From: Candidatus Omnitrophota bacterium
GTDB lineage: Bacteria > Omnitrophota > Gorgyraeia > Duberdicusellales > 4484-171
Reading direction: 5' to 3'
Length of the DNA: 64,000 nucleotides
Assembly: GCA_014729775.1 (NCBI GenBank)
Contig: WJJJ01000013.1
Coordinates: forward strand, 2,947 to 66,946
Shown here: positions 1 through 64,000 of the stretch, piece by piece
How positions within the stretch are numbered: the stretch's first letter is position 1
Layout of the letters: the number at the start of each line of letters is the position of its first letter
Translations under genes and position numbers: made by a program
Notes under the pieces: generated by a model
Database searches by the model: none
The model's input: only the letters and a program-made list of their open reading frames with translations
Told to the model about the DNA's origin: nothing

Positions 1-240
1 TTAGCCCGGGAAGCCGGATACCGGACCGTATGCGTCAGCCGCCCTGCGCTCAACGATTTCGCGCGTAAGGAAAAATTTTCCGTCCTGCAAAAAACAGGCA
101 TCAAACGATCGATGTCTTTTCCCACGTTTTCCGGTATCGTCCGGGGCGATGCCGGCGTATACCGCAAACTGCGTTTCACCCGGGCCTGCCGCAGCGCGGT
201 GAAAACGATCATCCGGCCTGCCGGATATGAATGGGTACAA
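1..240 (-). CDS. hypothetical small protein (79 aa); weak
   Basis: Complete ORF on minus strand ending at window edge; no recognisable motif; high-GC background makes short ORFs unreliable. Confidence 0.2.
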   Translation of the reverse strand: MYPFISGRPDDRFHRAAAGPGETQFAVYAGIAPDDTGKRGKRHRSFDACFLQDGKFFLTREIVERRAADAYGPVSGFPG

Positions 241-256
241 GCGAGAGTGATGCGCA

Positions 257-1405
257 GTGGGAGATGATGTATCCGTGTGGCTGTTCTGGATATCGTGGTG
301 GTTTCTTTTCTATGCCTATGCCGGGTATCCGCTGCTGTTATGGATGCTCGCGCGCCTGCGTCCCGCTCCGGTACGTGCCGACGCGCAGGATACGCCTCTC
401 GTTTCGCTGATCATCGCGGCCTACAATGAAGAGCGGTCGATCGCGCGGAAACTCGAGGAAACGCTCACCTACGATTACCCGCGGGACCGGCTTGAGGTAA
501 TCGTGGCTTCTGACGGGTCCACCGACGCGACCGACCGTATCGTATCCGGATATGGCGGGCGCGGCGTAAAACTGGTACGCAACGAACCGCGGCAGGGAAA
601 GACCGCCGCGCAGAATAAGGCGGTGGAAACCGCGCGTGGACACATTCTGCTTTTTTCCGACGCGACCACGAAGTGGGATCCGGATACGCTCCGGATGCTG
701 GTACGCAATTTTCATGACGCCGGAGTCGGCTGTGTAGGCGGGGAGGAGTATTTTCTCCCGGAAGGCGGGATTGCCCGTGAAGCGCATTTTTTCTGGAAGT
801 ACGAGAAGTTCATCCGGCGGTGTGAGAGCCGTATCCGGTCGGTGATCGGGGTGAGCGGATGCGTATTTGGTATCCGCCGCGAACTGTACCTGCCGCTCTC
901 GGATTCGCTGATCGAAGATTTCGCCCTGCCGCTGGCGGTTATCCGCTCCGGATTTCGCTGTGTGTGCGAGCCGCGGGCCCGCGCCTATGAGGCGGCCGCG
1001 CCGGATATCTCGGCGGAATTCGCGCGTAAATCGAGGATCGTCAGTAACGGGATGCGGGTGGTTTGGCATATGCGGGCGCTGTTGAATGTAGTCCGTTTTC
1101 CTTTACCGGCCTGGCAGCTTTTTTCGCATAAGATCTGCCGCTGGCTTGCTCCGGTTGCCATGGCTGTCTTGTTCCTAAGCACTCTGTTCGGTCCGGGCGG
1201 CAGCGCGTTCGTCGCAGCGGCCGGCATCGCGCAGTTGATCTTTTATACGTTCGCCTGCACCGGTTTTCTTTTGCGGCTTCGTCCGCGTACACCCGTATGG
1301 ATAAGAATGCCGTATCATTTTTGTCTGATGAACATCGCGGCGCTGTCCGGTCTGGGGAAATTCTTTCGGGGAGAGCGGAAAGTCTTATGGGAGCCGGTGC
1401 GATGA
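257..1405 (+). CDS. glycosyltransferase family 2 (membrane-anchored, cellulose-synthase-like fold)
   Basis: N-terminal TM segment then VSLIIAAYNEE...SDGSTD (GT2 DXD-type core), C-terminal TM helices; GTG start at 257. Confidence 0.8.
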   Translation: MGDDVSVWLFWISWWFLFYAYAGYPLLLWMLARLRPAPVRADAQDTPLVSLIIAAYNEERSIARKLEETLTYDYPRDRLEVIVASDGSTDATDRIVSGYGGRGVKLVRNEPRQGKTAAQNKAVETARGHILLFSDATTKWDPDTLRMLVRNFHDAGVGCVGGEEYFLPEGGIAREAHFFWKYEKFIRRCESRIRSVIGVSGCVFGIRRELYLPLSDSLIEDFALPLAVIRSGFRCVCEPRARAYEAAAPDISAEFARKSRIVSNGMRVVWHMRALLNVVRFPLPAWQLFSHKICRWLAPVAMAVLFLSTLFGPGGSAFVAAAGIAQLIFYTFACTGFLLRLRPRTPVWIRMPYHFCLMNIAALSGLGKFFRGERKVLWEPVR

Positions 1406-1863
1406 AATATGCGTTGGCAGTATGCGCGGTGATCACGCTCATTCTGGTACTGTCGCTTCTCCCAGTGGCGGAGATAAAAACCGCCCTTAAGGGAATGCTG
1501 GAAGATCCCGAGGCGGTAAGGGCCTGGTTCAAGCGGGTCCTGCCGGTGCGGATTACGCCGACGATGGTGCAGAATATTCTGCACGTGCCTTTTTTTGCCG
1601 GGCTGGCGTGGGTGTCGATGCGCGCGTTGACCCGCGGCGAAAGGAGCGGGGTGAAAGCGGTGATGCTGACCGCGGTCATCGTGTGCGGAATTTCAGTGTT
1701 AAGCGAGGGAATGCAGTTTTTTTCGCTGGAGAGAGATCCCGGGTGGGGAGATTTCCTTCTTGATATGGGCGGCGGTATCGGCGGCGCGGGGGTGTTTTTG
1801 ATACGGGAGAGGAGAAAGTTCCGGGGGCGGACCGCGGAATGTGAGCTTCAGAAGGACGAGTGA
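1402..1863 (+). CDS. VanZ-like family membrane protein
   Basis: Four TM segments with [29 protein letters not shown] (VanZ-like E..Q.F..R..D..D..G motif); ATG at 1402 in frame with listed ORF 1297..1863; ATGA overlap with upstream gene. Confidence 0.55.
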
Positions 1864-2381
1864 TGAGGAACTATTTCTGGGAGATCATACGTTACGGATT
1901 CGGTGCCGGCGCGTGGAGATACCGGCTGGAAAAGTGGGCCTGGTACGTGCATGATCATATCGCGCCCCGCGTCCGAATGAAAAAGGAGCGCGGCCATCGT
2001 ATTCATCCCACGGCGTCCCTGCGCTGCGGACACAATATTTCACTGGGAGTAAACGCCCATATCAATCAGTACTGCTGTATTTGGGCCAGTCAGCGGGCGC
2101 GGATCGTGCTGGGCGATAACCTGCTGATGGGACCGGGAGTGAAAATTTTCGCGTCCAACCACGGAACCGGGCGGGAAAAGGTAATGACCGCCCAGCCCTG
2201 GCGGGAGAAAGATGTCGTGATCGGCAATGATGTCTGGCTGGGAGCTAACGCGGTGGTGACTTCCGGGGTGACCATCGGCGACGGCGCGGTCATCGCTGCC
2301 GGAGCGGTTGTGACTAAAGACATTCCGCCGTACACGATTTGCGGCGGGATCCCTGCGAAAGTGTTGAGGGAAAGAACATGA
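1863..2381 (+). CDS. sugar O-acetyltransferase, left-handed beta-helix (hexapeptide repeat) family
   Basis: [48 protein letters not shown] hexapeptide repeats; alt GTG start 1860 overlapping upstream stop. Confidence 0.8.
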
Positions 2382-3502
2382 ACGAAAGAAAACTGCGCGT
2401 CGCGCACGTCCTCGTTGCCTTAGGCGTAGGCGGGATGGAAAAAGTGGTCGTCGATATTATCCGCCGGTTTGACCGGGCGCGTGTGCGGTCGTCGGTGTAT
2501 TGCGTGTGGAAGAAGGGATCGCTGGCGGAAAAACTGGAAAAGGAAGGCATCCCGGTGGAAGTCGTGCAAAGTAACGGATTCCCCCTGAATCTGGCCTGGC
2601 AACTCGCGCGGAGATTCCGTCAGCATCGTTACGACGTGGTACACAGCTACAGCGGAGTGTACCGCGATGCCGCACTCGCGGCGCGGGCCGCGGGAGTGCC
2701 GGTGATCGTGCACACCGATCAGGGCAAATTCTATCCGGACAGCCGCTGGAGCCGGATCAATCACCGGATCTGTTCGGTCCTGCGCGATCAGGTGACCGCG
2801 GTATCCGATGAATTAAAGGAGTTCTTGGTCGGGGAGGTCGGCATTCCCGAACGGAAGGTCATCCGCATTTATAATGGGGTGGATCCTCGCGAACACGCCA
2901 GTAACGGCGCGCGTGACCAAACGCGGCAGGCGCTGGGGATCGGCGCCGATACGCCGGTGATCGGTATCGTGGCCCGCCTGAGCGAGGTGAAAAATCACCC
3001 CCTGCTGTTTCACGCCTTTTCCCTGGTGTGCAAAGAATGCCCGAGGGCGCTGCTGCTCGTTGTGGGCGACGGAAAAAAACGCACTTCTCTGGAGTCGCTG
3101 GCCGGGAAACTGGGGATTACGGATCGCGTCCGGTTTTTGGGGACACGGCGGGACGTCAAGGAGTTACTGCATTGTATGGATATCGTGTGTCTTTCATCAC
3201 GCAGCGAAGGGTTGTCGCTCACGCTGGCCGAAGCCATGGCCAGCGCCAAACCCGTAGTCGCCACCGCGGTCGGCGGCAACACCGAACTCATCCGTGACGG
3301 GATCGACGGCCGGCTGGTGTCGCCGGAACATGAGGAGGAGATGGCCGACGCACTGCGTGAATTGCTGGGAGAGAAAGAGAAACGGGAGCAGATGGGCCGT
3401 CACGCGCGGGAACGGATCAGGGAAGAATTCAATCTGGAAACGATCGTGAAAGAATACGAAAATGTATATCTGAAGCTGAGCGGAAATAAGGGGAGGAGAT
3501 GA
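2378..3502 (+). CDS. glycosyltransferase family 4 (GT-B), EPS sugar transferase (stp-like)
   Basis: [40 protein letters not shown]4 C-terminal signature; ATGA overlap with previous gene. Confidence 0.85.
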
Positions 3503-4620
3503 GGATACTTCATATGATCTCTTCTTCCGGGTTTTACGGCGCGGAACGGGTCGTGCTGGATTTGTTGTGTTTGGCGCGGGATCAGGCGTGGAAGCCGTAC
3601 CTGGTCTGCCTTAAAAGCGCAGAAAAACCGGATCCGGAGCTGTATGGCCGGGCGCAGGAGTGTGATATCGAATCCTACGTGTTCTCCTGCGGGGCGAAGA
3701 TCGACATGGGTACGGTGAGGAAATTGAACGGCTTTGTACGCGCGGAGAATATTGAGTGTATTCACGCGCACGGGTATAAAGCCGACGTGTACGCGTTGAT
3801 GGTGTCCCGTTCCTGCCGGGTTCCGGCAGTGTCTACTTTGCACGGCTGGACAGGAGAGGATCATAAAGTCGGTTTTTACGAACGGATCGACCGCTGGATC
3901 GTGCGCATGTTCGCGCATCTGGTGCCGGTATCGCCGGACATTGAAGAAACGCTGAAACATGCCGGGATCAGCGCCGAAAAGATCACCTGTATCCCTAACG
4001 CGGTCGACACTTCCCGTTTCGATCCGTCAGATGTTGAACCGTTTCGAACCGAGTGGCATCTGGACGGGGCGCTGGTGTTTGGAAGTGTGGGGCGGTTGAG
4101 TCCGGAAAAGGGGCACCGGATGCTTATTCGCGCCTTTTCCCGGATTGCGGCTGAATTCCCGCGGGCGCGTCTGGTGATCACGGGCGAGGGACCTTTGCGG
4201 GACAATCTGCGGCAGCTTGCCTCGGACGAAAAGATTGGGGAAAAGGTGGTGTTTAGCGGACGGCAGACGGAAATGGAACGGGTATACCGTACCATGAACG
4301 TATTCATCCTGCCGTCACTGACCGAAGGGTTGCCGCTGGCCTTGCTGGAAGCGATGAGCATGGCCTGTCCCGTGATCGCGACCCGCGTCGGCGCGATCCC
4401 CGGAGTGGTGGATCCGGCGCAGGGTATGGTAGTGGATCCGGAAGAAACGGCGTTGACCGACGCGATGCGCCGCTTCGCCGCGGACGAATCATTGAGAATC
4501 CGCTGTGCCGCGGCCGCGCGCGCGAAAGTGATACATGAATATGATCTCGCCTCATTTTTTGGAAAATATCAACAAGTGTATGCCCGGGTGTGTCCGCCGC
4601 GGACGGAGAGTCGTGTATGA
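3499..4620 (+). CDS. glycosyltransferase family 4 (GT-B), second EPS sugar transferase
   Basis: EGLPLALLEAMSMACPVIATRVGAIPGVV GT4 signature; ATGA overlap with upstream GT4. Confidence 0.85.
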   Translation: MRILHMISSSGFYGAERVVLDLLCLARDQAWKPYLVCLKSAEKPDPELYGRAQECDIESYVFSCGAKIDMGTVRKLNGFVRAENIECIHAHGYKADVYALMVSRSCRVPAVSTLHGWTGEDHKVGFYERIDRWIVRMFAHLVPVSPDIEETLKHAGISAEKITCIPNAVDTSRFDPSDVEPFRTEWHLDGALVFGSVGRLSPEKGHRMLIRAFSRIAAEFPRARLVITGEGPLRDNLRQLASDEKIGEKVVFSGRQTEMERVYRTMNVFILPSLTEGLPLALLEAMSMACPVIATRVGAIPGVVDPAQGMVVDPEETALTDAMRRFAADESLRIRCAAAARAKVIHEYDLASFFGKYQQVYARVCPPRTESRV

Positions 4621-5456
4621 AAAAGGTGACCAATTTTCTCACGATTGACGTGGAAGAGTATTTTCAGGTCGAGAACTTTAAACGGCATGTTTCCTATGCC
4701 GAATGGGATTCGTTCCCGTCGCGTGTGGTACCGAACACAAGAAAGATCCTCGCTCTGCTCAAACGGCACCGGGTACGGGCGACATTTTTTGTGCTGGGGT
4801 GGGTTGCGGAAAAATTTCCGGAATTGGTACGGGAGATCTCTACGGATGGGCATGAAGTTGCTTCTCATGGCTACCGGCATGAGCTGATCTTCCGGCAGAC
4901 CGCGGAAGAATTTCGGCGTGATGTGCGCGAGGGCAAAGACCTGCTGGAGAATCTGATTCAGAAAAGAGTGTTAGGCTACCGCGCGCCGAGCTGGTCGCTG
5001 ACGCAAAAATCACCGTGGGTATATCAGATATTACGAGAGGAAGGAATTGTTTATGATTCCAGCGTGTTCCCCTATTACCGGTATGACGGCGGATTTCGTG
5101 ACGGCGAGACAAAACCGTATCAGGTCGACGCCGGGCTGTGGGAGTTTCCGGTGTCGACGTTCAGGGTCGCCGGGCAGAATATTCCGTTCGCAGGCGGGGG
5201 CTATTTCCGTCTTTTTCCCTATCGGCTGATCCAATACGGGGTCCGGCGGCTCAATGCGCGGGGACAGCCGGCGATGGTTTACCTGCATCCCTGGGAATTC
5301 GACCCGGGTCAGCCCCGGTTTCAGGCGAGTTACTTAAGTTCGTTCCGGCACTATGTGAATCTGCATACTACGGAAAGAAAACTTGACCGGCTGTTGGGAG
5401 CGCTTTCTTTTTCTTCGCTTGATTCGGCACTCGGCCCGGAGAAGGGGTGCCCGTGA
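4617..5456 (+). CDS. polysaccharide deacetylase, PEP-CTERM-locus subfamily (TIGR03006-like)
   Basis: N-terminus FLTIDVEEYFQVENF and HEVASHGYRHE match the exosortase-locus deacetylase subfamily as I remember it; NodB-type fold. Confidence 0.7.
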   Translation: MKKVTNFLTIDVEEYFQVENFKRHVSYAEWDSFPSRVVPNTRKILALLKRHRVRATFFVLGWVAEKFPELVREISTDGHEVASHGYRHELIFRQTAEEFRRDVREGKDLLENLIQKRVLGYRAPSWSLTQKSPWVYQILREEGIVYDSSVFPYYRYDGGFRDGETKPYQVDAGLWEFPVSTFRVAGQNIPFAGGGYFRLFPYRLIQYGVRRLNARGQPAMVYLHPWEFDPGQPRFQASYLSSFRHYVNLHTTERKLDRLLGALSFSSLDSALGPEKGCP

Positions 5457-6289
5457 TGAAAAAATATGTTAAAAAAATAGTGTCGTGGCTGGCCGTATAC
5501 AGCGGCATCGCGCGAGCGCGGCGGTATTTCCGGCGCAATCTGCCGGTGGTGTTATGCTATCACCGGGTGGTGGACGATCTTGCGCAGGCGCACCAGTATT
5601 CTGATTCGGGAATGGTCGTCTCACGGGAAACCTTCCGCCGCCAGATGGAATTCTTGCGGCGGCATTACTGCGTGATTTCCATGGATACCTTTACCCGGTT
5701 TCTGGACGGTGCCGGGCCGTTGCCTCAATATTCGGTGCTGGTCACGTTTGATGACGGATACAAGGACAACTTCACCTGCGCCTACCCGGTATTCACAGAA
5801 CTGGACCTGCCGGTGACGCTGTTCGTGACCACGGGTTTTATCGACGGCCGGATCGTCCCGGAGTGGGACCGGGAAGTGAATGGACAGCGGCCGGAGATGC
5901 TCTCCTGGGAAGAGATCCGGCGGATGGAGTCCAACGGCGTGACTATCGGCGCGCATACGGTGACCCATCCCGAGTTCGGTACTACCGATCCGAGCCGGGA
6001 GGAGGAGAGGTTGACCGAGATCCCGGCATCCAAACTGCGGCTGGAGGGTGTATTAGGCCAGCCGGTGGAAGTATTCGCCTATCCTAAGGGGAGCATGTCG
6101 ACCGCCGCGCTCAACGCGGTCAAGCAGGCCGGATTTAAAACCGCGTTTGTGGTGCGCCGCCGCGGGGCCGGTCATGACCGGAGGTATTGCTGGCCGCGAA
6201 TACCGGTAAATGAAGGCCGGACGCGGGGGCCGCGCGGGGAAACCGACATGAGGATGTTTGCCTGCGCGCTCGCGGGGATATGGAAATGA
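5456..6289 (+). CDS. polysaccharide deacetylase (NodB homology domain)
   Basis: VLVTFDDGYKDN...TLFVTTGFID...HTVTHP NodB motifs; alt GTG 5447. Confidence 0.8.
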   Translation: MKKYVKKIVSWLAVYSGIARARRYFRRNLPVVLCYHRVVDDLAQAHQYSDSGMVVSRETFRRQMEFLRRHYCVISMDTFTRFLDGAGPLPQYSVLVTFDDGYKDNFTCAYPVFTELDLPVTLFVTTGFIDGRIVPEWDREVNGQRPEMLSWEEIRRMESNGVTIGAHTVTHPEFGTTDPSREEERLTEIPASKLRLEGVLGQPVEVFAYPKGSMSTAALNAVKQAGFKTAFVVRRRGAGHDRRYCWPRIPVNEGRTRGPRGETDMRMFACALAGIWK

Positions 6290-8820
6290 AGGGAACCCAA
6301 CACACAACACAGAGTATCCCGGCGGTAGTGCTGGGTATGACCGCCAACGGGCTGTCGGTCACGCGAAGTTTAGGCCGTCAAGGCGTGCCGGTGACCGGGG
6401 TTGATTCCGGCCGGCATGAGCCGGGGATGTATTCCTGGTACTGCGATCCCCGGGTGTGTCCCGATCCCGGGAACGATCCTGAGGAGTTTCTGCATTGGCT
6501 TCTTGATTTAGGACGGTCATTCGCCCGGCGCCCGGTGCTGTATCTTACGTCCGATAAATATATCGGCGTGGTATCCCGCGCGCGGGAATCTTTGGAAAAA
6601 TATTTTTCATTTTTACTTCCGGACAAAGAGATCGTGGATGCGTTTTTGGACAAGGAACGCACCGCGGAACTCGCCGCGCGTCACGGCGCGCGTCATCCGC
6701 GTACATTCAAAGTACACGAGGAACGTGATCTGCGGGAGGTGTTGTCCATGGTCGCGTATCCGGTGATCTTAAAGCCGCGGTTTTCTCACGTGTGGAGCCG
6801 GTGTTACGGGGGGCAGAAGGTAATCATTGCAAATACTGGCCAAGAATTAAAGGATAAATATTTATACTTGCGAACCCAGTCACAAGAAGTTTTGGTTCAG
6901 GAAATCATCCCTGGACCTGATCAGAATGTGCATTTATTTATGGCATATTACAACGAGTATTCCGTATCCCTGGCGTTGTTCTGTTGCCGGAAACTGCGCC
7001 AGTATCCGCCGCATTTTGGTGTTGGGGCATTAATGGAAAGTATAGAAGAACCGTCAATCCAATCTGTGGGGGAGAGATTCTTAAGGTCAATAGGATATAG
7101 AGGACTTGTGGGGGTTGAATATAAGGTGGATGAACGTACTGGTGAACCGGTTCTTATTGAAGTTAATATGCGGACGAGTCTTGGCGGAGAAATAAGCGTT
7201 CAATCGGGGGTTGATCTTCCGATGATCATGTATCGCCATTTGGCCTGCGGCGAGTCTGAGCCGGACAAAAAGCACTTTTCATTCGTGCCCGGCGTGAAGC
7301 TGATGAACCTTGATCTCGATACCGGGAGCTTTCTTCGTTATCGTCGGGAAGGGGGAATGACACTTGGAGCATGGTTTCTTTCTTTTCGCGCACCGAAACT
7401 GGCCCATACCTATTTTGCCGCGGATGATTTGCGTCCATTTTTCGCGGTCTATTCCCGTTTTCTCAGAAAGATAGGCAGGAAGGTATTTGCGCGCGCGGGC
7501 ACTGCGAGCGCGCCGGCGCGGCGGGTTCCGGCGGTGGTGCTGGGTATGACCGCGAACGGGCTGTCGGTCGCGCGCAGCCTGGGCCGCAGAGGCATTCTTG
7601 TGATCGGGCTTGATTCGGTTGCCGACAGTATAGGATTCAGATCCCGGTATTGCCGCGCCGCGTGCTGTCCGGATGTCCTTCGGGAGGAAGCGGGATTTGT
7701 CGAGTTCCTTGAGCACGTGGGAAAACATTACCGGGAAAAGCCGGTGCTGATCATGACTGCCGATAGCTATGTTGACTGCGTGTCCCGGCATGAGGCGCGG
7801 CTGAAACGTTCTTTCCGGTTCACGATCCCGCGCCGGGAACAGGTTTCGGCGTTCCTGGACAAACGCCGCACCTACGAAGTCTTTCGGGAATACGGGCTCG
7901 CGTGTCCGCGTTCATTCCTGATCGCCTCGGCGGACGGCGCCGTGCGTGCGGCGGCGAAGGTGACGTTTCCCTGCGCGCTCAAGCCCGCCCGCTCGCATGT
8001 CTGGCGTCAAAAGTACGGCGGGAAAAAACTCTTCGTGGTCCGGTCGCCCCGGGAGCTTCGGGAACTGGCGATTAAGCTGATCGCACAAGGGCAGGAGATC
8101 TTCGTTCAGGAGCTTATCCCCGGAGCGGATAACTTCATCTATACCTTTGTCGCCTATTATGACCGGCAGGGCCGGGCGCTGGGGATCTTCACCAAGCAGA
8201 AGATACGCCAGTATCCAATAAAGTTCGGGATCGGCTGTTTTCACGAATCGGGCCAAAATCCGGAAGTACGGGAAAAAGGCCTGCGTTTTCTTTCGGCGCT
8301 GGGCTATACCGGCTTCGCGGGGATCGAATTCAAATACGACTCGCGGGAGAAAAGGTATAAAGCCGTGGAGGTCAATATCCGGACGCTGATGAGCGGGGAA
8401 CTCGCGGTGCGCTCGGGAGTCGATTTTCCTTATTTGTATTATCGCGATCATACGCAGCAGGCGGTTACTCCGGTCACGGCGTTCCGGGAAGGGGTCAAAT
8501 TCGTGCATGAAGACTTAGATCCGGCGTCGTTTTTCCGTTACCGGGCGCGCGGCGAACTCACCCTGCGCCAATGGCTCGCGACCTACCGCGGAGAAGTTCA
8601 TTGCACATATTTTCGTGTAGACGATCCGTTGCCTTTTTTGTTTATGTCCTGCAGGATAGTCCGGACCGCGTGGTGCAAATTAAGGAAATACGCGAGGTTC
8701 GGATTGTTACGATTGAGGGCCGGGCCTGTCGCTTGGAAAAGGGATTCCGTGCCGCGTTTGGATCGGGTGGCTCAGTTTGATGAACCTGAGGTGACAGAAG
8801 GAAAAAAGGCGGGAATATAA
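6280..8820 (+). CDS. tandem double ATP-grasp (COG3919-like carboxylate-amine ligase) fusion protein, 846 aa
   Basis: Two ~400-aa halves each start with P(A)VVLGMTANGLSV(T/A)RSLGR(Q/R)G and carry an ATP-grasp core (EYKVDERTGEPVLIEVNMR / EFKYDSREKRYKAVEVNIR); the repeat is visible at DNA level (6313-6378 vs 7519-7584). Confidence 0.7.
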   Translation: MEMKGTQHTTQSIPAVVLGMTANGLSVTRSLGRQGVPVTGVDSGRHEPGMYSWYCDPRVCPDPGNDPEEFLHWLLDLGRSFARRPVLYLTSDKYIGVVSRARESLEKYFSFLLPDKEIVDAFLDKERTAELAARHGARHPRTFKVHEERDLREVLSMVAYPVILKPRFSHVWSRCYGGQKVIIANTGQELKDKYLYLRTQSQEVLVQEIIPGPDQNVHLFMAYYNEYSVSLALFCCRKLRQYPPHFGVGALMESIEEPSIQSVGERFLRSIGYRGLVGVEYKVDERTGEPVLIEVNMRTSLGGEISVQSGVDLPMIMYRHLACGESEPDKKHFSFVPGVKLMNLDLDTGSFLRYRREGGMTLGAWFLSFRAPKLAHTYFAADDLRPFFAVYSRFLRKIGRKVFARAGTASAPARRVPAVVLGMTANGLSVARSLGRRGILVIGLDSVADSIGFRSRYCRAACCPDVLREEAGFVEFLEHVGKHYREKPVLIMTADSYVDCVSRHEARLKRSFRFTIPRREQVSAFLDKRRTYEVFREYGLACPRSFLIASADGAVRAAAKVTFPCALKPARSHVWRQKYGGKKLFVVRSPRELRELAIKLIAQGQEIFVQELIPGADNFIYTFVAYYDRQGRALGIFTKQKIRQYPIKFGIGCFHESGQNPEVREKGLRFLSALGYTGFAGIEFKYDSREKRYKAVEVNIRTLMSGELAVRSGVDFPYLYYRDHTQQAVTPVTAFREGVKFVHEDLDPASFFRYRARGELTLRQWLATYRGEVHCTYFRVDDPLPFLFMSCRIVRTAWCKLRKYARFGLLRLRAGPVAWKRDSVPRLDRVAQFDEPEVTEGKKAGI

Positions 8821-8824
8821 TCAT

Positions 8825-10903
8825 ATGGAAATAGTGTACACCGGTCTCCACAGTCTGAACGTGACCCTTCTGCTGTTTTTTGCGGTGCGGCTGCTGCGCA
8901 GAAAACATATTGTGAATCTGCTCGCGGGATTGAGCGTGAGCGCGCTGGCGGTGTATGAGGCGGGCAACGCTTTGTTGTCCGCCGGAGTCGCGGCATCGGC
9001 GCGGGTGATCGGCGCCGGGTTCTGTCTCGCGCCGGTGATGTGGATGGTATTGAGCGTGTCATTGCTTCCGCCCCGGTCGTCGCGCTGGAACCGGGTGATC
9101 CTTACGCCGGTGTTTGTGGTCTTATCGCTGGTATTCTTCCTGGTATGGTGGATCAATCCCTTTGTGCGCGCGGCTCATTTTACCGGCGGGGCCGAGTTGG
9201 CTCTGACCGCACGGTATTTCTTTGTACTGGTGGTATTTGACTGTATTCTGGCCTTGTCGAATTTGGAACGGGCTTGGTATTACCGCAAGGATCCGCTCAC
9301 GCGCCGGGTGCTGCTGAGCGGATTCCTTTTTTTAGTTCCCTTCGTTTTTATCTCCACCTACGCGGTGTTTCTTTCGAAGATGCACGTGAGCGGCCTGGCC
9401 TATTCCGCGGGAGCGGTGCTCATCGGCTGCGGAACGTTCTGGCCGCTTGCCCGCAGGGGATTCGGCCTGGCGGAAGTCAAAGAGGACGTGGCGGTAAATA
9501 CGTCGATGACGCTGTTTCTGCTCGGCGGATATTTGTTTCTCATCGGCGCCTTCGTGAAGCTGTTTCAGTGGTTCGGCTGGAATCTGAGCACGCTGTTCTC
9601 TTTCCTGACTACCGGGTTTGTTCTGCTGGCGCTGATGCTTCTTCTTTTTTCTCCCACGGTGAAACAGCGGCTCAAAACCGTGATGATGAGACACTTTACC
9701 CGGCAGAAGTACGACTGGCAGAAACTGTGGGAGGATTTCACCTACCGGATCTCCCTGGTGACGGATATCGAAGAACTGAAACAGAAGATCGGCGGCGCCT
9801 TGCAGAGGATCATGGGCGCCGACGAGGCGAGGATAGTATTGTTTGAGGAACGGGGCCCGTTTGAGCCGGAGTTCGAAGACTGGATGCTGCGCCGCGCCGG
9901 CGCGTTCGGCATGCGTGAGGTGCAGACGGAGGCGATGAAGAAGAAATATCCCCGTGCCTGTGCCTACCTGGAAGCCAGCGGCGCGGAGATGGCCGCGCCG
10001 CTCTACGGCGACAAAAAGGTCATCGGATTGATTTTTCTTTCGTTCCGCGGGGAACGGTTCGTGGACCGGGAACTGCTCAAGCTGATCACTTTGCAGGCTT
10101 CGGGAGTGATCGTCAACTGCTGGGCGTACCGCGCTCTGCAGGAGGCGGAAAAGAAAGAGTCCTTATATAAGGTATCGTCGTTCGTGATCCATGATGTGAA
10201 AAATTACATCAATCATCTTTCACTGCTGGTGTCCAACAGGGACAAGTTCGGCCGAAAAGACTTTCAGGAGGACGCGTTGTTTACCATTGAGAGTACCATC
10301 GTAAAGATGCAGAAGTTGATCGATGAGTTCCGTACTTTACGGGGCGAGGTGAGCGTGCGCAGCCGCGCATGCGCGGTTGCCGGGGTAGTGAACGGGGTGC
10401 TGAAAGAAATGGGAGAGACGCGTCTGCGTGGGGTGGACGTAAGAAACGAAGTGCCGGCGGATATCGTCGTGGTGAGCGATCCCGACCATCTGTATAAGAC
10501 GGTTCTCAATGTTGCGCTCAACGCGGTGGAGGCGATGCAAGGACGGGGGCGGCTTGAGTTCCATGCGGAAGAAAAAGAAAACCAGGGGATTCTTGAGGTG
10601 CGGGATACCGGCCCGGGGATGACGCAGGATTTTCTTGAAACGAAACTGTTCACGCCGTTCAGTTCGACCAAATCCAAGGGACTGGGGATCGGGCTGTATC
10701 AGTGCAAAACGATCATAGAAGCCAATCATGGCCGTATTGAGGCCGAAAGTACTCCCGGGGAAGGGACGGTATTTCGGATTGCCCTGCCGGCGGCGGGAAG
10801 GGGGCCGGCCGTGCCGGGCGATGAGAGGAACGTAGGAAAAGACACGACAGAGAAAGGATCCGAGTATGAGCAAGAACGAACAGGAACCACAGATCACGGC
10901 TGA
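8825..10903 (+). CDS. prsK: PEP-CTERM system sensor histidine kinase PrsK-like (N-terminal polytopic domain + GAF-like + HisKA/HATPase_c)
   Basis: ~8 TM helices N-terminal, then HDVKN H-box and GPGM...GLGIGLY ATPase motifs; sits immediately upstream of a sigma-54 regulator in an exosortase locus. Confidence 0.75.
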   Translation: MEIVYTGLHSLNVTLLLFFAVRLLRRKHIVNLLAGLSVSALAVYEAGNALLSAGVAASARVIGAGFCLAPVMWMVLSVSLLPPRSSRWNRVILTPVFVVLSLVFFLVWWINPFVRAAHFTGGAELALTARYFFVLVVFDCILALSNLERAWYYRKDPLTRRVLLSGFLFLVPFVFISTYAVFLSKMHVSGLAYSAGAVLIGCGTFWPLARRGFGLAEVKEDVAVNTSMTLFLLGGYLFLIGAFVKLFQWFGWNLSTLFSFLTTGFVLLALMLLLFSPTVKQRLKTVMMRHFTRQKYDWQKLWEDFTYRISLVTDIEELKQKIGGALQRIMGADEARIVLFEERGPFEPEFEDWMLRRAGAFGMREVQTEAMKKKYPRACAYLEASGAEMAAPLYGDKKVIGLIFLSFRGERFVDRELLKLITLQASGVIVNCWAYRALQEAEKKESLYKVSSFVIHDVKNYINHLSLLVSNRDKFGRKDFQEDALFTIESTIVKMQKLIDEFRTLRGEVSVRSRACAVAGVVNGVLKEMGETRLRGVDVRNEVPADIVVVSDPDHLYKTVLNVALNAVEAMQGRGRLEFHAEEKENQGILEVRDTGPGMTQDFLETKLFTPFSSTKSKGLGIGLYQCKTIIEANHGRIEAESTPGEGTVFRIALPAAGRGPAVPGDERNVGKDTTEKGSEYEQERTGTTDHG

Positions 10904-12278
10904 ATCTGTTGCGCCTAAAATGAAACTGCTGCTGGTAGATGACGACGAGGGAGTTTTGCGTCAGCTTAAGTGGGCGCTGGCTGAGGAATACGAGGTATAT
11001 ACCGCGGCCACCAAAGACGATGCCCTGCGGCTGCTGCGGGAGGGGCATCCGGAGCTGGTGACACTGGATATCGATTTGAGCGGACGTCCCACCTTTTCCA
11101 AGGACGGGATCGATATCCTGGAGGAAATAAAAGTGCAAGATCCTTATACCAAGGTGATCATGATCACGGGCAACGACGCCAAGGATCTGGCGATTGAATG
11201 TATCGGCAAGGGAGCGTTCGATTATTACGTCAAGCCTGTGAACGTCGACGATTTGAAAGTAATGCTGAAACGGGCGCAGTACATTCAGGAGCTGGAGCGG
11301 GAGAACCGGCGGCTGAGCCGGGAACTGCATGAATCGGCCCGGTTCGAAGAAATGATCGGTGATTCCGAAAAAATGCGTGAGGTGTTCTCTCTGATCCGGC
11401 GCGTCGCTCCGGCAGATGCGACCGTACTGATCACGGGGGAGAGCGGTACGGGGAAGGAGCTCGCGGCGCGGGCGATCCATTACTCCAGCGCGCGTAAAGA
11501 ACGTCCCTTTATCGTGATCAACTGCGGCGCGATCCCCGAAAATCTTCTGGAAAGTGAGCTCTTCGGCCATGAAAAAGGCTCATTCACCGATGCGCATGCC
11601 CGGCGGGTGGGGAAACTGGAAGTGGCCGGTAAAGGCACGGTGTTTCTGGATGAGATCGGCGAGATGAGTCTGAACCTTCAGGTGAAAATATTGAGATTCC
11701 TGCAGGAACGGGTGATCGAACGCGTCGGAGGCAACAAGCCGCTCGAACTCGACGTGCGGGTCATCGCCGCGACCAACAGCGATTTGACCAAAAAGATCAA
11801 GGAAGGAAAGTTCCGGGAAGATTTATATTACCGGTTAAGCGTGATCAATCTTCTTCTGCCGCCTCTGCGCGAACGCGGAGAGGACGTGCTGCTGCTGGCG
11901 AGTTTTTTCCTGCAGAAGTTTATGAAGGACGGCGCGGGCAAGGAACTTCGCGGGTTTACCAAAGAAGCGAAAGACAGACTGCGTACCTATCACTGGCCGG
12001 GGAATGTGCGGGAAATGGAAAATCGTATCCGGCGGGCGGTGATCCTGGCCGACAGTCCTTTGATTTCCCCCGCGCATCTGGGCTTCCATCCCGACTCCCG
12101 CGAAGAAGACAGGCTCAGTAAATTTTCGCTGAGGGATGTCCGCCAGCAGGCCGAGACAAAAGTGATCGTCCGGGCCCTGCAGGAATGCAGGGGGAATGTG
12201 AGTCTTGCCGCGAAAATGCTCGGGATCACCCGTCCTACTCTTTACGATCTCATCAAAAAATACGATATTGAACTGTGA
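10866..12278 (+). CDS. prsR: sigma-54-dependent response regulator PrsR-like (REC + AAA+ sigma-54 activator + Fis-type HTH)
   Basis: [10 protein letters not shown]...D receiver, GESGTGKE Walker A, GAFTGA-type [15 protein letters not shown] loop, C-terminal HTH; 38-bp overlap with prsK. Confidence 0.85.
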
Positions 12279-12383
12279 ATGTTCTGTCGGGGATCTTTAC
12301 ACAGCGACGAATAATTTAACAGCCCGCAGATCTTTTTCGGGATACCTTTCTTTCCAGCCTTGATATTTTTCTCCCGGGTGAAT

Positions 12384-12399
12384 TGGCATGACTTTTGCT
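12384..12399 (+). promoter_or_regulatory. sigma-54 (-24/-12) promoter TGGCATG-N4-TTGCT
   Basis: tTGGCATgacttTTGCTa; GG at 12385-86, GC at 12397-98, 10-nt spacing; ~65 nt upstream of PEP-CTERM gene start 12463. Confidence 0.7.
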
Positions 12400-12462
12400 A
12401 TTGCTTAATCGAAGATCCACGAATGAAAAGAACGATGACATATGAAGAGAATGGAGGGATTG

Positions 12463-13248
12463 ATGAAAACAATGAAAATACTGGTATTGAGTGTGCTCAT
12501 GACCGCGTTGACGGCCGGGTCTTCGTTTGCCTATTTGATTGACGGAGATCCCAGCGACTGGGGGATTACGCCCTTTACGGACTGGACTCCGGACAGCTGG
12601 ACCGCTGACTGGACGGAACAGGACAACTGGAATCCGCAGGAACCCGTGCAGGGGGCTGATTACGATTCCGATCCGTTTAACGAGCGGTGGGACCTGGAAG
12701 CGATGTATTTCGACGATGACGATGATTATTTTTATTTCGGCATCGTGACCTCGAATCCGTATGAACACAACTGGGCCAAAGAGGATCTGGCGATCGATCT
12801 GGACGGAGACGATTTCCCGGAATACGGGCTGGACGTAGCCAATCTGGAAGGCGATCAGCTGGAAATGAGAGGTGTCTATTCGGTCGAGGACTGGCGTGAA
12901 TTGCGCGACGTTCCCTACCGTATCGATGAGGGTGATCAGATCGGCCAGTACCAGATCTATCAGAAGTACCTCGGCGATATCGAGCCGGATCTCGGTCAGC
13001 CGGGCGGATACTACGGGCATACCTATTTTCTGGAGATGAAGGTGAACCGGGCGCTGTTCGGGAATATTCCCTGCGGTACGCCGATCAATATTTTGTTTTC
13101 GCGGGTGACCTGCTTGAAGGACTGGTTTATGGTCAACGGCTGTACCAACGGCAATTGTCCTCCGGGAGTCATTCCCGAACCGGCGACATTGTTCTTGCTG
13201 GGCGCAGGTCTTTTCGGCATAGCCGGATCCCGCCGCAGAAAAAAATAA
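12463..13248 (+). CDS. PEP-CTERM sorting-domain protein (secreted, D/E/W-rich)
   Basis: Signal peptide MKTMKILVLSVLMTALTAGSSFA; C-terminus VIPEPATLFLLGAGLFGIAGSRRRKK (PEP motif + TM + basic tail). Confidence 0.85.
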   Translation: MKTMKILVLSVLMTALTAGSSFAYLIDGDPSDWGITPFTDWTPDSWTADWTEQDNWNPQEPVQGADYDSDPFNERWDLEAMYFDDDDDYFYFGIVTSNPYEHNWAKEDLAIDLDGDDFPEYGLDVANLEGDQLEMRGVYSVEDWRELRDVPYRIDEGDQIGQYQIYQKYLGDIEPDLGQPGGYYGHTYFLEMKVNRALFGNIPCGTPINILFSRVTCLKDWFMVNGCTNGNCPPGVIPEPATLFLLGAGLFGIAGSRRRKK

Positions 13249-13299
13249 CCGCATTCCTTGTAGTACCTTTCTTTACGGCAGGGTGTATTGAGTGATACA

Positions 13300-13333
13300 A
13301 CGCAGGGGTTCCCCACCCCTGCGTCTTCATTTT
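13300..13333 (+). terminator. rho-independent terminator
   Basis: ACGCAGGGG-ttcccca-CCCCTGCGT stem-loop followed by cttcatttt. Confidence 0.6.
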
Positions 13334-13514
13334 CCCGGCCGGAATCCCTTGTGTGACTGCGTGAGAAAAGGCGGCGCGCGGCTCTTTTCCGGTGTCGGTT
13401 TTTTTTACGATGTCACGCAATTTTACAGTCATTCCGCCAGGGGGAGGATTCCGAGGCAAGAAGATTGAGGGGATTCTCTTTCCTTAGGGGGGGCGGGGGT
13501 AAAAAAGTCAATTT

Positions 13515-13530
13515 TGGCATGGATGTTGCT
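13515..13530 (+). promoter_or_regulatory. sigma-54 (-24/-12) promoter TGGCATG-N4-TTGCT
   Basis: tTGGCATggatgTTGCTa; GG 13516-17, GC 13528-29, 10-nt spacing; ~60 nt upstream of start 13590. Confidence 0.7.
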
Positions 13531-13589
13531 ACAGACTTATAAAGACTAATCATAAGAGAATGGCGGTTGAGGGAAAAGGAGGCATAATT

Positions 13590-14336
13590 ATGAAGAAGGT
13601 AGTGAGTTTGGTGTGCGCGGTACTCGTAGGGATGATGGTTCAGGGGGTGGCTGAAGCATACACGACTTCGCTCACATTCAGCGGGAGCGCGCTATATGAC
13701 CTGGAGAATCCCGTATATTTTACGGAAGAGATGGTGCCGGATGCTGATACCCGGGAATTTTTGAACGGAGAAGATCCGTTTACCGGCGTGGGCGTAATAG
13801 ATTATACGATTGATTGGGATCTGCCGGAGTGGGATGAGCCGCGGTATTGGTCGGTTGATGCCAGCGCGAGTCTCTACGGTGAATACGTCGACGGCAGCGG
13901 AACGCATCATCCGGACATGGATCTGCATTGGTCCTCCGGCACGGCGTATATGGGACATTTTTCCCTGCAGACTTTGTTCGGGGGAATGACCGAAGATCAG
14001 GTAGTGAATCAAATCGTGGCAATGCTGGATCCGTATTACAGCGGAGATCTCGGCGGATACGCCGTACTCGAAGAGGGATTGGGCGGCATCGCGTTGGTCG
14101 GTGACTTGAATGCCGGGACGATTTACCTCGGTACCCTTGAGGATATTGACAGCGTACTGTTTCAGTTGAACGAAGATTATGACGGTTCCATGGACGTGAC
14201 CTCCGCGGATGTGACGTTCAGCGGTCAGGTGAACGCGACTGCCGCGGCTACGCCGGAACCGACGACCGTCTTCATGCTGTTGTCCGGATTGTGCGGACTG
14301 GCCGGGGTCGGTTTTAAAAAGAAACAGAAGGAGTGA
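13590..14336 (+). CDS. PEP-CTERM sorting-domain protein
   Basis: RBS GGAGG + ATG 13590; signal peptide MKKVVSLVCAVLVGMMVQGVAEA; C-terminus ATPEPTTVFMLLSGLCGLAGVGFKKKQKE. Confidence 0.85.
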   Translation: MKKVVSLVCAVLVGMMVQGVAEAYTTSLTFSGSALYDLENPVYFTEEMVPDADTREFLNGEDPFTGVGVIDYTIDWDLPEWDEPRYWSVDASASLYGEYVDGSGTHHPDMDLHWSSGTAYMGHFSLQTLFGGMTEDQVVNQIVAMLDPYYSGDLGGYAVLEEGLGGIALVGDLNAGTIYLGTLEDIDSVLFQLNEDYDGSMDVTSADVTFSGQVNATAAATPEPTTVFMLLSGLCGLAGVGFKKKQKE

Positions 14337-15010
14337 GAGCGGTGAGGAAGACTGTATTATTTTTGATCGGCGCATTAGTGATATCTTTTCCGGCGTACGC
14401 GATTACCTGGCTGACGCCCAATCTGGTGGTGAATCCGGGCGCGGAGACTGGTGATACCTCCGGCTGGGAAGTGTACGGTCCGGCGTACGCGACGACCAGC
14501 CAGTCCCAGAGTACCGGGACGGTCCTGCCTCATTCCGGCGATTATTTCTTTTCCTATGCGCAGAACGCGGCTTCGGATGCGGTTTTAGTCCAGTACGCGG
14601 ATGTGTCGACTTTTGCCGGTTTGATTGATTCCGGCCAGGCATATGTGCAGGCTGGGTTTTGGTACCAAACTGAAGAATATCAAGGTTCGAGCGATGAGGC
14701 GTTCGGTTCGCTGGGTTTTTTTGAAGGGGACAGCAGCGATATGCCGTTTGACGTGCTCACATCCGATCCGCTGGTGTCATCGAGTTGGGCGTACACGGAG
14801 GTGATGGAGTTGATCCCTGCCGGTACCCGGACTATAGGATTGGCAATGATTGGAGAGCTTGAGTCCGGCTCGTACGTGAACGCGTTCTTTGACGACGCGC
14901 AGCTGCGGGTCGGCACTGAAACCGTTATTCCCGAACCGGCAACCCTGCTGCTGCTTGGTAGCGGCCTGCTGGGGCTGGGCGGGACGCGGCTGCGGCGCAG
15001 AAAAAGATAA
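14333..15010 (+). CDS. PEP-CTERM sorting-domain protein
   Basis: GTG start (14333 or 14342) overlapping upstream stop; signal peptide; C-terminus IPEPATLLLLGSGLLGLGGTRLRRRKR. Confidence 0.8.
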   Translation: MRAVRKTVLFLIGALVISFPAYAITWLTPNLVVNPGAETGDTSGWEVYGPAYATTSQSQSTGTVLPHSGDYFFSYAQNAASDAVLVQYADVSTFAGLIDSGQAYVQAGFWYQTEEYQGSSDEAFGSLGFFEGDSSDMPFDVLTSDPLVSSSWAYTEVMELIPAGTRTIGLAMIGELESGSYVNAFFDDAQLRVGTETVIPEPATLLLLGSGLLGLGGTRLRRRKR

Positions 15011-15066
15011 ACTGTCTGTAGTGCGTTCAGTGAGGAGTGACATTTTTTGAGGAGAGAGGAGTTGGC

Positions 15067-15780
15067 ATGAAGAAGTATGTGTGTCTTGTTTCGTTGTTAA
15101 TGCTGATGATGTACACCCCGGGTGCGTACGCGCTCGTGACCAATATTTCGCTTGATCCGGTTGATTGGGAAGTGGTGCCCGGATCTCAGACGATTAATTC
15201 CTCTCTAAGTAATCCGTCGCCGGATATGCTGCGGATCCAGAAAAGTTCCGCAAATCCAGGCAGCGGGCTGGGCGCATTCTATCAGACGACAGATAGGTAC
15301 GATTTCACTGACGCGATACTCCAGTACCAATGGCGATTCAACGGCCAGGGATCTTATGGGAACGTGTCGATCGGGCCTCGCCCATGGCCGGAAGGTTCAG
15401 GGGTCGGCGGCCGCTTTACCAGCGGCTGGTCTTTTGCGGGGAGTACGCTCATCACTTCCAATCAGTGGTATTATACTCAGTTGATTATTCATGACGATTT
15501 ATCCTATAGTTACGATATCAGCGCGTTGGGATACGGAGAAGGCGGTTTTGTGTCATCGACCGGGTCGCTTTCTTCTGCCCAGTACGATTCTCTTCAGGAC
15601 GGGATCTTTCGCGTGAACATATTTGACAACTGGGCGGCGAATCAATACGTGGATATCACCGATGCGACAATCGAAAGCGAGGGCGGTCCGCAGGGCCCGA
15701 TTCCCGAACCGGCAACCCTGCTGCTGCTTGGTAGCGGCCTGCTGGGGCTGGGCGGGAAGCGGCTGCGGCGCAGAAAATGA
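15067..15780 (+). CDS. PEP-CTERM sorting-domain protein
   Basis: RBS GGAG + ATG 15067; signal peptide MKKYVCLVSLLMLMMYTPGAYA; C-terminus IPEPATLLLLGSGLLGLGGKRLRRRK. Confidence 0.85.
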   Translation: MKKYVCLVSLLMLMMYTPGAYALVTNISLDPVDWEVVPGSQTINSSLSNPSPDMLRIQKSSANPGSGLGAFYQTTDRYDFTDAILQYQWRFNGQGSYGNVSIGPRPWPEGSGVGGRFTSGWSFAGSTLITSNQWYYTQLIIHDDLSYSYDISALGYGEGGFVSSTGSLSSAQYDSLQDGIFRVNIFDNWAANQYVDITDATIESEGGPQGPIPEPATLLLLGSGLLGLGGKRLRRRK

Positions 15781-15808
15781 CATTTGAGGCAAAAGGAAAG
15801 GATTTCGC

Positions 15809-16447
15809 ATGAAAGTTCTTATTTTAATCGCACTCACCGTGGGGATTATGTGTACTTCCGGTCAGGCGGCCGAAGCATTGATGATCCCTGAAGTTGAACC
15901 GAACGATTCATTCGCGGATGCAATGAATCTGGATCCCTATTTTTCCGTCGGGGCCAATTCCGATATCGTTGATTCGGCAACCGTGCCCTGGGTTTCAGTG
16001 AGCGGGACCGGGAACGATACTTACGATTACTATTCGTTCACCGTTCCCTTCGCCGGGTCGCAGGGGATTTTTGAAATTGACTATGGGTATGGGGTCGGCG
16101 GAAGTATTGATCCGATACTCCTGCTCTACGCGTCGCCGTACAACCAGCTTGACGGTGACGACGATTCCAATCCGGCATGGGGTGCCGGCGGCAGTACCTC
16201 CTGGTTGGATTCGTATTTACCGCATGGCGGCGGGTGGTATACCTTTCATTCTCCCGGGCTGTATTATCTGCGGGTGAGTGAATGGTCGAGAGGACCGGTG
16301 CGTCCCGGCGGAACGTATACCCTGCAGGCATCAGTGAGCGGGCATAGCACGGATACGGTGATCCCCGAGCCGGCGACCCTGCTGCTGTTGGGCAGCGGCT
16401 TGCTCGGCGTGGGCGGATTCAAGCTTCGCCGCAGGAAAACAGCGTAA
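15809..16447 (+). CDS. PEP-CTERM sorting-domain protein
   Basis: Signal peptide MKVLILIALTVGIMCTSGQAAEA; C-terminus VIPEPATLLLLGSGLLGVGGFKLRRRKTA. Confidence 0.85.
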   Translation: MKVLILIALTVGIMCTSGQAAEALMIPEVEPNDSFADAMNLDPYFSVGANSDIVDSATVPWVSVSGTGNDTYDYYSFTVPFAGSQGIFEIDYGYGVGGSIDPILLLYASPYNQLDGDDDSNPAWGAGGSTSWLDSYLPHGGGWYTFHSPGLYYLRVSEWSRGPVRPGGTYTLQASVSGHSTDTVIPEPATLLLLGSGLLGVGGFKLRRRKTA

Positions 16448-16591
16448 GTGTCGGTATCTTTGACAAAGTCGGATATGTTAACAACGCTTTCGGCGAAAGA
16501 GAGAGGCGAGAGCCTTACAGAGGGAGTTATGACCAGAAATAAGGCAAAATCAGGCCGAAAGAGAAGTTTTTTTGCATTGACGGCTACTTTT

Positions 16592-16607
16592 TGGCACAGG
16601 AATTGCT
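16592..16607 (+). promoter_or_regulatory. sigma-54 (-24/-12) promoter TGGCACA-N4-TTGCT
   Basis: tTGGCACaggaaTTGCTt; GG 16593-94, GC 16605-06, 10-nt spacing; ~75 nt upstream of ATG 16682. Confidence 0.75.
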
Positions 16608-16681
16608 TTAATATCAGGTGGAACGTGGGAACACAAATGAATAGCTTGAAACGGAAGAGAGCAGAACAAGGAGGAATAGCG

Positions 16682-17575
16682 ATGAAAAGAGTTTTAGGAG
16701 TAGCAGCATTGGGGATTTTACTTACGGTGTGCGGCAACGCGTTTGCGTTTCACGCCAGTAACATTCAGTTTGATCTGACGCCGGCCGGTATTACCGGGAC
16801 CACTCCTGACGGTGATAATGTAACCGGTTTTTTCAATCAGTTGCAGACATATATGCAGACGTCATCTTACGTGACGGATAACGGAGACGGGTTGCCGTCT
16901 GTAGGAGATACGTTTGTGGATGTGGGTGATTTGAATGTGACCGCGTTGCTTGGTGGCGGGTCACTGTTGGATACCGAAGGGTTGAACACGCCGACGCTCG
17001 GGTATGAAATTACCGGTCGCTGGGATGATTTGACCGGCGGAATCGTGGATGCGTCGGTATCCGGTGGGGGAACAACGACCCTTTTGTATGATTACACCGG
17101 CGGAACGCTGAATATGTACGCGGACCAGCCGCCCAACCAGACTTACAACAGCGGTATTGGCTCCAACGATGACAATCCGGCAACGTTCACCGACGGGTCG
17201 TTGATCGGTACCCTTCAGCTTGTGAGCGGAAGCGGTTCGTTGATTGTTGACGCGGCCGGCAATCCTATTCAGGGCGCGACTACCCTTTCCTGGAGATTTA
17301 CCAATATGCTTCCCGGGTTTTGGCTGGATGCGGCCGGTAATGATCTGAGCACTTACGTGTTTACTGTAGGTTGGGAAGTACAGGCGCTGTCCGGCTCGGA
17401 TACTCATGGGGAGACGTTGATTCTTACCGATAACGGTGACGGTACCTATCGTGTTGACTCAGATCATGACGGTTCCGTAAGTGTGGGCGTGATTCCGGAA
17501 CCGGCGTCTCTGCTTCTTTTGGGCGGCGGATTGTTTGGGTTAGCCGGCATTGGTATTCGCAAGAAAAAGAAATAA
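16682..17575 (+). CDS. PEP-CTERM sorting-domain protein (G/T/D-rich)
   Basis: RBS GGAGG 16670-74 + ATG 16682; signal peptide MKRVLGVAALGILLTVCGNAFA; C-terminus VIPEPASLLLLGGGLFGLAGIGIRKKKK; the listed ORF 16448.. is an in-frame upstream extension without RBS. Confidence 0.85.
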   Translation: MKRVLGVAALGILLTVCGNAFAFHASNIQFDLTPAGITGTTPDGDNVTGFFNQLQTYMQTSSYVTDNGDGLPSVGDTFVDVGDLNVTALLGGGSLLDTEGLNTPTLGYEITGRWDDLTGGIVDASVSGGGTTTLLYDYTGGTLNMYADQPPNQTYNSGIGSNDDNPATFTDGSLIGTLQLVSGSGSLIVDAAGNPIQGATTLSWRFTNMLPGFWLDAAGNDLSTYVFTVGWEVQALSGSDTHGETLILTDNGDGTYRVDSDHDGSVSVGVIPEPASLLLLGGGLFGLAGIGIRKKKK

Positions 17576-17603
17576 ACCTTTTGGCGGATTGTACAAGGTT
17601 CAA

Positions 17604-17640
17604 AAGAGGCAGGGATAATTCCCTGCCTCTTTCTTTTTTT
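17604..17640 (+). terminator. rho-independent terminator
   Basis: AAGAGGCAGGG-ataatt-CCCTGCCTCTT followed by T9 run. Confidence 0.8.
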
Positions 17641-17651
17641 AGACCGTAATC

Positions 17652-18512
17652 ATGAAAAAAGCCGTATCTATCCTACTTGCCGGGATTTTGACCGCCTCCG
17701 GTATCTCTTCTGCTTCGGCGGCGGTGGTGTATCTGTCCTCAACACGTCAGATTGATCTCGGCGGGGTGACTTCGGAAATGTATCAGGTGCTGAAGTATGA
17801 TACTTTCAGCGGCGAAGCCTCGCTGTTTTTCGATGAATTCGATCCGCTCAATGTCCTGACCGGAAGAGATAAGCAGATCGACGCTCTGCACGTACTCGAT
17901 GAGGATAATATTATCCTTTCTACCACCCGTGATGTGCGCTTCAGCGAAGAGGAGGACGAGCCGTGGTTTAAGGACGGCGATGTGTTTAGATACACCTTTT
18001 CTACCGGGACGGCGGTCCTGCTGTTCAGCCAGGAGCATTTCACCGATGCCCGGGAAGATATCAATGCGTTGCAGTATATTGACGAGGACACGCTGTTACT
18101 GTCCGTGCGGGGCAATGCTGAGCTCGGCGGCTTATCTTTTCGCGACGGTGACGTGGTGCGCTATACTCTTTCCACCGATACTGCCGAATTGTTTTTCAAC
18201 GAAGACAGTTTTTTGGGCAACGAGGACATTGACGCGTTCTCTATGATAGACGAACAGAACATCCTGTTATCCACGCAGGCAAGCGCGACGCTCGGTGATC
18301 TTGTGTTCCGGGACGGAGACATTATCCAGTATAACTTGATCACGGGACAGGCGAGTCTGTTCTTAAGCGAAGATTTGATATCTTCGCCGGTGGATGTCGA
18401 CATTGACGCCTTTCACTTCGTGGCCGGTACCCCGGTGATCCCCGAACCGGCGACATTTCTGTTGTTCCTTTTCGGTCTTTTTCCCCTTTTCCGCTGCCGT
18501 TGCCGCGGGTAA
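17652..18512 (+). CDS. PEP-CTERM-like sorting-domain protein with divergent C-terminal tail and internal triple repeat
   Basis: Signal peptide; three ~45-aa repeats (DGDVFRYTFSTGTAVLLFSQEHF / DGDVVRYTLSTDTAELFFNEDSF / DGDIIQYNLITGQASLFLSEDL); C-terminus VIPEPATFLLFLFGLFPLFRCRCRG. Confidence 0.75.
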   Translation: MKKAVSILLAGILTASGISSASAAVVYLSSTRQIDLGGVTSEMYQVLKYDTFSGEASLFFDEFDPLNVLTGRDKQIDALHVLDEDNIILSTTRDVRFSEEEDEPWFKDGDVFRYTFSTGTAVLLFSQEHFTDAREDINALQYIDEDTLLLSVRGNAELGGLSFRDGDVVRYTLSTDTAELFFNEDSFLGNEDIDAFSMIDEQNILLSTQASATLGDLVFRDGDIIQYNLITGQASLFLSEDLISSPVDVDIDAFHFVAGTPVIPEPATFLLFLFGLFPLFRCRCRG

Positions 18513-18583
18513 CCATCCCGTTCTACTTATTTCCCAATCTCGACTTCCCCCGTACCCTTTCTCCTGCCCGCTTCTTACCCACT

Positions 18584-18682
18584 GTTAACTTCGTAGGTTA
18601 ACCGCATAGCCAAAAAAGCATTGATTCTGTTGACTTTGGTTAACTTCGTAGGTTAACACGGGGGGAGGTTAACACGGGGGGG
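18584..18682. repeat. REP-like GTAG-containing palindromic repeats (GTTAAC-ttcGTAG-GTTAAC x2 plus GGTTAACACGGGGG x2)
   Basis: Exact 19-bp copies at 18584-18602 and 18639-18657; half-copies at 18651-18664 and 18667-18682; immediately upstream of an IS200/RAYT-type transposase gene. Confidence 0.55.
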
Positions 18683-18763
18683 CGGATGTGGGTGAGCGGA
18701 GGAGGGGTGACGAAGAGTTGACAGAGGGCGAAAAAAGAGAGATTATAACGAGAGGAGGTGAGG

Positions 18764-19468
18764 ATGAAGCTGAGAATTGAGGACGGCGGCGTGTATCATA
18801 TATTTAATCGGAGCATCGCCAATTTTGTTATTTTTCATACGGAGAGCGATTATAGAAGGATTATCTGCGCTTTTTCTTTTTTTCAATGGAGAGATCTTCC
18901 CTGTAGTTTCAACCGGCTTCTGAAACGGATTGAAACGGGTCAGCTCACAGAAAAGGACATTTTAAAAAAACAGATTCGATTACCGCGCACTCAAATCATC
19001 GCCTATTGCCTCATGCCGACTCATTTGCATATGATTTTAACACAGATAACTGCTGACGGAATAGCTCAGTATATGAAAAACGTACAGAACAGCTATACAC
19101 GCTATTTCAATACCAAGTACCACAGAAAAGGGCCCTTATGGGAAAGTCGGTATAAAAAAGTTCGGGTTACTACTGACAACCAGTTGCTGCATTTGACCCG
19201 TTACCTGCATTTAAATCCGGTCACGGCTCATCTGGTTGACGATCCGGAGCAATGGCCGTATTCTTCGTATCATGAGTACCTCAACCGTATTCCTGCAGAC
19301 GAGAGGATCTGCGGGTACGAAGATGTATTGGAAGTCAAACCTCGATCTTACCAGAAATTCGTAAGAGAACGCATTCATGATCAACGGGATATTGCCGCGC
19401 TCAAGAAATTTCATTTGGAAGATTGCGGCGATCATTTGTATGCAAAAATACCTTCTGTTCAATCTTGA
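18764..19468 (+). CDS. IS200/IS605-family Y1 (HUH) transposase, REP-associated tyrosine transposase (RAYT)-like
   Basis: YHIFNRSIANFVIF N-terminus, HUH motif LMPTHLHMIL, catalytic-Tyr region YTRYFN...RYLHLNPV; gene is conspicuously AT-rich relative to flanks. Confidence 0.75.
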   Translation: MKLRIEDGGVYHIFNRSIANFVIFHTESDYRRIICAFSFFQWRDLPCSFNRLLKRIETGQLTEKDILKKQIRLPRTQIIAYCLMPTHLHMILTQITADGIAQYMKNVQNSYTRYFNTKYHRKGPLWESRYKKVRVTTDNQLLHLTRYLHLNPVTAHLVDDPEQWPYSSYHEYLNRIPADERICGYEDVLEVKPRSYQKFVRERIHDQRDIAALKKFHLEDCGDHLYAKIPSVQS

Positions 19469-19542
19469 ATCCAGAGGCATTCGGAAAAGATCTGTGTGTG
19501 TAGGAGCACACACCCTGTGAGCCTCTGAGGGTAACGCGGTGA

Positions 19543-21924
19543 GTGCTTGCAAATCCGGCGCGTTTCGATTATGATAAGGACGTGGCTGCCTTCATTCGCC
19601 GATTCATTTTAGTCCTTTTGCGCCGGCCGCTGATATCGATCAGCGTGACCGGAGCAATTACGCTTCTGGCCCTCTCAGTCCTGCCGAAAATTCAAATCGA
19701 TCACAGCGTTGACGTATTCTTTGATCGTGACAGCCCCAGCTACGTGCAGTTTCAGGAATGGAAAAAAGAATTCGGAAGCAACCAGCTGATCGTGGTTGCG
19801 CTCGATTCCGGAGAGGTGTTTACCGAGAAATCTCTTCGGGTGATCCGTACGCTTACTCTCGCGTTTGAACGCCTGCCTCACGTGGACGAGGTGACCAGTA
19901 TTACCAATGTCAATGATATCCGGGGTTCCGATCAGGATTTTATCGTCGAGAAGTTTATTAAAGAGATCCCTTCTGATCCGGACGCGCTGTCCCGTCTCGA
20001 AACCGCCGCGCTTCAGAATCCGCTTTACGTGAAAAATCTAATTTCTCCGGACGGAATGGTTGCCGGTATCTCCATCGAGCTCGTCCGTCATGAAGGAGAA
20101 GATGATACCTATAAGAAGGAAGTCATCGAGGATGTATTCGAAATCCTTCAGAAGGAAGTCCCCTCTTCCCATGAGTATTACGTAAGCGGACTGACCACTA
20201 TCGAACATTTCTATGCCCGGTATATGCAGGAGGATCTCAAACGGTTCCTGCCGTTGATCTTCGTTTTTCTAATCGCAGTGTTGGTGATAAGTTTTCGGCG
20301 TCTGGGCGGCGTCCTTATTCCGCTGGTGACGATCACGGTGAGTCTGGTCTGGACAATGGCCTTCCTCTACTTCTGCGGGTTTTCCATCAATAACGTGACG
20401 ACGATTATTCCTCCGATCATCTTGGCGATCGCGGTTGCCGACAGCGTGCATTTAGTGGGGGAAACCCTGCAGAGGGCGCGAAGGGGGGATTTTTGCGGCG
20501 GGAAGGAAGAAAGTTCCGCCGTGGCGGAGACCGCGATGCATTTGCTTAAGCCCTGCGCGCTGACGACGCTCACTACGATGATCGGTTTTTATTCTCTCAC
20601 GGTGAGCCGGATCCCGCCGGTGCGGGAGCTGGGGATCGTCGCGGGAACCGGGGTCTTCTTTGCTTTTGTGCTGACCTTTACCTTTTTGCCCGCGCTGATC
20701 AAACAGTTTCATTTGTGTGCGATGAAGCCCGGCGGCGGGCGCGGGGCGCTGGACAGCGGGTTCGACGCGTTTTTAAAGAAGATGGCCGGATTCAGCGAAC
20801 GTTTTCATCGGGCGATTCTCTGGGGCGCGGTGCTTCTGGTCGCGGGCTGTGTGTGGGGTACGACGTTCATTCAGTCGGAAACAAGCGTGCTTGAATATTT
20901 CAAACCGCAGACACAAGTGTATCAAGCCACTACGTTTATGGAGGAGAACCTGAGCGGAGTGCATTTCCTTCAGATTTCCCTGCGTGCTCAGGAACGGGAT
21001 TATTTCAAGGATCCGGCGCGGCTCCGCGAGATCGAGAATCTGGAGCGTTTTTTGGAAAAGGTTCCTGAAGTCGATAAAGTCGAATCGGTCGTTGATTACG
21101 TCAAGGAGATCAATAAGTCGTTCCATAACGAGAATCCCGGCTATTACGCCATCCCGGAGTCACGGCCGCTTCTGGCGCAGTATCTCCTGTTGTACGGCGC
21201 CCGGGATTTACGTGAGTTTGTTGATTCCCAGTGGGAATGGACGACTGTGCAGGTCCGTCTCACCGAACATAGCACGGCGCGGCTGAGTGAAGTGATCGAA
21301 AATGTAGAGGGATATCTGCACCGTCATTTCAGCGGGATTGAAGCAAGGGTCCTGGGGCAAACCGTGCTTGAGGTGGAGACGAACAACGCCGTTACTGAGG
21401 GGCAGGTCAAAAGTCTGGCGATGGCAATGGCGGTGATCTTTGTCATGATGTTTTTCGTGTTCCGTACTTTCGGGGCCGGCATGGTGAGCATGGGGGCGAA
21501 TCTCTTGCCTCTTCTGATAAATTTTGGGATAATGGGGTTTGCCGGGATTCGGCTTGACAGCGCGACGTCGATGATTTCCGCGATCGCCATCGGCATTATC
21601 GTTGATGACACCATTCATTACATGCACTCGTTTCAGCATTCTCTGCAGTCGCGGGGAAAGTACCGGGAGGCGATGTATGATGCGTTCCATCAAAAGGGCC
21701 GGCCGATTATTCTTACGTCCCTAATTTTGTTCTGCGGTTTCGGAGTGATGATATTTTCTCATTTTGTCCCCACGTATTATTTCGGAATGCTGAGCGCGCT
21801 GTTGATGATTCATGCCTTGGTGGTCGATCTGATCATTCTGCCCAGCGCGCTGATAGCGCTGAAGCCCCGGTTTCGGTCGGGGCGGAAAGGAAAGGAGAAC
21901 CGCGAAAATGAACTCGTCCGCTGA
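19543..21924 (+). CDS. RND-superfamily exporter, MMPL/COG1033 type (12 TM, two large periplasmic loops)
   Basis: Two 6-TM bundles with sterol-sensing-like segments (ILAIAVADSVHL / AIAIGIIVDDTIHY); GTG start, true start may be GTG 19582. Confidence 0.8.
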   Translation: MLANPARFDYDKDVAAFIRRFILVLLRRPLISISVTGAITLLALSVLPKIQIDHSVDVFFDRDSPSYVQFQEWKKEFGSNQLIVVALDSGEVFTEKSLRVIRTLTLAFERLPHVDEVTSITNVNDIRGSDQDFIVEKFIKEIPSDPDALSRLETAALQNPLYVKNLISPDGMVAGISIELVRHEGEDDTYKKEVIEDVFEILQKEVPSSHEYYVSGLTTIEHFYARYMQEDLKRFLPLIFVFLIAVLVISFRRLGGVLIPLVTITVSLVWTMAFLYFCGFSINNVTTIIPPIILAIAVADSVHLVGETLQRARRGDFCGGKEESSAVAETAMHLLKPCALTTLTTMIGFYSLTVSRIPPVRELGIVAGTGVFFAFVLTFTFLPALIKQFHLCAMKPGGGRGALDSGFDAFLKKMAGFSERFHRAILWGAVLLVAGCVWGTTFIQSETSVLEYFKPQTQVYQATTFMEENLSGVHFLQISLRAQERDYFKDPARLREIENLERFLEKVPEVDKVESVVDYVKEINKSFHNENPGYYAIPESRPLLAQYLLLYGARDLREFVDSQWEWTTVQVRLTEHSTARLSEVIENVEGYLHRHFSGIEARVLGQTVLEVETNNAVTEGQVKSLAMAMAVIFVMMFFVFRTFGAGMVSMGANLLPLLINFGIMGFAGIRLDSATSMISAIAIGIIVDDTIHYMHSFQHSLQSRGKYREAMYDAFHQKGRPIILTSLILFCGFGVMIFSHFVPTYYFGMLSALLMIHALVVDLIILPSALIALKPRFRSGRKGKENRENELVR

Positions 21925-22801
21925 AACTGCGGGAGAGGCCGATCAATTTTTCAGAGAAGCTTTCTGCCGGAATATCGGACTGCTGACCGAAGAGGAGCAG
22001 GAAAAGCTGCGGCGTACGACCGTCGGGGTTATCGGAGCCGGCGGCGTCGGCGGGCTGCACCTGACGACTTTGGCCCGTTTAGGCGTAGGAGGTTTCCATA
22101 TTGCCGACATGGACAGGTACGAATTAGCCAATGTCCAGAGACAGTGCGGCGCGTTCGTGCATACCCTCGGAAAAAATAAGGCGGAGGCAATGCGGGAGAT
22201 CGCGCTGGGGATCAATCCTCATCTGCGGCTTAAAGTATTTTCCGAGCAGATCGGCCGTGAAAATATTCATCAGTTCCTGGAAGGGGTGGATGTGCTCATT
22301 GACGGCATCGATTTTTTTTCGCTGGAAGCGCGGCGCTGCGCTTTCGATGCCGCCCGGGAACGGGGAGTATATACCGTCACCGCGGGGCCTCTGGGGTTCG
22401 GCAGTGCGATGCTGGTGTTCGCTCCCCAAGACGGGATGACGTTTGACGAATATTTTGATATTCATCCTGACATGAACGAGACGGAGAAGATTATCGCGTT
22501 CGCGGTAGGGCTTGCGCCGGCGGCTCTGCATATGCGTTATTTAAATCTTGGTTCGGTGAATCTGAAGAAAAAATCGGGACCGTCTCTGGTAACCGCGTGC
22601 ACGCTGTGCGGGGTGCTTGCCGCCACTGAGGTGATTCGCATTGTATTGAGAAAAGACAGACCGGCCGCGGTGCCGCATTATTTTCAATACGATCCGTATC
22701 TGCAGAAACTGAAGAAAGGATACGTGCGGTGGGGGAATCGTCATCCTCTTCAACGGGTCAAACGCTGGTATCTCGCCAGAAAACTCGGCGCTCGCGCCTG
22801 A
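21908..22801 (+). CDS. ThiF/MoeB/TcdA-family E1-like adenylyltransferase
   Basis: Rossmann nucleotide loop VGVIGAGGVGGLHLTTLARLGVGGFHIADMDRYELANVQRQ; 17-bp overlap with RND gene. Confidence 0.75.
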   Translation: MNSSAETAGEADQFFREAFCRNIGLLTEEEQEKLRRTTVGVIGAGGVGGLHLTTLARLGVGGFHIADMDRYELANVQRQCGAFVHTLGKNKAEAMREIALGINPHLRLKVFSEQIGRENIHQFLEGVDVLIDGIDFFSLEARRCAFDAARERGVYTVTAGPLGFGSAMLVFAPQDGMTFDEYFDIHPDMNETEKIIAFAVGLAPAALHMRYLNLGSVNLKKKSGPSLVTACTLCGVLAATEVIRIVLRKDRPAAVPHYFQYDPYLQKLKKGYVRWGNRHPLQRVKRWYLARKLGARA

Positions 22802-22837
22802 AGGCTTCTAATAACCGATCAAAAGAGGAGTAGCCTG

Positions 22838-23623
22838 ATGACTTACGGGAAGAGAATATTATGGATGTCCGCTTTATTTACCTGTATATGGCTCTCCTTC
22901 CCTCCCGGCGCAGCCGCCCAGGAGCTGAGCGGAGGGCAGATCATGGAAAAATCCTATTTTCGCGAGGACGGGAATGACGCTGAATTCAAGGTTGAGATGA
23001 TCTTAATCGACCGCCGCGGCCGCGCCAGGGACCGTACGCTGATGATGTATTTTAAAGATTACGGGAATTTGCGGAAAACATTTCTCAAGTTCACGGAACC
23101 GGCTGATATCGAGGGTACGAAGTTCTTATCCTGGGAAACCGAAAACGGCGAGGAGACGCAATACTTGTACCTTCCCGCGCTGGGCAGATCCAAGCGGATC
23201 GTGAGTAGCCAAAGGGACCTGCGGTTTGTGAATACTGATTTTACCTACGAGGATATGGAACGGCGCGAGCCCGGTCAGGATACCCATCGGTTTCTGCGGG
23301 ACGGTGAATCCCTGAACCGGCCGTGCTTTGTGGTGGAGAGCGTGCCCAAACCGGACACTTCCCAATACGGAAAACGCGTCAGCTGGGTAACGAAAGATTC
23401 TTTTGTGGTCGTCGCGGTTGATTTTTACGATACCCGGGAGAAGAAAATTAAGGAATTACGGGTGAAGGAGTTGGAGGAGGTCGAAGGGATCCCGACGGCG
23501 ATGAAAACGATAATGAAGGACCTTAAAGAGGATCACCGGACGGTGATGAAGGTTGAGTATGTGGAATATAATCAGGGGCTTGCGGATACGCTGTTTACGC
23601 TTTCCGCTCTCGAACGTAATTAG
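22838..23623 (+). CDS. LolA-like outer-membrane lipoprotein-sorting protein (type commonly paired with MMPL/RND exporters)
   Basis: Signal peptide; ~260 aa; KFLSWE...YLYLPALGRSKRIVSSQRDLRFVNTDFTYEDM resembles the LolA-like family; call from memory of the family. Confidence 0.5.
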   Translation: MTYGKRILWMSALFTCIWLSFPPGAAAQELSGGQIMEKSYFREDGNDAEFKVEMILIDRRGRARDRTLMMYFKDYGNLRKTFLKFTEPADIEGTKFLSWETENGEETQYLYLPALGRSKRIVSSQRDLRFVNTDFTYEDMERREPGQDTHRFLRDGESLNRPCFVVESVPKPDTSQYGKRVSWVTKDSFVVVAVDFYDTREKKIKELRVKELEEVEGIPTAMKTIMKDLKEDHRTVMKVEYVEYNQGLADTLFTLSALERN

Positions 23624-25001
23624 AAGTATTGGATTGGCGTTCGCGCTGAGTGCGGCGGCTTCGCATCCGATCACTGCGCAGGATGCGCTGGAAGGAGCAG
23701 TTTCCTGGTCTTCTTCAGGGGAGCTCGAATTCCGGGTGTTTCAGGACACGGTTGAAGATACCGAATACGAAGATCACCGGCAGTATTTCAGCCGGGCATT
23801 ATGGGAGAATGAGGTCCGGCTCGAAGGAAGTCCTTTGCGCGTTCAGATAAACGCTGAAGCGGTCGGAGAAGCCTGGTCGGGGGACGAGAGCAGAGAGGAC
23901 GCGGATGTATTCCTGCACGAAGCGTACGCGAGTTATGTCAAGGGAGCGCATGCGTTCACCGTCGGGCGTCAAGTGGTGACCTGGGGCCGGATTGAACGGT
24001 CCAGGCTGGACGTGTGGAATCCGCAGAGTTACCGGTGGTTTGTATTGTTTGATAAACAGCGTCGGAAAAGGGCGGTTCTGATGAGCCGCTATGAATATAT
24101 TGCTCCCCGCTTTGATCTCGAATTTGTCTGGATGCCCTGGTTTGAACCTTCTCAGTTGCTGTACTTCGGATCGGACTGGGCGCTGTTTGATCACACGAAA
24201 AAAATCATACGAGAGGAAGGTTATCCGCCGGCGGTGAAATCTCTGGTGAATGCGATCGAAATCCGGGCCGATCCTGAGCGGGAGAAGCACGCGCTCACCA
24301 ATTCTCAAGGCGGAGCGCGACTGCGCTCCCGGGCCGGGGATATCGATTACGCGCTCTATTATCTGAACGTGGCGCAGAATCTTGGAGTCCTGCAGGAATC
24401 GACGCCAAAGGGGAACCTGGTGAAACAGTTTTTGTATCTTCCCTCCGCCGGGAACCTGAACCGGCTGCTCGCGGCTGCCCCGGCCGGAGATGATCTTATT
24501 CTGCGCAAAGAACATCCAAGAATGCACCTGATCGGTGCCGACGCAGAAACCGTGTGGGGAGTAAGTTCGGTGCGAGCGGAGCTGGCCTACGCGACCAAAA
24601 TGGCGTATTTGCGGGAGGATTTTTCGTATGCGATCCACGATACCCTTTTTGGGGCGTGCGGGGCCGATTACACCGGTTCCGGCGGTCTGTATCTGAATAT
24701 CGATTTTCTTTACAGGCAAATTCTCGGTTATAGAGAGTTGTTTGCCGACGAAGAATATACCTTCCAAGTCGACGGCACGCTGCGGAAGGATCTCTGGAGA
24801 GGCAGCGCCGAATTCGTTCTGGACGGTTCGTTTAATTTCTCGCGGCATGACTGGATGATCAATCCGGTGGTCACCTGGAAAGCGAATCCCTCGTTTCACG
24901 TTTCCGCGGGAATGGTTTTTTTCGGCGGGGACTTAACGACTCTTTTTGGACGGTTTGATCAGAAAGATCTGGTATACGTCCGTACTCAATACTTCTTTTA
25001 A
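23553..25001 (+). CDS. putative outer-membrane beta-barrel protein (RND-cassette associated)
   Basis: Signal-peptide-like N-terminus (LAFALSAAASHPITAQD), alternating amphipathic strands, C-terminal ...YVRTQYFF terminal Phe; start uncertain (overlaps previous gene). Confidence 0.45.
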   Translation: MSMWNIIRGLRIRCLRFPLSNVIRSIGLAFALSAAASHPITAQDALEGAVSWSSSGELEFRVFQDTVEDTEYEDHRQYFSRALWENEVRLEGSPLRVQINAEAVGEAWSGDESREDADVFLHEAYASYVKGAHAFTVGRQVVTWGRIERSRLDVWNPQSYRWFVLFDKQRRKRAVLMSRYEYIAPRFDLEFVWMPWFEPSQLLYFGSDWALFDHTKKIIREEGYPPAVKSLVNAIEIRADPEREKHALTNSQGGARLRSRAGDIDYALYYLNVAQNLGVLQESTPKGNLVKQFLYLPSAGNLNRLLAAAPAGDDLILRKEHPRMHLIGADAETVWGVSSVRAELAYATKMAYLREDFSYAIHDTLFGACGADYTGSGGLYLNIDFLYRQILGYRELFADEEYTFQVDGTLRKDLWRGSAEFVLDGSFNFSRHDWMINPVVTWKANPSFHVSAGMVFFGGDLTTLFGRFDQKDLVYVRTQYFF

Positions 25002-25026
25002 TCCGCGCAAGAATCCTTCCGGATGT

Positions 25027-25848
25027 TTACCGCATGATTTTTTCGAAATCGTACGTGGGGTAACATTTCTTGAGGTAGGCGAGGTGTTCCGGAGAGCAGT
25101 TTCGGAGGATTGGATGGCGTTCCACGAAAAACGAGCGCAGGTCGTCTTCCGAAAAACGGAATTTTCCGCTGAATTTTTCGGGTTCGTTCTTTACCCGCAG
25201 GAACATTTTCTGTAAATCTTCACGCTGCATCGTTTTGCATCGTTCTTCAAACCCGTGAAGGTTGATGTATTTGCCTATTGCCGGTGCTCCGTTGGCGTGA
25301 TTGTACGTCTTGAGCTCTCCCAGATCCTCAAACAGGAGAAAATCATAAATAAGCTTATGTTTTGGATGGAACGTGATGCAGGCAAAATCATAATCGTGAT
25401 ATATCGAAAGATAATCAAAGACAAGCTTGAACAGTGAAAAGATGAAGAACATTTTTTTTGCGTTCAACATGACCGATACGCCGCGAAAGAGGTCGGTATT
25501 GCTGGCGAGCATGGTCACTTCGCATACTTTTTTCCCCTGATCGCGTAACGCATCGATTTCATTGCGGTAAATTGCGTCCATGGGCAGGCCCAGAGGGGAA
25601 TCGGGGATCACCGAAACGGTGGAGAGGACAATGTCGTCTGCGACCGTGACAAACGTGCTGCTTTGCGGCAGTGCGTTGTAGACCGTGTAGCGCATCTGCG
25701 ACGGACATTCCTCGGTGTATCCGCGTTTCAGATATTCCCGATAGACGAGAGAGTACGCCTGAGTGATTTCCTCGCGTATGCGTGCGATACGGTAATCCAC
25801 CGAACGTAAGAGAGTTTTTACGTCTATGCAGTCTTGTGACATATTCAT
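25027..25848 (-). CDS. putative N-acyl amino acid synthase (LuxI/FeeM-like; exosortase-system-associated type)
   Basis: ~270 aa, N-terminal RIREEITQAYSLVYREYLKRGY; AT-rich gene; assignment from size, context and weak recollection of the family, not a firm match. Confidence 0.4.
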   Translation of the reverse strand: MNMSQDCIDVKTLLRSVDYRIARIREEITQAYSLVYREYLKRGYTEECPSQMRYTVYNALPQSSTFVTVADDIVLSTVSVIPDSPLGLPMDAIYRNEIDALRDQGKKVCEVTMLASNTDLFRGVSVMLNAKKMFFIFSLFKLVFDYLSIYHDYDFACITFHPKHKLIYDFLLFEDLGELKTYNHANGAPAIGKYINLHGFEERCKTMQREDLQKMFLRVKNEPEKFSGKFRFSEDDLRSFFVERHPILRNCSPEHLAYLKKCYPTYDFEKIMR

Positions 25849-26327
25849 GACTTTACGTGAATGTCCCCGTGCTGATCGAGATATTCGCTGAGAATCGTCC
25901 GGCTGACGTAGAAAACGAATTTCTGCCGGTCTTGAGGGGACATTTTGTGAAACCGGATTCCGGTAAGATACGCGGGATACGAAGAGGAGCCTGAATGCGT
26001 GTTCTCCGGCTGGGAATTCCAGATGACGTCGGCATCAACCGAGAAAGGTTTCTGTTCGTCCGGAAGCTTCAGTTTAAGCGAGATCACCTGTCCCCGGGTG
26101 AGCGGGACAGGGGAAAGAAAGCGCATCCCTCCGCCGCTGATATCTTCAATCGCGAGAGGGCGATGCCAACGATTCCGGCCGCTCATTGCAAATTCCATCT
26201 CCAGCGGGAGAGTGACCCGGTCGGTCTTTCGCTTCTCTTTGGCCAGCAAAGTCTGCAGTTTTTTCAACTCTTCCCGCATGAATGCTCCTCGCTGTTCCAT
26301 TATCGGCATATTTGGGCGTACTGTCAA
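25845..26327 (-). CDS. PilZ domain protein (c-di-GMP binding)
   Basis: KEKRKTDRVTLPL (RxxxR) and EDISGGGMRF (DxSxGG) PilZ motifs; ATGA-type overlap with downstream gene on minus strand. Confidence 0.75.
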   Translation of the reverse strand: MTVRPNMPIMEQRGAFMREELKKLQTLLAKEKRKTDRVTLPLEMEFAMSGRNRWHRPLAIEDISGGGMRFLSPVPLTRGQVISLKLKLPDEQKPFSVDADVIWNSQPENTHSGSSSYPAYLTGIRFHKMSPQDRQKFVFYVSRTILSEYLDQHGDIHVKS

Positions 26328-26569
26328 GGCGAAATCCGCCGGTTTGAGAGAGAACGACGCGTCCGCGAGAAGGAGAGAAGAGCTCGCGTGATCATCCGTG
26401 GGAGGGCATCACAAAATTTGTGGAATTTTCCCACAAAGAGCCAAAAATGTCGAAAAGATTGACATTGTTTAACTTGTTGATAAATATAGTGTTAAAGAAA
26501 CATTGTTCGTTTCCTTTGAGGCTTTGTTGATATTTATAGACATTTCGCCGATGGGGGGAACCGCCGAAT

Positions 26570-26597
26570 GAAAACGGTTTCAAGGAAAACGGTTTTA
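26570..26597. promoter_or_regulatory. two tandem AAAACGGTTTT palindromes (candidate enhancer / bEBP upstream activating sequence)
   Basis: Perfect 11-bp palindromes at 26571-26581 and 26586-26596, third half-like site AACCGTTTA at 26630-38; 75-100 bp upstream of the sigma-54 -24 element at 26673. Confidence 0.4.
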
Positions 26598-26671
26598 TAT
26601 CTCTAACAGTTTGATTCCCAACCGTTTATAGTTGACTTATTTCACCCTTTTTCGCGGGAGTAACTCTTATT

Positions 26672-26687
26672 TGGCATGGAATCTGCT
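26672..26687 (+). promoter_or_regulatory. sigma-54 (-24/-12) promoter TGGCATG-N4-CTGCT
   Basis: tTGGCATggaatCTGCTt; GG 26673-74, GC 26685-86, 10-nt spacing; 30 nt upstream of start 26717. Confidence 0.65.
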
Positions 26688-26716
26688 TTACCTTATACAA
26701 GCGCAGGTAAAAGAAA

Positions 26717-27598
26717 ATGGAGCGAATAGTCGGATATCCCAGTAGAGATGTGGATAAAAAGTTCCGCCGGGCGGTGCGAACCGTACGGAAGACCCTGCGG
26801 GAAATTACAAGACCTGACGTAAGAAGGGTCTGTGCTTCTTTTTTCCTGGGGGTGTTCCTGACCGGTACTGTTGCCGCGGTGGTGTGGTTAGTGCGCAGTT
26901 CTGTGTATGCTCAGTCGACTATGGTACGGTCGGCGGCTGTGCCGCTGGAATCGGTTCGTTGGGTGATGAGCGGGAGCTTGGCGAGCGCATTGATCAGTTT
27001 CGCCCGCGTAAAGTATCGCCTGGGAAAACGGTGTTTTGATGTGGCGGCGTCTGCGATCGGACTTATTTTGTCGGCGCCGTTGCTGATCATTATCGCGATA
27101 CTGGTGAAGCTTGAATCGGAAGGTCCGGTGTTCTTTACCCAGAAGCGGCTGGGGAAGAACGGCAAAATTTTCAATATTTGGAAATTTCGCACGATGCGCA
27201 ATAACGCCGAGATGGAAACCGGTCCGGTATGGGCGCAGGATGACGATCCCCGGGTCACCCGCTTGGGAAATTTCCTGCGTAAAACGCATATCGATGAACT
27301 GCCGCAATTATGGAATGTGGTGAGAGGGGACATGAGTCTTATCGGTCCGCGTCCGGAACGTCCCGAATTCTCGGAGCAGATTGCCTTTCACGTGCCGCAG
27401 TTTCGTCAGCGGATCGAGGTGAAACCAGGGATTACCGGTTTGGCACAGGTGCGCTATCAATACGGAGCATCAATACGCGATGCGTCGAGAAAATTGCGGT
27501 ACGATCAATTATATCTGCAGCGGATGTGTTGGTTTCTTGATTTCCAGATCCTGCTTTGGACTCTGGGACGGGTGATGACCGGCGAAGGCGCCAGGTAA
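26717..27598 (+). CDS. exopolysaccharide priming polyprenyl-phosphate sugar phosphotransferase (bacterial sugar transferase, EpsB/WbaP C-terminal type)
   Basis: KRCFDV...LLIIIAILVKLESEGPVFFTQKRLGKNGKIFNIWKFRTM...DELPQLWNVVRGDMSLIGPRPERPEF. Confidence 0.85.
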   Translation: MERIVGYPSRDVDKKFRRAVRTVRKTLREITRPDVRRVCASFFLGVFLTGTVAAVVWLVRSSVYAQSTMVRSAAVPLESVRWVMSGSLASALISFARVKYRLGKRCFDVAASAIGLILSAPLLIIIAILVKLESEGPVFFTQKRLGKNGKIFNIWKFRTMRNNAEMETGPVWAQDDDPRVTRLGNFLRKTHIDELPQLWNVVRGDMSLIGPRPERPEFSEQIAFHVPQFRQRIEVKPGITGLAQVRYQYGASIRDASRKLRYDQLYLQRMCWFLDFQILLWTLGRVMTGEGAR

Positions 27599-27615
27599 AC
27601 GAAGTTTCTCTGCTG

Positions 27616-28422
27616 ATGAAAACAGCGATACATATTTGGAAAGATTCCTGGCAGCTGCTCCAACGGCATTTAAAAGTGATCGTGCCGTTCGGGGTGACCG
27701 CGCTGGCGGGAGTGTTGGCCTTGTGGATTTTATATTTGGCGCCGCAGAAACCGGTATCGTATCTGCTGGCACCGCCGATCAGAAAATTCCTGGGGGAAAA
27801 GTTCCTTCATTATCCGTATCATTTATTTATTCTGCCCAAGTTGTTCTATTACGCAGAAAGGGTGATCATCGCCGTAGTCGGCGTGCTGATGACCGGAACC
27901 GCGATCGGGATGATCAAGGAAACGTTTGAAGGGAAAAGACCCCGTATTATGCGTAATTTCACGTACGCGCTTCGGAGATTTTTCGCGTTGTTTGTGATTC
28001 TCGCGGTGATGATGGGCGCGGCGATCCTGACGTCGGAAGCCGTAAAAGCGGTATTTGCGCAGAGGAACTTCGCTACGGCGCTCCTGATGTATCTGGCAGC
28101 GCTGATCCCTCAGGCGTTGTTTATTTACGCGCTGCCCGCGATCATTTTGGGCAGACAAAATGTGATCAGGGCATTCCATGAGGGAATAAAATTATTCGGG
28201 CGCCGGTCTTTGACGACTATTCTTTTTATTGTAGTTCCTGCGCTGGTCTATGTGCCAGTGCTGGCGCTCAACCAGATCGGCAGAAATTTAATCGTGAATA
28301 TCGCTCCGGAAGTGATCCTGGTGATGATCGGCCTGGGAATCATTGCGTCGTTGATCATCGAGATATGGACGATACTCGCGCCGACGGTATTGTATTTGAA
28401 AACAAAGGAGGGAAGTGTATGA
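27616..28422 (+). CDS. polytopic membrane protein, function unknown
   Basis: 6-7 predicted TM helices; ATG 27616 (listed ORF starts 27556); ATGA overlap with next gene. Confidence 0.4.
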   Translation: MKTAIHIWKDSWQLLQRHLKVIVPFGVTALAGVLALWILYLAPQKPVSYLLAPPIRKFLGEKFLHYPYHLFILPKLFYYAERVIIAVVGVLMTGTAIGMIKETFEGKRPRIMRNFTYALRRFFALFVILAVMMGAAILTSEAVKAVFAQRNFATALLMYLAALIPQALFIYALPAIILGRQNVIRAFHEGIKLFGRRSLTTILFIVVPALVYVPVLALNQIGRNLIVNIAPEVILVMIGLGIIASLIIEIWTILAPTVLYLKTKEGSV

Positions 28423-28619
28423 GTGGTAAGGTGAAACTGACATGTATGGTGTGCGCCCTGTGCGTCGCGTTTCTCACCGGATGTAAAGGCGGCGGTGGAG
28501 GAGGAGATCAGTATTCCTATCTGCAAGATATTCCTCATCAGCCTGAACCGGCGACAATCGTGATGTTCGGACTCGGCGCACTGGGCGTGTTCGGCGCGCG
28601 TAAGTTTAAAAAGAAATAA
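28419..28619 (+). CDS. mini PEP-CTERM lipoprotein (66 aa: lipobox signal peptide + Gly run + PEP-CTERM sorting signal)
   Basis: RBS AAGGAGGG; MSGKVKLTCMVCALCVAFLTGC (lipobox LTGC) KGGGGGGDQYSYLQDIPHQ PEPATIVMFGLGALGVFGARKFKKK. Confidence 0.7.
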   Translation: MSGKVKLTCMVCALCVAFLTGCKGGGGGGDQYSYLQDIPHQPEPATIVMFGLGALGVFGARKFKKK

Positions 28620-28648
28620 CATTGTTTGTGATCCAGAATTCATGAGTC

Positions 28649-28687
28649 GCAAAAGAGAAGAATAGTCTTCTCTTTTGCGCTTTTATA
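28649..28687 (+). terminator. rho-independent terminator
   Basis: GCAAAAGAGAAGA-atagt-CTTCTCTTTTGC perfect 13-bp stem followed by GCTTTTAT. Confidence 0.8.
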
Positions 28688-28699
28688 AGGAGTGTCAAG

Positions 28700-30145
28700 A
28701 TGCGAATCGCGCAGATTACGGTGTTGGCGGGATGCGTGGCGGTATTGGCCGCCTGCGGAGACGCACGTTACGGATCGGAAAAGCTGTACTGGAAAGCTGA
28801 ACAGCGGGCGGCAAAAATAATTGCCCGTAAAGGTCCCGGGAATCTCACCGCCGACGATTATGCCCGGATTATCGAAGGGTATCGCAGGGTTACCAGTACC
28901 TATCCTTATCAGTACAAGACCGTGCAAGCGCATTTTGATATCGCGCGGGTGTATTTGGCGCAGGATAAATTCGAACCGGCGCTTGAAGAACTGGAAACAG
29001 TGATCCACAATTTTTCGGCCGCGCCGAAAATCGCGTCACGGGCGCAGTTCGCGATCGCGAAACTTTACGAAGCGCGGCGCGAGTATGAAACCGCGCTGGA
29101 GGAATACGACAAAATTCTTGATTTATATCCGGTGACCCCAATCGGCCTGGAAACACCGATTTACCTTATCCGCTTTCATGAACGCGTGCGCGATGATCAG
29201 GAGGAGGCTGCACGTGCCTATCAGCGGGCGCTGAGGCACTACCGCTCGCTTGCCGGAGAATACGGGGAGGAGACCCCGGTCGGGGTGGCGGTAAAAGATT
29301 ACCTGGCGCGAACGTATTTATTGAAAGAGCAGTGGCAGGATGCCGCCGGCGTGTGGGAAGAAGTGATGAACCAGAAAGAAGTGCCTTTGCTGGCTGGCAA
29401 GGCCCAGCTCGCGCGCGCATCGTTGTTCGCAGACCAGCTCAAGGAACCTTCCCGCGCGATCGAATTGTACAAATCGTTCGAGCAGAAATTTCCGCGCAGC
29501 CGCATGCTGCCAATGGCTCTTTTTCAGTTGGGACGGGTGTATCTTAAGGAAGGAAACCTTCCCGAGGCGAAAGAAACGTTTGAGAAAATAATCACGCAGT
29601 TTCCCCGGAATACGGAACTGAATATCCTGTCCCGGGTTGCTATCGCGGAAGCGTATAAAAAGGAAGGAGATCTGGAAGCGGTACGGCGGGAGTATACGAC
29701 ATTAGAGAGCGCCTATCCGGAGAGTCCGAAAGTGTTCGCGGTGCCTTACCTTCTCTATACCTATTACCGCGATGCCGGACGCGATACTAAGGCGGCGATG
29801 CTGCTGGAGCTGGCGATTACTGAGTATGAAAAAAAACTGGAGCGGATCGTCGATCAGCGAAAAAAGGATGCGCTGGCGCAGTGGCTGATTCTTTCGTACC
29901 GGGAAAAAGGTCAATGGCAAAAAGCTATCGACGTGCTTGATCAGCTTGCTGAAGATTTCCCCGGGGATCCGCGGTATCCGCTGGCGGCCGCCGCGCTGTA
30001 TAAGAATCAAATGAAAGATCCTGCGGGAGCGTTAAAGATGTACGAAGAGGTGCAGAACGCGTATCCGCTGAACGAGATGGTTACCGATTCACTCCAGAAA
30101 CAGATTGAGTCTCTGCAGGGAGTACTGAAGGTGGGGGATCAGTGA
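28700..30145 (+). CDS. TPR-repeat lipoprotein (half-size PrsT-like)
   Basis: Lipobox VLAACGD; repeated TPR-like helical hairpins (YP..P...A.F.IA..Y); paralogous to next gene. Confidence 0.7.
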   Translation: MRIAQITVLAGCVAVLAACGDARYGSEKLYWKAEQRAAKIIARKGPGNLTADDYARIIEGYRRVTSTYPYQYKTVQAHFDIARVYLAQDKFEPALEELETVIHNFSAAPKIASRAQFAIAKLYEARREYETALEEYDKILDLYPVTPIGLETPIYLIRFHERVRDDQEEAARAYQRALRHYRSLAGEYGEETPVGVAVKDYLARTYLLKEQWQDAAGVWEEVMNQKEVPLLAGKAQLARASLFADQLKEPSRAIELYKSFEQKFPRSRMLPMALFQLGRVYLKEGNLPEAKETFEKIITQFPRNTELNILSRVAIAEAYKKEGDLEAVRREYTTLESAYPESPKVFAVPYLLYTYYRDAGRDTKAAMLLELAITEYEKKLERIVDQRKKDALAQWLILSYREKGQWQKAIDVLDQLAEDFPGDPRYPLAAAALYKNQMKDPAGALKMYEEVQNAYPLNEMVTDSLQKQIESLQGVLKVGDQ

Positions 30146-31569
30146 AGCGTGCCGGGTTCTCGATTTCATGGGGATGGATTACTGCTGTCGCCGCGGTGCT
30201 GGCGCTTTCGGGTTGTGTGGATCCCGGCTACCGGGCCGAACGGCTTTTTTGGCAGGCCGAACGCAAGGCAGATGAAGTATTCAAAAAAGGCATCGATAAT
30301 TTTACCGACGAGGATTTTGAAACGCTTATCGGGCTTTACCGGAAAGTAGTGGAAGCCGCCCCTCTTGAAGACGAAAGCTCCCAGGCGCAGTTCATTATTG
30401 CCGATCTCTATACCTACCAGCATAAATACCGGAAAGCACAGCAGCAGTTACTGCAGATAGAGAATAATTTTTTTACCAAACCGGTGATCGCTTCCCGTGC
30501 GAAATTTTTCATGGCTAAGCTTTACGAAAAAAGGGAGAAGCCGGAGGAAGCAATTCAATATTACGAGGAATTAATGTCTAAGTATCCGGTGACGCCGATC
30601 GGGCTCACCCTGCCGCGGTACTTAATGACAAAATATAAAGAAGAGGGGAGTGCCGGGAAAGCCCGGGAGTTTTACGACCGCGCGATTACCCACTACCAGG
30701 ATCTTCTGTCGCAGTATACCGATACCGCGGTCGCGCCGACGGTGTACGACGCGTTAGCCGAATTGTATCTGGCGGAAGGTGAACCGGAAAAAGCCCTGGA
30801 GATGTGGGATCGGATCATTCTTGATTATCCGGAAAGCGGCTATATTCCTAAAGCGTATACCTCAAAAGCGGAAACGTATGTCCGGCAGTTATCTCACATG
30901 AAGAACGCGCAAGAGGTGTATGAGCAGTTCAGCGAACGCTATCCTGATTTTCCTCAGCGGCCGGAAATCGAACTGCGGCTGGCCCGGCTGTATCTTCAGG
31001 ATGACAAGACAGCCAAAGCCAAACGCATCTATCGCGAGATCATCAATGAATTTCCAGAAAAGTCGACCCTCCTCGCGCAGGCCTATGCGGGACTTGCCGA
31101 ATGTTATCAGAAAGAAGCGAATACCGGGAAAATGGAGGAAACCTACGGGTACATTCGGGAACATTTTCCCGACTCACAGGCGGCGTTCATGATACCATTT
31201 TTGACCGCCCGGTACTATGAGCAAACGGGGTTTCATCAGAAAGCTCAACGCGGATATCGGCAGGCGGCAAAGAAATACGAACAATATCTGGCGAAGCATC
31301 CTGATCCTCGCGTAAAAAAAGAAGCGGCAAATGTGCTTACATTATGTTATATTAAGACAAACCGGGTGAGCGACGCGGTGGCGTTACTGGAAAAGCTCTC
31401 AACGGCGTTTCCCCGTGATCCGATGTATTTATTCGATCTTGCAACCTTGTACGTAAATCTGCATAAGCCGGAAAAAGCCCGGGAGGTTTACCAAACCATC
31501 CAGGAGAAATATCCGACGAATTATTTCGTGAACCGGCTCGCGCAGCGGAGGATGAATACGCTTCGGTAG
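30142..31569 (+). CDS. TPR-repeat lipoprotein (half-size PrsT-like, paralogue)
   Basis: Lipobox LALSGCVD; shares motifs with previous gene (YPVTPIGL..P.YL, ASRAKF..AKLYE); GTG start overlapping upstream stop. Confidence 0.7.
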   Translation: MKRAGFSISWGWITAVAAVLALSGCVDPGYRAERLFWQAERKADEVFKKGIDNFTDEDFETLIGLYRKVVEAAPLEDESSQAQFIIADLYTYQHKYRKAQQQLLQIENNFFTKPVIASRAKFFMAKLYEKREKPEEAIQYYEELMSKYPVTPIGLTLPRYLMTKYKEEGSAGKAREFYDRAITHYQDLLSQYTDTAVAPTVYDALAELYLAEGEPEKALEMWDRIILDYPESGYIPKAYTSKAETYVRQLSHMKNAQEVYEQFSERYPDFPQRPEIELRLARLYLQDDKTAKAKRIYREIINEFPEKSTLLAQAYAGLAECYQKEANTGKMEETYGYIREHFPDSQAAFMIPFLTARYYEQTGFHQKAQRGYRQAAKKYEQYLAKHPDPRVKKEAANVLTLCYIKTNRVSDAVALLEKLSTAFPRDPMYLFDLATLYVNLHKPEKAREVYQTIQEKYPTNYFVNRLAQRRMNTLR

Positions 31570-31612
31570 TGCCGTCCGGATGCGTGATTCTTCTTGAAGC
31601 CACGGAAAATCC

Positions 31613-32473
31613 ATGAATAAGAAGATCTCATTTGCCGGTATCGAACTTACCCTCAGGACGTTGCGGCGGATTGTGCTTATGAGCGCGCTTTTCGCGGCGG
31701 TGTATTTTCCCGTAATCCCCCATTTTATCTCGCGGTTTTCCGCCCGTGATTCCTATTATTCTCATGGTTTCTTGATCCCTGTGGTTTCGCTGTATTTGGT
31801 GTTTCGCAGCCGGGAAATACTGGCCCGTATACCCACATGGCCGCATCCGGCCGGTTTCGCGCTGATTCTTTTAGGGCTGGCAATGTATCTGATCGGGTAT
31901 GTGCTTCAGATCAATTTCGGGATGTACGCGAGCCTGCTGCCGGTGCTCTTCGGATTAGCGCTGTATTTGGGGGGATCGCAATACTTCCGGGTATTGTTCT
32001 TTCCCATTCTATTTTTGGGATTCATGCTGCCGCTGCCGCAAGTATTCATTATCGGCGCTTCATTCCGGTTGAAACTCATGGCCGCGCAGGCAGCGACGTT
32101 CCTGTCGCGAATGATGGGAATAGAGGCAGTGCAAAATGGATCGATGATTTACTATCCGGGCGGGCAGATACTTGTCGGAGATCCCTGCAGCGGGTTGAGG
32201 TCGTTGATTGCATTTATCGCGCTCGGGGCGCTGTGTGCTTATCTGGCACGGGGAAGTACGATCAAACGGGTGTTACTGTTTGTTCTTGCCGTGCCGGTCG
32301 CGCTTTTCTCAAATCTGTTGAGGCTGACCTTTCTGGTCGGGGTCGGCTATGTCTACGGCGAAAAAATCGCTTCGGGGACGGTGCATGATGTTTCAGGGAT
32401 GCTGGTGTTTGTACTCGGTTTTCTCTGTTTTGTGGGTCTTATCCGGCTGTTAGGCTGCCGGATTGAGGTGTGA
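31613..32473 (+). CDS. xrtA: exosortase (EpsH/XrtA-type archaeosortase/exosortase family)
   Basis: 8 TM helices; conserved Cys in GDPCSGLRSLIAF and downstream Arg in NLLRLTFLVG, the exosortase catalytic signature; XrtA subtype assigned from context only. Confidence 0.85.
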   Translation: MNKKISFAGIELTLRTLRRIVLMSALFAAVYFPVIPHFISRFSARDSYYSHGFLIPVVSLYLVFRSREILARIPTWPHPAGFALILLGLAMYLIGYVLQINFGMYASLLPVLFGLALYLGGSQYFRVLFFPILFLGFMLPLPQVFIIGASFRLKLMAAQAATFLSRMMGIEAVQNGSMIYYPGGQILVGDPCSGLRSLIAFIALGALCAYLARGSTIKRVLLFVLAVPVALFSNLLRLTFLVGVGYVYGEKIASGTVHDVSGMLVFVLGFLCFVGLIRLLGCRIEV

Positions 32474-32474
32474 A

Positions 32475-33116
32475 ATGCGCAAAAATATTTTTCGTTCTTT
32501 TCTGACCGTTCCCTATTTTCAGGTCGCCTGCCTGTTCGCAGCTGCGGCATTGTTGATCGGGAAGATGGAACTGTCTGCCCGTTCCTCTCCGGCTCCCTCT
32601 CAAATTTCGTTCCCGATGCAGATTGGAGAATGGAAAGGAAAAGACCTGGAGGTTGACGAAAGTACCTATGAGATCCTGGAAACGCGGGACGTGATCTCCC
32701 GGGAATATACCGATCCCGACGGCGATACGCTGTATTTTTCGCTCGTGTACGCGCAGGATACCCGGCACAGCTTTCATCCTCCCGAACTCTGTTATGTCGG
32801 GGGCGGTGTGGAGGTCATGGGCAAGGAAAAGGCCGAAATCCCGCTCGATCAGGATCAATTAACCGTAAACGTCCTGTACATGAAAGCCGGGTATGGAAAC
32901 CTGCGCGCCTGGTACTGGTTTTCTGCCGGTTCGGAATTCACCGACAGCTATGTAGGCCAGCAAATACGGCTTTTTTTCGACGTCATGCGCGGGGAAAAAC
33001 CGTCCGGCGCGCTGATCAGAGTCTCGACCCCTTCTCCGGAATCGGCACCCAAGGCCGAATCCTTCATCCGAAAGCTCATCCCTCCTCTCAAACGGACCCT
33101 CGAAAAAATAGGTTGA
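32475..33116 (+). CDS. epsI: EpsI-family exosortase-associated protein
   Basis: Single TM then FHPPELCYVGGGVEV (H.PE.CY.G.G EpsI motif); ATG 32475 (alt TTG 32463), adjacent to exosortase stop. Confidence 0.8.
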   Translation: MRKNIFRSFLTVPYFQVACLFAAAALLIGKMELSARSSPAPSQISFPMQIGEWKGKDLEVDESTYEILETRDVISREYTDPDGDTLYFSLVYAQDTRHSFHPPELCYVGGGVEVMGKEKAEIPLDQDQLTVNVLYMKAGYGNLRAWYWFSAGSEFTDSYVGQQIRLFFDVMRGEKPSGALIRVSTPSPESAPKAESFIRKLIPPLKRTLEKIG

Positions 33117-33141
33117 TAAAGAATTTTTGAAATGTTATACT
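33113..33141 (+). promoter_or_regulatory. sigma-70-like promoter (TTGATA-N17-TATACT)
   Basis: -35 TTGATA 33113-18, -10 TATACT 33136-41, 17-bp spacer, 25 nt upstream of ATG 33166. Confidence 0.5.
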
Positions 33142-33165
33142 TTAGTTCTCCTCAAAAGAGAACCT

Positions 33166-34374
33166 ATGGAGTCAAATCCGTACGAAAATCCAGTAAAAGA
33201 ATTTCTTACGGTCAGTCTGGACCGCTGTATGCAGGAAGTAAATGCCGGTTCGGGCTCGATCTTTCTCGTGGACGAGGTGACCCAGGACCTTGTCCTTGAA
33301 ATTATCCACAGTAAAGAAAGGCGTAATCTTGAAGGAACCCGCACCAAGCTCGGAGAACGGGTGTCCGGCAGGGTCGCGCAGGAACGAAAACCCTTTCTAG
33401 TGGCGAATATTGATTCCGAACCGTCGTTCGGTACCTTTCCTCGTTATTCTCACTACCAGTCTAAATCGTTTTTGTCGGTTCCCCTCGAATCATCGGGCAC
33501 TCTGCTTGGAGTGGTGAATCTCACGGAAAAGGGGGACGGGACCGTATTTGATAATGATGATCTTGATGCCGTGATGCTTATCGCCAGACAGCTGGGGATT
33601 GCGCTCGAGAAACTGAAACTATTTTCCGCCTCTCAGAAAACCGAATATTTGCGGCTGAAAGCCGAACGGGAGAATCTTTCCCGGTCAATCGAACAGTATA
33701 AGAAATTCTCTTCGCTCGGGAAATTCATCGGCGGGCTCGTACACGAGATCAATAACCCGCTGGACGGAGTCATGCGATACATAAACTTAAGCATGGACCG
33801 CGTGCAGTCCGACGAGGTGCTCAAAGAGTATCTGCAGGAGTCGCAGAAGGGATTGCAGCGTATCGCTCAATTCGTACGTTCATTGCTCGATTTTTCCTGG
33901 AGCATGTCCTCGGCGGGCCGGGAGATCGACGTGAACCGGATCTTTGAAGAAACCCGTTTCCTGTATGACGGTGAATTGCGTTCCGGCAATGTGTCGGTGG
34001 AAACGGAACTGGACTCCAATCTGCCCAAGATCCCGGATTACGGGCTTAAGATTGTGCTGAATAATCTTTTCAAGAATGCCCGGGAGGCGATGCAGCCGGA
34101 GGGCGGGGTAATACGGGCCAAGACGCGTAAGATTCCCGGCGGTATTATGGTGGAGTTTTCCGATACGGGTGCCGGCATTCCTGCCGAGGTAAAAGGAAGG
34201 ATTTTTGAACCTTTTTTCACCACGAAGCAGATGGGAGAAGGGTCCGGGCTGGGACTGGCGTTGGTGAGTGAAATCGTAGAGAAATATAAAGGAACGATCC
34301 ACGTGGACAGCGGCCGGGGAGCCGGCACTACTTTTCGTATTTTCCTTCCCGCCTCAAATTTTCAGACGACATGA
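33166..34374 (+). CDS. cytoplasmic GAF-domain sensor histidine kinase
   Basis: GAF-like N-terminus, H-box LVHEINNPLD, N-box LNNLFKNAREA, G-boxes DTGAGI / GSGLGL. Confidence 0.8.
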   Translation: MESNPYENPVKEFLTVSLDRCMQEVNAGSGSIFLVDEVTQDLVLEIIHSKERRNLEGTRTKLGERVSGRVAQERKPFLVANIDSEPSFGTFPRYSHYQSKSFLSVPLESSGTLLGVVNLTEKGDGTVFDNDDLDAVMLIARQLGIALEKLKLFSASQKTEYLRLKAERENLSRSIEQYKKFSSLGKFIGGLVHEINNPLDGVMRYINLSMDRVQSDEVLKEYLQESQKGLQRIAQFVRSLLDFSWSMSSAGREIDVNRIFEETRFLYDGELRSGNVSVETELDSNLPKIPDYGLKIVLNNLFKNAREAMQPEGGVIRAKTRKIPGGIMVEFSDTGAGIPAEVKGRIFEPFFTTKQMGEGSGLGLALVSEIVEKYKGTIHVDSGRGAGTTFRIFLPASNFQTT

Positions 34375-35756
34375 AATCGCACAACAAGATCCTGATCGTT
34401 GATGATGAACCGCTCACCCGCAAATCACTGCAGGAAATTCTCAGGAAAGACGGGTATGCGGTTTCGTCTGCCGGGGACGGGGAAAACGCGTGTGAAATAG
34501 TGGCACGCGAAGTGCCGGATGTGGTCCTGACCGATTTTAAACTGCCCGGCATGGACGGTCTGCAATTGTTGAAAAAAATAAAAGAACAGTATCCGGGAAT
34601 CGAGGTCGTTCTTATTACCGCTTACGGTTCCATAGAGCACGCGGTAAAAGCCATGCGCGAAGGGGCGTTCGATTACGTCACCAAGCCGATCATTGATGAT
34701 GAAATCAAAATTATCATCCGCAGGGTATTCGAGCAGAAGAAAATTCTTGATGAGAATGAGTTCCTGAAACGGCAGCTTACCTCGCATGCGCGGGAGAAGT
34801 TCCACACGATTATCGGCAAGAACCCCCGCATGCAAAAAATTTATAATTTGATTGAAACCGTCGCGCCGACCAATGCGATTATTTTGATTCAGGGCGACAG
34901 CGGGACGGGAAAACGGGTAGTGGCTCACGCGATTCACCGTGCGGATTATCATCGGAAAGACCATCCCTTGATCGAAGTCAGTTGTGGGGCATTGCCGGAG
35001 AATCTGCTTGAGAGCGAGTTGTTCGGCCACGTCAAGGGCGCGTTTACCGGAGCGATTAAGGATAGGCAGGGAAGATTCGAAGCCGCCCATGAGGGGACGA
35101 TCTTTCTCGATGAGATCGATACCTTCAGTCCGAAACTGCAGGTGAAGCTTTTGCGTATCTTGCAGGAAGGGGAATTCGAACGGGTAGGAGATACCAAAAC
35201 GATTCAGGTCAACGTCCGGGTCATTGCCGCGACAAATCAGGATTTAAAAGAATTGATTCAGCAGGGAACATTCCGGGAGGATCTATATTACCGGCTTAAC
35301 GTGATCCCCATACATCTGCCTCCTTTGCGGGAACGCCGGGACGACATCCCCCTGCTTATTCAGCACTTTTTGGAAAAAGGCGGCCGGAAACTTTCGGTGA
35401 AACCAAAACAGTTTTCCCCGGAAGCGATGGGGATATTGTGCAGTTACGAATGGCCGGGCAACGTGCGCGAACTGGAGAACGTGGTGGAACGCGCCTTAAT
35501 TCTTTGCAAGTCGAAAACCGTCGGCCCTGATGATCTGCCTGAAGCCGTGCAGAATTCACCGGTGACCGCAGATACCGGCAGTGTGGCTGATGAAAGCGTT
35601 TCGCTTAAAGACGCGCTTCGGGTGTCTGAGAAAAAGATCATCGCCGAGGCGCTGGAAAGATGCGGATGGAACCGGAAGAAAGCGTCTTTGATGTTAGGAA
35701 TTAACCGTACCACGCTTTATAATAAGATGAGAGACTACGGTTTGCTGGATGAATAG
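34371..35756 (+). CDS. sigma-54-dependent (NtrC-family) response regulator
   Basis: REC (ILIVDDE...D), AAA+ GDSGTGKR Walker A, ESELFGHVKGAFTGA, C-terminal HTH; ATGA overlap with kinase. Confidence 0.85.
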   Translation: MKSHNKILIVDDEPLTRKSLQEILRKDGYAVSSAGDGENACEIVAREVPDVVLTDFKLPGMDGLQLLKKIKEQYPGIEVVLITAYGSIEHAVKAMREGAFDYVTKPIIDDEIKIIIRRVFEQKKILDENEFLKRQLTSHAREKFHTIIGKNPRMQKIYNLIETVAPTNAIILIQGDSGTGKRVVAHAIHRADYHRKDHPLIEVSCGALPENLLESELFGHVKGAFTGAIKDRQGRFEAAHEGTIFLDEIDTFSPKLQVKLLRILQEGEFERVGDTKTIQVNVRVIAATNQDLKELIQQGTFREDLYYRLNVIPIHLPPLRERRDDIPLLIQHFLEKGGRKLSVKPKQFSPEAMGILCSYEWPGNVRELENVVERALILCKSKTVGPDDLPEAVQNSPVTADTGSVADESVSLKDALRVSEKKIIAEALERCGWNRKKASLMLGINRTTLYNKMRDYGLLDE

Positions 35757-35761
35757 GCTTT

Positions 35762-37153
35762 TTAACCGCGGATTCTTTTCCGGCGATGATAGGGAGGGAT
35801 CCTCAATTCTTCCCGGTATTTTGCCACTGTTCTTCGTGCGATTCTTATACCCTTGCCACTCAGCTGCTGCGCGATTTGCGAGTCTTTGAGGGGCTCATCC
35901 GCCGTTTCTTCTTCAATCAGCGAAAGGATTTCTTCTTTTACCATTTCCTGGGAAATATCGGCGCCGTTGCTTGAAGGAAAAGATTTGGTAAGGAAAAAAT
36001 CAAGCCGGTAGATGCCGTAGGGCGTGGAAATATATTTGTTATTTACTACCCGGCTTACGGTCGATTCGTTGCGGTGTGCTTTCAGGGCGATATCCTTGAG
36101 TGTTAACGGATTGAGCCGGGCCGGATCTCCCTGAAGAAAGAATTCTTTTTGATGTTCCACGATAAGGGTCCCGATCCTGCGTATGGTTTCTTCTCTTTTC
36201 ATCACCGCTTTGATTACCGTGAGAGCGTATTTCACTTTTCCGCGAATGTACCGTTTCGTTTCGGGAGAAAGCTCTCCTTCCCTGAGCAATTCCAGGTAAC
36301 GGCTGCTCACCCGTAGTCGGGGCAGGAACGAATTGTTTACCCTGATTTCCAGACTGCTTTTATGCTGTTCTACGGTAAGGTCTGGTTGAGAGGCGGCGTT
36401 AAACTGCCGGGTAAAGGCAGTGAATTTGTCCCCGGGGCGGGGAGCGAGAGAGGAAATTTCCTTTTTCGCGGCAAGTACCTCTCGATGCGGGATTTTGAGC
36501 TTCCTGGAGATCGCCGCGATTTTATTTTTCGCGAGTTCGGGGAGACAGGAAGTAATAATACGATAGGCGGGAGAGTCTTTTTTCCCTCTGCGTTCCAGCT
36601 GAAGCAGAAGACTCTCTTTTAGATTACGCGCCCCGACTCCCGGAGGATCGCAGGTTTTTAACGTTTCTATCGCCGTTTCTATTTCTTCCGGAGAGAACGG
36701 GGTATGATGTTCGTTGCGCAGGAAGAGCGAAATTTCCTCAGAAGAGAGATTGAGATAACCGTTTTCATCTAAATTGCCCACCAGAAATTCCAGGATCAGC
36801 TGCTGACGGGAAGAGAGAGGCTGGATACGAATTTGACTGAGTAAATGCTCGGGTAGCGTGCGGGAGGACGTGATCAGCGATTCGGTGTAATTGCGCCGTT
36901 TGGCGGCTTCTTCCGGAGACAGACCCAGCGCAATATAGGGGTTTTCCTGTTCGGGGCGCGTGAGCTGTTCGGTTTGCTTCAGTAAATCCCTTTCCGGAGG
37001 ATCTATACATTCCAGTATCGGATTTTCTTCTGCCTGTGCTTCAAGAAAATGGCGTAAATCGGTTACCGGGAGCTGCAAAATACGCAGAAACTGACGCATT
37101 TGCGGGGTAAGTGCCAGCGTCTGGGTGAGTTTCTGACTTTGTTTAATTTCCAT
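35762..37153 (-). CDS. rpoN: RNA polymerase sigma-54 factor
   Basis: Gln-rich N-terminal region I, C-terminal HTH and RpoN box ARRTVAKYREELRIP. Confidence 0.9.
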   Translation of the reverse strand: MEIKQSQKLTQTLALTPQMRQFLRILQLPVTDLRHFLEAQAEENPILECIDPPERDLLKQTEQLTRPEQENPYIALGLSPEEAAKRRNYTESLITSSRTLPEHLLSQIRIQPLSSRQQLILEFLVGNLDENGYLNLSSEEISLFLRNEHHTPFSPEEIETAIETLKTCDPPGVGARNLKESLLLQLERRGKKDSPAYRIITSCLPELAKNKIAAISRKLKIPHREVLAAKKEISSLAPRPGDKFTAFTRQFNAASQPDLTVEQHKSSLEIRVNNSFLPRLRVSSRYLELLREGELSPETKRYIRGKVKYALTVIKAVMKREETIRRIGTLIVEHQKEFFLQGDPARLNPLTLKDIALKAHRNESTVSRVVNNKYISTPYGIYRLDFFLTKSFPSSNGADISQEMVKEEILSLIEEETADEPLKDSQIAQQLSGKGIRIARRTVAKYREELRIPPYHRRKRIRG

Positions 37154-37344
37154 GTTTTTTTACTTCTGCCGCCGGATAAATCAAAAAATTATTCTTCGGT
37201 TTTCGTTTTCTCTTTTTTTCTTCTCCGTCTCTGTGCTTCTTTCTTCTTGTTCCTTGCTTCCTGCCTTTTCCTCTGCGGCATCCAGGTTCTCAATTGTAAC
37301 ATATTTTCTTTCTCTTGAGCAATATTATTACACACTGTTTTTTA

Positions 37345-37373
37345 TTGGAATTCTCCAATGATTGTGCTATAAT
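37345..37373 (+). promoter_or_regulatory. sigma-70-like promoter (TTGGAA-N17-TATAAT)
   Basis: -35 TTGGAA 37345-50, -10 TATAAT 37368-73 in the divergent rpoN/yqeY intergenic region. Confidence 0.5.
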
Positions 37374-37430
37374 TTGGCTCGTTGTGGAAACCGCGTCGAC
37401 GCGGAAAAAGACGAAATAAAGGAGCCGGAT

Positions 37431-37877
37431 ATGATCGAACAGAAAATTTATGAAGATTACGTTGCCGCGATGAAGAACCGGGAGAAGGAAAAGGCCGGTT
37501 TTTTGAGTTTTCTTCGGGCACAGCTGAAAAACGCGGCAATCGAAACACGCAGTGAAACGCTCGGTGATGAAAAAACCCTGGAGGTGCTTCAAAAACAGAA
37601 AAAGCGTCTTCAGGAAACGATTGAGAGTGTGCAGGCATCGGGGCGGGATGACCTCCGGCAGGAAGCGGAGCGGGAGCTTGAATTCCTTTCGGCGTATCTT
37701 CCGGAACCATTGTCTGAGGAGGAAATCCGCCGTATCGTGGACGAGGTCGTACAGTCTACCGGTGCTTCCTCTATGAAAGATATGGGACGGGTAATGAAAG
37801 AGATCCTGCCACGGACCGGCGCGCGCGCTGACGCCAAGGAGATCAGTCTGCTGGTCCGGCAAAAACTTTCCTCCTGA
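37431..37877 (+). CDS. yqeY: GatB/YqeY domain protein
   Basis: RBS AAGGAG + ATG 37431; YqeY-like helical protein (…AAMKNREKEKAGFLSFLRAQLKN…). Confidence 0.65.
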   Translation: MIEQKIYEDYVAAMKNREKEKAGFLSFLRAQLKNAAIETRSETLGDEKTLEVLQKQKKRLQETIESVQASGRDDLRQEAERELEFLSAYLPEPLSEEEIRRIVDEVVQSTGASSMKDMGRVMKEILPRTGARADAKEISLLVRQKLSS

Positions 37878-38103
37878 ACCCTCAACGTTCGGTTTATAAA
37901 TCTCTTTTTAGTCCGCTTAAGTGAATTTCTTTTCAGGTAATTTATAACTGCTTGTATACCCACTGCTTACAGAAAACGTTCAGTGTCCTATTCGCCTTGC
38001 TTTTTCCGGATTGAGTATGGTATACCCATATAATACCCCGGAGACGCTGTTCTTTGCCGTGGACCGGGCACTTTAGAAATTACCCAAAGGAGCGTGACCA
38101 GCC

Positions 38104-38505
38104 ATGCAGAGAATTTTTTCGTTGTGTCTTGTGATCGTGTTCATGACCGGATTCGCCGCTGGGAACCGTTCGGTTTCCTACGGTAACAGTATTTCCGTGA
38201 GAGGGCTGGCGTCCTGGTACTCGGAATCAGACCGCGGCGTGAAGAAAACCACGGCGAATATGGAAGTGTTTGACGACAGTCAGCTTACCTGCGCCATATG
38301 GAATGTGCCTTTCGGTACTAAATTGAAGATCACAAACACCCATACGGGAGAGTCGATTGTCGTGCGGGTAAATGACCGGGGTCCCGCGAAGCGGCTGGTG
38401 CGCCAGGGCCGGATTGTTGATTTGACGAAAGCCGCTTTCTCCCGGCTCGCGGACCTGGACGAAGGACTGATTGCGGTTGATATTCAGATCGTCTCTTCTC
38501 TCTAA
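38104..38505 (+). CDS. RlpA-like double-psi beta-barrel (DPBB) lipoprotein
   Basis: ASWYSE...TANMEVFDD..LTCAIWNVPFGTKLKITN..TGESIVVRVNDRGP matches RlpA DPBB signature. Confidence 0.7.
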   Translation: MQRIFSLCLVIVFMTGFAAGNRSVSYGNSISVRGLASWYSESDRGVKKTTANMEVFDDSQLTCAIWNVPFGTKLKITNTHTGESIVVRVNDRGPAKRLVRQGRIVDLTKAAFSRLADLDEGLIAVDIQIVSSL

Positions 38506-38706
38506 CTCATTCCCTTCCTTTTGTATAAGAATGTATTTCCTGCAGATACCGTGACGCGGTGCGGGCGTATGTGTGTTCGTTTTTCGGCCTGTCCCGGTCT
38601 CTTCTTCCGCCGCGAAATCCTTTTATTTTTCCCAAAATTAGGTATAATACTCCTCGGACCTTTTCCCGTATCAATCCGTGCGGACACATAAGGAAAGGAT
38701 TGAAAA

Positions 38707-40419
38707 ATGGCTACACGATCAGGCAGACATCCTCATTCTCTTCGTATTCGAAAAAAAGAACGGCGTATTGCCTATTTTTCCATGGAGGTAGGAGTCCATT
38801 CGGATATCCCCACATACAGCGGAGGGCTGGGTATTCTCGCCGGAGATACGATCAGGTCCGCCGCGGATTTAAACGTGCCCATGGTCGGGGTTACGCTTTT
38901 GTACCGTAAAGGATATTTTTTTCAGAAGATCGACGCTGAAGGACAGCAGCATGAATATCCCTTTGAATGGAATCCGAAAAAGGTCCTCCGGCTGTCCTCA
39001 AGAAGGACGAGTGTCCAAATCGAAGGTCGTGAAGTTCATATCCAGGCCTGGCAGTATGTGGTGCGGGGTAGTGCCGGTTATCTTATTCCGGTGATTTTTC
39101 TCGATACGGATCTTCCGGAGAATGACGAATACGGCCGCAGTCTTTCCTATTTCTTATACGGAGGGGACCGCCGCTACCGTCTTTCCCAGGAGCTCGTGCT
39201 TGGAGTAGGCGGCGTACGGATGTTAAGGGAGCTAGGGTACCGGCAGCTGAACCGTTATCATATGAATGAGGGACACGCGAGTTTACTTACCCTTGAACTC
39301 CTGCGCGTACGGGGCCGGCCGGAGGGAGAGTGGGATATGGACGGCGTGCGGCGGATGTGTGTGTTTACCACTCATACTCCCGTGCCCGCCGGGCATGATA
39401 AATTCTCCTACGATCTTGTGCGGGAGGTGCTCAGCGACCTGGTACCGTTGGAGCTCCTGCAGCAGTGCGCCGGGAACGAAGAATTGAACATGACGCGCCT
39501 GGCGATGAATCTCAGCCATTACGTCAACGGAGTGGCAAAACAGCACGGAAAGGTTTCTCAGGAAATGTTCCCGGGGTATCACATCGATTCAATTACCAAC
39601 GGAGTGCATTCTCCGACGTGGGTAAGCACCCATTTTCGCAAGTTGTTCGATAAATACATGTGGGGATGGGTCCATGATCCGTTTAACTTTCGTTACGCGT
39701 TGAGTATTCCGCGGGAAGAGGTGTGGATGGCGCACGATGAGGCAAAACAGGAGCTTATCCGGTATGTCAATGAACACACCGGTTCCGGGTTGGACCCGGA
39801 GGTGTTTACGATCGGGTTCGCCCGTCGCGCAACGGCCTATAAACGCGCCGATCTGGTGTTCCACGACACGGAACGGCTGATCAGGATCGCGGAAGAGGCG
39901 GGGAAGGTACAGTTTATTTTTTCCGGAAAAGCGCATCCGCAGGATCATGACGGTAAAGCGCTGATCAAAAAAATCATTCAAACCGCTCATGCCTTAAGCG
40001 AGAAGATCAAGATCGTGTATTTAGAGCATTACAATATGGATCTTGCGAAAATGCTCATTTCAGGCGTGGATCTATGGCTGAATACGCCCCGCAAACCGAA
40101 AGAAGCATCCGGAACTTCCGGCATGAAAGCCGCGCATAACGGGATTCCGTCCTTGAGTATTCTAGACGGCTGGTGGATCGAGGGGAGTATCGAGAACCTC
40201 ACCGGCTGGTCCATCGGCACTCTGCATGATCCCGAAAACGACGATGAGCGGGATGCCGCGGCATTGTATGAAAAATTGGAGAAGGTGATTGTTCCTTCAT
40301 ATTACCGCGACCGGGACCGGTGGATAGATATTATGCGTCACTGTATCGCGATCAACGCTTCATTCTTTAATACCCACCGGATGATTCAGCAGTACGTGTT
40401 AAACGCCTATTTACATTAA
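38707..40419 (+). CDS. glgP: alpha-glucan phosphorylase (GT35, GlgP-family short form)
   Basis: YFSMEVGVHSDIPTYSGGLGILAGDTIRSAADLNVPMVGVTLLYRKGYF N-terminus; PLP-region TSGMKAAHNG. Confidence 0.8.
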   Translation: MATRSGRHPHSLRIRKKERRIAYFSMEVGVHSDIPTYSGGLGILAGDTIRSAADLNVPMVGVTLLYRKGYFFQKIDAEGQQHEYPFEWNPKKVLRLSSRRTSVQIEGREVHIQAWQYVVRGSAGYLIPVIFLDTDLPENDEYGRSLSYFLYGGDRRYRLSQELVLGVGGVRMLRELGYRQLNRYHMNEGHASLLTLELLRVRGRPEGEWDMDGVRRMCVFTTHTPVPAGHDKFSYDLVREVLSDLVPLELLQQCAGNEELNMTRLAMNLSHYVNGVAKQHGKVSQEMFPGYHIDSITNGVHSPTWVSTHFRKLFDKYMWGWVHDPFNFRYALSIPREEVWMAHDEAKQELIRYVNEHTGSGLDPEVFTIGFARRATAYKRADLVFHDTERLIRIAEEAGKVQFIFSGKAHPQDHDGKALIKKIIQTAHALSEKIKIVYLEHYNMDLAKMLISGVDLWLNTPRKPKEASGTSGMKAAHNGIPSLSILDGWWIEGSIENLTGWSIGTLHDPENDDERDAAALYEKLEKVIVPSYYRDRDRWIDIMRHCIAINASFFNTHRMIQQYVLNAYLH

Positions 40420-40431
40420 TGGGCAAAGGAG

Positions 40432-41496
40432 ATGTCTATGTTAAGTTATTCGCAAATCGCGGCTCTTTTGGGGAAAGAGGCAGATTCTCTTTTACAGCAT
40501 ACCTGTTCTACGATCTCCCGCAAGATGCTTTCTCTTCCCGGTTCCGATTTTCTCGATCGCGTGTTTATTGATTCTGACCGTCCAAATTCCGTTCTGCGTA
40601 ATTTGGCATCTTTATTCCGGCATGGTCGTCTCGGCGGCACGGGATATCTGTCGATCCTGCCCGTCGATCAGGGGATTGAACATACTGCCGGGGCTTCCTT
40701 TTCGCCGAACCCTGAATATTTTGATCCGGAAAATATCGTGAAACTGGCGATTGAAGGAGGATGTAACGGAGTTGCCTCTACGCTGGGCGTCCTGGGCCTG
40801 GTGGCGCGCAGGTACGCGCATAAAATTCCCTTTATCGTGAAGCTCAATCACAACGAACTTTTGTCCTATCCGAATTCATATGATCAGCGGTTGTTCGCTT
40901 CCGTTGAGCAGGCTTATTCAATGGGCGCGGTCGGGGTAGGTGCTACCATTTATTTCGGTTCACCCGAATCCCGCCGCCAAATCGAAGAAGTTTCGGCGTT
41001 GTTCGAACGGGCGCACCAGCTGGGTTTGTGCACGGTGTTATGGTGTTATTTAAGAAATTCGGCTTTTAAAAAAGACGATACCGACTATCATACCGCGGCA
41101 GATCTCACCGGTCAGGCCAACCATCTGGGAGTTACTTTGCAGGCCGATATCATCAAACAGAAACTGCCGATGGACAACGGCGGATTCCAGACGCTGAAAT
41201 TCGGAAAGACCCATCCGCTGATGTATGAACAACTGGCCAGCGCGCATCCCGTTGATCTTACCCGTTATCAGGTTGCCAACTGCTACATGGGAAAAATTGG
41301 GTTGATCAATTCCGGCGGTCCTTCCGGAAAAAATGATTTACAGCAGGCGGTAAGAACCGCGGTGATCAACAAGCGCGCCGGAGGTACCGGCCTTATTTCC
41401 GGACGGAAAGCATTCCAGAAATCACTCCATGACGGAGTGGAAATCCTTCATGCCATTCAGGACGTGTATTTAACCGATGAGATTTCCGTCGCATAA
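40432..41496 (+). CDS. fbaB: class I fructose-bisphosphate aldolase (DhnA/FbaB type)
   Basis: Near-collinear similarity along the whole length to E. coli FbaB as I recall it ([126 protein letters not shown]). Confidence 0.85.
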
Positions 41497-41532
41497 ATTT
41501 GGCGGAGCCGGCCTGAGAACGACGGCGGTGAG

Positions 41533-41691
41533 TTACCGTTTCTTTTTTCGTACTCTTCTTTTTTGGGAGGGTTTTGTGTAATATTGCCTTTCCCGGAAGT
41601 TCTTTATGATTCTTTCTCGTTTGCACTGGGTTTTAAAAGAACGAAGCGCTTTCTCGAATTCCGCGTTGGATTTGATTTGAACTTCAGCCAT
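41533..41691 (-). CDS. rpsU: 30S ribosomal protein S21
   Basis: Hand translation MAEVQIKSNAEFEKALRSFKTQCKRERIIKNFRERQYYTKPSQKRRVRKKKR with RBS GGAGGAG; matches S21 pattern (M..v.v..NE.fe.ALRrFK..c...g.....rrr..YeKP...rkr); below the 60-aa cutoff of the ORF track. Confidence 0.8.
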   Translation of the reverse strand: MAEVQIKSNAEFEKALRSFKTQCKRERIIKNFRERQYYTKPSQKRRVRKKKR

Positions 41692-41882
41692 TTCTCCTCC
41701 TTGGTTAGGAGTGTTATATCATAAATTGACGGTTTGGCAAGGGAAAAGTATTTCGACCTTTATTTACTGGGGTAAAATCGTTTTTCGGAAGGAACTTACT
41801 TGCGCAGATCAGGGAAAAATTATACAATGAAGGCGTTTCCTGAACGTATTTTCACTCTTTCATTTCAACAGAAAGGATAAGA

Positions 41883-42563
41883 ATGTCGTTAAAACTTGTC
41901 AAAGCAGAACCGGTGGAAAATCCGGAGGTATCACTGGAGACCGCCGAACCGGCGCGGGTCCGGGAAGAAGTGGCGCGCAACACCCGGAATTTCAGGAATT
42001 CCTGGCGTAATTTGGCGAAAGTGCTTGGGGTTGTCTGGCAGCGGAAGTTGTACAGAGAATGGGGATATGAAACATTTGATCAATATACCGCACAGGAAGT
42101 GGCGATTCGTAAACATACCGCAATGAAATTGATTCGGTCCTATAATTTTTTACAGAAAGAGGAGCCGGAGTGCCTGAAACATGATGAACGAACGGAATCC
42201 ACTCCGGCCGCGGCGCCCACGTTGGAAGCAGTACATACCCTGCGAATGGCGAAACAGAAACTGGACGGAGAAGGGTATCAGCGGGTGAAACGCGAATTAT
42301 TTGACCAGAACCGCAGCCCTGCTGAAGTGAAAAAAGACCTGACGATGGTGATGAAACAGCGGCGGGAGGTCGATCCGGAAACCGAACGCGGAAGGAAACG
42401 GCACGTGATCATCAAACGATTTCTCGGTTCATTGGAAGGATTCATGCGTGATGCCGAACTGCTCGAGATTCTTCCTGATCCGGTGGCCGAGGAACTTCGC
42501 CGCGCGAAGCGCAGTCTCGCGGGACTGCTTGAGGAAGAAAAGATGCCGGGAGAAGCTGCATGA
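41883..42563 (+). CDS. hypothetical charged protein (226 aa)
   Basis: No recognisable domain; first gene of a 5-gene operon with overlapping junctions. Confidence 0.3.
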   Translation: MSLKLVKAEPVENPEVSLETAEPARVREEVARNTRNFRNSWRNLAKVLGVVWQRKLYREWGYETFDQYTAQEVAIRKHTAMKLIRSYNFLQKEEPECLKHDERTESTPAAAPTLEAVHTLRMAKQKLDGEGYQRVKRELFDQNRSPAEVKKDLTMVMKQRREVDPETERGRKRHVIIKRFLGSLEGFMRDAELLEILPDPVAEELRRAKRSLAGLLEEEKMPGEAA

Positions 42564-42880
42564 AAACGGTGCGGATCAATGAACTGCGTCCCGGGATGAA
42601 GGTCGTCAAAGAGGTGAAGGATGCGCAAGGGATGTTGGTGTGTCCTGCCGACACTCCGGTGAGCGAGCGGCTCAAAGAATTGTGCCTGCGCCGCGGCGTG
42701 GAGGAGGTCTGGATTGCGGAGGAGCAGGACGCGGCGGAAACCCGGGGGACGGTGCGGGAAACGCCGGAGCAGATACGGAAAAGAGTGAGGGAGAAGTTCG
42801 CTCCGTATATGGAGGATCCGGTAATGGCCCGGTTATGCGAATTGGCGCAGGAGTATCTGCTGCGCAGGGAGGAAATGTGA
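42560..42880 (+). CDS. hypothetical small protein (106 aa)
   Basis: ATGA overlap upstream and ATGTGA overlap downstream; no recognisable motif. Confidence 0.3.
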   Translation: MKTVRINELRPGMKVVKEVKDAQGMLVCPADTPVSERLKELCLRRGVEEVWIAEEQDAAETRGTVRETPEQIRKRVREKFAPYMEDPVMARLCELAQEYLLRREEM

Positions 42881-43731
42881 AAATACGGAATCCGCGGGAG
42901 TTCGTCCGGGATATCGAAGGTCTCCCGACCCTGCCCAATTTATATACCCGCTTCCGGCAGAAAATCTATGATCCCAAATCCTCGGCGAACGATATCGCCG
43001 AAATTATTTCCGCCGATCAGGCGATCGTTTCCAATATTCTCAAGATCGCCAATTCCGCCTTTTACGGATTCTCAAGACGTATTTCCAGCGTGACCCACGC
43101 GATCGTCATTATCGGATTCAACGGCATTCACCATATCGTCCTGAATACCACAGTGGTGAAAATGTTTTCAGGGCAGACGCAGGGCGGGTTCGATTTATCA
43201 CGGATCTGGGAACATTCGTTGGGAACTGCGGCGATTGCGAAATATATCGCCAAAAAGAAAGAACAGAAGAATTTCGAGGAAGTCTTTACGGCGGGATTGC
43301 TCCACGATATCGGGAAAGTGATCGTGTTTAAATACCTTCCCGATGAGTTCAGAGCCGTAATGGAGAGGGTAAGAGAAGAAAATATCCCGATAAAGGAAGC
43401 GGAAGCCCGGGAGGTGGGTGTTGATCATACTGAAATCGGAAAGTGTCTTCTCGAAGAGTGGAAATTTCCCGAAAGTCTTGTTCGCGCGGCGGCCTATCAC
43501 GACAATCCGGTGCTGGCGAAAGAGAAAAAAACAGAGGTGAGTATCGTGCATCTGGCCAATGTCATTACCCGGGCTTTCGAGATCGGATCCGGAGGAGATG
43601 ACCTGATCTCTCCGTGCAATGAAGATGCATGGAATCATTTAGGGTTTGCGCTTGAGGATCTGGATGATATCGCGGCGCACGTTGATGAAGCGCTCAGAGA
43701 GTGCGCGGTATTCAAGGATTTGATGGGATGA
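42877..43731 (+). CDS. HDOD domain signalling protein
   Basis: GTG 42877 in frame; LPTLPNLYTRFRQKIYDPKSSANDIAEIISADQAIVSNILKIANSAFYG...LLHDIGKV HDOD/HD-like motifs; the listed 42640 start adds a low-complexity extension overlapping the upstream gene. Confidence 0.75.
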   Translation: MKIRNPREFVRDIEGLPTLPNLYTRFRQKIYDPKSSANDIAEIISADQAIVSNILKIANSAFYGFSRRISSVTHAIVIIGFNGIHHIVLNTTVVKMFSGQTQGGFDLSRIWEHSLGTAAIAKYIAKKKEQKNFEEVFTAGLLHDIGKVIVFKYLPDEFRAVMERVREENIPIKEAEAREVGVDHTEIGKCLLEEWKFPESLVRAAAYHDNPVLAKEKKTEVSIVHLANVITRAFEIGSGGDDLISPCNEDAWNHLGFALEDLDDIAAHVDEALRECAVFKDLMG

Positions 43732-44831
43732 CGCACATAAGCGATTTTAAAGTTTTTTGCCGCAGTCTGCTGGAGAGTCTCCCTTACGGGGTGATGATCC
43801 TGAATCAGCAGGGGCTGATACTGCACATGAACCGCAATATGTCGTTTATGCTGAATATCACTGAACCGGAAGCGGAGAACGTGAGTTTTCGCGACGTGCT
43901 CCCCCGGGAAATCTCCCGGACAGTCCAGCAGATGGTAGATGACACTACTTCTTACGGTTTCGTGATGGACAGGCGTATTTCGGTCAATGTCGCCGAAAAA
44001 GCCGAGGTGCTGATGGCAATGAGCGGGTCAATTCTGCGCGATGAGGAGGGGCAGCCGGCGGGGATTACCCTGATTTGCCGGGAGATGACCGCGACCCGCG
44101 AGTTGGACCGGATGCGGGAATTGGATAAGCTCAAAGACGATTTCATTTCCAGCGTGTCGCATGATTTGAAAAATCCGCTGAGCAGTATTCTGGGGTTTTC
44201 CGATATCCTTCTAGAAATGGCCAAAGAGAAGGATTTGAGCGAGGAAACCGAGTACCTCCAGATTATCCGGCAGGAGAGCCGGCGCTTATCAGGGATGATC
44301 GGGCAGATGCTCAGCCTTGCACGAATCGAGTCCGGAATGTTACACTTAAAAGTAGGGAAAGTCGTGCTCAAAGAGGTGGTGTCCGAGGTTCTGAAGGTGC
44401 TTTCCGTGCAGAGCAAAGGAAAACATGATTTCAGGGCCGAGATGGATGATGAAATCCCGGAGTTATGGCTGGATCGTGAGGAGATCAGCCGGGTGATCAT
44501 GAACCTGGTGAGCAACGCGATGAAGTATTCCCCCGAAGGCGGTCCGGTCACGGTGCGCGGTTTTGTGCGGGGAGAAAACGTGCACCTGGAAGTACATGAT
44601 AAAGGGATCGGGATGTCGGAGGAAACACTGTCGCATATGTTCGAGAAGTTTTTCCGGGAAACAGGCGGAGAAGCCCAGAGAGTTCCCGGAACCGGACTGG
44701 GCCTGGTGATTACCAAAGGAATCGTGGAGGCTCACGGCGGGACAATTTCGGTGGAAAGCGCAGTAGGCGACGGATCGGTGTTCTCGGTGATACTCCCTTT
44801 GTGGTTGCGTGACAAGAAGCCGAGTGCCTAA
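43728..44831 (+). CDS. PAS-domain sensor histidine kinase
   Basis: PAS-like N-terminus, H-box SSVSHDLKNPLSSILGF, HATPase_c NLVSNAMKYS...GTGLGL; ATGA overlap with HDOD gene. Confidence 0.8.
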   Translation: MTHISDFKVFCRSLLESLPYGVMILNQQGLILHMNRNMSFMLNITEPEAENVSFRDVLPREISRTVQQMVDDTTSYGFVMDRRISVNVAEKAEVLMAMSGSILRDEEGQPAGITLICREMTATRELDRMRELDKLKDDFISSVSHDLKNPLSSILGFSDILLEMAKEKDLSEETEYLQIIRQESRRLSGMIGQMLSLARIESGMLHLKVGKVVLKEVVSEVLKVLSVQSKGKHDFRAEMDDEIPELWLDREEISRVIMNLVSNAMKYSPEGGPVTVRGFVRGENVHLEVHDKGIGMSEETLSHMFEKFFRETGGEAQRVPGTGLGLVITKGIVEAHGGTISVESAVGDGSVFSVILPLWLRDKKPSA

Positions 44832-44844
44832 CAGGGAGGGCGAG

Positions 44845-45225
44845 ATGACCAAGCGGATTTTGATTGTAGACGACGACCGGAATATACGCGGTTTGATCAG
44901 GAAGGTGCTGGAACGCGAAGGGAAGTACGAAGTAGCCGAGGCCGAAGACGGGAAAGCTGCAGAAGAAAAGCTCGCGGGGTTCCGGCCGGATCTGGTGGTG
45001 CTGGACATTCAAATGCCGGGTGAGGGCGGATACGAGACCTGTATGCATATCCGTAGTCTGGCAGGGCGCAAGAAAATAAAAATTGTAGGTGTGTCGGGGG
45101 TGTCCGGAAAAATCGGTGATGCGATCATGACCGCACTCGGCGCGGATTATTTTTTTGAAAAACCGTTCAACAATAGCCAGTTTACCCATAAAATAGAAGA
45201 GCTCCTTGAGGAAGTCGAAGCGTAG
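44845..45225 (+). CDS. single-domain response regulator (CheY-like receiver)
   Basis: RBS GGGAGGG; ILIVDDDRNIRGLI...LVVLDIQMPGEGGYE receiver motifs, no output domain. Confidence 0.8.
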   Translation: MTKRILIVDDDRNIRGLIRKVLEREGKYEVAEAEDGKAAEEKLAGFRPDLVVLDIQMPGEGGYETCMHIRSLAGRKKIKIVGVSGVSGKIGDAIMTALGADYFFEKPFNNSQFTHKIEELLEEVEA

Positions 45226-45273
45226 CTTTATTGGGGAAATTGATTTCGAAGAGGCCGGGTAACCGGCGAACTT

Positions 45274-45864
45274 ATGGAAATGCATTCATTCTTTTCATCC
45301 GACTTCTTCTCTCTGGTCTGTATCCCTCTCGCGATTTTTCTGGTGCGCATTGTCGACGTGAGCATGGGGACGCTGCGCATTATTTCCGTGTCGCAGGGTG
45401 CCCGGTCCCGTGCGGCAATTTTAGGATTTTTCGAAGTATTAATATGGCTTGTTGCCTTGAGCCAGTTGATACGGGAAGGTTCCAGTCTGATTCATTATTT
45501 TGCCTATGCCGCCGGTTTCGGGACCGGAACGTTCGTGGGTGTTTCGATCGAAAAACGCGTCGGTTACGGGAAATTGCTGATACGCGTCATCGTGTCCTCG
45601 GATGCGGCCCGGCTGATGGAGACCTTAAGAGAACGCGGCTACGGGGTTACTACTATTCGGGCGCAGGGAACCAAGGGGCCGGTTACGATCATCTTCACGG
45701 TGGCCAAACGCAATTGCGTCACCGATATCCTTAAAATCATTACCAGATGCAACCCGAAAGCGTTCTATACGATCGAAAATATCAATTTCGCCAGTGCCCG
45801 CTCTTTTCTTGTGCCGGCGTCCCGGCCGTCAGTGCCGGGTTACTTTTTCCAGAAAAGAAAATAA
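45274..45864 (+). CDS. UPF0316/DUF2179-type membrane protein
   Basis: Three TM helices then a compact C-terminal domain (GVTTIRAQGTKGPVTIIFTVAKRN) as in YebE/DUF2179 proteins. Confidence 0.45.
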   Translation: MEMHSFFSSDFFSLVCIPLAIFLVRIVDVSMGTLRIISVSQGARSRAAILGFFEVLIWLVALSQLIREGSSLIHYFAYAAGFGTGTFVGVSIEKRVGYGKLLIRVIVSSDAARLMETLRERGYGVTTIRAQGTKGPVTIIFTVAKRNCVTDILKIITRCNPKAFYTIENINFASARSFLVPASRPSVPGYFFQKRK

Positions 45865-46052
45865 GGAAAATCCTTGGCGCATCGGATTCAGGATATTTCG
45901 TGCTTGATCCTGGGTTTTTGATTCCGGATGCTGGATGGGGAGAGGAGAAGTAAAAGATAAGAAGGAAGAAATACGAGGAGGGAAGAGAGAATCCGCATTC
46001 CCGTGCCGCGCAGATGGCAGGGGAGTAGAGTTTGGTAAGAGAGGAGGAAAGA

Positions 46053-46325
46053 ATGGATTGGAAAGTTTTTGCGGCGACATTCGGCGCGATCTTTCTGGCG
46101 GAGCTCGGGGATAAGACCCAGATGGCGAATCTGTGTTTCGCGGCACAGTCTAAATCGCTGATGAGCGTGTTCTTCGCGTCGGTGCTGGGATTTGCCGCGG
46201 TGACGTTGCTTACCATGATTTTTGCCGGGGCGGTGTGCCGGTATGTGCACCCGGAACATATTCGTTATGGAGCTGCATCTCTGTTTATTCTTGCGGGAAT
46301 ACTGACGTTCGCGGGGAAACTATAG
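46053..46325 (+). CDS. UPF0016 (GDT1/TMEM165-like) half-size cation transporter subunit
   Basis: E-x-G-D-(KR)-T motif in AELGDKTQMA; three TM segments; ATG 46053 (alt TTG 46032). Confidence 0.7.
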   Translation: MDWKVFAATFGAIFLAELGDKTQMANLCFAAQSKSLMSVFFASVLGFAAVTLLTMIFAGAVCRYVHPEHIRYGAASLFILAGILTFAGKL

Positions 46326-46331
46326 GCGGTT

Positions 46332-47102
46332 ATGGAAAATGGTTTGACCTTCGACCGTATCTGGATTCCGTTTTTATTGACCTGCCTGGCGGGGTTCTCC
46401 ACGGGATTGGGGAGTATCCTCGCCTTCTGCGTAAAAGATTTCAAGGACTCCTATTTCCGGTTTTCCCTCGGGCTTTCCGCAGGAGCGATGGTGTACATAT
46501 CATTTGTGGAACTCTTATCTTCCGCCGTAGCTTCGGTAGGATTCCTGGGCGCGAATATCTGGTTTTTTATCGGCATTTTTTTTATTCTTTTGATCGATTT
46601 TCTTATTCCGCATCAGTACGGAGAGGAACGGGTTGAAGGGGCGGCGCCCGGGAAGAAGATGATGAACGCCGGCATGGTGATCGCGTTGGGGCTTGCCATT
46701 CATAATTTTCCCGAGGGACTCGCGGTATTCATGAGTTCTCTGGGGGATATTCGCTTAGGGCTTCCTCTGGCCGTGGCAATCGCTATTCATAATATTCCCG
46801 AAGGAGTCGCGGTGTCTACTCCGATCTACTACGCCACAGGCAGCCGGAAAAAGGCCTTTTGGTTTTCGTTCCTTTCGGGCGTTGCCGAACCGATAGGTGC
46901 CTTGGCGGGGATTTTCTTGCTCTTTCCCTATTTGAACGAGCAGATCATGGCGTATTCTTTCGCGTTTGTGGCCGGGATTATGGTGTTTATCGGGTTCGAT
47001 GAGGTGCTTCCCCTCTGTTACCGGGAAGAAGGGGCGCACTTGGCGATCAGCGGGGTGATCCTGGGAATGGCGGTAATGGCGCTGAGCATCTATTTGTTAT
47101 GA
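46332..47102 (+). CDS. zupT: ZIP-family divalent metal (zinc) transporter
   Basis: Paired HNFPEGLAVF and HNIPEGVAVS metal-binding helices typical of ZupT. Confidence 0.8.
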   Translation: MENGLTFDRIWIPFLLTCLAGFSTGLGSILAFCVKDFKDSYFRFSLGLSAGAMVYISFVELLSSAVASVGFLGANIWFFIGIFFILLIDFLIPHQYGEERVEGAAPGKKMMNAGMVIALGLAIHNFPEGLAVFMSSLGDIRLGLPLAVAIAIHNIPEGVAVSTPIYYATGSRKKAFWFSFLSGVAEPIGALAGIFLLFPYLNEQIMAYSFAFVAGIMVFIGFDEVLPLCYREEGAHLAISGVILGMAVMALSIYLL

Positions 47103-47612
47103 GGATTGCTTCTTACGTCCTGTTTTCTTTTTTCGAACGTTTTTTTTCTTCTTTTTTGGCACGAGATCCTGGTCTTTTTTCGTAACATCCGTCATCCGGT
47201 ATTCAATTGCCTTACGCGCTTCGAAGTATGCCTGAGAAATGAGTTTATGCAGATTTTCCAGGTCTTCCGGGTGCTCCCGTGACTGTTTTACCGCTTTCGT
47301 CATTTCCTTTGTGTCCACGCCGAATGTCTTCTTCGGGTACATCCCGGAAATAACCTCGCAAAAGTGAAGAGAAAGCGCCACCCGGATCGTTTCCGAAAAG
47401 CTGAGGTCGTACTCCCGGCCGATATACTGAATGTACTCAGCCAGGTAATCTTTGAGAAGTACTTGATATCGTTTTAACATTGCATCAATTATATCATTTA
47501 TTCCCGGAAAATCAACTTTTGCCGCGATGTTTTGTGTTTCTGGCGCGTGCAATCCAAATTTTCGGAAATCATTTTTCTTCTGATTTTCGTGCTGGTCTTC
47601 CTGCCCGGACAC
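47097..47612 (-). CDS. hypothetical protein with Lys-rich C-terminal tail
   Basis: 171 aa, no recognisable domain, ends KKKKKNVRKKKTGRKKQSS. Confidence 0.3.
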   Translation of the reverse strand: MSGQEDQHENQKKNDFRKFGLHAPETQNIAAKVDFPGINDIIDAMLKRYQVLLKDYLAEYIQYIGREYDLSFSETIRVALSLHFCEVISGMYPKKTFGVDTKEMTKAVKQSREHPEDLENLHKLISQAYFEARKAIEYRMTDVTKKDQDLVPKKKKKNVRKKKTGRKKQSS

Positions 47613-47613
47613 T

Positions 47614-47892
47614 TCAGACCGTGACGTCGATATTGTTCCCCAGTTCTGTCCGAAACCCTGAAAATTGCCCCACTTGAATCCGGGGGGCGATATTGACCGG
47701 ATTAATCGGCGGAGGCTGAAGGTTTACCGTTTCCCTGCGGAACTGGCTTGCCTTTTCATTGATGCCTCTCAGCAGCGAATCGGTGTTCTGCAACCGCAAC
47801 GACCTTCCGATTCGGGCTTGATCCATCCGGGAAAGAGGAGGCGAAAAATCAGGGATAGCCGGTGTCTTGAAAGGAGAGGTGAATGCTGCCAT
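47614..47892 (-). CDS. hypothetical protein (92 aa)
   Basis: Pro-rich, no motif; 1-nt gap to downstream gene. Confidence 0.25.
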   Translation of the reverse strand: MAAFTSPFKTPAIPDFSPPLSRMDQARIGRSLRLQNTDSLLRGINEKASQFRRETVNLQPPPINPVNIAPRIQVGQFSGFRTELGNNIDVTV

Positions 47893-47916
47893 CTTTCCCT
47901 CCTTTTTCTGATTCGG

Positions 47917-48222
47917 TTAATATTCTTCCGGCGCGTAAAAGTTTAACGTTCTCAGTGCGACAGCGCCGGTATTTTTTATTTCGTGTGCTTCGCCCGCTTC
48001 TATCAACAGCAGTGTCTTTTCCAGGAGAGGAGTGTGTTGTCCTGCGACGACGGCTTCACCATTTCCGGACAGGACATACATCCACTGATCGCTTTCCCGG
48101 TGACGGTTCTCCGGTCCGCCGGTCGTTTCCCCCGGCGTGAGTACCATTGTAGCTGTCTGCGACCTTCCTGTTCCTCCGAGCATACTCCACTCCTTGTCGG
48201 CCTTGATGTCATACCTTTTCAT
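47917..48222 (-). CDS. cupin-2 domain protein
   Basis: ENRHRESDQWMYVLSGNGEAVV...EAGEAHEIKNTG cupin motifs (G(X)5HXH-like...GX5PXGX2HX3N). Confidence 0.6.
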   Translation of the reverse strand: MKRYDIKADKEWSMLGGTGRSQTATMVLTPGETTGGPENRHRESDQWMYVLSGNGEAVVAGQHTPLLEKTLLLIEAGEAHEIKNTGAVALRTLNFYAPEEY

Positions 48223-48378
48223 TTCTTCCTCCTTTCAATTTTCATTATAAAGGGGAGGCTTTGGGGCGTATAGTGGCTGTTTCTGCTTTTTCCTGACTTC
48301 ATTCTGAATATGTCCCATTGGAGGAGGAAAAGACAGGGGGTTGACAGGAGAAAAACGGCGTGGTATCCTTTAACAAAG

Positions 48379-48397
48379 AATGAGAATCATTCTCAAT
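48379..48397. promoter_or_regulatory. Fur-box-like 19-bp palindrome AATGAGAATCATTCTCAAT
   Basis: About 17/19 identity to the 19-bp palindromic Fur consensus GATAATGATAATCATTATC (core AATGA.AATCATT.TCATT); lies in the divergent region between the cupin operon and the fur gene. Confidence 0.55.
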
Positions 48398-48407
48398 AAG
48401 GAGAGAA

Positions 48408-48887
48408 ATGCAGAGAAGAATGAGAGGAAGACAGGGATACGGCTGGCTGCAGGGGCGGTTGCGGCATCGAGGATACCGAATGACGCTTGCCCGGCAGGCG
48501 GCATTGCAGGTGCTGAGCCGGACAAGGGACCATCTCAGTGCCGAAGAAATTTACCAGCGGGTGCAGAGAATATCGCCGTCGGTGGGGATTGCCACGGTAT
48601 ACCGCACGCTGGAGATGCTTACTGAACTGGGACTGGTATTTAAATTCGATTTCGGCGACGGCCGGGCGAGGTATGAATTATCCCGCGGTCCCGAGGCCAA
48701 GGATCACCATCATCATTTAGTATGCACGCATTGTGGCCGGGTGATTGATTACACCGATTTCATAGACGAAGAAGTTGAGTTATTGAACAAAACAGAGCGG
48801 CATTTGGCAAAAAAATATCGGTTCGATATCAGAAAACATATTTTGCAGTTTTACGGCGTCTGTAACGAGTGCCGGAAACAGGGGTAA
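48408..48887 (+). CDS. fur: Fur-family metalloregulator (Fur/Zur-like)
   Basis: HHHLVCTHCGRVIDY...CNEC C-terminal metal sites; N-terminal winged helix; sits downstream of zupT. Confidence 0.8.
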   Translation: MQRRMRGRQGYGWLQGRLRHRGYRMTLARQAALQVLSRTRDHLSAEEIYQRVQRISPSVGIATVYRTLEMLTELGLVFKFDFGDGRARYELSRGPEAKDHHHHLVCTHCGRVIDYTDFIDEEVELLNKTERHLAKKYRFDIRKHILQFYGVCNECRKQG

Positions 48888-48901
48888 AAATTTTTTACAA
48901 T

Positions 48902-48926
48902 CTTAATGAGAATAATTCTCATTAAG
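48902..48926. promoter_or_regulatory. Fur-box-like perfect palindrome CTTAATGAGAAT-A-ATTCTCATTAAG
   Basis: 12-1-12 perfect inverted repeat sharing the AATGAGAAT/ATTCTCATT arms of the box at 48379; 30 nt upstream of the DUF5320 gene start. Confidence 0.6.
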
Positions 48927-48957
48927 GAAGGAATGAGACACAAGAAAGGAGGGAAAA

Positions 48958-49338
48958 ATGCCGAGAGGAGACGGAACAGGGCCTCAAGGATTTGGTCCCA
49001 TGACAGGACGGGCCGCGGGGTATTGCGCTGGATTTGGAGTTCCGGGCTTTATGAACGTGGGGCCGGGCAGAGGATTTGGCCGCGGATATGGTCGCGGTTT
49101 TGGCCGCGGATATGGTCGCGGTTTTGGCCGCGGATTTGGTCGCGGTTTTGGCCGCGGCGCTGGGGCGGCATGGAGACAGGATGCGTATGCCTATCCGCCG
49201 GCCGGGTATTCCGGCACCCTTTCCCCGGAGGATGAATCCCGGGCGTTACGCGCCCAGGCCGAAGGGATGGAACGTGAACTTCAGGCGGTGAAGCAGCGTC
49301 TGCAGGAATTGGAAAATCAGGCTGCTCAGGAAGAATAA
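48958..49338 (+). CDS. DUF5320-like protein with Gly-Arg-aromatic repeats and C-terminal coiled coil
   Basis: RGFGRGYGRGFGRGYGRGFGRGFGRGFGRG array then a heptad-rich tail; recalled as often found next to NifX-like and Fe-S ATPase genes. Confidence 0.5.
   Translation: MPRGDGTGPQGFGPMTGRAAGYCAGFGVPGFMNVGPGRGFGRGYGRGFGRGYGRGFGRGFGRGFGRGAGAAWRQDAYAYPPAGYSGTLSPEDESRALRAQAEGMERELQAVKQRLQELENQAAQEE
49076..49150 (+). repeat. tandem 24-bp DNA repeat (GGCCGCGGATATGGTCGCGGTTTT x3+) encoding the GFGRGYGR motif
   Basis: Directly visible: tttggccgcggatatggtcgcggttttggccgcggatatggtcgcggttttggccgcggatttggtcgcgg. Confidence 0.8.
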
Positions 49339-49408
49339 CGGAAGAAGGGCACGCCGGGGTGAGTAAGATCCTTGGCGTGCCGCTTCCTGTTTAAGAAAGG
49401 AGTACGGT

Positions 49409-49795
49409 GTGCGTATTGCGATTTCAACTGATTCCGGTCAGGTGTCGGCGCATTTCGGCCGTTGTCCGGAATTCACTCTCGTGGATGTGGAAGAGGGAAA
49501 AGAACTGTCCCGCAGGGTTATTGCCAATCCCGGCCATCATCCCGGATTTTTACCTCAGTTCCTGCGCGATCAGCAGGTTGCGGTGATCATTGCCGGCGGA
49601 ATGGGTCCCCGGGCGCAGGCATTATTTACCGAGCAGGGAATACAAATGATTTTCGGGGTATCCGGTTCGGTCGAGAACGCCGTTTCTCAGTTTCTGAGCG
49701 GAACACTCGTGAAGGGGCAGAGTGCGTGTACTCCCGGATCCGGCCGGGGATACGGAGTGGAGAAGTCTGAGTGCAGCCATGAAGAGGAGAAGTGA
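49409..49795 (+). CDS. NifX/NifB-C-terminal-like dinitrogenase FeMo-cofactor-biosynthesis domain protein
   Basis: MRIAI..DSGQVSAHFGRCPEF.LVDVEEG........N.....G..L...L.DQQV.VIIAGGMGP.A...F...GI; GTG start with RBS AAGGAG. Confidence 0.7.
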   Translation: MRIAISTDSGQVSAHFGRCPEFTLVDVEEGKELSRRVIANPGHHPGFLPQFLRDQQVAVIIAGGMGPRAQALFTEQGIQMIFGVSGSVENAVSQFLSGTLVKGQSACTPGSGRGYGVEKSECSHEEEK

Positions 49796-49974
49796 AGAGG
49801 CAGCAAAAGAAGTGAGAGGCCAGGAGAGAAACAGGGTATCAGCGTGCAGGCATCAGGGGGCAGGTGATCAGAAAAGCAGCATATGAGAGAGAAGAAAGAA
49901 GATGAGATGAAGAAGTGGAGAGAAGAGGAAACAGCAGAGAAGCAAAGAATCAAAGATCACGAACAAGGAGGGGT

Positions 49975-50337
49975 ATGAAAATTTGTGTGACTGCACAGGA
50001 GAATAATTTGAACGCGGAAATTGATCCCCGTTTCGGTCGCTGTCGTTTTTTCCTTTTCGTGGATGAGGATTCGAAAGAATTCCAGGCGTATGAGAATCCG
50101 AACGCGGTGAGCGGAGGGGGTGCGGGTATTCAATCAGCTCAACAGGTCGCCGAAAGAGGAGCAAAGGCTGTCTTAACCGGCAACGTGGGGCCCAACGCCT
50201 ATCAAACCCTGCATCAGGCCGGAATCAGGGTGATTACCGGTGCTTCTGGAACGGTGCGGGACGCGTTGGAGAAATTCAGCCGGGGAGAGTATTCTGAAAG
50301 CAACGGCCCGAGCGTGGGGCCGAAATTCGGCGCGTAA
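49975..50337 (+). CDS. NifX/NifB-C-terminal-like domain protein (second copy)
   Basis: MKICVTAQENNLNAEIDPRFGRCRFFLFVDEDS...AVLTGNVGPNAYQTLHQAGIRV; RBS AAGGAGGGG. Confidence 0.7.
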   Translation: MKICVTAQENNLNAEIDPRFGRCRFFLFVDEDSKEFQAYENPNAVSGGGAGIQSAQQVAERGAKAVLTGNVGPNAYQTLHQAGIRVITGASGTVRDALEKFSRGEYSESNGPSVGPKFGA

Positions 50338-50377
50338 TCCTTAAGGGGATGAGAACCGAAAAGAGGAGAAGAGGAAG

Positions 50378-51220
50378 ATGATCGTGTCTGTGGCGAGCGG
50401 CAAGGGCGGAACGGGGAAAACTACGATTGCCGTGAATTTGGCGCTTTCGGTATCCGGAGCGCAGTTGCTTGATTGTGATGTAGAAGAGCCAAATTCACAT
50501 TTGTTTCTCCGGCCGGAATTCAGCGGGGAAAAAGAGGTTACGGTTCCTGTTCCCGCGGTTGACGCGCAGCGCTGTACCGGGTGCGGGAAGTGCGCCCAGG
50601 TGTGTCAGTATCATGCGATTGCGGTAGTGGGGGGGAAGGTGCTGGTGTTCCCGGAATTATGCCATGGATGCGGCGCGTGCGCCTATGTGTGTCCGGAGGG
50701 CGCGCTCAAGGAGGAGCCGCGCGGTATCGGTGTGGTCCAGAACGGGAAAGCGGGCGAACTTGATTTCGCGCAGGGAGTACTCCATATCGGTCAGGCGATG
50801 GCACCGCCGTTGATCAAAGCGGTGAAAAAAATGAAAGATGAACGGCTGATGACGGTCATTGATGCGCCTCCGGGAACCTCCTGTCCAATGATTACCGCCG
50901 TCAAGGATTCCGATTACGTGGTTTTAGTAACCGAACCGACGCCGTTTGGACTGAATGACCTTACGCTGGCGGTCGAGGTGGTACGGACGTTGGGGATTCC
51001 CTGCGGTGTGGTGGTGAATAAGGCTGACCTCGGTGACCGCAAGGTATTCGAGTACTGTGATCGTGAAGGTATTCCAGTACTCATGGAAATCCCGTTCAGC
51101 CGGCAAATCGCCGAAGCGTATTCTGAAGGTCGTCCTTTTGTCACGGTATTGCCGGAATGGAAGCGGCGGTTCGCGGGATTGAGAAAAATGATCGAACACC
51201 AGCGAAAGGAACCGGGATGA
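50378..51220 (+). CDS. MinD/Mrp-like P-loop ATPase with two [4Fe-4S] ferredoxin-type Cys clusters
   Basis: SGKGGTGKTT Walker A plus CTGCGKCAQVCQYHAI and CHGCGACAYVCPEGA. Confidence 0.75.
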   Translation: MIVSVASGKGGTGKTTIAVNLALSVSGAQLLDCDVEEPNSHLFLRPEFSGEKEVTVPVPAVDAQRCTGCGKCAQVCQYHAIAVVGGKVLVFPELCHGCGACAYVCPEGALKEEPRGIGVVQNGKAGELDFAQGVLHIGQAMAPPLIKAVKKMKDERLMTVIDAPPGTSCPMITAVKDSDYVVLVTEPTPFGLNDLTLAVEVVRTLGIPCGVVVNKADLGDRKVFEYCDREGIPVLMEIPFSRQIAEAYSEGRPFVTVLPEWKRRFAGLRKMIEHQRKEPG

Positions 51221-52092
51221 GACAGGTCGTGGTGATCAGTGGAAAAGGCGGCACGGGAAAGACCATCGTTACCGCTTCCTTTGCCGCGCTCGCGAAGAAT
51301 AAGATCATGGCCGATTGTGATGTGGACGCGGCAGATTTGCATTTAATGCTCGCGCCGCAGGTCCGCCAGCGACACGATTTTTTCAGCGGGGTGACCGCGC
51401 GGGTTGACCCGTCCCGCTGCGTGCAGTGCGGCCGCTGCCGGGAGGTCTGTCGGTTCGATGCGATCGGGGATGACTTTACCGTGGATCCGGTTGCCTGCGA
51501 GGGGTGCGCGTTCTGCAGTTACGTGTGTACGGAGCGCGCGGTGGAGATGAAACGAAATCTCTGCGGGCAGTGGTTTGTGTCGGATACCCGGTGCGGCCCG
51601 TTGGTACACGCGAAGCTCGGCGTAGCCGAAGAGAATTCGGGAAAATTGGTGAGTACGGTAAGGGAAAAAGCGCGTGAGATGGGAATGAAACAGAAAAGAG
51701 AATGGGTGATCATCGACGGCTCGCCGGGAATCGGGTGTCCGGTTATCGCTTCCCTGAGCGGCGTAGACTGCGCGGTTGTGGTGACCGAACCGTCGCTGTC
51801 GGGTTTACACGACGCCCGCCGGGTGATCGAGGTGGCGGTTCATTTCGGAGTGCCCGTCCGCCTGGTGATCAATAAATGGGATTTGAATCCGGATTTGACC
51901 CGCCGAATAGAAGCATATGCCTCCCAAACGGATATACCCGTGCTGGGCAAGATACGGTTCGACCCGGCGGTCGTGCAGGCGATGGTGAACGGCAGGAGTA
52001 TCGTAGAGACCGCTCAGTCTGAAACCTCCGAAACGATCCGTCACCTATGGGATGCGCTGCGGGCCGACCTTTCCGATTTTCCTTCTTCATAG
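51217..52092 (+). CDS. MinD/Mrp-like P-loop ATPase with [4Fe-4S] ferredoxin-type clusters (paralogue)
   Basis: SGKGGTGKT, CVQCGRCREVCRFDAI, CEGCAFCSYVCTERA; ATGA overlap with upstream paralogue. Confidence 0.75.
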   Translation: MRQVVVISGKGGTGKTIVTASFAALAKNKIMADCDVDAADLHLMLAPQVRQRHDFFSGVTARVDPSRCVQCGRCREVCRFDAIGDDFTVDPVACEGCAFCSYVCTERAVEMKRNLCGQWFVSDTRCGPLVHAKLGVAEENSGKLVSTVREKAREMGMKQKREWVIIDGSPGIGCPVIASLSGVDCAVVVTEPSLSGLHDARRVIEVAVHFGVPVRLVINKWDLNPDLTRRIEAYASQTDIPVLGKIRFDPAVVQAMVNGRSIVETAQSETSETIRHLWDALRADLSDFPSS

Positions 52093-52157
52093 CTGGAAAA
52101 AGCGCGCGAAGGATTGTATAATATCTGTATTTGTGAATCATTGAAAGGAGGGGACCG

Positions 52158-52466
52158 ATGCCGGATTTCGGGAATGCGTTTTCGGGATTAAAAAATGACA
52201 GAAAGCTCACCAGAGAAGAATTGATCCGTGCGGTGAGGTTCATGATCGCCGCCGAATACGAGGCGATCCAGCTGTATATGCAGCTGGCCGAATCCACGGA
52301 TCACGAACTCGTGCAGGAGGTACTGCGTGATGTTGCCGACGAGGAAAGGGTCCATGCGGGTGAATTCCTGCGCTTATTGAAGGAGCTTGCTCCGGACGAA
52401 GAGGAGTTTTATCGCGAGGGCGAAGAAGAGGTCGAAGAGGAGTTCTTGCGGAAGAAGAAACGCTGA
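52158..52466 (+). CDS. small ferritin-like/rubrerythrin-type diiron protein (EncFtn-like)
   Basis: ~100 aa; AAEYEAIQLYMQLAE and DEERVHAGEF resemble the E..E..A...Y / EE..H metal-ligand helices of ferritin-like proteins; acidic C-terminal tail. Confidence 0.45.
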   Translation: MPDFGNAFSGLKNDRKLTREELIRAVRFMIAAEYEAIQLYMQLAESTDHELVQEVLRDVADEERVHAGEFLRLLKELAPDEEEFYREGEEEVEEEFLRKKKR

Positions 52467-52470
52467 CCTT

Positions 52471-52579
52471 CCCCCCAAACTAGGTTCAACCTACGCGGTT
52501 GAACTCACCGTGAGCCCCGATCGAGAAAGGAAAATCAAGGAAACCTTGTGGTTCAACCTACGCGGTTGAACCGGGGGGG
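52471..52579. repeat. REPIN/MITE-like element: C6 - [GGTTCAACC-TACGC-GGTTGAAC] - 46-bp spacer - [GGTTCAACC-TACGC-GGTTGAAC] - G7
   Basis: Two identical 22-bp GTAG-containing palindromes (52483-52504, 52551-52572) flanked by CCCCCC/GGGGGGG; 90-bp core differs by 1 nt from the copy at 54136. Confidence 0.7.
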
Positions 52580-52782
52580 ACGGGTTCGTGGATCCGGATA
52601 TCGGGTCATCAGCAATACCAAAATTCTCTGATATTCCGGAGTGCGTGCATCTACTTTTTTCCTGTTCGCTCTGTTCGATTGCAAGGTCAACGTTTTTCCT
52701 ATACAATAGGTTTTCACCCAGGAAATAGTGTTTGTATGTGGGAGGGGCTTGATTCCCGAGGAGTGCGACGGACAGGAGGCGC

Positions 52783-54120
52783 ATGCGAATACTCATAATC
52801 GGAGCGGGGCCAACCGGCTTAAGCACGGGCCGGAGGCTTCTTGAGTTGGGACACGATGATTTTACAATCTATGAACAGCACTCCTACGCGGGAGGGCTGT
52901 GTGCCAGTTTCCGCGATGAGCAGGGTTTTACCTGGGATCTCGGCGGGCATGTGATCTTTTCCCAGTATCCCTACTTCAACCAGTTGTTTGAATCGGCGCT
53001 CCACGGTCAATTTTACGAGCATACCCGGAAGGCCTGGATTTATTTCATGGACCGATGGGTGCCTTATCCGTTTCAAAACAACCTTCGTCATCTGCCGCGG
53101 GAGGTAATTGCCAAGTGCGTGCGGGATCTTCGTGCGGCGCATCGCAAGAATACTTCTCCGGAGAATTTCAAAGAGTGGATTATGGCCAACATGGGCGAAG
53201 GGATCGCCCAGTATTTTATGCTTCCCTATAACGAAAAAGTATGGGCGTATCCGCTGGAGGACATGAGTGCGGACTGGATCACCGAACGGGTCAGCCGGCC
53301 TGACGTAAAAGAAGTGGTAGGGCTGCTGATCTCAGATAAAGACCGTATGGATTGGGGGCCGAACTCCATTTTTAAGTTTCCCGCTGAAGGGGGGACGGGC
53401 CAGATCTTCCATAACGTGGCCGCCCAGCTTGCACAGAAGATACAGTTCGATACGCGCGTGGAGGAGGTGGATCTTATTGGTAAAAGCGTGAAGCTGAGTA
53501 ACGGCGCGCGGCAAGGGTATGATGTATTGGTGAATACTTCTCCCCTCGATCTTTTCACCCGCATGTGCGCAGGGGCGCCGGCATCGCTGACGGAATGGGG
53601 GGAACAATTGGCACACAATCGGGTATGGGTCGTTGGCGTGGGATTAAAGAAAGGAGCGCTCGATGAAAAATCGTGGGGATATTTTCCGCAGAAGGATGTG
53701 CCGTTCTTCCGCGCGACCTATTTTTCCAATTATTCTCCACGTAACGTACCCGGCCCGGGATACCGGTCGTTTTTGTGCGAAACGGCATATTCTGAGGATT
53801 CCCCATTTGGAAAAAACCAAGCCGTGGATACGACGATCGCAGGTCTTCTTGACACCGGTTTAATCGCGCCGGAGGAAAGGAGCAATATTGTGTCTACGTT
53901 TTCATTCGATATCCCTTACGCCTATCCCATTCCTACCCTAAACCGGGAGAAAGTATTGGCGCGGATTAATCCGCTGCTTGAAGAGCACGGGGTGTTTTCG
54001 CGAGGTCGTTTCGGGGCGTGGCGGTATGAAGTAGGCAATACCGACCATTCGGTCATGCAGGGGAAAGAAATCGCCGACCGGATAGTGAACGGAACGACAG
54101 AGACGGTGTGGCACGGGTAA
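52783..54120 (+). CDS. NAD(P)/FAD-binding oxidoreductase (amine-oxidase / UDP-galactopyranose-mutase superfamily)
   Basis: N-terminal Rossmann MRILIIGAGPTGLSTGRRLLELGHDDFTIYEQHSYAGGLCAS...WDLGGHVIF. Confidence 0.65.
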   Translation: MRILIIGAGPTGLSTGRRLLELGHDDFTIYEQHSYAGGLCASFRDEQGFTWDLGGHVIFSQYPYFNQLFESALHGQFYEHTRKAWIYFMDRWVPYPFQNNLRHLPREVIAKCVRDLRAAHRKNTSPENFKEWIMANMGEGIAQYFMLPYNEKVWAYPLEDMSADWITERVSRPDVKEVVGLLISDKDRMDWGPNSIFKFPAEGGTGQIFHNVAAQLAQKIQFDTRVEEVDLIGKSVKLSNGARQGYDVLVNTSPLDLFTRMCAGAPASLTEWGEQLAHNRVWVVGVGLKKGALDEKSWGYFPQKDVPFFRATYFSNYSPRNVPGPGYRSFLCETAYSEDSPFGKNQAVDTTIAGLLDTGLIAPEERSNIVSTFSFDIPYAYPIPTLNREKVLARINPLLEEHGVFSRGRFGAWRYEVGNTDHSVMQGKEIADRIVNGTTETVWHG

Positions 54121-54130
54121 ATACCTAAAA

Positions 54131-54255
54131 CCGCCGGTTCAACCTACGCGGTTGAACTCACCGTGAGCCCCGATTGAGAAAGGAAAATCAAGGAAACCTT
54201 GTGGTTCAACCTACGCGGTTGAACCGGGTTGGGGCACGCGGTTGAACCGGGGGAG
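54131..54255. repeat. REPIN/MITE-like element, second copy (with extra partial third palindrome)
   Basis: 54136-54225 is 89/90 identical to 52483-52572; extra GCGGTTGAACCGGGGG at 54237-54252; begins 11 bp after the oxidoreductase stop. Confidence 0.7.
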
Positions 54256-54421
54256 GCAAATGCTTCGCTTCTTTTTTTTCTCTCCGTAAGCAGCTGTCGT
54301 TGGGTTCTTTACCCGCCGTTGTTTCCCTTCGTGTGTGCCTTCCTCGGGCTGATCCCGGCGGGAAAGTGTGAACCAAATCAAAATAAACAGGACGCAGGCC
54401 CTGTCTGAATAGTTCCCGCTA

Positions 54422-54533
54422 TCCTATAATCATTATAGATATTCCGCACCTCACAGATTAGCGATAAGCGCGCGGCGCGTCAGGTGTGCCTCGCCTCCCC
54501 CTTTGTGTGCCCCGCGCGAGTCGCTAATCTGTC
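54422..54533. promoter_or_regulatory. Fur-core-like palindrome CTATAATCATTATAG plus long inverted repeat ACAGATTAGCGA...TCGCTAATCTGT
   Basis: 15-bp perfect palindrome 54424-54438 containing ATAATCATTAT (centre of the E. coli Fur box) and a TATAAT hexamer; 12-bp perfect IR arms at 54452-54464 / 54521-54533 extendable to ~22 bp with a bulge. Confidence 0.4.
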
Positions 54534-54754
54534 TTCATCTCTTTGCGCAATCTGTCAACTCCGCCTGGGGCGATTTTCCCTGGTGAGTGCCTCATTTCTG
54601 AGTACGCGGTTCGCCCCGGACAGGCGAGTACCGAGAGTGCCGGAAATTATCCGTGACCGATTGCAAAGCGTATGATTTTCTTATAGAATACCTTTGCGTG
54701 AGGGAAATCCGGGGGATACAATGACTGCCGGTAATTGGAGGAAGGAGGCTTGAC

Positions 54755-55663
54755 ATGGGTTCGATCACACACGCTGCGGGGTTGCTTCAGGAAAAACTGA
54801 AAACATGGCTGGAGTCCTGCATTTTGGTCCTGCCGAATTTTCTCGTCGCCCTGCTGGTGCTGGTAGTGAGTTATCTTCTTTCCCGGCGCTTGTCAGCCGT
54901 GGTTCGCGGCATGTTGTCCCGTTTTGTGAAAAATCAGGCCCTGATTAATTTTCTTGGTATTCTTGTTCGCATCACGGTTCTGCTTCTTGGTTTTCTGATC
55001 GCCCTTCGGATACTTGATCTAGACGACGCGTTTTTTTCAGTGATGGCCGGGGTCGGGATCGCCGGGATCGCGATCGGCTTCGCGTTTCAGGATGTTGCTT
55101 CGAACTTTATCGCCGGAATCGCCCTGGTTTTCCGTTCCGACCGGCCGTTTAAAGTGGGAGATGTGGTGGAGACCAATGATTTTATCGGGGTGATCAAAGA
55201 GATTAATTTGCGGGATACACTCCTTGAAACCTTTCACGGGCATTCGATCTTTATCCCGAACAAGCTTATTTTTGAGAACGCGGTGGTCAACTACACCCTG
55301 AAGGGGCAGCGCCGGGTAGATTTACAGGTGGGTATTTCCTATGGCGAAGATTTGGAAAAGGTGAAAGAAGTAACCATGGCCGCGCTTGAACCTGTGACCG
55401 GAAAACTGGCCGCCCGGCCGGTGGAATTTTATTTTGAAGAGTTCGGCAACAGTTCCATCAACTTTCAGGTGAGGGTGTGGATTCCATTCGTCAGTCAGCC
55501 GGAATATTTACGGACGCGCAGTGACATGGTGGTTCGTATCAAGAAAGCTTATGATCAGCACGGCATTACCATTCCTTTTCCGATTCGGACACTTGACTTC
55601 GGCATTAAGGGCGGGGAAAAACTTTCCGCCATGCTTTCCTCCAAAGAGGGATTCGGCAGTTAG
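54755..55663 (+). CDS. mscS: small-conductance mechanosensitive channel (MscS family)
   Basis: Three N-terminal TM helices, pore helix with GIAGIAIGFAFQD, conserved beta-domain PFKVGDVVE. Confidence 0.8.
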   Translation: MGSITHAAGLLQEKLKTWLESCILVLPNFLVALLVLVVSYLLSRRLSAVVRGMLSRFVKNQALINFLGILVRITVLLLGFLIALRILDLDDAFFSVMAGVGIAGIAIGFAFQDVASNFIAGIALVFRSDRPFKVGDVVETNDFIGVIKEINLRDTLLETFHGHSIFIPNKLIFENAVVNYTLKGQRRVDLQVGISYGEDLEKVKEVTMAALEPVTGKLAARPVEFYFEEFGNSSINFQVRVWIPFVSQPEYLRTRSDMVVRIKKAYDQHGITIPFPIRTLDFGIKGGEKLSAMLSSKEGFGS

Positions 55664-56623
55664 ATGATGCCGGTGACCGAACGTATTGCCGCGGGATTGT
55701 TCCTTGCTGCGGTGCTGGCGGTCTACGCGCTTGAACTGCGAATATTGGCCGCGCAGTTGTTCCGGCGGCCCCTCCCTTCCGTATTTCTCCGCCGGGCGCG
55801 TCCCTGGATTCACGCGGCCGCGTTGGCTGGGTTGATCTGTTTTCTGTATGGGTTATTCGTTGAGCCCTACTGGCTGCAGGTGAATCGAGAGAAGATACGG
55901 ACAGGATCCTTACGTGATACTTCCTTCCGCGTGGTGCAGATTTCCGATCTGCATTGTGACCGGAAAATCCGGAACGAGCCGAAACTGGTCAGGATGGTCA
56001 ATGAGCTCCGCCCCGATATTATCGTGTTTACCGGCGACGCGCTCAATACAGAAAAAGCGCTGGGAACGTTTCGACGGACACTTGCCTCGCTGCGGTCCTC
56101 CCACGGAAAATTCGCGGTTCGCGGTAATTTTGACGTGTGGTATTGGGACGAGGCCGAGCTGTTTTCCGGGACGGGATTCCGGGAACTGAACGCGACGGTA
56201 GCAGTTCAGAAAAACGGCGAAGTGCTGTACCTTACCGGTTCACGGTGTGATCGTCCTTCCGAGATACTGACACGGTGCGCCGAGGTTCCCCGTGGAATTT
56301 TTCATATCGTGCTGTTTCACTATCCGTATCTGGTGGAGCGGCTCCCCGCGCGTTCCACTGATTTATATTTATGCGGACATACGCACGGGGGGCAGGTCGC
56401 GGTTCCCGGCTACGGCGCGCTGGTTACGATGTCACGACTGGGTAAGAAATACGAACGGGGGAAGTACCGGGTAGAGAATACCCATATGTACGTGAATCGC
56501 GGGGTCGGGATGGAAGGCGGGATCGCGCCGCGGGTGCGGTTCTTTGCCCGGCCGGAAATCACGGTGTTCGATATCGTTCCGGTCAGTGCCGTGAACGGAA
56601 ATGCTTCCGGAGCAGGGCAATGA
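55664..56623 (+). CDS. calcineurin-like metallophosphoesterase (membrane-associated)
   Basis: VVQISDLHCD, FTGDALN, GNFD, GHTHGGQV metal-binding motifs; two N-terminal TM helices. Confidence 0.75.
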   Translation: MMPVTERIAAGLFLAAVLAVYALELRILAAQLFRRPLPSVFLRRARPWIHAAALAGLICFLYGLFVEPYWLQVNREKIRTGSLRDTSFRVVQISDLHCDRKIRNEPKLVRMVNELRPDIIVFTGDALNTEKALGTFRRTLASLRSSHGKFAVRGNFDVWYWDEAELFSGTGFRELNATVAVQKNGEVLYLTGSRCDRPSEILTRCAEVPRGIFHIVLFHYPYLVERLPARSTDLYLCGHTHGGQVAVPGYGALVTMSRLGKKYERGKYRVENTHMYVNRGVGMEGGIAPRVRFFARPEITVFDIVPVSAVNGNASGAGQ

Positions 56624-57084
56624 CGGGGATAATTGTGTATCATTCGGCGCATCATCAGAATACCGCCAAGGTGGCAGACGCCATGGCCCAAGTCGCGGGG
56701 TGTCAGGCGGTTCGAGCCGGGGAAATTGATCCCGGGGAACTGACGAAATACGAAGTGGCCGGGTTCGGCTCGGGAATATATTTCGGAAGGCATCACCGGA
56801 TACTCTTGCGCTGGGTCGAACAATGTCCCGCACTCCCCGCGCAGGTTTTCATTTTTTCGACCAGCGGACGGGGAACCGGAGGAAAGAATCACCGGGCACT
56901 GCGCGAGATGATTCGCCGTCGCGGCTGCCGTGTGCGCGGGGAGTTCGCCTGCAAAGGATACGATACCTTCGGTCCTTTGAAGTTATTCGGAGGCATTCAC
57001 CGCGGGAAACCGGATCACGGCGATATTCGCCGGGCACGGGAATTCGCGATGCGCATGAATGCAGATCTTCCGCCGGAGCCGTAA
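56620..57084 (+). CDS. flavodoxin-fold protein
   Basis: IIVYHSAHHQNTAKVADAMA...AGFGSGIYFG flavodoxin-like FMN loop; ATGA overlap upstream. Confidence 0.55.
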   Translation: MTGIIVYHSAHHQNTAKVADAMAQVAGCQAVRAGEIDPGELTKYEVAGFGSGIYFGRHHRILLRWVEQCPALPAQVFIFSTSGRGTGGKNHRALREMIRRRGCRVRGEFACKGYDTFGPLKLFGGIHRGKPDHGDIRRAREFAMRMNADLPPEP

Positions 57085-57105
57085 TAAGACGTGCAGGTTT
57101 TTTGC

Positions 57106-57134
57106 TTGACGTTTGAGAGTTTTTCCTATATAGT
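57106..57134 (+). promoter_or_regulatory. sigma-70-like promoter (TTGACG-N17-TATAGT)
   Basis: -35 TTGACG 57106-11; -10 TATAGT 57129-34 (alt TATATA 57127-32); 35 nt upstream of PerR-like gene. Confidence 0.45.
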
Positions 57135-57168
57135 AGCTATTCCTATCTGACAGTGAAAGGAGCGCGCA

Positions 57169-57660
57169 ATGGAGAGATTTTTGCAGCGTTGCAGGCAAGA
57201 TCGTATACGGATCACTCCTCAGCGGGAGGCGATTTACCGGGTGGTGAAAGACGCTCACGAACACCCGTATGCACAACGGGTATATCGTAAAGTGAAACCC
57301 AGATTCCGGTCTATCTCATTTGATACGGTCAACCGCACGTTGGAACTGTTCGTGCGTATGGGGCTGTTGAAGACGGTAGAGGGCAGCGGGCAGCCAAAGC
57401 GGTTTGATGCCGATCTCGGATCTCATTCGCATTTCCGCTGTACGCGGTGTAACACGATTTTTGATTTTTCTTACGGTCCTTACGAACGGTTGACAGTTCC
57501 CCGCAAGATCAGCACGCGGCACTCAGTCCGGTCCGTGAGTGTAGTAATAGAGGGTATATGCGAACGATGTTCACGCAGGAAACCGGCCCCGAAAGAAGGT
57601 GTTCATGAAAGTGTTAGGGATATGCGGAACCAACAAAAAAGAAGAAAAATCGGCAAGTGA
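57169..57660 (+). CDS. Fur-family regulator (PerR-like)
   Basis: RITPQREAIYRVV...H.YAQRVYRKV...ISFDTVNRTLELFVRMGL winged helix; CTRC and CERC CxxC pairs. Confidence 0.75.
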   Translation: MERFLQRCRQDRIRITPQREAIYRVVKDAHEHPYAQRVYRKVKPRFRSISFDTVNRTLELFVRMGLLKTVEGSGQPKRFDADLGSHSHFRCTRCNTIFDFSYGPYERLTVPRKISTRHSVRSVSVVIEGICERCSRRKPAPKEGVHESVRDMRNQQKRRKIGK

Positions 57661-58312
57661 ATGGTTTCTGGCGGAAGCGCTGCGGGCCGCCCGGGAAGCG
57701 GGTGCGGATACTGAATCAGTACGATTGAGCCGGTACAGGCTCAAACCGTGCTTATCGTGTGATCTGTGTTTTTGCGGCAGGAAGTGTCCGTTATTTGATG
57801 ATCCCGAAGACGACGGAGGGGTTCTGTTCGAGAAATTCTTCTCGGCCGATGCCTTGATTTTTTCCTCGCCCGTGTACTCTTACCAGCAGCCGGCGCAGGT
57901 GATCAACTTAATCCAGCGGTCCCGCGTGTTTCATGAGATTGCGCGCGGGCGGCGAATGGGACTGCGCAGTATTAAGATGAACGGGAACCCGTACGCGGGC
58001 AAGCCGGTCGGAAATCTGGCGGTGTCGGCGACCATCGGGCAGGAAACCGCGCTCGCCGGTATTCTGCATAATCTGAGAGGACTTGGTGCCGCCCCGGTGG
58101 CCTGCGCGGGGATCTCGCTCATGGAGCCGGTGATCAAAGACATGTACAGAGCCGCTGACCGCGAGGCGCTTCAGAATGTCGCGGGAACGAGTCCGGATGG
58201 GTTTGAAGAAAACGGTGCCGCGCGTGACATGGCCCGGGCAGTCGGGCAGTATGTATGCACGGTGCATGCGTCAAAGATGTTCCAGAAAATAAAACACCAC
58301 ATTAAACTGTGA
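57605..58312 (+). CDS. NADPH-dependent FMN reductase-fold protein with N-terminal Cys cluster (iron-sulfur flavoprotein-like)
   Basis: MKVLGICGTNKK...CLSCDLCFCGRKCP compact Cys motif followed by flavodoxin-like fold. Confidence 0.55.
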   Translation: MKVLGICGTNKKEEKSASEWFLAEALRAAREAGADTESVRLSRYRLKPCLSCDLCFCGRKCPLFDDPEDDGGVLFEKFFSADALIFSSPVYSYQQPAQVINLIQRSRVFHEIARGRRMGLRSIKMNGNPYAGKPVGNLAVSATIGQETALAGILHNLRGLGAAPVACAGISLMEPVIKDMYRAADREALQNVAGTSPDGFEENGAARDMARAVGQYVCTVHASKMFQKIKHHIKL

Positions 58313-58980
58313 ATAGGTATCGAAACCGGCAACGTGAGAGGAGCGGGAGAGTGAAGCGTCTTCTGGCGGGCGGCGGTGTGGTTCTGCTGGCGATTTTCGT
58401 GCAAAGCGGGACGGCCGGGCATGTTTCGGCTGAGGAAGGGCAAAAAAGGGTGCTGGTCGTCTATTATTCCCGTACCGGATATACGCACAGCGTCGCCCGA
58501 AAGATCGCGGAGAGATTTGACGCCGATCTGGAACGGCTTATTGATACCCGCAAGAGGACGGGACCTTTCGCGGTGGCGGTCGCCGGCAAGGACGCGGTAG
58601 CCGGTAACCGCACGGTGCTTAAGCCTCTGCAGGCTGACCCGGGGGAGTATTCTCTGATTTTGATCGGCACGCCGGCGTGGTTCGGGAACGTCACCCCGGC
58701 CGTACGGACGTTCGTGGCCGAATACGATATTGCGGAGAAAACGGCGGGGCTGTTCGGGACCACTAATTTAACCGGGATTGAGGCGGCACTGGATCAGCTT
58801 GCCGGACTGATCGCGCCGGAAGACTCTCCGGAACAGGCCCGGGAATATCCCCGTTTACCCTTGCGGCAGAAAGACCTGAAAGAAGAAATCCTGGACGGGA
58901 AAATTGATGCGTTTTATCAGGAAGTGATGAATTCCTCCCAAGATAATCCGTTGTCTTCCCCGACTCCCACAACACAGTAA
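58309..58980 (+). CDS. flavodoxin-fold protein with N-terminal signal/anchor
   Basis: VLVVYYSRTGYTHSVARKIAE flavodoxin loop after a hydrophobic leader; likely GTG start 58351. Confidence 0.45.
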   Translation: MNRYRNRQRERSGRVKRLLAGGGVVLLAIFVQSGTAGHVSAEEGQKRVLVVYYSRTGYTHSVARKIAERFDADLERLIDTRKRTGPFAVAVAGKDAVAGNRTVLKPLQADPGEYSLILIGTPAWFGNVTPAVRTFVAEYDIAEKTAGLFGTTNLTGIEAALDQLAGLIAPEDSPEQAREYPRLPLRQKDLKEEILDGKIDAFYQEVMNSSQDNPLSSPTPTTQ

Positions 58981-58992
58981 AGGACTCAACAC

Positions 58993-59499
58993 ATGGGAAA
59001 AAAACGTATCTATGAGGGCAAAATAGTCAATTTATCGGTCGAGTCCCGGACACTGCCTACCGGCGTGGATACTACTCTTGAAATCATCCGCCATCCGGGA
59101 GCGGTGTTGATCATTCCTTATGCGGGCCCAGGCGCGGTGCTCATGCTGCGTCAGTACCGGCCGGTCGTGGAGGAGTATCTGTGGGAATTTCCCGCGGGTA
59201 CGCTGGACCCCGGAGAATCCATACGTGAGTGCGCCCGCCGCGAACTGCGGGAAGAAACAGGCTATTCGGCCCGCCGGTTCAAAAAATGCGGCGTGATTTA
59301 CCCGGCGCCGGGATATTCAAACGAAACGATCGTGCTTTACGAAGCCCGTGAGTTACGTATGGGCCTCCCGGATCGGGAGGAGGACGAAATAATCGAGGTG
59401 CGTGAACTGACCCTTCCCCGGGTCATGTCTCTCTGCAGTAACGGTAAGATAAAAGACGCCAAAACCCTGAGCGCATTGCAGTATTTGCGGTCCGGGTAG
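58993..59499 (+). CDS. NUDIX hydrolase (ADP-ribose pyrophosphatase-like)
   Basis: Nudix box GTLDPGESIRECARRELREETGY. Confidence 0.8.
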   Translation: MGKKRIYEGKIVNLSVESRTLPTGVDTTLEIIRHPGAVLIIPYAGPGAVLMLRQYRPVVEEYLWEFPAGTLDPGESIRECARRELREETGYSARRFKKCGVIYPAPGYSNETIVLYEARELRMGLPDREEDEIIEVRELTLPRVMSLCSNGKIKDAKTLSALQYLRSG

Positions 59500-59572
59500 C
59501 GGTCCGGCGGCGCGAGGAAGTGCCCGAAAAAGAATTGTTGTTTCCTGGCCGATATTCCGTTAAGATATCCAC

Positions 59573-60433
59573 ATGACCAAATCCCCGTCCCAGAAAAAAG
59601 GACTCATTCAGTGGCACCGATTCCGTATTCCTTACCGGGTATACGGAAATGGGGAGGATGTGCTGTGTCTCAACGGCGCCCAGCAGTCGATGGCCATGTG
59701 GTTTTCCTTCCTGCAGCGGTTCGGGCAACGCTATCGGATCACCCTGTTTGATTTTCCGCATCAGGGCAAGGCACAGATCCTTCACGGTCCCTCGCGAATA
59801 TCTTTGGAGGAACAAGTGGCCATTGTACGTGAGGTGATGCGCGCCGCCGGTATCCGGCAGGCGACGGTGTGTTCTGCATCCTGGGGGGGAGTAGTCGCGT
59901 TGCTGTTCGCGCTCCGGTTTCCCGCATTGACGCAGCGATTGATCCTTGCCAGTATCGGAATGAAACCGAACGAACGCATGAGGCGGACGATTATGCAGGG
60001 GGTCACGATGGAAAAAGAGGAACGGGTTTCCATGGCCGAAACGCTCATCGCCAGTTTCGGGTCCTGTCTCTCGGAGAAATTCAAAAAGCAGATCACCCGG
60101 CAGTTTGAATCCATGTCGGCCGAGCGGCTGGGAGAATTCTGCGAGCACGGTCTTTCGGTAATCAATGCCGGCGCGCTCGATAAAGTCGTTGCGCTGCATG
60201 AAGTGAGCGTTCCCACTCTTGTGCTGTACGGAGAAAATGATCCGATCATTGATTTTGAAGACGTGGAACTGCTTGCGTTAAAAATAGGGGGGTGCGGAGT
60301 ATACCGTATTCCTGGCGTGGGCCATTTTCTGCATCTGGAAGATGAAAAAGTATTTGATGTGTACGCCGCAATCCTTTCCGGCGGTGAAGTATACCATTCT
60401 TCTTCCCGGAAGATCTGTCCGCTTTATTTCTGA
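59573..60433 (+). CDS. alpha/beta-fold hydrolase
   Basis: Nucleophile elbow CSASWGG, acid/His region GVGHFLHLED. Confidence 0.65.
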   Translation: MTKSPSQKKGLIQWHRFRIPYRVYGNGEDVLCLNGAQQSMAMWFSFLQRFGQRYRITLFDFPHQGKAQILHGPSRISLEEQVAIVREVMRAAGIRQATVCSASWGGVVALLFALRFPALTQRLILASIGMKPNERMRRTIMQGVTMEKEERVSMAETLIASFGSCLSEKFKKQITRQFESMSAERLGEFCEHGLSVINAGALDKVVALHEVSVPTLVLYGENDPIIDFEDVELLALKIGGCGVYRIPGVGHFLHLEDEKVFDVYAAILSGGEVYHSSSRKICPLYF

Positions 60434-60458
60434 TGCGGCTCGTGAAATGATTGTGCCG

Positions 60459-60677
60459 TCAGATTCTGATATCGATGTTGTTGCCCCGGATAGCGCCTCC
60501 CAGCGAATGCAAAATCGGCACGATCGGCTCGATTTTTGCATGAGTTCGCGCGGCTCCGACCCGGTTGACGTTTGACATCGAATCCAGTAGCGTCATCGCG
60601 TTCTGTTTGTGGAGCGCGAGGCCGGTTTTCAGGGCCGACATCTGGCTTACTTGACTCATTAACGCGACACCGTTCAT
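60459..60677 (-). CDS. YjfB-like putative motility protein (small)
   Basis: RBS GGAGG + ATG 60677; MNGVALMSQVSQMSALKTGLALHKQNAMTLLDSM resembles YjfB-family pattern (M.I..L...MSQ..V..A....LK.A.D.Q); weak. Confidence 0.35.
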   Translation of the reverse strand: MNGVALMSQVSQMSALKTGLALHKQNAMTLLDSMSNVNRVGAARTHAKIEPIVPILHSLGGAIRGNNIDIRI

Positions 60678-60906
60678 AGCGCCTCCTTTCGTTTCCGCAG
60701 CGACACTTAGACTATAGCACATTTTGCCCCACGTGCCAACGGGATCGGGCCCGAAAATATTCGGAGGATACCCCGAAAAAAACGATTTTTTGCTTATCAA
60801 ATTGGTCTAATTTGTTATAATAGGAGCTTCGTCTTTCCGCGTGATTCGAAGAAGATCCGTCGGGGAGAAACAGCTTCAAAGCCTCTGAGCCACAAGAGAA
60901 GATCGC

Positions 60907-62301
60907 ATGCGCAGGAAAAATAATCTTATTCAGGGACCGGTGGGAAAGACCCTGGTATCGCTCACAATTCCGATGCTGTTCGGGATGTTTTCGATGGTGT
61001 TGTTTAATTTGGTGGACGCCTTTTTTATCTCGCGTCTGGGGACCCGGGAATTGGCCGCCATTGGATTTACGTTTCCGGTGATCATGTTCGTGAGCGGGAT
61101 CGCGCTCGGTCTGGGGGTCGCGGCAGCTTCAGTCGTTTCACGGGCGATCGGCCGCGGGGAGCAGAAGACAGTGAGACGCCTTGCGACCGACAGCCTCGCG
61201 ATTTCAATCGTGGTGGTGGCAGTATTGGCCTGGGTCGGGTTGCGCACGATTTCCCCGGTGTTCCGCATGCTGGACGCCGATGCGTCCATGCTGGTGCTTA
61301 TCCGGCAGTACATGGAAATTTGGTATATCGGAACGGTATTTGTAGTCGTGCCGATGGTGGGCAATAACGTCCTGCGGGCAAGCGGCGACACGCTGTATCC
61401 GGCGCTGTTGATGATGATTTCGACCGTTCTCAATATCATACTTGATCCCCTGCTTATCTTCGGACTGGCCGGATTTCCCCGAATGGAATTGGCGGGAGCC
61501 GCGCTGGCGACGGTCATCGCCCGGGGGGTGACCTGTGTGTGTTCTCTTGCGATCCTGCATTATCGGGAGCGTCTGCTTGATTTCCGCCTTCCTCGGGCTT
61601 CAGAATTCGCCGCGTCCGTCCGGCAGATTTTATATATCGCGGTTCCTTCTTCTTTTTCCAGAATCCTGCTTCCGGCGGCAACGGCGGTCATTACCCGGCT
61701 GGTGGCCCAATTCGGCGCGCCGGCTGTGGCCGCGCTTGGTGCCGCGGTGCGGGTGGAAATGTTTGTGTTTACCGTCATCATGGCGCTGGCAACCGCGTTG
61801 ATTCCTTTTGTCGGGCAAAACTGGGGCGCGCGCCGTTATGACCGGGTCAACCTGGCACGGCGGTATTCCCGCCGCTTTTCGCTGGGATGGGGGCTCGTGC
61901 TGGCGGTCGTATTATTTTTTTCGGCCGGGCCGGTGGCGCGAATCTTCAGCGCGGATCCCGAGGTTGTAGGCGCGCTTGTCTGGTATCTCAGAATTATTCC
62001 CCTCAGCTACGGAATGCGCTCGCTGGCTCTGCTCACCGCGTCGGTATTTAATGCGGTGAACAAACCGTTGATCGCGGGGGGAATTAATGTCATTCGCATG
62101 TTCGGGCTCTACGTGCCGTTCTCGTATCTGGGCGCGTGGTGGGGCGGATTGCCCGGTCTGTTTGCGGGGCTGTGTCTGGCCAACATTTCCGCCGGGATCA
62201 TTACCGAATGGTGGGGAAGCCGATTGCCTTCGACCGTTCCGGCGCCGGCGTCCTGTCCGGAACACACTCCCGACGATTCCCGTCTGCCGGTATGTGAATA
62301 A
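60907..62301 (+). CDS. MATE-family multidrug/oligosaccharide efflux transporter
   Basis: 12 TM helices; N-terminal GPVGKTLVSLTIPMLFGMFSMVLFNLVDAFFISRLG typical MATE opening. Confidence 0.85.
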   Translation: MRRKNNLIQGPVGKTLVSLTIPMLFGMFSMVLFNLVDAFFISRLGTRELAAIGFTFPVIMFVSGIALGLGVAAASVVSRAIGRGEQKTVRRLATDSLAISIVVVAVLAWVGLRTISPVFRMLDADASMLVLIRQYMEIWYIGTVFVVVPMVGNNVLRASGDTLYPALLMMISTVLNIILDPLLIFGLAGFPRMELAGAALATVIARGVTCVCSLAILHYRERLLDFRLPRASEFAASVRQILYIAVPSSFSRILLPAATAVITRLVAQFGAPAVAALGAAVRVEMFVFTVIMALATALIPFVGQNWGARRYDRVNLARRYSRRFSLGWGLVLAVVLFFSAGPVARIFSADPEVVGALVWYLRIIPLSYGMRSLALLTASVFNAVNKPLIAGGINVIRMFGLYVPFSYLGAWWGGLPGLFAGLCLANISAGIITEWWGSRLPSTVPAPASCPEHTPDDSRLPVCE

Positions 62302-62441
62302 CGGGTTTCCCGTAGAGGGGGATGCGGGAAAAGAAATCCAGGGTATAAACGGTGGGCAGAGCGGCCGATCGATTTCTCCCGCGCAATCGAAAAAAGTTGT
62401 ATTCAGGGGAAGCGCGTGTTATACTTTGCTTTCGTTGAACG

Positions 62442-62810
62442 GTGGAGCCCATGAGTGTCGAAAAAGCATTAGATCATTTTTTGGGAAGGAACGGGTGCCA
62501 GAGGGTAAATTGCGCTCACGCGCTGGGTAAAGCCTTTCAGGATGAAGCCGGTCTTTCCCCGGATGTGGTCCAGTCGTTCTCGCGTCGTGGTCACGGCCGC
62601 GCGCCGGAGGGGGACTGCGGGGCGTTGTACGCCGGCCGGGTGCTGATCGCTCATTATGATCCGCCGCGGGAAGAAGAATGCGTCAACGTGTTCGTCGGCG
62701 AAGCGGGCGCCCGCCGCTGCAGGGATATTCGTTCTTCCCGTTCTCTCACCTGCGCGCAGTGCGTGGAGGCGGTGGCTCGTTATTGTGCCCGGATCTTTTC
62801 CTCTCCGTAG
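62442..62810 (+). CDS. C_GCAxxG_C_C-family putative redox-active protein
   Basis: NCAHALGKAFQDEAGL and GDCGALYAGRVLI correspond to the family's N-C-A-Q-A / C-G-A-x-x-G motifs; two C-terminal Cys. Confidence 0.6.
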   Translation: MEPMSVEKALDHFLGRNGCQRVNCAHALGKAFQDEAGLSPDVVQSFSRRGHGRAPEGDCGALYAGRVLIAHYDPPREEECVNVFVGEAGARRCRDIRSSRSLTCAQCVEAVARYCARIFSSP

Positions 62811-63053
62811 AGCGCGTTTTTCTCTGTTTTCCCCCATATCTTTTCTGTGCGTTTCTATTTTTCGCCATACTTCAGGACCGAAAAAGGGAGAAAAAAGTCA
62901 AGGTAAACCGGAAGGAAGGTGTTGCCTGGAAGCAGTGTCTTTGATACACTTTTCGTGTTTTGAGAATGTTGTATCTTGGAAAATGATTTTGTTTCAAGTA
63001 TAATAGCAGATATTGAGCCTGGGGATTTCTCATTGTATCGGATGAGGGAATGC

Positions 63054-64000
63054 ATGATTGAGTACGCGCATAAACGGGTGGTGATTGAGAACCTTACTCC
63101 CGAGGTGAATGAAGGCCGGTATCCGGTCAAACGCACGGTTGGGGAATTGGTAAAGGTCGAGGCCGATGTGTTTGCCGATGGACACGACCATGTGACCGCG
63201 GAACTGCTTTTTCGCCGTGCCGATCAGTCCCGCTGGCGTACGGTATCCATGCGACACTTAGGCAACGACCGCTGGAGGGGAGAGTTCTCGATTGAAGAGG
63301 AATGCGAATATTTATATACCGTCCGGGGGTGGGTTGATCCGTTTCGTTCCTGGCAGAATGATTTGCGCAAGAAGCTGGACGCCGGCGTTGACGTGTCCGT
63401 GGACGCGCTGGCCGGGGTAAAATTAATGAGAGAATCGTACCGGGAGAAAAAAACGAAACGCGCCGTCCGGCTGAAAGCGCTGGCTGATGAAATCGAAGCA
63501 GCGCATACCGACGCCGACCGGATCCGTTTGTTGTGTTTTACCGAGGAACTGACCGCGATAATGAGCCAGCCGGATCCGGCGCGGGTGAGTGAATATCCGC
63601 GGCAGTTGCGGGTCCAGGTAGACCGGGAGAAAGCGCGTTTTTCCGCCTGGTATGAGTTTTTCCCCCGGTCGCGGGGCAGGCGTCGGGGTGCGCACGGTAC
63701 ACTGCGTGAAAGCGAACGGCTTTTGCCGGAAATCGCCCGGATGGGGTTTGATGTAGTCTATCTGCCTCCTGTCCATCCGATCGGCGTCACCAACCGTAAA
63801 GGAAAAAATAACACCGTGAACGCGGAACCGGGGGATCCGGGAAGTCCCTGGGCGATCGGTTCGGCAGAGGGAGGACACACTGCGCTCGCTCCGGAGCTGG
63901 GAGCGATGAAAGATTTCACGCATTTTGTCTCCGCGGCGGGCCGTCACGGACTCGAAGTCGCGCTTGATCTCGCCTTTCAGTGTTCGCCCGACCATCCTTA
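63054..64000 (+). CDS. glgE: alpha-1,4-glucan:maltose-1-phosphate maltosyltransferase GlgE (N-terminal part, continues beyond window)
   Basis: Hand translation MIEYAHKRVVIENLTPEVNEGRYPVKRTVGELVKVEADVFADGHDH...WYEFFPRS...FDVVYLPPVHPIGVTNRKGKNNT..AEPGDPGSPWAIGS matches GlgE N-domain and catalytic-domain start; not in ORF track because no stop in window. Confidence 0.8.
   Translation, partial: MIEYAHKRVVIENLTPEVNEGRYPVKRTVGELVKVEADVFADGHDHVTAELLFRRADQSRWRTVSMRHLGNDRWRGEFSIEEECEYLYTVRGWVDPFRSWQNDLRKKLDAGVDVSVDALAGVKLMRESYREKKTKRAVRLKALADEIEAAHTDADRIRLLCFTEELTAIMSQPDPARVSEYPRQLRVQVDREKARFSAWYEFFPRSRGRRRGAHGTLRESERLLPEIARMGFDVVYLPPVHPIGVTNRKGKNNTVNAEPGDPGSPWAIGSAEGGHTALAPELGAMKDFTHFVSAAGRHGLEVALDLAFQCSPDHP

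Follow-up and report, generated by a model that had tools for sequence, protein, structure and literature searches.

What might an overlapping pair of genes, one resembling N-acyl amino acid synthases (NAS) and the other coding for a PilZ-domain protein, be doing on the opposite strand within an exosortase and exopolysaccharide (EPS) locus of an Omnitrophota bacterium? A first-pass annotation of the 64,000-nucleotide stretch of DNA analyzed here (the window) had viewed the pair as an AT-rich, exosortase-associated NAS placed under c-di-GMP control. We examined this proposal using family profiles, structure models and the comparison of related loci.

The NAS and PilZ genes

The pair comprises minus-strand ORFs at 25027-25848 (273 aa) and, as mechanically called, at 25845-26327 (160 aa). 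The four nucleotides they share read ATGA in the sequence, holding both the TGA stop of the PilZ gene and the ATG of the NAS gene, just as had been annotated, and we read the pair as a single operon with coupled translation. All further long minus-strand ORFs in the first 35 kb overlap plus-strand ORFs supported by family matches; hence, the NAS and PilZ genes are the sole supported minus-strand genes ahead of rpoN, and the earlier statement that no others occur in the first 35 kb stands among family-supported ORFs. The meaning attached to this opposite-strand placement is not supported, as the pair is collinear with its neighbors in several related loci. The genes of the locus with a bearing on the argument are:

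19543..21924, plus strand: HAE3/MMPL-type RND inner-membrane transporter (TIGR00921 E 4e-64, HpnN-like matches)
21908..22801, plus strand: ThiF/E1-like adenylating enzyme, TyzB/OxzB-like (NCBIfam, Pfam)
22838..23623, plus strand: LolA-like periplasmic carrier PF17131, related to DUF1329 (Pfam E 2e-59)
23553..25001, plus strand: DUF1302-type predicted outer-membrane barrel, start codon uncertain (Pfam DUF1302 E 1e-7)
25027..25848, minus strand: FeeM-family NAS, 273 aa (Pfam FeeM, profile, AF2)
25845..26279, minus strand: PilZ-domain protein, 144 aa from ATG 26279 (Pfam PilZ, motifs, RBS and promoter)
26717..27598, plus strand: EPS priming polyprenyl glycosyl-phosphotransferase, EpsB-like (TIGR03025 E 2e-87, TIGR03013 E 1e-78)
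31613-32473: exosortase
32463-33116: EpsI
35762-37153, minus strand: rpoN

The NAS protein matches the Pfam FeeM model PF21926 with an E-value of 3.3e-37 (128.1 bits, cut-off 27) across profile positions 1-153 of 158, which places it among the N-acyl synthases, as had been suggested, rather than among ORFans. A profile of 35 NAS homologues compared against FeeM (2g0b) gave an E-value of 2.4e-31. The catalytic domain spans approximately residues 20-195 and is followed by a conserved helical C-terminal domain (residues 200-273). Glu110 (nt 25519-25521) is invariant in the 35 sequences and aligns with the glutamate of the FeeM KKLAEV motif, i.e. the active-site position corresponding to Glu95 of FeeM and Glu103 of Nas354; mutation of the latter abolishes the activity of Nas354 (PMC4897644). 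The AF2 model (pLDDT 91.5) adopts an alpha/beta fold of the GNAT/AHL-synthase-like kind, similar to that of crystallized FeeM, and its top Foldseek matches are chains of 2g0b (TM (target) 0.81-0.86, 28-31% identity), with LasI following as a distant fold neighbor at 13% identity. Membership in the exosortase-associated family TIGR03694, which the first-pass annotation had favored, is rejected, as is that in Autoind_synth: the former was unmatched at E <= 1 in an NCBIfam scan that had no positive control for this model and returned only PRK14852 (matched at positions 31-202), and the latter was unmatched at E <= 1 in Pfam. The OlsB-type model PF13444 likewise went unmatched by the NAS in the Pfam scan.

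The mechanical call places the start of the upstream gene at a TTG at 26327, where a near-consensus sigma-70-like promoter also begins. As judged from the sequence, translation most likely begins at the ATG at 26279, which is preceded by GAGGAG. The product matches Pfam PilZ (PF07238; E 6.4e-14, 52.6 bits, cut-off 22.5) and retains both motifs of the domain, namely RxxxR as RKTDR before the barrel (residues 17-21, nt 26217-26231) and DxSxxG as DISGGG within it (residues 46-51, nt 26127-26144), which confirms its annotation as a PilZ protein.

The description of the pair as conspicuously AT-rich holds weakly for the NAS gene (GC 0.476, z = -1.9 relative to 52 genes of the window, of which only one is lower) but not for the PilZ gene, whose GC is average against the same genes (0.536, z = -0.05). 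In the NAS gene, GC is depressed at codon positions 1 and 2 only (GC3 0.591, z = -0.5), and its low GC reflects amino acid composition rather than codon usage. Neither gene has an unusual GC3, and neither bears a sign of horizontal origin. This normal GC3, along with synteny across the phylum, leads us to reject the horizontal acquisition that AT-richness had suggested.

Conservation of the pair and its neighbors

Related loci were gathered by means of 12 closer NAS sequences. All distinct Omnitrophota NAS homologues (28/28) are immediately preceded by a PilZ gene in the same orientation. Furthermore, HMM searches show at least 27 of the top 150 cluster representatives to be PilZ-NAS fusions with the PilZ domain first, and five more of the 150 reach E-values below 1e-3 for PilZ in Pfam. 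Both halves of the fusions are collinear with the PilZ and NAS proteins of the window, and RxxxR and DxSxxG are both retained in them. The strict pairing and the natural fusions together indicate that the association is functional and not accidental, as had been supposed. When one natural fusion was modeled with AF2, the pTM reached only 0.69, and a fixed PilZ-NAS interface hence stays a proposal. FeeM homologues from Pseudomonas and Planctomycetota occur apart from PilZ, in contexts with MarR, methyltransferase and FAD oxidase genes, and inform little on the PilZ-NAS module.

Genes for ThiF, LolA-like and DUF1302 proteins and for an RND or MacB transporter adjoin the pair in the majority of those loci whose flanks are long enough, in either orientation, and are kept also where no exosortase is nearby; the ThiF and export genes, which the first-pass annotation had overlooked as partners, are thus the steadiest companions of the pair, steadier than the exosortase genes. 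The DUF1302 gene is convergent with the NAS gene in the window, and its orthologues adjoin the pair in about 20 loci. The ThiF gene, 2.2 kb from that for NAS, codes for a protein of the very clade that is found fused to NAS and FMN-oxidase domains: it scores 378 bits with PRK08223 (cut-off 266), 364 bits with PRK14851 and 251 bits over positions 308-585 of PRK14852, the NCBIfam model for a fusion of FeeM, ThiF and FMN oxidase, whereas ThiF/MoeB models give it no more than 90 bits. Its Pfam ThiF match has an E-value of 6e-49, and its GxGxxG loop reads GAGGVGG.

This constellation recalls the published acyl-oxazolone (Tyz/Oxz) pathway of NAS, ThiF and a flavin oxidase, in which TyzA/TyzB/TyzC and OxzA/OxzB convert N-acyl amino acids into acyl-oxazolones and the tyz cluster adjoins mmpL9 (PMC10404671; also PMC12479983, PMC12856293). 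Related pathways are TyzABC and TrzAS of M. tuberculosis, OxzAB of Pseudoalteromonas rubra and the stieleriacine clusters of Planctomycetota (PMC10404671, PMC12856293, bioRxiv 10.1101/2020.06.11.147165, PMC12479983). As in TyzABC/OxzAB, the NAS of the window is clustered with a ThiF-like cyclase and, just as an MMPL/RND gene adjoins the M. tuberculosis cluster, an RND transporter is encoded nearby. However, whereas TyzABC/OxzAB carry a flavin-dependent oxidase (FDO; TyzC or the OxzB C-domain), the window and most related Omnitrophota loci do not; conversely, PilZ is present in the Omnitrophota module and not reported in the acyl-oxazolone systems. A tblastn search of the window with three related FDO proteins (nitroreductase superfamily, TyzC-like) returned nothing better than an E-value of 0.2, and we reject a TyzC-like oxidase in the window; among the fetched loci FDO genes occur in L005, L019, L030 and L037 only. 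This absence makes the role of ThiF here uncertain.

The export genes have a comparable precedent in AmeABCD, where an HAE3 RND pump, DUF1302 and DUF1329 proteins constitute an envelope-spanning exporter of hydrophobes (PMC6394551); DUF1302/DUF1329 sets are also described in Pseudomonas (bioRxiv 10.1101/2020.07.04.188060). The window likewise codes, side by side, for an HAE3 pump, a LolA-like protein and a DUF1302 protein, for which a hydrophobic cargo may be presumed. Nevertheless, the fourth component (BNR/AmeC-like) was not found in the window set, a MacB-type ABC transporter replaces the RND pump in several related loci, and the association with a pair of genes for lipid synthesis is peculiar to the PilZ-NAS module.

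The exosortase surroundings and the divergent spacer

The gene for the priming transferase is divergent from the pair and, like those for the exosortase, EpsI and PEP-CTERM proteins (at least six of the latter in the locus), lies within 10 kb of it. Family matches accordingly uphold the placement of the pair in an exosortase/PEP-CTERM/sigma-54 locus. For 9 related loci, the flanking sequence retrieved includes a priming-transferase or exosortase/EpsI gene, and PilZ-NAS, ThiF and an exporter occur together in L005, L037 and L038, where the surrounding 10 kb hold no exosortase gene; the exosortase link of the pair is one of co-location only. A PEP-CTERM/exosortase-associated NAS (TIGR03694) has been described by Craig, Cherry & Brady (2011, J Bacteriol 193:5707, PMC3187218, as cited in PMC4897644). 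Like those systems, the window has its NAS gene in an exosortase/PEP-CTERM/EPS locus with sigma-54 regulators; unlike them, it does not match the model, and the module occurs apart from a nearby exosortase in some relatives.

The divergent spacer (26280-26716) is AT-rich (GC 0.42) and contains:

26285-26290, minus strand: RBS GAGGAG of the PilZ gene (sequence)
26299..26327, minus strand: predicted sigma-70-like promoter TTGACA-17-GATAAT of the PilZ-NAS operon (consensus scan, 11/12 matches)
26417..26437, no strand assigned: inverted repeat TTTGTGG-N7-CCACAAA (terminator scan and pattern search, one exact copy in the window)
26672..26687, plus strand: sigma-54-type -24/-12 element TGGCATGGAATCTGCT, 30 nt before the priming transferase ATG

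The sigma-54 promoter earlier assigned to the priming transferase is supported by this -24/-12 element and by a sigma-54-type element upstream of the orthologous gene in 8/8 related loci. None was found for the pair on the minus strand of the spacer, and we reject a sigma-54 promoter as driving it; upstream of the related PilZ genes, 27/30 had no match above threshold and 3/30 had weak, distant ones. The palindrome noted earlier in the spacer is also present: the terminator scan and pattern search both saw it, and the repeat search missed it at its settings. It is a possible activator-binding site. An Rfam scan of the window found no families, c-di-GMP riboswitches included.

A candidate c-di-GMP-gated lipid pathway

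Family membership, intact motifs, strict pairing, natural fusions and conserved neighbors directly support a PilZ-NAS module with ThiF and export partners. We consider it fairly probable that this module performs c-di-GMP-gated synthesis of an N-acyl amino acid lipid, with subsequent processing by ThiF and transfer to the envelope, in the setting of a sigma-54-controlled exosortase/EPS locus. The steps that we infer, namely c-di-GMP binding, the direction of control, the amino acid substrate, the ThiF step and export, would run as follows. The NAS would load the amino group of an amino acid with a fatty acyl chain taken from acyl-ACP or acyl-CoA; by analogy with characterized FeeM-type enzymes, this amino acid is probably aromatic. 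The PilZ protein would bind c-di-GMP and switch the NAS by direct contact, with the bound form probably turning the enzyme on, as in other PilZ-controlled biosynthetic enzymes. The ThiF-like enzyme would then adenylate the carboxylate of the N-acyl amino acid and may cyclize it to an oxazolone, and the product would be sent to the envelope or surface by the RND, LolA-like and DUF1302 set. Since the pair is conserved, sometimes fused, and located beside a lipid exporter, the surface lipid is probably made and exported only when the biofilm signal is on; and since the module lies inside a sigma-54-regulated exosortase/PEP-CTERM/exopolysaccharide locus, the lipid would be part of a matrix or surface program. 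Against this reading stand the Gly or Cys that replaces the Ser of DxSxxG in 13/30 partner PilZ proteins, the low pTM of the modeled fusion, and the lack in the window of GGDEF or EAL genes, of the flavin oxidase and of the FAAL-ACP-PlsC gene that flanks the pair in 20/28 loci.

Each link of this model has a published precedent. NAS-PilZ fusions have been known since 2016 and the NAS-exosortase link since 2011. The metagenome-derived fusion enzymes Nas343/Nas354 make N-acyltyrosines, and c-di-GMP control of N-acyl amino acid synthesis has already been proposed for them (Thies et al. 2016, Sci Rep 6:27035; PMC4897644). They have in common with the present pair a FeeM-type NAS domain with the catalytic Glu, some 80 residues following the catalytic domain, and PilZ in one functional unit. 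Set against the published description of Nas354, they nonetheless differ in order, being NAS-linker-PilZ in one polypeptide, whereas in the present pair PilZ has its own gene upstream, and the related fusions carry it at the N terminus; moreover, their clones were presumed not to belong to a pathway operon, while the conserved neighbors here include ThiF and export genes. BcsA and Alg44 are PilZ-gated polysaccharide synthases (as summarized in PMC4897644), and the proposed post-translational c-di-GMP control, with PilZ beside or fused to a biosynthetic enzyme of a biofilm program, would resemble theirs, although the enzyme here is a soluble GNAT-fold acyltransferase making a lipid rather than a membrane glycosyltransferase.

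Among the alternatives, a membrane aminolipid pathway, which we hold to be unlikely, would have the NAS act like OlsB/GlsB to yield a lyso-aminolipid to which a FAAL-ACP-PlsC protein, like OlsA, attaches a further acyl chain; the LolA-like and DUF1302 proteins, together with an RND or MacB transporter, would place this phosphorus-free lipid in the outer membrane, and PilZ would tune the flux. The conserved lipid-export neighbors, the established N-acyl then O-acyl two-step logic (PMC11631085) and a FAAL-ACP-PlsC gene (AMP-binding, PP-binding and PlsC-acyltransferase domains) adjoining PilZ-NAS in 20/28 loci are in line with it. However, the window lacks that gene, with no remnant at E <= 1e-3, the NAS is of the FeeM type (PF21926) rather than the OlsB type, and the ThiF partner and the PRK14852 fusion indicate a Tyz/Oxz-like activation of the carboxylate.

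Alternatively, the NAS, with ThiF, might supply the missing lipid partner of the exosortase, either as an amine-bearing N-acyl amino acid accepting cleaved PEP-CTERM proteins or as an activated acyl-oxazolone/adenylate lipidating the matrix, in which case c-di-GMP would gate protein anchoring. The proximity of the exosortase, EpsI, PEP-CTERM and priming transferase genes, the presence of a priming-transferase or exosortase/EpsI gene in the flanks of 9 related loci and the published NAS-exosortase genomic link (Craig et al. 2011, as cited in PMC4897644) speak for this reading; yet L005, L037 and L038 keep the module apart from any exosortase within 10 kb and the NAS is not a TIGR03694 member, and we regard it as rather improbable. 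A still more speculative version, to be taken as a long shot, would have ThiF, acting in mostly anaerobic Omnitrophota that lack the O2-dependent oxidase, yield a saturated acyl-oxazolone (azlactone) or acyl-adenylate that is delivered to the surface via the RND/LolA-like/DUF1302 set and lipidates EPS or PEP-CTERM proteins. If true, PilZ-NAS would be a c-di-GMP-gated source of the long-sought exosortase lipid partner.

The PilZ partner could also be a structural adaptor, subunit or chaperone of the NAS rather than a c-di-GMP sensor, in the manner of those PilZ proteins that do not bind the messenger. Only 16/30 partner PilZ proteins have a canonical [D/N]xSxxG, the Ser being replaced by Gly or Cys in 13/30, which implies that c-di-GMP binding may not be universal; additionally, the window has no GGDEF or EAL genes or motifs, i.e. 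no enzymes making or degrading c-di-GMP. But RxxxR is kept in 30/30 partners, and the window protein, which is canonical, and the fusion family have both motifs, leaving this idea very little weight. Finally, the idea that the pair is an AT-rich islet gained by horizontal transfer, or that two unrelated genes came to lie side by side by chance, as the low GC of the NAS and the strand of the pair might suggest, is refuted by the normal GC3, the natural fusions and the conservation of pairing and neighborhood across Omnitrophota in both orientations, and merits practically no credence.

N-acyl amino acids and acyl-oxazolones make up an expanding group of bacterial lipids, and little is known of their physiological roles or regulation. 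The loci compared here show an entire uncultured phylum that ties NAS to a c-di-GMP-receptor domain, by overlapping gene or fusion, beside ThiF and a dedicated envelope exporter. This suggests a candidate cargo for the poorly understood DUF1302/LolA-like/HAE3 exporters, and the many natural split and fused PilZ-NAS variants are available for biochemistry. Thus, the module offers a testable model for second-messenger control of a surface lipid within a sigma-54/exosortase matrix program.

The PilZ-NAS gene pair and its products

The first-pass annotation described two overlapping minus-strand genes as the only ones on that strand in the first 35 kb, and this layout is borne out by the two ORFs:

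25027-25848 (-): NAS (FeeM-family N-acyl amino acid synthase), 273 aa
25845-26279 (-): PilZ domain protein, 144 aa, upstream of NAS

They share four bases, with the TGA stop of the PilZ gene lying within the ATGA that holds the NAS ATG, and no other minus-strand gene ahead of rpoN (35762-37153, -) is supported, because the other long minus-strand ORFs of the first 35 kb all overlap family-supported plus-strand ORFs. The window belongs to an uncultured Candidatus Omnitrophica (Omnitrophota) genome, and the NAS product is 100% identical to the NCBI entry "hypothetical protein GF333_03185". The PilZ gene likely starts at the ATG at 26279, which has GAGGAG ahead of it; the TTG at 26327, the mechanical start, falls on the -35 hexamer of a promoter-like TTGACA-17-GATAAT site matching at 11/12 positions. 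The description of the pair as AT-rich applies weakly to the NAS gene (GC 0.476; z = -1.9 versus 52 window genes) and to the spacer at 26280-26716 (GC 0.42), but not to the PilZ gene (GC 0.536; z = -0.05 versus the same genes) or to the third codon positions of NAS (GC3 0.591; z = -0.5). The AT-richness is thus largely a matter of which amino acids one gene encodes, together with the spacer, and the GC and GC3 figures lend no support to a horizontal origin.

Searches with HMMs of N-acyl synthase families gave a strong match of NAS to Pfam FeeM (PF21926; E 3.3e-37) and none to Autoind_synth in the Pfam scan; membership in TIGR03694, as initially proposed, was not recovered in the NCBIfam scan, where the single match is PRK14852 (a 989-residue model; positions 31-202). 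A profile of 35 NAS homologues retrieved the FeeM crystal structure 2g0b (E 2.4e-31), and Glu110 of NAS, invariant across that alignment, aligns with the glutamate in the KKLAEV motif of FeeM; its equivalent in Nas354, Glu103, is required for activity (PMC4897644). The AlphaFold2 model of NAS (pLDDT 91.5, pTM 0.89) has FeeM as its nearest structure (TM 0.81-0.86 on the target), followed by the AHL synthase LasI and GNAT enzymes, and places residues 200-273 in a confident helical domain that FeeM does not possess. The PilZ gene product matches Pfam PilZ (E 6.4e-14) and displays both c-di-GMP-binding signatures, RKTDR (RxxxR) and DISGGG ([D/N]xSxxG).

Coupling and fusion of PilZ and NAS across relatives

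We gathered 38 related loci (L001-L038) from homologue look-ups and a scan that took one genome for each GTDB species, and classed their ORFs by HMMs made from the window proteins. A PilZ gene lies directly upstream on the same strand in 28/28 distinct Omnitrophota-type full-length NAS homologues, with spacing between the mechanical ORFs ranging from a 4-nt overlap to a 90-nt gap; a few overlaps look larger, but only because the longest-ORF start was used. The copies without a PilZ gene are one truncated extra NAS (L020) and nine distantly related homologues of Methylomirabilota, Planctomycetota and Pseudomonas. RxxxR is intact in all 30 partner PilZ proteins, and the second-motif Ser is replaced by Gly or Cys in 13 of the 30, a caveat on the pairing evidence.

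When 1.84 billion cluster representatives were searched exhaustively with a profile, 4485 relatives came up at E <= 1e-3 (1079 at E <= 1e-30), and at least 27 of the best 150 of these carry an N-terminal PilZ domain detected by HMM. A Pfam scan of ten long representatives confirmed the domain in P0124 and scored PilZ below E 1e-3 in five others missed by the HMM (P0177, P0187, P0203, P0223 and P0259). The fusions likewise come from Candidatus Omnitrophica and are labeled "PilZ domain-containing protein" by NCBI. The fused proteins are collinear with both window proteins, the C-terminal helical domain included, and retain both PilZ motifs. The two genes follow each other in the order of the fused domains, and the window pair is thus a fusion protein in split form; on comparative grounds this is strong evidence that PilZ acts on NAS.

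Several Omnitrophota genomes also have tandemly duplicated PilZ-NAS units (L001 4601-7764, L005 9538-12414, L037 8802-11209), either split pairs, with duplicated pairs in L001 and L005, or two adjoining fusion genes, which suggests paralogues differing in substrate specificity. The distant FeeM homologues of the Pseudomonas putida group (L034 9254-13273) have no PilZ and are accompanied by a MarR regulator, a methyltransferase and a FAD_binding_4 oxidase; an oxidase of the latter type also adjoins the fused gene in L038 (11260-12852).

Predicted export genes and an acyl-oxazolone-like module

Four plus-strand genes converge on the pair:

19543-21924 (+): HAE3/MMPL-type RND transporter
21908-22801 (+): ThiF-like enzyme
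22838-23623 (+): LolA-like protein
23553-25001 (+): DUF1302 barrel

These genes also border the pair in related loci, in convergent orientation in some and collinear in others; hence, conservation does not extend to the strand flip of the window, and the opposite-strand layout emphasized earlier is incidental. About 18-20/28 distinct loci have the LolA-like and DUF1302 genes, most of those lacking them being short contigs, and a MacB-type ABC transporter replaces the RND pump in several. Sets of HAE3 RND, DUF1302 and DUF1329 proteins are regarded as hydrophobe exporters (PMC6394551). An exosortase, EpsI or priming transferase gene occurs in about ten loci; L005, L037 and L038 have none of them inside 10 kb. 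Those three loci retain export genes (and L005 and L037 also ThiF). On these counts, the export set stays next to the pair more consistently than the exosortase genes do. A large AMP-binding/PP-binding/PlsC-acyltransferase gene (900-1000 aa) abuts the pair in 20/28 loci and is absent from the whole window; it sits, for example in L006, L007 and L009, between the priming transferase and PilZ genes, a slot occupied in the window by the 437-nt AT-rich spacer (26280-26716).

The window ThiF scores 378 bits against PRK08223, over the model cut-off, 364 against PRK14851 and 251 against PRK14852, and at most 90 against true ThiF/MoeB models. Scans of related proteins resolve PRK14851 into ThiF and a Rv1355c/Acg-type FMN oxidase, and PRK14852 into a FeeM-like domain followed by the same two, which is the enzyme set of published acyl-oxazolone pathways. 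In Mycobacterium tuberculosis, Tyr or Phe is N-acylated by TyzA, the nitroreductase-superfamily oxidase TyzC desaturates the product with consumption of O2, and the ThiF homologue TyzB cyclizes it at the expense of ATP, the cluster adjoining mmpL9 (PMC10404671); OxzA/OxzB, TrzA/TrzS and the Planctomycetota stieleriacine clusters follow the same logic (PMC12856293, PMC12479983, bioRxiv 10.1101/2020.06.11.147165). The window module resembles these pathways, yet lacks one defining feature, as no FMN/flavin oxidase was found in the window; among the fetched loci it occurs only in L005, L019, L030 and L037. A possible reason for its absence is that an O2-dependent step would be useless to anaerobes.

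Several further genes of the window deserve mention. An ORF resembling REP-associated tyrosine transposases (18758-19468, +; NF047646, 68 bits, short of the cut-off of 80), with the lowest gene GC in the window (0.425, z = -3.4), separates the PEP-CTERM gene array from the RND gene, at about the place where L019 has a nitroreductase/flavin-dependent oxidase-like gene. A 288-aa hydrophobic protein without a Pfam or NCBIfam match (27556-28422, +) has orthologues in 13 related loci, and its gene directly follows the priming transferase in the window and several of these. The exosortase of the 31613-33116 (+) region, followed by a separate EpsI gene, scores 174 bits against the XrtA cut-off of 208 and exceeds the general exosortase cut-off. 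At 4590-8820 (+), a gene whose 846-aa product has two ATP-grasp modules comes after two genes for polysaccharide deacetylases, one of them with DUF3473; such genes are usual accessories in PEP-CTERM/EPS loci, and they may decorate the polysaccharide with amino acids.

Regulation and relation to earlier work

The sigma-54 promoter claimed for the divergent priming transferase (26717-27598, +) was recovered as the sigma-54-type element TGGCATGGAATCTGCT, 30 nt ahead of its ATG, with a counterpart preceding that gene in 8/8 related loci; such elements are essentially absent upstream of PilZ genes in related loci. The palindrome described in the divergent region stands to the extent that an inverted repeat is present in the spacer at 26417-26437. 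The window holds rpoN and two sigma-54 activators, and three further strong -24/-12 elements (10-11 of 11 specified positions):

12384-12399 (+): sigma-54-like, just upstream of a PEP-CTERM gene
13515-13530 (+): sigma-54-like, just upstream of a PEP-CTERM gene
16592-16607 (+): sigma-54-like, within mechanical ORF 16448-17575

The position of the last inside the ORF suggests that its true start is later than the mechanical one. Nearby, the 16-mer CGGCAACCCTGCTGCT is identical at 14937-14952 and 15710-15725 (+), pointing to the adjacent ORFs that contain it, 14333-15010 and 15037-15780, as recently duplicated paralogues. The picture from these predicted elements is one of matrix genes under sigma-54 transcriptional control; NAS appears to have its own promoter, and we propose that its activity would be controlled by c-di-GMP via PilZ.

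NAS-PilZ fusions making N-acyltyrosines (Nas343/Nas354), with domain order reversed relative to the Omnitrophota fusions, were reported in 2016, when their control by c-di-GMP was also proposed (PMC4897644); the genomic linkage of NAS genes to PEP-CTERM/exosortase systems dates to 2011 (as cited in PMC4897644). In the literature searched, we found no publication joining the NAS-PilZ, exosortase and exporter links for Omnitrophota. The core idea of the first-pass annotation was right in substance, with corrections needed on three points: TIGR03694 membership, meaningful AT-richness and strand layout. What is new is the strict, phylum-wide coupling of PilZ and NAS, in split and N-terminally fused forms, and its conserved association with a TyzB-like ThiF and with an envelope lipid-export set.

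Follow-up and report, generated by a model that had tools for sequence, protein, structure and literature searches.

The locus studied here raises a simple question: what use could a bacterium have for a protein that is little more than a lipoprotein signal peptide joined to a PEP-CTERM sorting signal? PEP-CTERM/exosortase systems are widespread in environmental diderms, where they are tied to exopolysaccharide (EPS) and floc formation. To our knowledge, twenty years on, neither the exosortase cut site nor the attachment partner has been established. A 66-residue protein carrying both signals could be a minimal natural substrate for learning what exosortase attaches proteins to. The sorting system (EpsH, XrtA) was described by Haft et al. 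2006 (PMC1569441), and its likeness is apparent in our window, by which we mean the whole 64,000-nt stretch of Omnitrophota DNA analyzed. The window encodes an exosortase, EpsI, TPR lipoprotein, histidine kinase, sigma-54 regulator, EpsB-like transferase, deacetylases and an array of PEP-CTERM cargo proteins (Table 1).

By its signals and coding context, the short ORF is a genuine gene. Its translation is exactly the peptide quoted in an earlier sequence-only reading, which had also described a strong ribosome binding site (RBS), an ATGA overlap with the upstream membrane-protein gene and a perfect terminator. All three were borne out. An AGGAGG motif lies 7 nt before the ATG, and the ATG overlaps the TGA (28420-28422) of the membrane-protein ORF. 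The hairpin that follows the gene (28648-28679) has a perfect 14-bp stem and a 4-nt loop, runs into CTTTT and has a folding energy of -28.2 kcal/mol (z = -5.65 relative to shuffles). This terminator-like hairpin is not kept in one related locus, L012, in which the mini-gene and the TPR gene overlap. An Rfam scan of 26400-29000 gave no match, and an RNA element in this interval was dropped as an alternative for that reason.

The deposited record (P0001) gives the product as 84 residues, starting at 28365. This start places the cysteine at position 40, outside the lipobox rule, has no RBS and creates a 58-nt overlap with the upstream gene; on these grounds, the 66-residue start is the better call. 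Current annotation thus mis-starts such genes, as here, or labels them generically. When the 66-residue sequence was used as the sole query in a word-indexed homology search, the only match was itself, and exact look-ups of the 66- and 84-residue products among contigs returned none.

Both sorting signals are recognized by established models. The PROSITE rule PS51257 requires {DERK}(6)-[LIVMFWSTAG](2)-[LIVMFYSTAGCQ]-[AGS]-C, limits the Cys to positions 15-35 and asks for a K or R among residues 1-7; the 66-residue form matches it as CALCVA-FL-T-G-C, with the Cys at 22 and lysines at 4 and 6. Lipidation of Cys22 and cleavage by LspA are thus predicted. The C-terminus scores above the cutoffs of both Pfam PF07589 (28.1 bits, cutoff 20.7, E 2e-6) and TIGR02595 (25 bits, cutoff 16), and its elements stand in the canonical order, Pro-Glu-Pro, hydrophobic helix and basic cluster, at the extreme end of the chain, as in the described exosortase system. 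Exosortase cleavage of this tag is likewise predicted. The other elements expected of such a system are present as well, as the window encodes an exosortase and seven further PEP-CTERM ORFs. Exactly 19 residues separate Cys22 from Pro42, in line with the estimate of about 20 residues between the two processing sites. Among named PEP-CTERM subfamily models (PepA, THxN, EDSAP-1, XDP1, FxDxF, cistern and others), none reached its cutoff; the flocculation protein PepA model (NF033554) gave 20.9 bits through the tail only, where a full-length match exceeds 80 bits.

Table 1 Features of the mini-gene and its neighborhood in the window.
Feature	Position	Strand	Remarks
Seven ordinary-sized PEP-CTERM cargo genes, 212-375 aa	12442-18512	+	None with lipobox; tails V-I-PEPATLLLLGSGL
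Sigma-54-type promoter-like site TGGCATGGAATCTGCT	26672-26687	+	30 nt before sugar-transferase start
Polyprenyl glycosylphosphotransferase, 293 aa	26717-27598	+	Bac_transf, EpsB-like catalytic domain only; first gene of unit
Polytopic membrane protein, 268 aa	27616-28422	+	Unnamed family; translationally coupled to mini-gene
Shine-Dalgarno AGGAGG	28406-28411	+	7 nt before ATG at 28419; read from sequence
Mini-protein CDS, 66 aa + stop	28419-28619	+	ATG at 28419, stop at 28617-28619
Predicted lipoprotein signal peptide MSGKVKLTCMVCALCVAFLTG and lipobox Cys22 (L-T-G-C)	28419-28484	+	PROSITE PS51257 rule
19-residue spacer KGGGGGGDQYSYLQDIPHQ	28485-28541	+	Gly run directly after Cys, His-Gln directly before PEP
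PEP-CTERM sorting domain	28542-28616	+	PF07589 and TIGR02595
PEP	28542-28550	+	P42-E43-P44
Hydrophobic helix ATIVMFGLGALGVFGA	28551-28598	+	A45-A60
Basic tail RKFKKK	28599-28616	+	R61-K66, then stop codon
Intrinsic-terminator-like hairpin and CTTTT	28648-28684	+	Between mini-gene and first TPR gene
TPR lipoprotein 1, 481 aa	28700-30145	+	TPR families; lipobox; N-terminal C-G-D-A-R-Y-G-S-E-K-L-Y-W
TPR lipoprotein 2, 475 aa	30142-31569	+	Paralogue of TPR lipoprotein 1
Exosortase, 286 aa	31613-32473	+	PF09721 208.4 bits; TIGR02602 166.2 bits (cutoff 105.55)
EpsI exosortase-associated protein	32463-33116	+	TIGR02914 103.6 bits (cutoff 42.8); PF11984
GAF histidine kinase	33127-34374	+	PrsK-like, below cutoff
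Sigma-54-dependent response regulator	34371-35756	+	PrsR-like, below cutoff

The window protein is the shortest member seen here of a large, unnamed family. A family profile (A3) built from 19 members was run against 1.84 billion cluster representatives and gave 13,680 hits in all, 304 of them at E<=1e-10; among the 150 top-scoring hits, some 125 are proteins of 77-139 residues that align end to end. Across the 138 members analyzed, lengths range from 66 residues, in the window, to 139. Their shared signature opens with L-[AST]-G-C and a Gly run, passes through a G/S-rich spacer to H-N/Q-PEP and closes with a canonical PEP-CTERM helix and basic tail. The spacer, 19-88 residues long, is of low complexity and rich in G, S and D (24% Gly, 21% Ser), and its most conserved feature is the Gly run directly after the Cys. 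Upstream of PEP, His occupies position -2 in 82 of 137 members, and Asn or Gln occupies position -1 in 106 of 137. By contrast, described PEP-CTERM proteins consist of an ordinary signal peptide and a passenger and carry V/I before PEP. The window gene shows each of the family traits: it encodes fewer than ~140 residues, a low-complexity G/S-rich spacer and no folded domain. Its resemblance to the family is above chance, as a leave-one-out HMM built without the window sequence gave it 47.1 bits in total and matched both ends separately (N-terminal lipobox/Gly run, 20.4 bits; C-terminal H-Q-PEP, 28.5 bits). Some family members are labelled Omnitrophica/Omnitrophota; cluster records for ten family representatives gave no organism names.

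These data bear on whether the ORF could be spurious or a non-functional remnant, either of a decayed PEP-CTERM gene or of a duplicated 5' end of a TPR lipoprotein gene that acquired a stray tail. The window member is the shortest of its kind, its word-indexed search found only itself, and the DQYS that follows its Gly run resembles the C-x-x-DQYSIE start of TPR lipoproteins in distant loci. However, the same architecture is intact across many divergent loci and hundreds of 50%-identity clusters. The gene itself comes with a good RBS, a terminator and translational coupling, both of its ends are matched by the leave-one-out profile, and DQYS is missing from most family members. We consider decay or chance very improbable. 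The specific derivation from a TPR lipoprotein 5' end was dropped because the shared motif is missing in most of the family.

No model in Pfam or NCBIfam describes this class, and the literature that we searched (on lipobox plus PEP-CTERM proteins, Omnitrophota exosortases and XrtA cleavage) does not describe it either, in agreement with the earlier claim that such minimal dual-signal proteins lack a functional description. Given its size, its shared H-N/Q-PEP signature and its encoding with machinery genes, the family deserves a model of its own.

The enzyme presumed to process the C-terminal tag is the exosortase encoded 3 kb downstream, which has the catalytic signature and carries the exo_archaeo signature TIGR04178 (69 bits, cutoff 23). 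The system to which it belongs is XrtA-like but a distinct lineage, as neither its exosortase nor its kinase, regulator or TPR proteins reach the curated cutoffs of the XrtA system. XrtA (TIGR03109) is the best-scoring exosortase subtype, at 173.8 bits against a cutoff of 208. The histidine kinase scores 87 bits against the PrsK cutoff of 300, the response regulator 422.7 against the PrsR cutoff of 502.6, and the TPR lipoproteins 45.9 (TPR lipoprotein 1) and 61 against the PrsT cutoff of 312.2. The PrsK, PrsR and PrsT counterparts are, to judge from these scores, analogous components and not equivalogs. The EpsB/TPR neighborhood that had been named as the place to look was thus right in kind, with an EpsB-like transferase and TPR genes present, while its components score below the XrtA-system cutoffs. 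The transferase reaches 227.7 bits with PF02397, 294.5 with TIGR03025 (cutoff 295.55) and 265 with TIGR03013 (cutoff 393).

The transferase, the membrane protein and the mini-protein are encoded in a three-gene unit. Its placement makes TGGCATGGAATCTGCT a suggestive candidate for the promoter of this unit, and similar sigma-54-type sites at 12384 and 13515 stand directly ahead of PEP-CTERM genes; across the window, such sites are no more numerous than chance would give, so that the case is suggestive by placement only. A strict sigma-54 regular expression picked out the site in the window only, with no match ahead of the sugar-transferase gene in any of ten related loci. The 268-residue membrane protein, for which Pfam and NCBIfam gave no match, accompanies the TPR lipoprotein as a conserved partner across these loci. 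Among its 25 homologues, which show 27-42% identity, the motif GE[KQ]FLHYP is invariant. Its AlphaFold model has a pLDDT of 93.4, and the best real fold match is CysZ (3tx3), with a TM-score of 0.56/0.64 but an E of 0.19.

The sequence-only reading had held that an absence of conservation in related exosortase loci would count against it. That refutation failed: the architecture is widespread and kept in position. The loci compared are uncultured, Omnitrophota-type exosortase loci. In seven distinct loci other than the window (L012, L014, L016, L021, L031, L033 and L062), a short gene encoding a lipobox, a Gly/Ser-rich segment and a PEP-CTERM tail adjoins the same membrane-protein gene, a count that carries an ascertainment bias in that, of the eight cases adjacent to this gene, seven came from queries with the membrane protein. 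Searches from the mini-protein itself led to six contexts, every one of them an exosortase/EPS locus. The mini-gene lies one or two genes from the membrane-protein gene in L061 and L063 and follows a Wza-Wzz-ATPase-kinase-like (ParA-like) EPS module in L058-L060; together with the seven, this makes 12 distinct loci besides the window in which it occupies the same or a similar position. Start-stop overlap recurs as well, with the membrane-protein gene in the window and L012/L013 and with the ParA-like gene in L059.

The position is not universally filled. The fetched DNA of five of 11 close sister loci contains no mini-gene, indicating that the protein is dispensable or encoded elsewhere. In four of these (L010, L017, L018 and L019), the slot after the membrane-protein gene holds a ~260-residue PEP-CTERM protein that is not a lipoprotein, and in L023 the slot is empty. 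It is also empty in L008, in which a 260-residue PEP-CTERM protein that has a Gly run and no lipobox Cys is encoded on the opposite side of the membrane-protein gene. The window encodes a homologue of this ~260-residue HWTxxCGND family, which adjoins the mini-gene in other loci, at 12442-13248. Both genes stand side by side in L014, L061 and L063, for which reason we rejected the mini-gene as a remnant of the 260-residue gene. An exosortase scan of the genome contigs found only Phycisphaerales loci, at 32-35% identity, with no PEP-CTERM ORFs nearby.

Could the mini-protein simply be small cargo? In such a reading it would be a short, disordered and possibly glycosylated Gly/Ser-rich peptide of the surface or matrix, with the lipobox serving export and anchoring only. 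It has the same PEP-CTERM tail as the cargo. In L061 and L063 the mini-gene lies within a run of PEP-CTERM cargo genes, its slot is interchangeable with the 260-residue PEP-CTERM protein, and the family spacers are Ser/Thr/Asp-rich, like many PEP-CTERM proteins. Yet the lipobox separates the two groups completely in the fetched loci (12 of 12 complete mini-proteins, 0 of 46 larger PEP-CTERM proteins), and H-N/Q before PEP is specific to the mini-proteins, where the cargo of the same window has V-I. Mini-genes are, moreover, single-copy, lie inside core operons, often translationally coupled to machinery genes, and are apart from cargo arrays. The window spacer contains only two Ser and no Thr, so that the common function cannot be glycan display. 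Ordinary cargo is thus an unlikely reading, though not a negligible one; encoding with the machinery and the conserved signature hint at a structural or coupling role over a cargo role.

We tentatively favor, at somewhat short of an even chance, the reading that the mini-protein is a flexible tether or adaptor with a lipid anchor. Exosortase would link it covalently to EPS, to the surface matrix or to a second lipid, and it would thereby fasten such material to the membrane. From the known behavior of lipoprotein and PEP-CTERM signals, the precursor would form a hairpin on insertion: its two hydrophobic segments would lie in the inner membrane and leave a loop of 19 residues in the periplasm. 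Lgt and LspA would lipidate Cys22 and remove residues 1-21, and the neighboring exosortase would cut at or near PEP, remove the C-terminal helix and transfer the new C-terminus to an acceptor. The mature window product would be a Gly-rich lipopeptide of ~20-22 residues. Only the ends of the family are conserved while spacer length varies, which favors a linker role over a folded one; function would then lie in the physical link, not in a fold.

The nearest functional analogy is Braun's lipoprotein, Lpp, a very small protein with an N-terminal lipid anchor, the C-terminus of which a Cys-dependent transpeptidase attaches covalently to a polymer of the envelope. Lpp forms a trimeric coiled coil, and its C-terminal Lys is linked to peptidoglycan by L,D-transpeptidases. 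We do not take the mini-protein for a homologue of Lpp: it is Gly-rich, presumably disordered and without a heptad pattern, its cleavable PEP-CTERM tag would be processed by an exosortase, and its predicted mature C-terminus lies at or near PEP. Coupling of the Lpp kind is therefore meant as a functional analogy only, and a tether to EPS is likewise proposed by analogy only. The spacer also limits what could be bridged, as 19 residues cannot span the periplasm. In Neisseria-type surface lipoproteins (TbpB, fHbp), a lipobox Cys followed by a Gly run forms a flexible anchoring peptide. These proteins share the Cys and Gly run with the mini-proteins but differ in their large folded domains and in having no sorting tag at the C-terminus, and we take the likeness as a lead only; the Gly run could be just a generic lipoprotein tether.

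The same Gly run invites a more chemical proposal, in which the mini-protein acts as an acceptor or polymerizing unit. The free alpha-amine of the diacylglyceryl-Cys, followed by Gly-Gly-Gly-Gly, would resolve the exosortase acyl-enzyme, so that cargo is attached to the mini-protein or mini-proteins are joined head to tail, much as the pentaglycine of lipid II serves sortase A. The prominence of the Gly run within the spacer and a gene that is encoded with the machinery and not with cargo are consistent with this idea, and the exosortase acceptor is an open question (Haft 2006, PMC1569441). Against it, Lnt acylates the Cys alpha-amine in most diderms and would leave no free amine, Lys is found at +2 in only 33 of 137 members, several sister loci have no such gene, and the mini-protein would not require its own PEP-CTERM tag unless it polymerizes. 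We regard this proposal as improbable.

A two-tailed lipopeptide is a related possibility. With archaeosortase A/PGF-CTERM and rhombosortase/GlyGly-CTERM, removal of the tag is coupled to lipid attachment, and the substrates are large; they differ from the exosortase system in the tag and in the enzyme family member, and we know of no demonstration of lipid attachment by an exosortase. If exosortase behaved in the same way, the mini-protein would become a doubly lipidated peptide. That exosortase chemistry has its missing partner in the mini-protein, whether as a lipid-anchored, Gly-tipped acceptor or self-polymerizing unit (a diderm counterpart of lipid II-pentaglycine) or as an exosortase-lipidated two-tailed lipopeptide, has in our view a slim chance of being right; if true, it would reveal the product of exosortase action. 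As only 19 residues lie between the lipidated Cys and PEP, processing should leave one small lipopeptide, whose C-terminal adduct could be read by mass spectrometry.

The sequence-only reading had suggested a dedicated substrate, a primer or acceptor, a tether between lipid and polysaccharide, or a regulator, roles that could not be separated computationally. The evidence agrees better with a substrate or tether that is dedicated and operon-encoded than with a primer that the system cannot do without, as the slot in sister loci holds a 260-residue non-lipoprotein PEP-CTERM protein or nothing. As a regulator or decoy, the mini-protein would be a minimal pseudo-substrate that occupies or tunes the exosortase, the CysZ-fold membrane protein or the TPR lipoprotein and so sets sorting capacity or reports flux to the kinase and sigma-54 regulator. 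Its gene is predicted to share a transcript with machinery genes, with no other gene between it and the strong hairpin, and H-Q instead of V-I at the cleavage site could alter processing kinetics. However, the kinase, a GAF-HisKA protein, looks soluble and shows no obvious sensor for the periplasm, the variable length and composition of the spacer leave no binding surface, and no precedent was found in the literature searched, making regulation a doubtful reading that we would give little weight. Two further features of the neighborhood may be recorded: the TPR lipoprotein is present in two copies in the window versus a single copy in related loci, and the locus also encodes polysaccharide deacetylases.

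The mini-gene is real rather than a chance ORF. It belongs to a widespread PEP-CTERM subclass that has no name and is defined by its dual-signal, passenger-less architecture, and no shorter member turned up in this analysis. Direct translation (ATG to TAA) gives MSGKVKLTCMVCALCVAFLTGCKGGGGGGDQYSYLQDIPHQPEPATIVMFGLGALGVFGARKFKKK, whose N-terminus satisfies the PROSITE lipoprotein rule at Cys22 and whose C-terminus scores above both curated PEP-CTERM cutoffs (PF07589, 28.1 bits vs 20.7; TIGR02595, 25 vs 16); 19 residues separate Cys22 from Pro42. The start codon overlaps the TGA of the preceding ORF as ATGA, and the 3' hairpin has a folding energy of -28.2 kcal/mol (z = -5.65 relative to shuffles). 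A sequence-only reading had proposed the RBS, the overlap with the upstream membrane-protein gene, a perfect terminator, the two signals and a separation of ~20 residues, and all were borne out. An Rfam search of the mini-gene region returned no RNA families. In the public record, a Candidatus Omnitrophica MAG, the gene is annotated from an upstream ATG at 28365; because this start has no RBS, fails the lipobox rule and creates a 58-nt overlap with the preceding gene, the annotated form was set aside for the 66-aa reading. Starting at 28419 satisfies the lipobox rule, suits the RBS and puts the Cys where the family has it (positions 17-31).

The mini-gene is the third and final gene of a unit that begins with a Bac_transf sugar transferase, continues with a 268-aa membrane protein, and is bounded by a sigma-54-like site (26672) on the 5' side and the hairpin at the 3' end. 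The genes that follow, all in the same orientation, encode two TPR lipoproteins, an exosortase, EpsI, a GAF histidine kinase and a sigma-54 response regulator. Upstream lie seven ordinary PEP-CTERM genes, whose tails have the form V-I-PEPATLLLLGSGL, and farther upstream glycosyltransferases and polysaccharide deacetylases. Judged from this gene content, the whole of the first 37 kb of the window forms an exosortase/EPS locus, and its lineage is XrtA-like. The exosortase passes the general exosortase and catalytic-signature models and scores 173.8 bits vs a cutoff of 208 with the XrtA model; the XrtA-system equivalog cutoffs were not reached by the locus components. Sigma-54-type matches precede the first two cargo genes and the sugar-transferase/membrane/mini unit, although the count of such sites across the window is not above chance, and the same locus also encodes rpoN and two sigma-54 activators.

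Coordinates of the mini-gene, its neighbours and related genes (window positions unless a related locus, L0xx, is named)
Feature	Position	Strand	Remark
Mini-gene CDS	28419-28619	+	direct translation, 66 aa
Mini-gene, annotated form	28365-28619	+	84 aa
RBS AGGAGG	28406-28411	+	7 nt 5' of mini-gene start
Hairpin, 14-bp perfect stem, then CTTTT	28648-28679	+	29 nt 3' of mini-gene stop
Bac_transf sugar transferase	26717-27598	+	first gene of unit
Polytopic membrane protein, unnamed	27616-28422	+	second gene of unit, 268 aa
TPR lipoprotein genes	28700-30145; 30142-31569	+	tandem paralogues
rpoN	35762-37153	-	after response regulator, opposite strand
Seven ordinary PEP-CTERM genes	12442-18512	+	upstream of mini-gene; 0/7 with lipobox
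Sigma-54-type -24/-12 matches	12384-12399; 13515-13530; 26672-26687	+	30-60 nt before downstream genes
Sigma-54 activators	10866-12278; 34371-35756		
IS200-like (Y1_Tnp) transposase ORF	18758-19468	+	
MMPL/RND-type to DUF1302-like row	19543-25001	+	
FeeM-like/PilZ pair	25027-26327	-	
FeeM-like/PilZ pair, related locus	L014:649-1925		
GE[KQ]FLHYP family, related loci	L061:4546-5412; L062:7108-7968; L063:9369-10205		~270 aa
HWTxxCGND family, window	12442-13248	+	~260 aa
HWTxxCGND family, related loci	L010:6780-7583; L014:7185-7973; L017:6807-7610; L018:6823-7617; L019:6838-7668; L061:3498-4262; L063:8358-9125		~260 aa
GEVED-domain PEP-CTERM protein	L008:3791-4573		260 aa

A word-indexed search with the mini-protein's own sequence found no relatives, so synteny was used instead. 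The membrane protein has ~25 homologues (27-42% identity), all from uncultured organisms, and the gene order on their contigs is sugar transferase, membrane protein, variable slot, TPR, exosortase, EpsI, kinase and regulator. The slot is occupied by a mini-protein of 95 aa in L012, L013 and L024, of 90 aa in L021 and of 136 aa in L014 and L015. In each of these the lipobox Cys leads into a Gly/Ser run and a low-complexity spacer, and the C-terminus is composed of H-x-N-PEPAT, a helix and a basic tail. When the fetched loci were all scanned with an HMM, further mini-proteins came to light between the transferase and membrane genes in L016 and directly before the membrane gene in L031 and L033. 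The sequence-only reading had named conservation in related exosortase loci as one check on its proposal, and these loci supply it. In four sister loci (L010, L017, L018 and L019/20) the slot is taken by a PEP-CTERM protein of ~260 aa that is not a lipoprotein and carries an HWTxxCGND motif, and in L008 and L023 it is empty; in L008 a GEVED-type PEP-CTERM protein lies on the opposite side of the membrane-protein gene.

A profile of four syntenic mini-proteins retrieved more short proteins of the same plan, such as a 72-aa Omnitrophota protein (...IAGCKGGGGGGSS...NHQPEPATLALFG...). When a 19-member profile was run over 1.84 billion cluster representatives (50% identity), 13,680 matches reached E<=1e-3, many surely tail-only, and 304 reached E<=1e-10; of the 150 best matches, ~125 were 77-139 aa long and aligned from profile position 1-8 to 88-92. 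The retrieved sequences are strikingly uniform. Across 137 members, the length is 66-139 aa (median 95, the window member being shortest), the spacer is 19-88 residues (median 47; G 24%, S 21%, D 7%, T 6%), the lipobox is mostly L-[AST]-G-C, and PEP is preceded by N (95/137) or Q (11/137) at -1 and by H (82/137) at -2. The window protein scored 47.1 bits with a profile built without it, each end being matched separately. In the fetched DNA a lipobox is present in 12 of 12 complete mini-proteins vs none of 46 PEP-CTERM ORFs longer than 150 aa. The top of the 19-member profile's match list is swollen by very long database entries with 3-10 internal PEP-CTERM matches (P0097, 2500 aa with 10 matched stretches, P0098-P0103 and similar), which appear to be tandem PEP-CTERM genes strung together by read-through and may be gene-calling artefacts or reflect recoded lineages.

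Searching from the mini-proteins, which avoids the ascertainment bias of the membrane-protein search, reached six further contexts (L058-L063), all six of them EPS/exosortase loci. In L058, L059 and L060 the mini-gene follows Poly_export, Wzz/GNVR, AAA ATPase and ParA/AAA_31 kinase-like genes, overlapping the stop codon of the last in L059. In L061, L062 and L063 it lies within the exosortase core operon, where it adjoins the membrane-protein homologue or is separated from it by one 260-aa HWTxxCGND-family gene. For the window protein and ten other members, the generic PEP-CTERM domain model alone reaches its cutoff and none of the named subfamily models does; such proteins are deposited as "PEP-CTERM sorting domain-containing protein" or as "hypothetical protein". 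The Haft 2006 account of the PEP-CTERM system covers the tag, EpsH, the TPR lipoprotein and the kinase/regulator pair, and the mini class is absent from it (PMC1569441). A full-text literature search found no description of lipobox-plus-PEP-CTERM mini-proteins, in line with the earlier claim that minimal dual-signal proteins are functionally undescribed.

Anatomy, conservation and context are what the analysis shows directly, and a pathway can be proposed from the established behaviour of lipobox and PEP-CTERM signals. Lipoboxes are processed by Lgt and LspA. The mini-protein precursor would form a hairpin in the inner membrane, Cys22 would be lipidated and the N-terminal helix then removed. 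The exosortase would take off the C-terminal helix, by analogy with sortase and archaeosortase as outlined in PMC1569441 and bioRxiv 10.1101/2023.06.07.544157, and the new C-terminus would be passed to a putative exosortase acceptor. Because conservation is confined to the ends, with a short and variable Gly/Ser-rich spacer between them, we infer that the mini-protein functions in linking a lipid anchor to whatever the exosortase attaches. The physiological role that we tentatively favour is a flexible tether or adaptor from the membrane to EPS or matrix (or to a second lipid), which would work in a manner like that of Braun's lipoprotein; against it, the mini-gene is missing from several sister operons and the 19-residue spacer is shorter than the periplasm span. 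That the mini-protein is instead plain small cargo seems rather unlikely. It is improbable that it serves as an acceptor or polymerising unit, by analogy with lipid II-Gly5, and just as improbable that it is a decoy or regulator, while a remnant is very hard to credit. As a predicted minimal natural substrate the mini-protein would be valuable, since the exosortase product would become directly observable.

The coupled membrane protein has a confident all-helical polytopic AlphaFold model (pLDDT 93.4). Among known structures the CysZ fold is the best meaningful match (TM-score 0.56/0.64, though with E 0.19), choline-transporter-like proteins match more weakly, and no protease-like fold is among the matches. 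It is paired with the TPR lipoprotein in every locus with enough sequence. The ~270-aa polytopic family to which it belongs, with an invariant GE[KQ]FLHYP, includes database entries P0002-P0027, and in Omnitrophota-type exosortase loci its gene nearly always stands immediately 5' of a TPR lipoprotein gene. Pfam and NCBIfam have no model for this family, which seems to be a so far undescribed core part of the exosortase lineage. The ~260-aa PEP-CTERM family, for which there is no family model, carries an N-terminal Y-I-I-D-G..DWGV and a C-terminal HWT[MQ]xCGND before PEP. Its gene replaces or adjoins the mini-gene in the membrane-protein/TPR slot, and in database entry P0115 (367 aa) a mini-protein reads through into such a protein. 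The GEVED-domain protein encoded before the membrane gene in L008 (N-terminus ...LSGGGGGGGGSS) has a mini-like Gly run without the lipobox Cys and may be a fused or derived relative of the mini-proteins.

The window has two TPR lipoprotein genes and every related locus has one. Across loci these lipoproteins share the mature N-terminus C-x(1-3)-[DS]-[RQ]-Y-x-[SA]-E-[KR]-[LKY]-[LFY]-W, which the DQYS after the Gly run of the mini-protein resembles. A row of genes lying between the cargo array and the core exosortase genes encodes an MMPL/RND-type transporter (793 aa) and three further proteins, one of the ThiF family, one LolA-like (261 aa) and one DUF1302-like, and may form a lipid or lipoprotein export module tied to the exosortase system. 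Divergent from the sugar-transferase operon are genes for a FeeM-like N-acyl amino acid synthase and a PilZ-domain protein; the same pair in L014 lies beside an AMP-binding/acyltransferase fusion, a context that recalls the exosortase-system-associated acyltransferase. The transposase ORF separates the PEP-CTERM cargo array from the MMPL gene.

Follow-up and report, generated by a model that had tools for sequence, protein, structure and literature searches.

An unusual and probably REP-type repeat, arranged as head-to-tail doublets, in an uncultured Omnitrophota bacterium

Introduction

REP sequences and the RAYT transposases that spread them have been described mostly in Proteobacteria, and they are defined there by a GTAG at the foot of the hairpin and by doublets of inverted hairpins. 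The canonical REP carries GTAG or GTGG 0-2 nt 5' of the stem foot (PMC6006769, PMC3733652). A REPIN is a pair of inverted REPs, an arrangement that holds for 93% of the doublets in SBW25 (PMC3116915). Head-to-tail dimers are described as missing from known families or under-represented there (PMC3733652). The doublet is regarded as the replicative unit, with one REP family per RAYT and a placement near stop codons (PMC3116915, PMC3733652).

Here we describe two repeats from an Omnitrophota metagenome-assembled genome (MAG) that resemble these elements and depart from them in the position of GTAG and in the orientation of the paired hairpins. All positions refer to the window, which is the whole 64-kb stretch of DNA that was analysed.

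Results

Two elements, which we call A and B, lie on either side of a gene encoding an amine-oxidase-like flavoprotein (Table 1). They share a 93-nt core (52483-52575 and 54136-54228) with a single mismatch (C at 52522, T at 54175), which bears out the first-pass annotation of two 99%-identical elements around this oxidoreductase gene. Within each core the 22-mer GGTTCAACCTACGCGGTTGAAC occurs twice in direct orientation, at 52483-52504 and 52550-52571 in element A and at 54136-54157 and 54203-54224 in element B. These are the only matches to the 22-mer in the window when up to three mismatches are allowed (exactly four, with 0.00 expected from 100 shuffles), and the window holds only these two doublets, with four hairpins between them. 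On the plus strand the palindrome reads GGTTCAACC-TACGC-GGTTGAAC(C), and because both loops within each element are TACGC on that strand, the two palindromes are direct, or head-to-tail, and not inverted. All four hairpins are situated in intergenic gaps and are 21-23 nt long, with perfect stems of 8-9 bp and loops of 5 nt. The 45-46 nt between the palindromes include CTCACCGTGAG and CAAGGAAACCTTG. GTAG had been reported on the opposite strand of the palindrome, where we find it as GCGTAGGTTGAAC; in all four hairpins it is made up of the final three bases of the loop plus the base that opens the 3' stem (GCGTA/GG).

The two copies are not the same throughout. Their outer feet differ (CCCCCC/GGGGGGG in A, CCGCC/GGGGG in B), element B carries an extra 23 nt, and the flanks of both copies are unique. 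Element A follows the proposed order of C-run, palindrome, spacer, palindrome and G-run, and element B starts with CCGCC and carries an extra half-site. Both elements begin 5-16 nt past stop codons. Element A starts 5 nt past the stop codon (52464-66) of a gene for an EncB-like ferritin. The second copy had been placed 11 bp after the stop codon of the oxidoreductase gene (54118-20); measured here, its CCGCC foot lies 10 nt and its core 15 nt past that codon.

Folding predictions indicate a strongly structured unit. As RNA, element A had a predicted energy of -50.6 kcal/mol (z -3.2), and as single-stranded DNA the z scores were -3.7 on both strands for element A and -4.8 and -5.6 for element B. 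No Rfam family matched at the gathering threshold across the whole window, and none at E <= 1 within 52400-54800. Exact scans with the 22-mer of viral, genome and metagenome collections that lack the source MAG returned 0 matches. We also considered two other classes of small structured element. A MITE was rejected, as no duplicated flank (target-site duplication) was found at either element and the two copies do not have the same outer feet. An intrinsic terminator was rejected as well, since the hairpins are followed by G-runs without a U-tract on the sense strand, and the terminator-like calls inside the element were weak and on the minus strand.

Table 1 Features of the doublets, of the genes near them and of hairpins beside RAYT homologs in other MAGs
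Feature	Position	Strand	Description
Element A	52471..52579	+	C-run foot 52471-52476, hairpin A1, 45-nt spacer, hairpin A2, G-run foot 52573-52579
Hairpin A1	52483..52504	-	GTTCAACC-GCGTA-GGTTGAAC(C); perfect stem of 8-9 bp, 5-nt loop
Spacer of element A	52505..52549	+	Mini-palindromes CTCAC-C-GTGAG and CAAGG-AAA-CCTTG; same in B except at 52522
Hairpin A2	52550..52572	-	GGTTCAACC-GCGTA-GGTTGAACC; 9-bp stem; orientation as A1
Promoter of oxidoreductase gene	52679..52707	+	Sigma-70-like, TTGCAA-17-TACAAT
Oxidoreductase gene, MBD3246028.1	52783..54120	+	FAD/NAD(P)-binding amine-oxidase-like protein, 445 aa; Amino_oxidase and NAD_binding_8 matches
Element B	54131..54256	+	CCGCC foot 54131-54135, hairpin B1 54136-54157, spacer, hairpin B2 54203-54225, then GGGTTGGGGC
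3' tail of element B	54236-54253	+	Extra half-site and G-run ACGCGGTTGAACCGGGGG: half-site ACGCGGTTGAACC 54236-54248, G-run 54249-53
Hairpin of elements A and B, as a single string			GTTCAACCGCGTAGGTTGAAC
Sister element, other sequence family	18578..18692	+	Directly upstream of RAYT; GTTAACT-TCGTA-GGTTAAC twice, direct, 18584-18602 and 18639-18657
RAYT-like HUH/Y1 transposase, MBD3245988.1	18764..19468	+	234 aa
RAYT-flank hairpin, locus L008			CCTTTGGCAACC-TCGTA-GGTTGCCAAAGG
RAYT-flank hairpins, locus L014			TCCACC-TCGTA-GGTGGA, both upstream and downstream of RAYT
RAYT-flank hairpins, locus L020			42-nt double palindrome either side of RAYT
RAYT-flank hairpins, locus L021			CCATCCGCAACC-TCGTA-GGTTGCGGATGG either side of RAYT, equal orientation
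RAYT-flank hairpins, locus L023			CTGGCAACC-GCGTA-GGTTGCCAG either side of RAYT; shares 15-mer CAACCGCGTAGGTTG with elements A and B

Hairpins of the same design stand beside RAYT genes in other MAGs. At five of six independent loci with a RAYT homolog, perfect hairpins with the apex ACC-[T/G]CGTA-GGT were found no more than about 100 nt from the gene (Table 1), and they place GTAG at the loop and 3' stem, as in elements A and B. Across the RAYT loci and a set of control loci, the motif ACC-N-CGTA-GGT was essentially confined to RAYT flanks. The clade to which these genes belong is spread over Omnitrophota and CPR, with more than 2,400 database homologs. Two MAGs have two RAYT paralogs apiece at about 50% identity, and in GCA_016935525.1 the two paralogs are each accompanied by a separate hairpin family, with TCGTA loops in one family and GCGTA loops in the other. 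In the sampled RAYT loci, copies dispersed away from the RAYT gene were rare (one, in L020), and the Omnitrophota clade may be a poor disperser of its hairpins.

The hairpin of elements A and B also occurs outside the source MAG. In another Omnitrophota MAG, an identical 21-nt hairpin is present three times in one intergenic gap (locus L002, MAG JBBIOC01), in direct orientation and with extra half-sites, and its orientation relative to the flanking genes matches that of A and B. A metagenome scan with the shared 21-mer gave one match, which lies inside an ORF with a signal peptide (L007) and may be a coincidence. A relaxed scan for double hairpins drew in loci from Prolixibacteraceae and Parcubacteria (L001 and L003-L006) that share the half-sites; their loops differ, so we treated them as a different family. 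In L004, a distant Y1-like ORF lies between hairpins that share the half-site.

The window itself encodes a RAYT-like transposase. Pfam Y1_Tnp matched it at 32.5 bits (cut-off 23), and its only NCBIfam match was NF047646 (REP_Tyr_transpos), at 68.2 bits and under the 80-bit cut-off of that model. The HUH motif (MPTHxH) and the tyrosine motif (LTRYxHLNP) are invariant in eight members of the clade, whose best relative of solved structure is E. coli TnpA_REP (4ER8, E = 2.3e-7). The sister element next to this gene consists of two hairpins around a 36-nt spacer, followed by a G-run, an extra half-site GGTTAAC (18667-73) and a second G-run, with CCCAC/GTGGG as its outer flanks. The kinship in design that had been suggested between this element and the doublets is supported in that the order of doublet, G-run and extra half-site is common to the sister element and element B, with a different stem; this comparison was made by eye, as the MAFFT alignment was out of register. 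The hairpins that flank the RAYT of the window have another stem than A and B, so this RAYT probably does not act on A and B. Also encoded in the source MAG is GF333_08045, a second paralog with 50% identity. Searching the homologs of this protein for a relative that might belong to the MAG of L002 gave none above 57% identity.

We compared these features with the definitions of the known repeats. Elements A and B consist of extragenic palindromic stem-loops within the 20-40 bp range of REPs, and the RAYT genes of the clade have REP-like hairpins at their flanks, with a distinct paralog for each hairpin family. The GTAG or GTGG expected 0-2 nt 5' of the stem foot is missing from A and B, where GTAG is at the loop. 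Nor are the two hairpins an inverted REP pair, and because the dimers are head-to-tail the elements are not strict REPINs. The doublet and its spacer do form a conserved folding unit, as in REPINs, with 92 of 93 nt identical and z scores from -3.2 to -5.6. The earlier description as REPIN/MITE-like is supported in its REP-type reading, by the apex seen beside RAYT homologs and by the layout of the sister element, and loses both its strict REPIN and its MITE component. We consider it likely that A and B are REP-type doublets, small non-coding repeats of the kind spread by RAYT transposases. They are likely two copies of one non-autonomous repeat, a doublet of about 93-110 nt made of head-to-tail hairpins, a 45-nt spacer and C-rich/G-rich feet. 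Features that count against a REP-type origin are the GTAG at the loop, the head-to-tail dimer and the rarity of dispersed copies in the RAYT loci; the adjacency of the two copies and the position of the enclosed gene outside its usual operon count against it too, and these would also suit a translocation.

The principal alternative concerns the bracketed gene. It would hold that the doublets bound a translocatable segment, a 1,653-bp unit of promoter, oxidoreductase gene and one doublet whose destination was a doublet already in place. It could have got there by RAYT-mediated single-strand 'peel and paste' between hairpin ends of the same orientation, like the left and right ends of IS200/IS605, or by homologous recombination between a circular intermediate and the resident doublet, and both routes leave direct repeats on either side. 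Several observations fit this idea. The doublets are adjacent and 99% identical including the spacer, and in L021 the RAYT gene itself is flanked by hairpin ends in direct orientation, which makes a hairpin-gene-hairpin arrangement natural for the clade. Homologs of the oxidoreductase (50-55% identity) were found in four independent contexts, in glycan operons with GT2, PMT_2 and B12-radical-SAM genes; tblastn of the GT2, PMT_2 and radical SAM partners against the window gave no matches, and the gene stands here alone among iron and redox genes, outside the family's usual glycan operon. On the other hand, its ordinary GC, GC3 and codon usage give it a native composition, and its nearest homolog is just 56% identical, which gives no hint that a copy was mobile in recent times. 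The gene comes with a promoter of its own and with a leader of 207 nt, and the promoter overlaps a box common to the promoters of two downstream transcription units (54661-54689 and about 57105-57136), which suggests local regulatory integration. Moreover, two elements would fall in adjacent gaps with a chance of about 0.125, given 16 gaps of at least 100 nt. We regard a translocated segment as unlikely. An extended form of this idea makes the doublets the left-hand and right-hand ends of a 'REP-bounded gene cassette' that a RAYT can mobilise: a domesticated HUH/Y1 transposase would move an ordinary metabolic gene of the host in trans from an ancestral glycan operon, within a very large undescribed clade that would use an apical CGTAG and not a foot GTAG. 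This form seems to us distinctly unlikely. The first-pass annotation had offered both capture or excision of the gene and a preferred insertion just after stop codons; because of the native composition, the gene's own promoter and the promoter box common to its neighbours, the insertion context fits the bracketing better.

It is very unlikely, in our estimate, that the doublets are RNA-level cis elements (3'-UTR stabilisers, terminators or insulators) that were duplicated locally and kept by selection with no current transposase. Their location would suit such a role: each copy starts 5-16 nt past a stop codon, where a transcription unit finishes, and ahead of the promoter of the following one. 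So would their strong RNA fold and an orientation to transcription that equals that of the L002 cluster. Roles of REPs in stabilising mRNA and in termination have been reported (PMC3733652). Yet the sense strand has no U-tract after the hairpins, and an RNA-level role leaves unexplained both the apex motif beside the RAYT genes of many MAGs and the 99% identity of a spacer that does not pair. Such a role is compatible with the REP explanation and does not exclude it.

The layout also invites a comparison with integron attC sites, or another pair of tyrosine-recombinase sites, delimiting a gene cassette. By inspection, the palindrome can be divided into GTTCAAC (RYYYAAC), 7 nt and GTTGAAC (GTTRRRY), which resemble the R''/L'' and L'/R' boxes as paired inverse-core and core heptamers; R'' to R' measures 88 nt, a 5x5 internal loop recalls the unpaired central spacer, and the gene ends right before the downstream site. 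However, no integrase or recombinase domain and no IntI gene was found in the 48 ORFs scanned across the window, there are two sites and no array, and the L box pairs perfectly (GGTTGAAC with GTTCAACC) with no bulge, so extrahelical bases are absent. The supposed cassette would also include a promoter and leader of its own, and the hairpin class is associated with HUH/Y1 genes instead, which together make attC sites extremely improbable. The same very low probability applies to a CRISPR-like mini-array (22-nt repeat, 45-nt spacer, repeat), which the repeat-spacer-repeat layout and palindromic repeat bring to mind, and to an assembly artefact: A and B have the same spacer, a scan of ORFs across the window gave no cas domains, the hairpin is present in an independent MAG, and the unique flanks, the one-base difference and the extra 23 nt in B answer the earlier concern that the copies are an assembly duplication.

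Discussion

Taken as REP-type doublets, elements A and B could have arisen as follows. In single-stranded DNA each 21-23-nt palindrome would extrude, and its apex, ACC-GCGTA-GGT on the minus strand, would present CGTAG. A RAYT-like HUH/Y1 enzyme of the Omnitrophota clade, most likely GF333_08045, may recognise this apex and cut and rejoin the strand, which would copy the whole doublet into new intergenic sites. Copies would persist where they are harmless, in this case just past the stop codons that close two transcription units in a row and ahead of the promoters that follow, where they probably form part of the transcripts as structured 3' UTRs. That the oxidoreductase gene is bracketed would then reflect two insertions into neighbouring permissive gaps and not a gene-capture device, and the 93-nt direct repeats could permit RecA-type deletion of the 1,653-bp segment.

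In Omnitrophota we find a large RAYT-like clade flanked by perfect hairpins with a conserved CGTAG at the loop, and the dispersed copies in the source MAG are head-to-tail doublets. Standard programs for finding REPs and REPINs depend on a foot GTAG and on inverted pairs and would overlook this class, and the enzyme may recognise its target in another way than E. coli TnpA_REP does. The oxidoreductase arrangement provides a concrete and checkable case for asking if a host gene can be relocated by ends of the REP type; if a fuller genome holds just ordinary dispersed copies, the case becomes routine repeat annotation.

Among known systems, the ends of IS200/IS605 elements resemble A and B in having sub-terminal hairpins of the same orientation that are read on one strand by an HUH/Y1 enzyme, as is proposed for A and B. 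PATE-like elements are transposase-less derivatives of IS200/IS605, and a deletion derivative would consist of hairpin, short spacer and hairpin, as A and B do. Two differences set the IS200/IS605 family apart: the profile of the clade is closer to TnpA_REP than to ISDra2 TnpA (2.3e-7 versus 1.6e-4), and no cleavage or target tetranucleotide could be defined. With REPINs, A and B have in common a doublet that is conserved together with its spacer (93 nt, 99%) and whose full length is predicted to fold in single-stranded DNA or RNA, and they are non-autonomous, the presumed transposase being encoded elsewhere. They differ from REPINs in that a long hairpin can form in A and B solely by virtue of stems that are perfect palindromes themselves.

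The nearest known counterparts are the REPs. Like the REP/BIME elements of E. coli with YafM and the REPs of Pseudomonas, elements A and B consist of short extragenic palindromes with perfect pairing and a conserved GTAG, and those REPs likewise occur as singles, dimers or clusters near stop codons (PMC3733652, PMC3116915). As in REP/RAYT systems, hairpins of the A/B class flank single-copy HUH/Y1 genes, with one hairpin family per paralog. The GTAG of A and B straddles the loop and the 3' stem, unlike that of canonical REPs, which lies 5' of the foot (PMC6006769, PMC3733652). Unlike canonical REPs, too, A and B have perfect stems with a fixed 5-nt loop, xCGTA, and their copy number appears low. 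Their host phylum, Omnitrophota, also separates them from the described REP/RAYT systems; our literature search found no paper that ties RAYTs to this phylum. With GTAG at the loop and not at the foot, and with dimers that are head-to-tail and not inverted, A and B are atypical, and they are probably an unusual REP-type variant in an uncultured Omnitrophota bacterium.

Anatomy and surroundings of the paired elements

A repeat search of the window returned a 93-nt direct repeat with one mismatch, in agreement with the first-pass annotation, which had described near-identical elements (here A and B) either side of a single FAD-oxidoreductase gene. Each element contains two direct copies of the 22-mer GGTTCAACCTACGCGGTTGAAC with 45-46 nt between them and, allowing up to 3 mismatches, there are exactly four copies in the 64-kb window, against 0.00 expected from shuffles. 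Read on the minus strand, the palindrome is GGTTCAACC-GCGTA-GGTTGAACC, so that GTAG spans the loop and the 3' stem. Folds of the whole elements were more stable than those of shuffles, both as RNA (z -3.2 and -4.6), a check that the annotation had proposed, and as ssDNA (z -3.7 to -5.6). The elements lie just after stop codons, as had also been described: A starts 5 nt past the stop of the ferritin-like gene (its core 16 nt past) and B starts 10 nt past that of the oxidoreductase gene (its core 15 nt past).

Features of the window and hairpins at RAYT loci of other genomes or metagenomes (L-numbers)
Feature	Position	Description
RAYT-like protein gene	18764-19468	MBD3245988.1; Pfam Y1_Tnp match
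Tandem repeat	49060-49169	12-nt unit; Gly-Arg-Gly-Phe/Tyr tract within DUF5320 gene (48958-49338)
Genes upstream of A		Fur, DUF5320, two NifX-like, two MinD/Fer4, ferritin-like
Ferritin-like gene, EncB family	52158-52466	102 aa; ends in TGA before A
Element A	52471-52579	Feet CCCCCC (52471-76) and GGGGGGG (52573-79)
93-nt direct repeat	52483-52575, 54136-54228	Within A and B
Promoter box GTTTTTCCTATAnAATAG	52692-52709, 54674-54691, 57119-57136	18 nt
Oxidoreductase gene	52783-54120	445 aa; Amino_oxidase/NAD_binding_8 matches; ends in TAA
Element B	54131-54256	Feet CCGCC and GGGTTGGGGC; extension, third partial unit ACGCGGTTGAACCGGGGG (54236-53)
Inverted repeat	54453-54476 / 54509-54532	24-nt arms, 83% complementary, 32-nt loop
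Genes downstream of B		MscS, metallophosphoesterase, flavodoxin, PerR-like regulator, FMN reductase, others
L008 hairpin		CCTTTGGCAACC-TCGTA-GGTTGCCAAAGG, RAYT flank
L014 hairpin		TCCACC-TCGTA-GGTGGA, inverted pair upstream of RAYT, single copy downstream
L020 hairpin		42-nt double palindrome, both sides of RAYT
L021 hairpin		CCATCCGCAACC-TCGTA-GGTTGCGGATGG, both sides of RAYT, same orientation
L023 hairpin		CTGGCAACC-GCGTA-GGTTGCCAG, both sides of RAYT

The surroundings of A and B are ordinary chromosome. A domain scan of 48 ORFs throughout the window found no integrase, recombinase or cas domain, and neither the window nor the element region had an Rfam match. The oxidoreductase matches MBD3246028.1 (Candidatus Omnitrophica MAG, 80.6-kb contig) at 100% identity, and its next-best homolog is just 56% identical. 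The ferritin-like protein scored 96.6 bits against the cut-off of 90 for the NCBIfam EncB family (encapsulin cargo ferritin-like proteins); a scan of its neighbours showed no gene for an encapsulin shell. Downstream of B the intergenic gap is unusually long (634 nt); the inverted repeat within it neither matched an Rfam family nor contained a convincing ORF. Elsewhere in the window is a family of at least six PEP-CTERM proteins (13157-18470, 28542-28568, 31613-32473) whose C-terminal sorting signals are near-identical at the DNA level (repeat families D1, D3 and D4), along with an exosortase (EpsH) gene and a cluster of EPS glycosyltransferase genes.

Hairpins of this class beside RAYT genes

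The sole NCBIfam match of the window's own RAYT was REP_Tyr_transpos, at 68 bits and thus under the 80-bit cut-off. Directly upstream of this gene lies a doublet with the architecture of A and B but another stem (GTTAACT-TCGTA-GGTTAAC twice in direct orientation, 36-nt spacer), followed by ACGGGGGG, an extra half-site GGTTAAC and ACGGGGGGG; the plan of doublet, G-run, extra half-site and G-run is common to this element and B. The gene has a GC of 0.423 and a GC3 of 0.451, much under the window means of 0.537 and 0.611, and a different hairpin follows it (19494-19513; GTGTGTG-TAGGAG-CACACAC), here too with GTAG near the apex.

Of six independent loci with RAYT homologs (50-57% identity), five have, about 100 nt or less from the gene ends, perfect hairpins whose apex reads ACC-[T/G]CGTA-GGT; the sixth (L010) has ACATAACC-CCGGA-GGTTATGT instead. 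L020 has a third copy about 1 kb from the RAYT, 7 nt past a stop codon, and the 15-mer CAACCGCGTAGGTTG is common to L023 and to A and B. Over all loci examined, ACC-N-CGTA-GGT was essentially confined to RAYT flanks, the exceptions being A and B, L002, L007, the third L020 copy and one coding-region match in the window. The HUH (MPTHxH) and Tyr (LTRYxHLNP) motifs are invariant in eight clade members, and the best solved relative of its profile is E. coli TnpA_REP (4ER8, E = 2.3e-7), which outranks ISDra2 TnpA; judged by sequence, the clade proteins are RAYT-like.

The exact 22-mer was absent from the viral, genome and metagenome collections, which do not include the source MAG. A relaxed two-hairpin pattern found L002 (JBBIOC010000042), from a different Omnitrophota MAG, with three copies of GTTCAACC-GCGTA-GGTTGAAC in direct orientation and extra half-sites. 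This cluster occupies a gap between two co-directional genes, and its orientation relative to transcription matches that of A and B. Duplication private to this locus thus does not account for the hairpin family. The window's MAG has a second RAYT paralog, GF333_08045 (MBD3246937.1; 23-kb contig), 50% identical to the first. In GCA_016935525.1, the Omnitrophota MAG that holds both L008 and L023, two RAYT paralogs have one hairpin family each (TCGTA and GCGTA loops, with related stems TTTGGCAACC and CTGGCAACC), an analogy from which GF333_08045 is predicted to be the RAYT that partners A and B.

Related hairpins were also seen elsewhere. L004 (1664-2866; Prolixibacteraceae MAG DAIMEA010000015) has GTTCAAC-N7-GTTGAAC arrays that match A and B in their half-sites but have A/T-rich loops lacking GTAG. 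The arrays lie on either side of a distant Y1-transposase-like ORF (31% identity to GF333_08045, tblastn), and L001, L005 and L006 have similar arrays. The exact 21-nt hairpin also occurs at L007 (6100-6120; JGI Ga0105164_10000929), in frame within a 110-aa ORF; there it falls in the signal-peptide region and codes for TRSTYAVEQ, and may be either an intragenic REP or a chance match.

Origin of the bracketed arrangement

The doublets might bound an oxidoreductase gene that was moved as a cassette. Its homologs (50-55% identity; L016-L019 and L024-L026, four independent contexts) always lie within glycan-biosynthesis operons, packed with GT2, PMT_2 or DUF2079, and B12-radical-SAM genes; tblastn found no GT2, PMT_2 or B12-radical-SAM partner in the window, where the gene stands by itself, with iron and redox genes around it. 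Same-orientation hairpins can also flank RAYT genes themselves (L021), so that hairpin, gene, hairpin is a layout associated with this enzyme family. The gene is nevertheless typical of the window in GC (0.529), GC3 (0.599) and codon usage, and has its own promoter (TTGCAA-17-TACAAT). The GTTTTTCCTATAnAATAG box overlaps the -10 region of this and the next two promoters, those of the MscS operon and the PerR-like Fur-family gene (three matches, 0.18 expected). The box may be an operator common to all three, in which case the regulator gene (57169-57660) would control its own expression. Only 16 intergenic gaps in the window are at least 100 nt, and two elements would fall in adjacent ones by chance with p of about 0.125. 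We consider translocation improbable and tentatively favour independent insertion into permissive sites. Assembly duplication as the source of A and B is ruled out: their flanks are unique, the copies differ at one base and B has 23 additional nt.

Proposed mechanism and comparison with REPs and REPINs

We propose that the hairpin would extrude in ssDNA, that a Y1/HUH enzyme would recognise the apical CGTAG and that the whole doublet would be copied out; copies would survive at the 3' ends of transcription units, where they may serve as structured 3' UTRs. The window shows positive GC skew throughout, and the plus strand, which carries almost all of the genes, is thus probably the lagging-strand template. 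GTAG is on the minus strand in A and B and on the plus strand in the RAYT-adjacent doublet.

In an incomplete literature set we found no paper linking RAYTs with Omnitrophota or Patescibacteria, which is weak evidence of novelty. In canonical REPs, GTAG lies on the 5' side of the stem foot, 0-2 nt away; REPINs consist of two REPs in inverted orientation (PMC3116915). Like these, A and B are extragenic palindromes close to stop codons, with a doublet as the conserved unit, and their hairpin class adjoins RAYT-like genes, one family per paralog, as in REP/RAYT systems. We consider that A and B are probably RAYT-class REP-type doublets. In contrast to canonical REPs, their GTAG is apical and, unlike those of REPINs, their doublets are direct, which makes them a variant of the REP/RAYT kind. 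The earlier label 'REPIN/MITE-like' thus holds for the REP/RAYT kinship, given the hairpin class beside RAYT genes, but not for REPINs.
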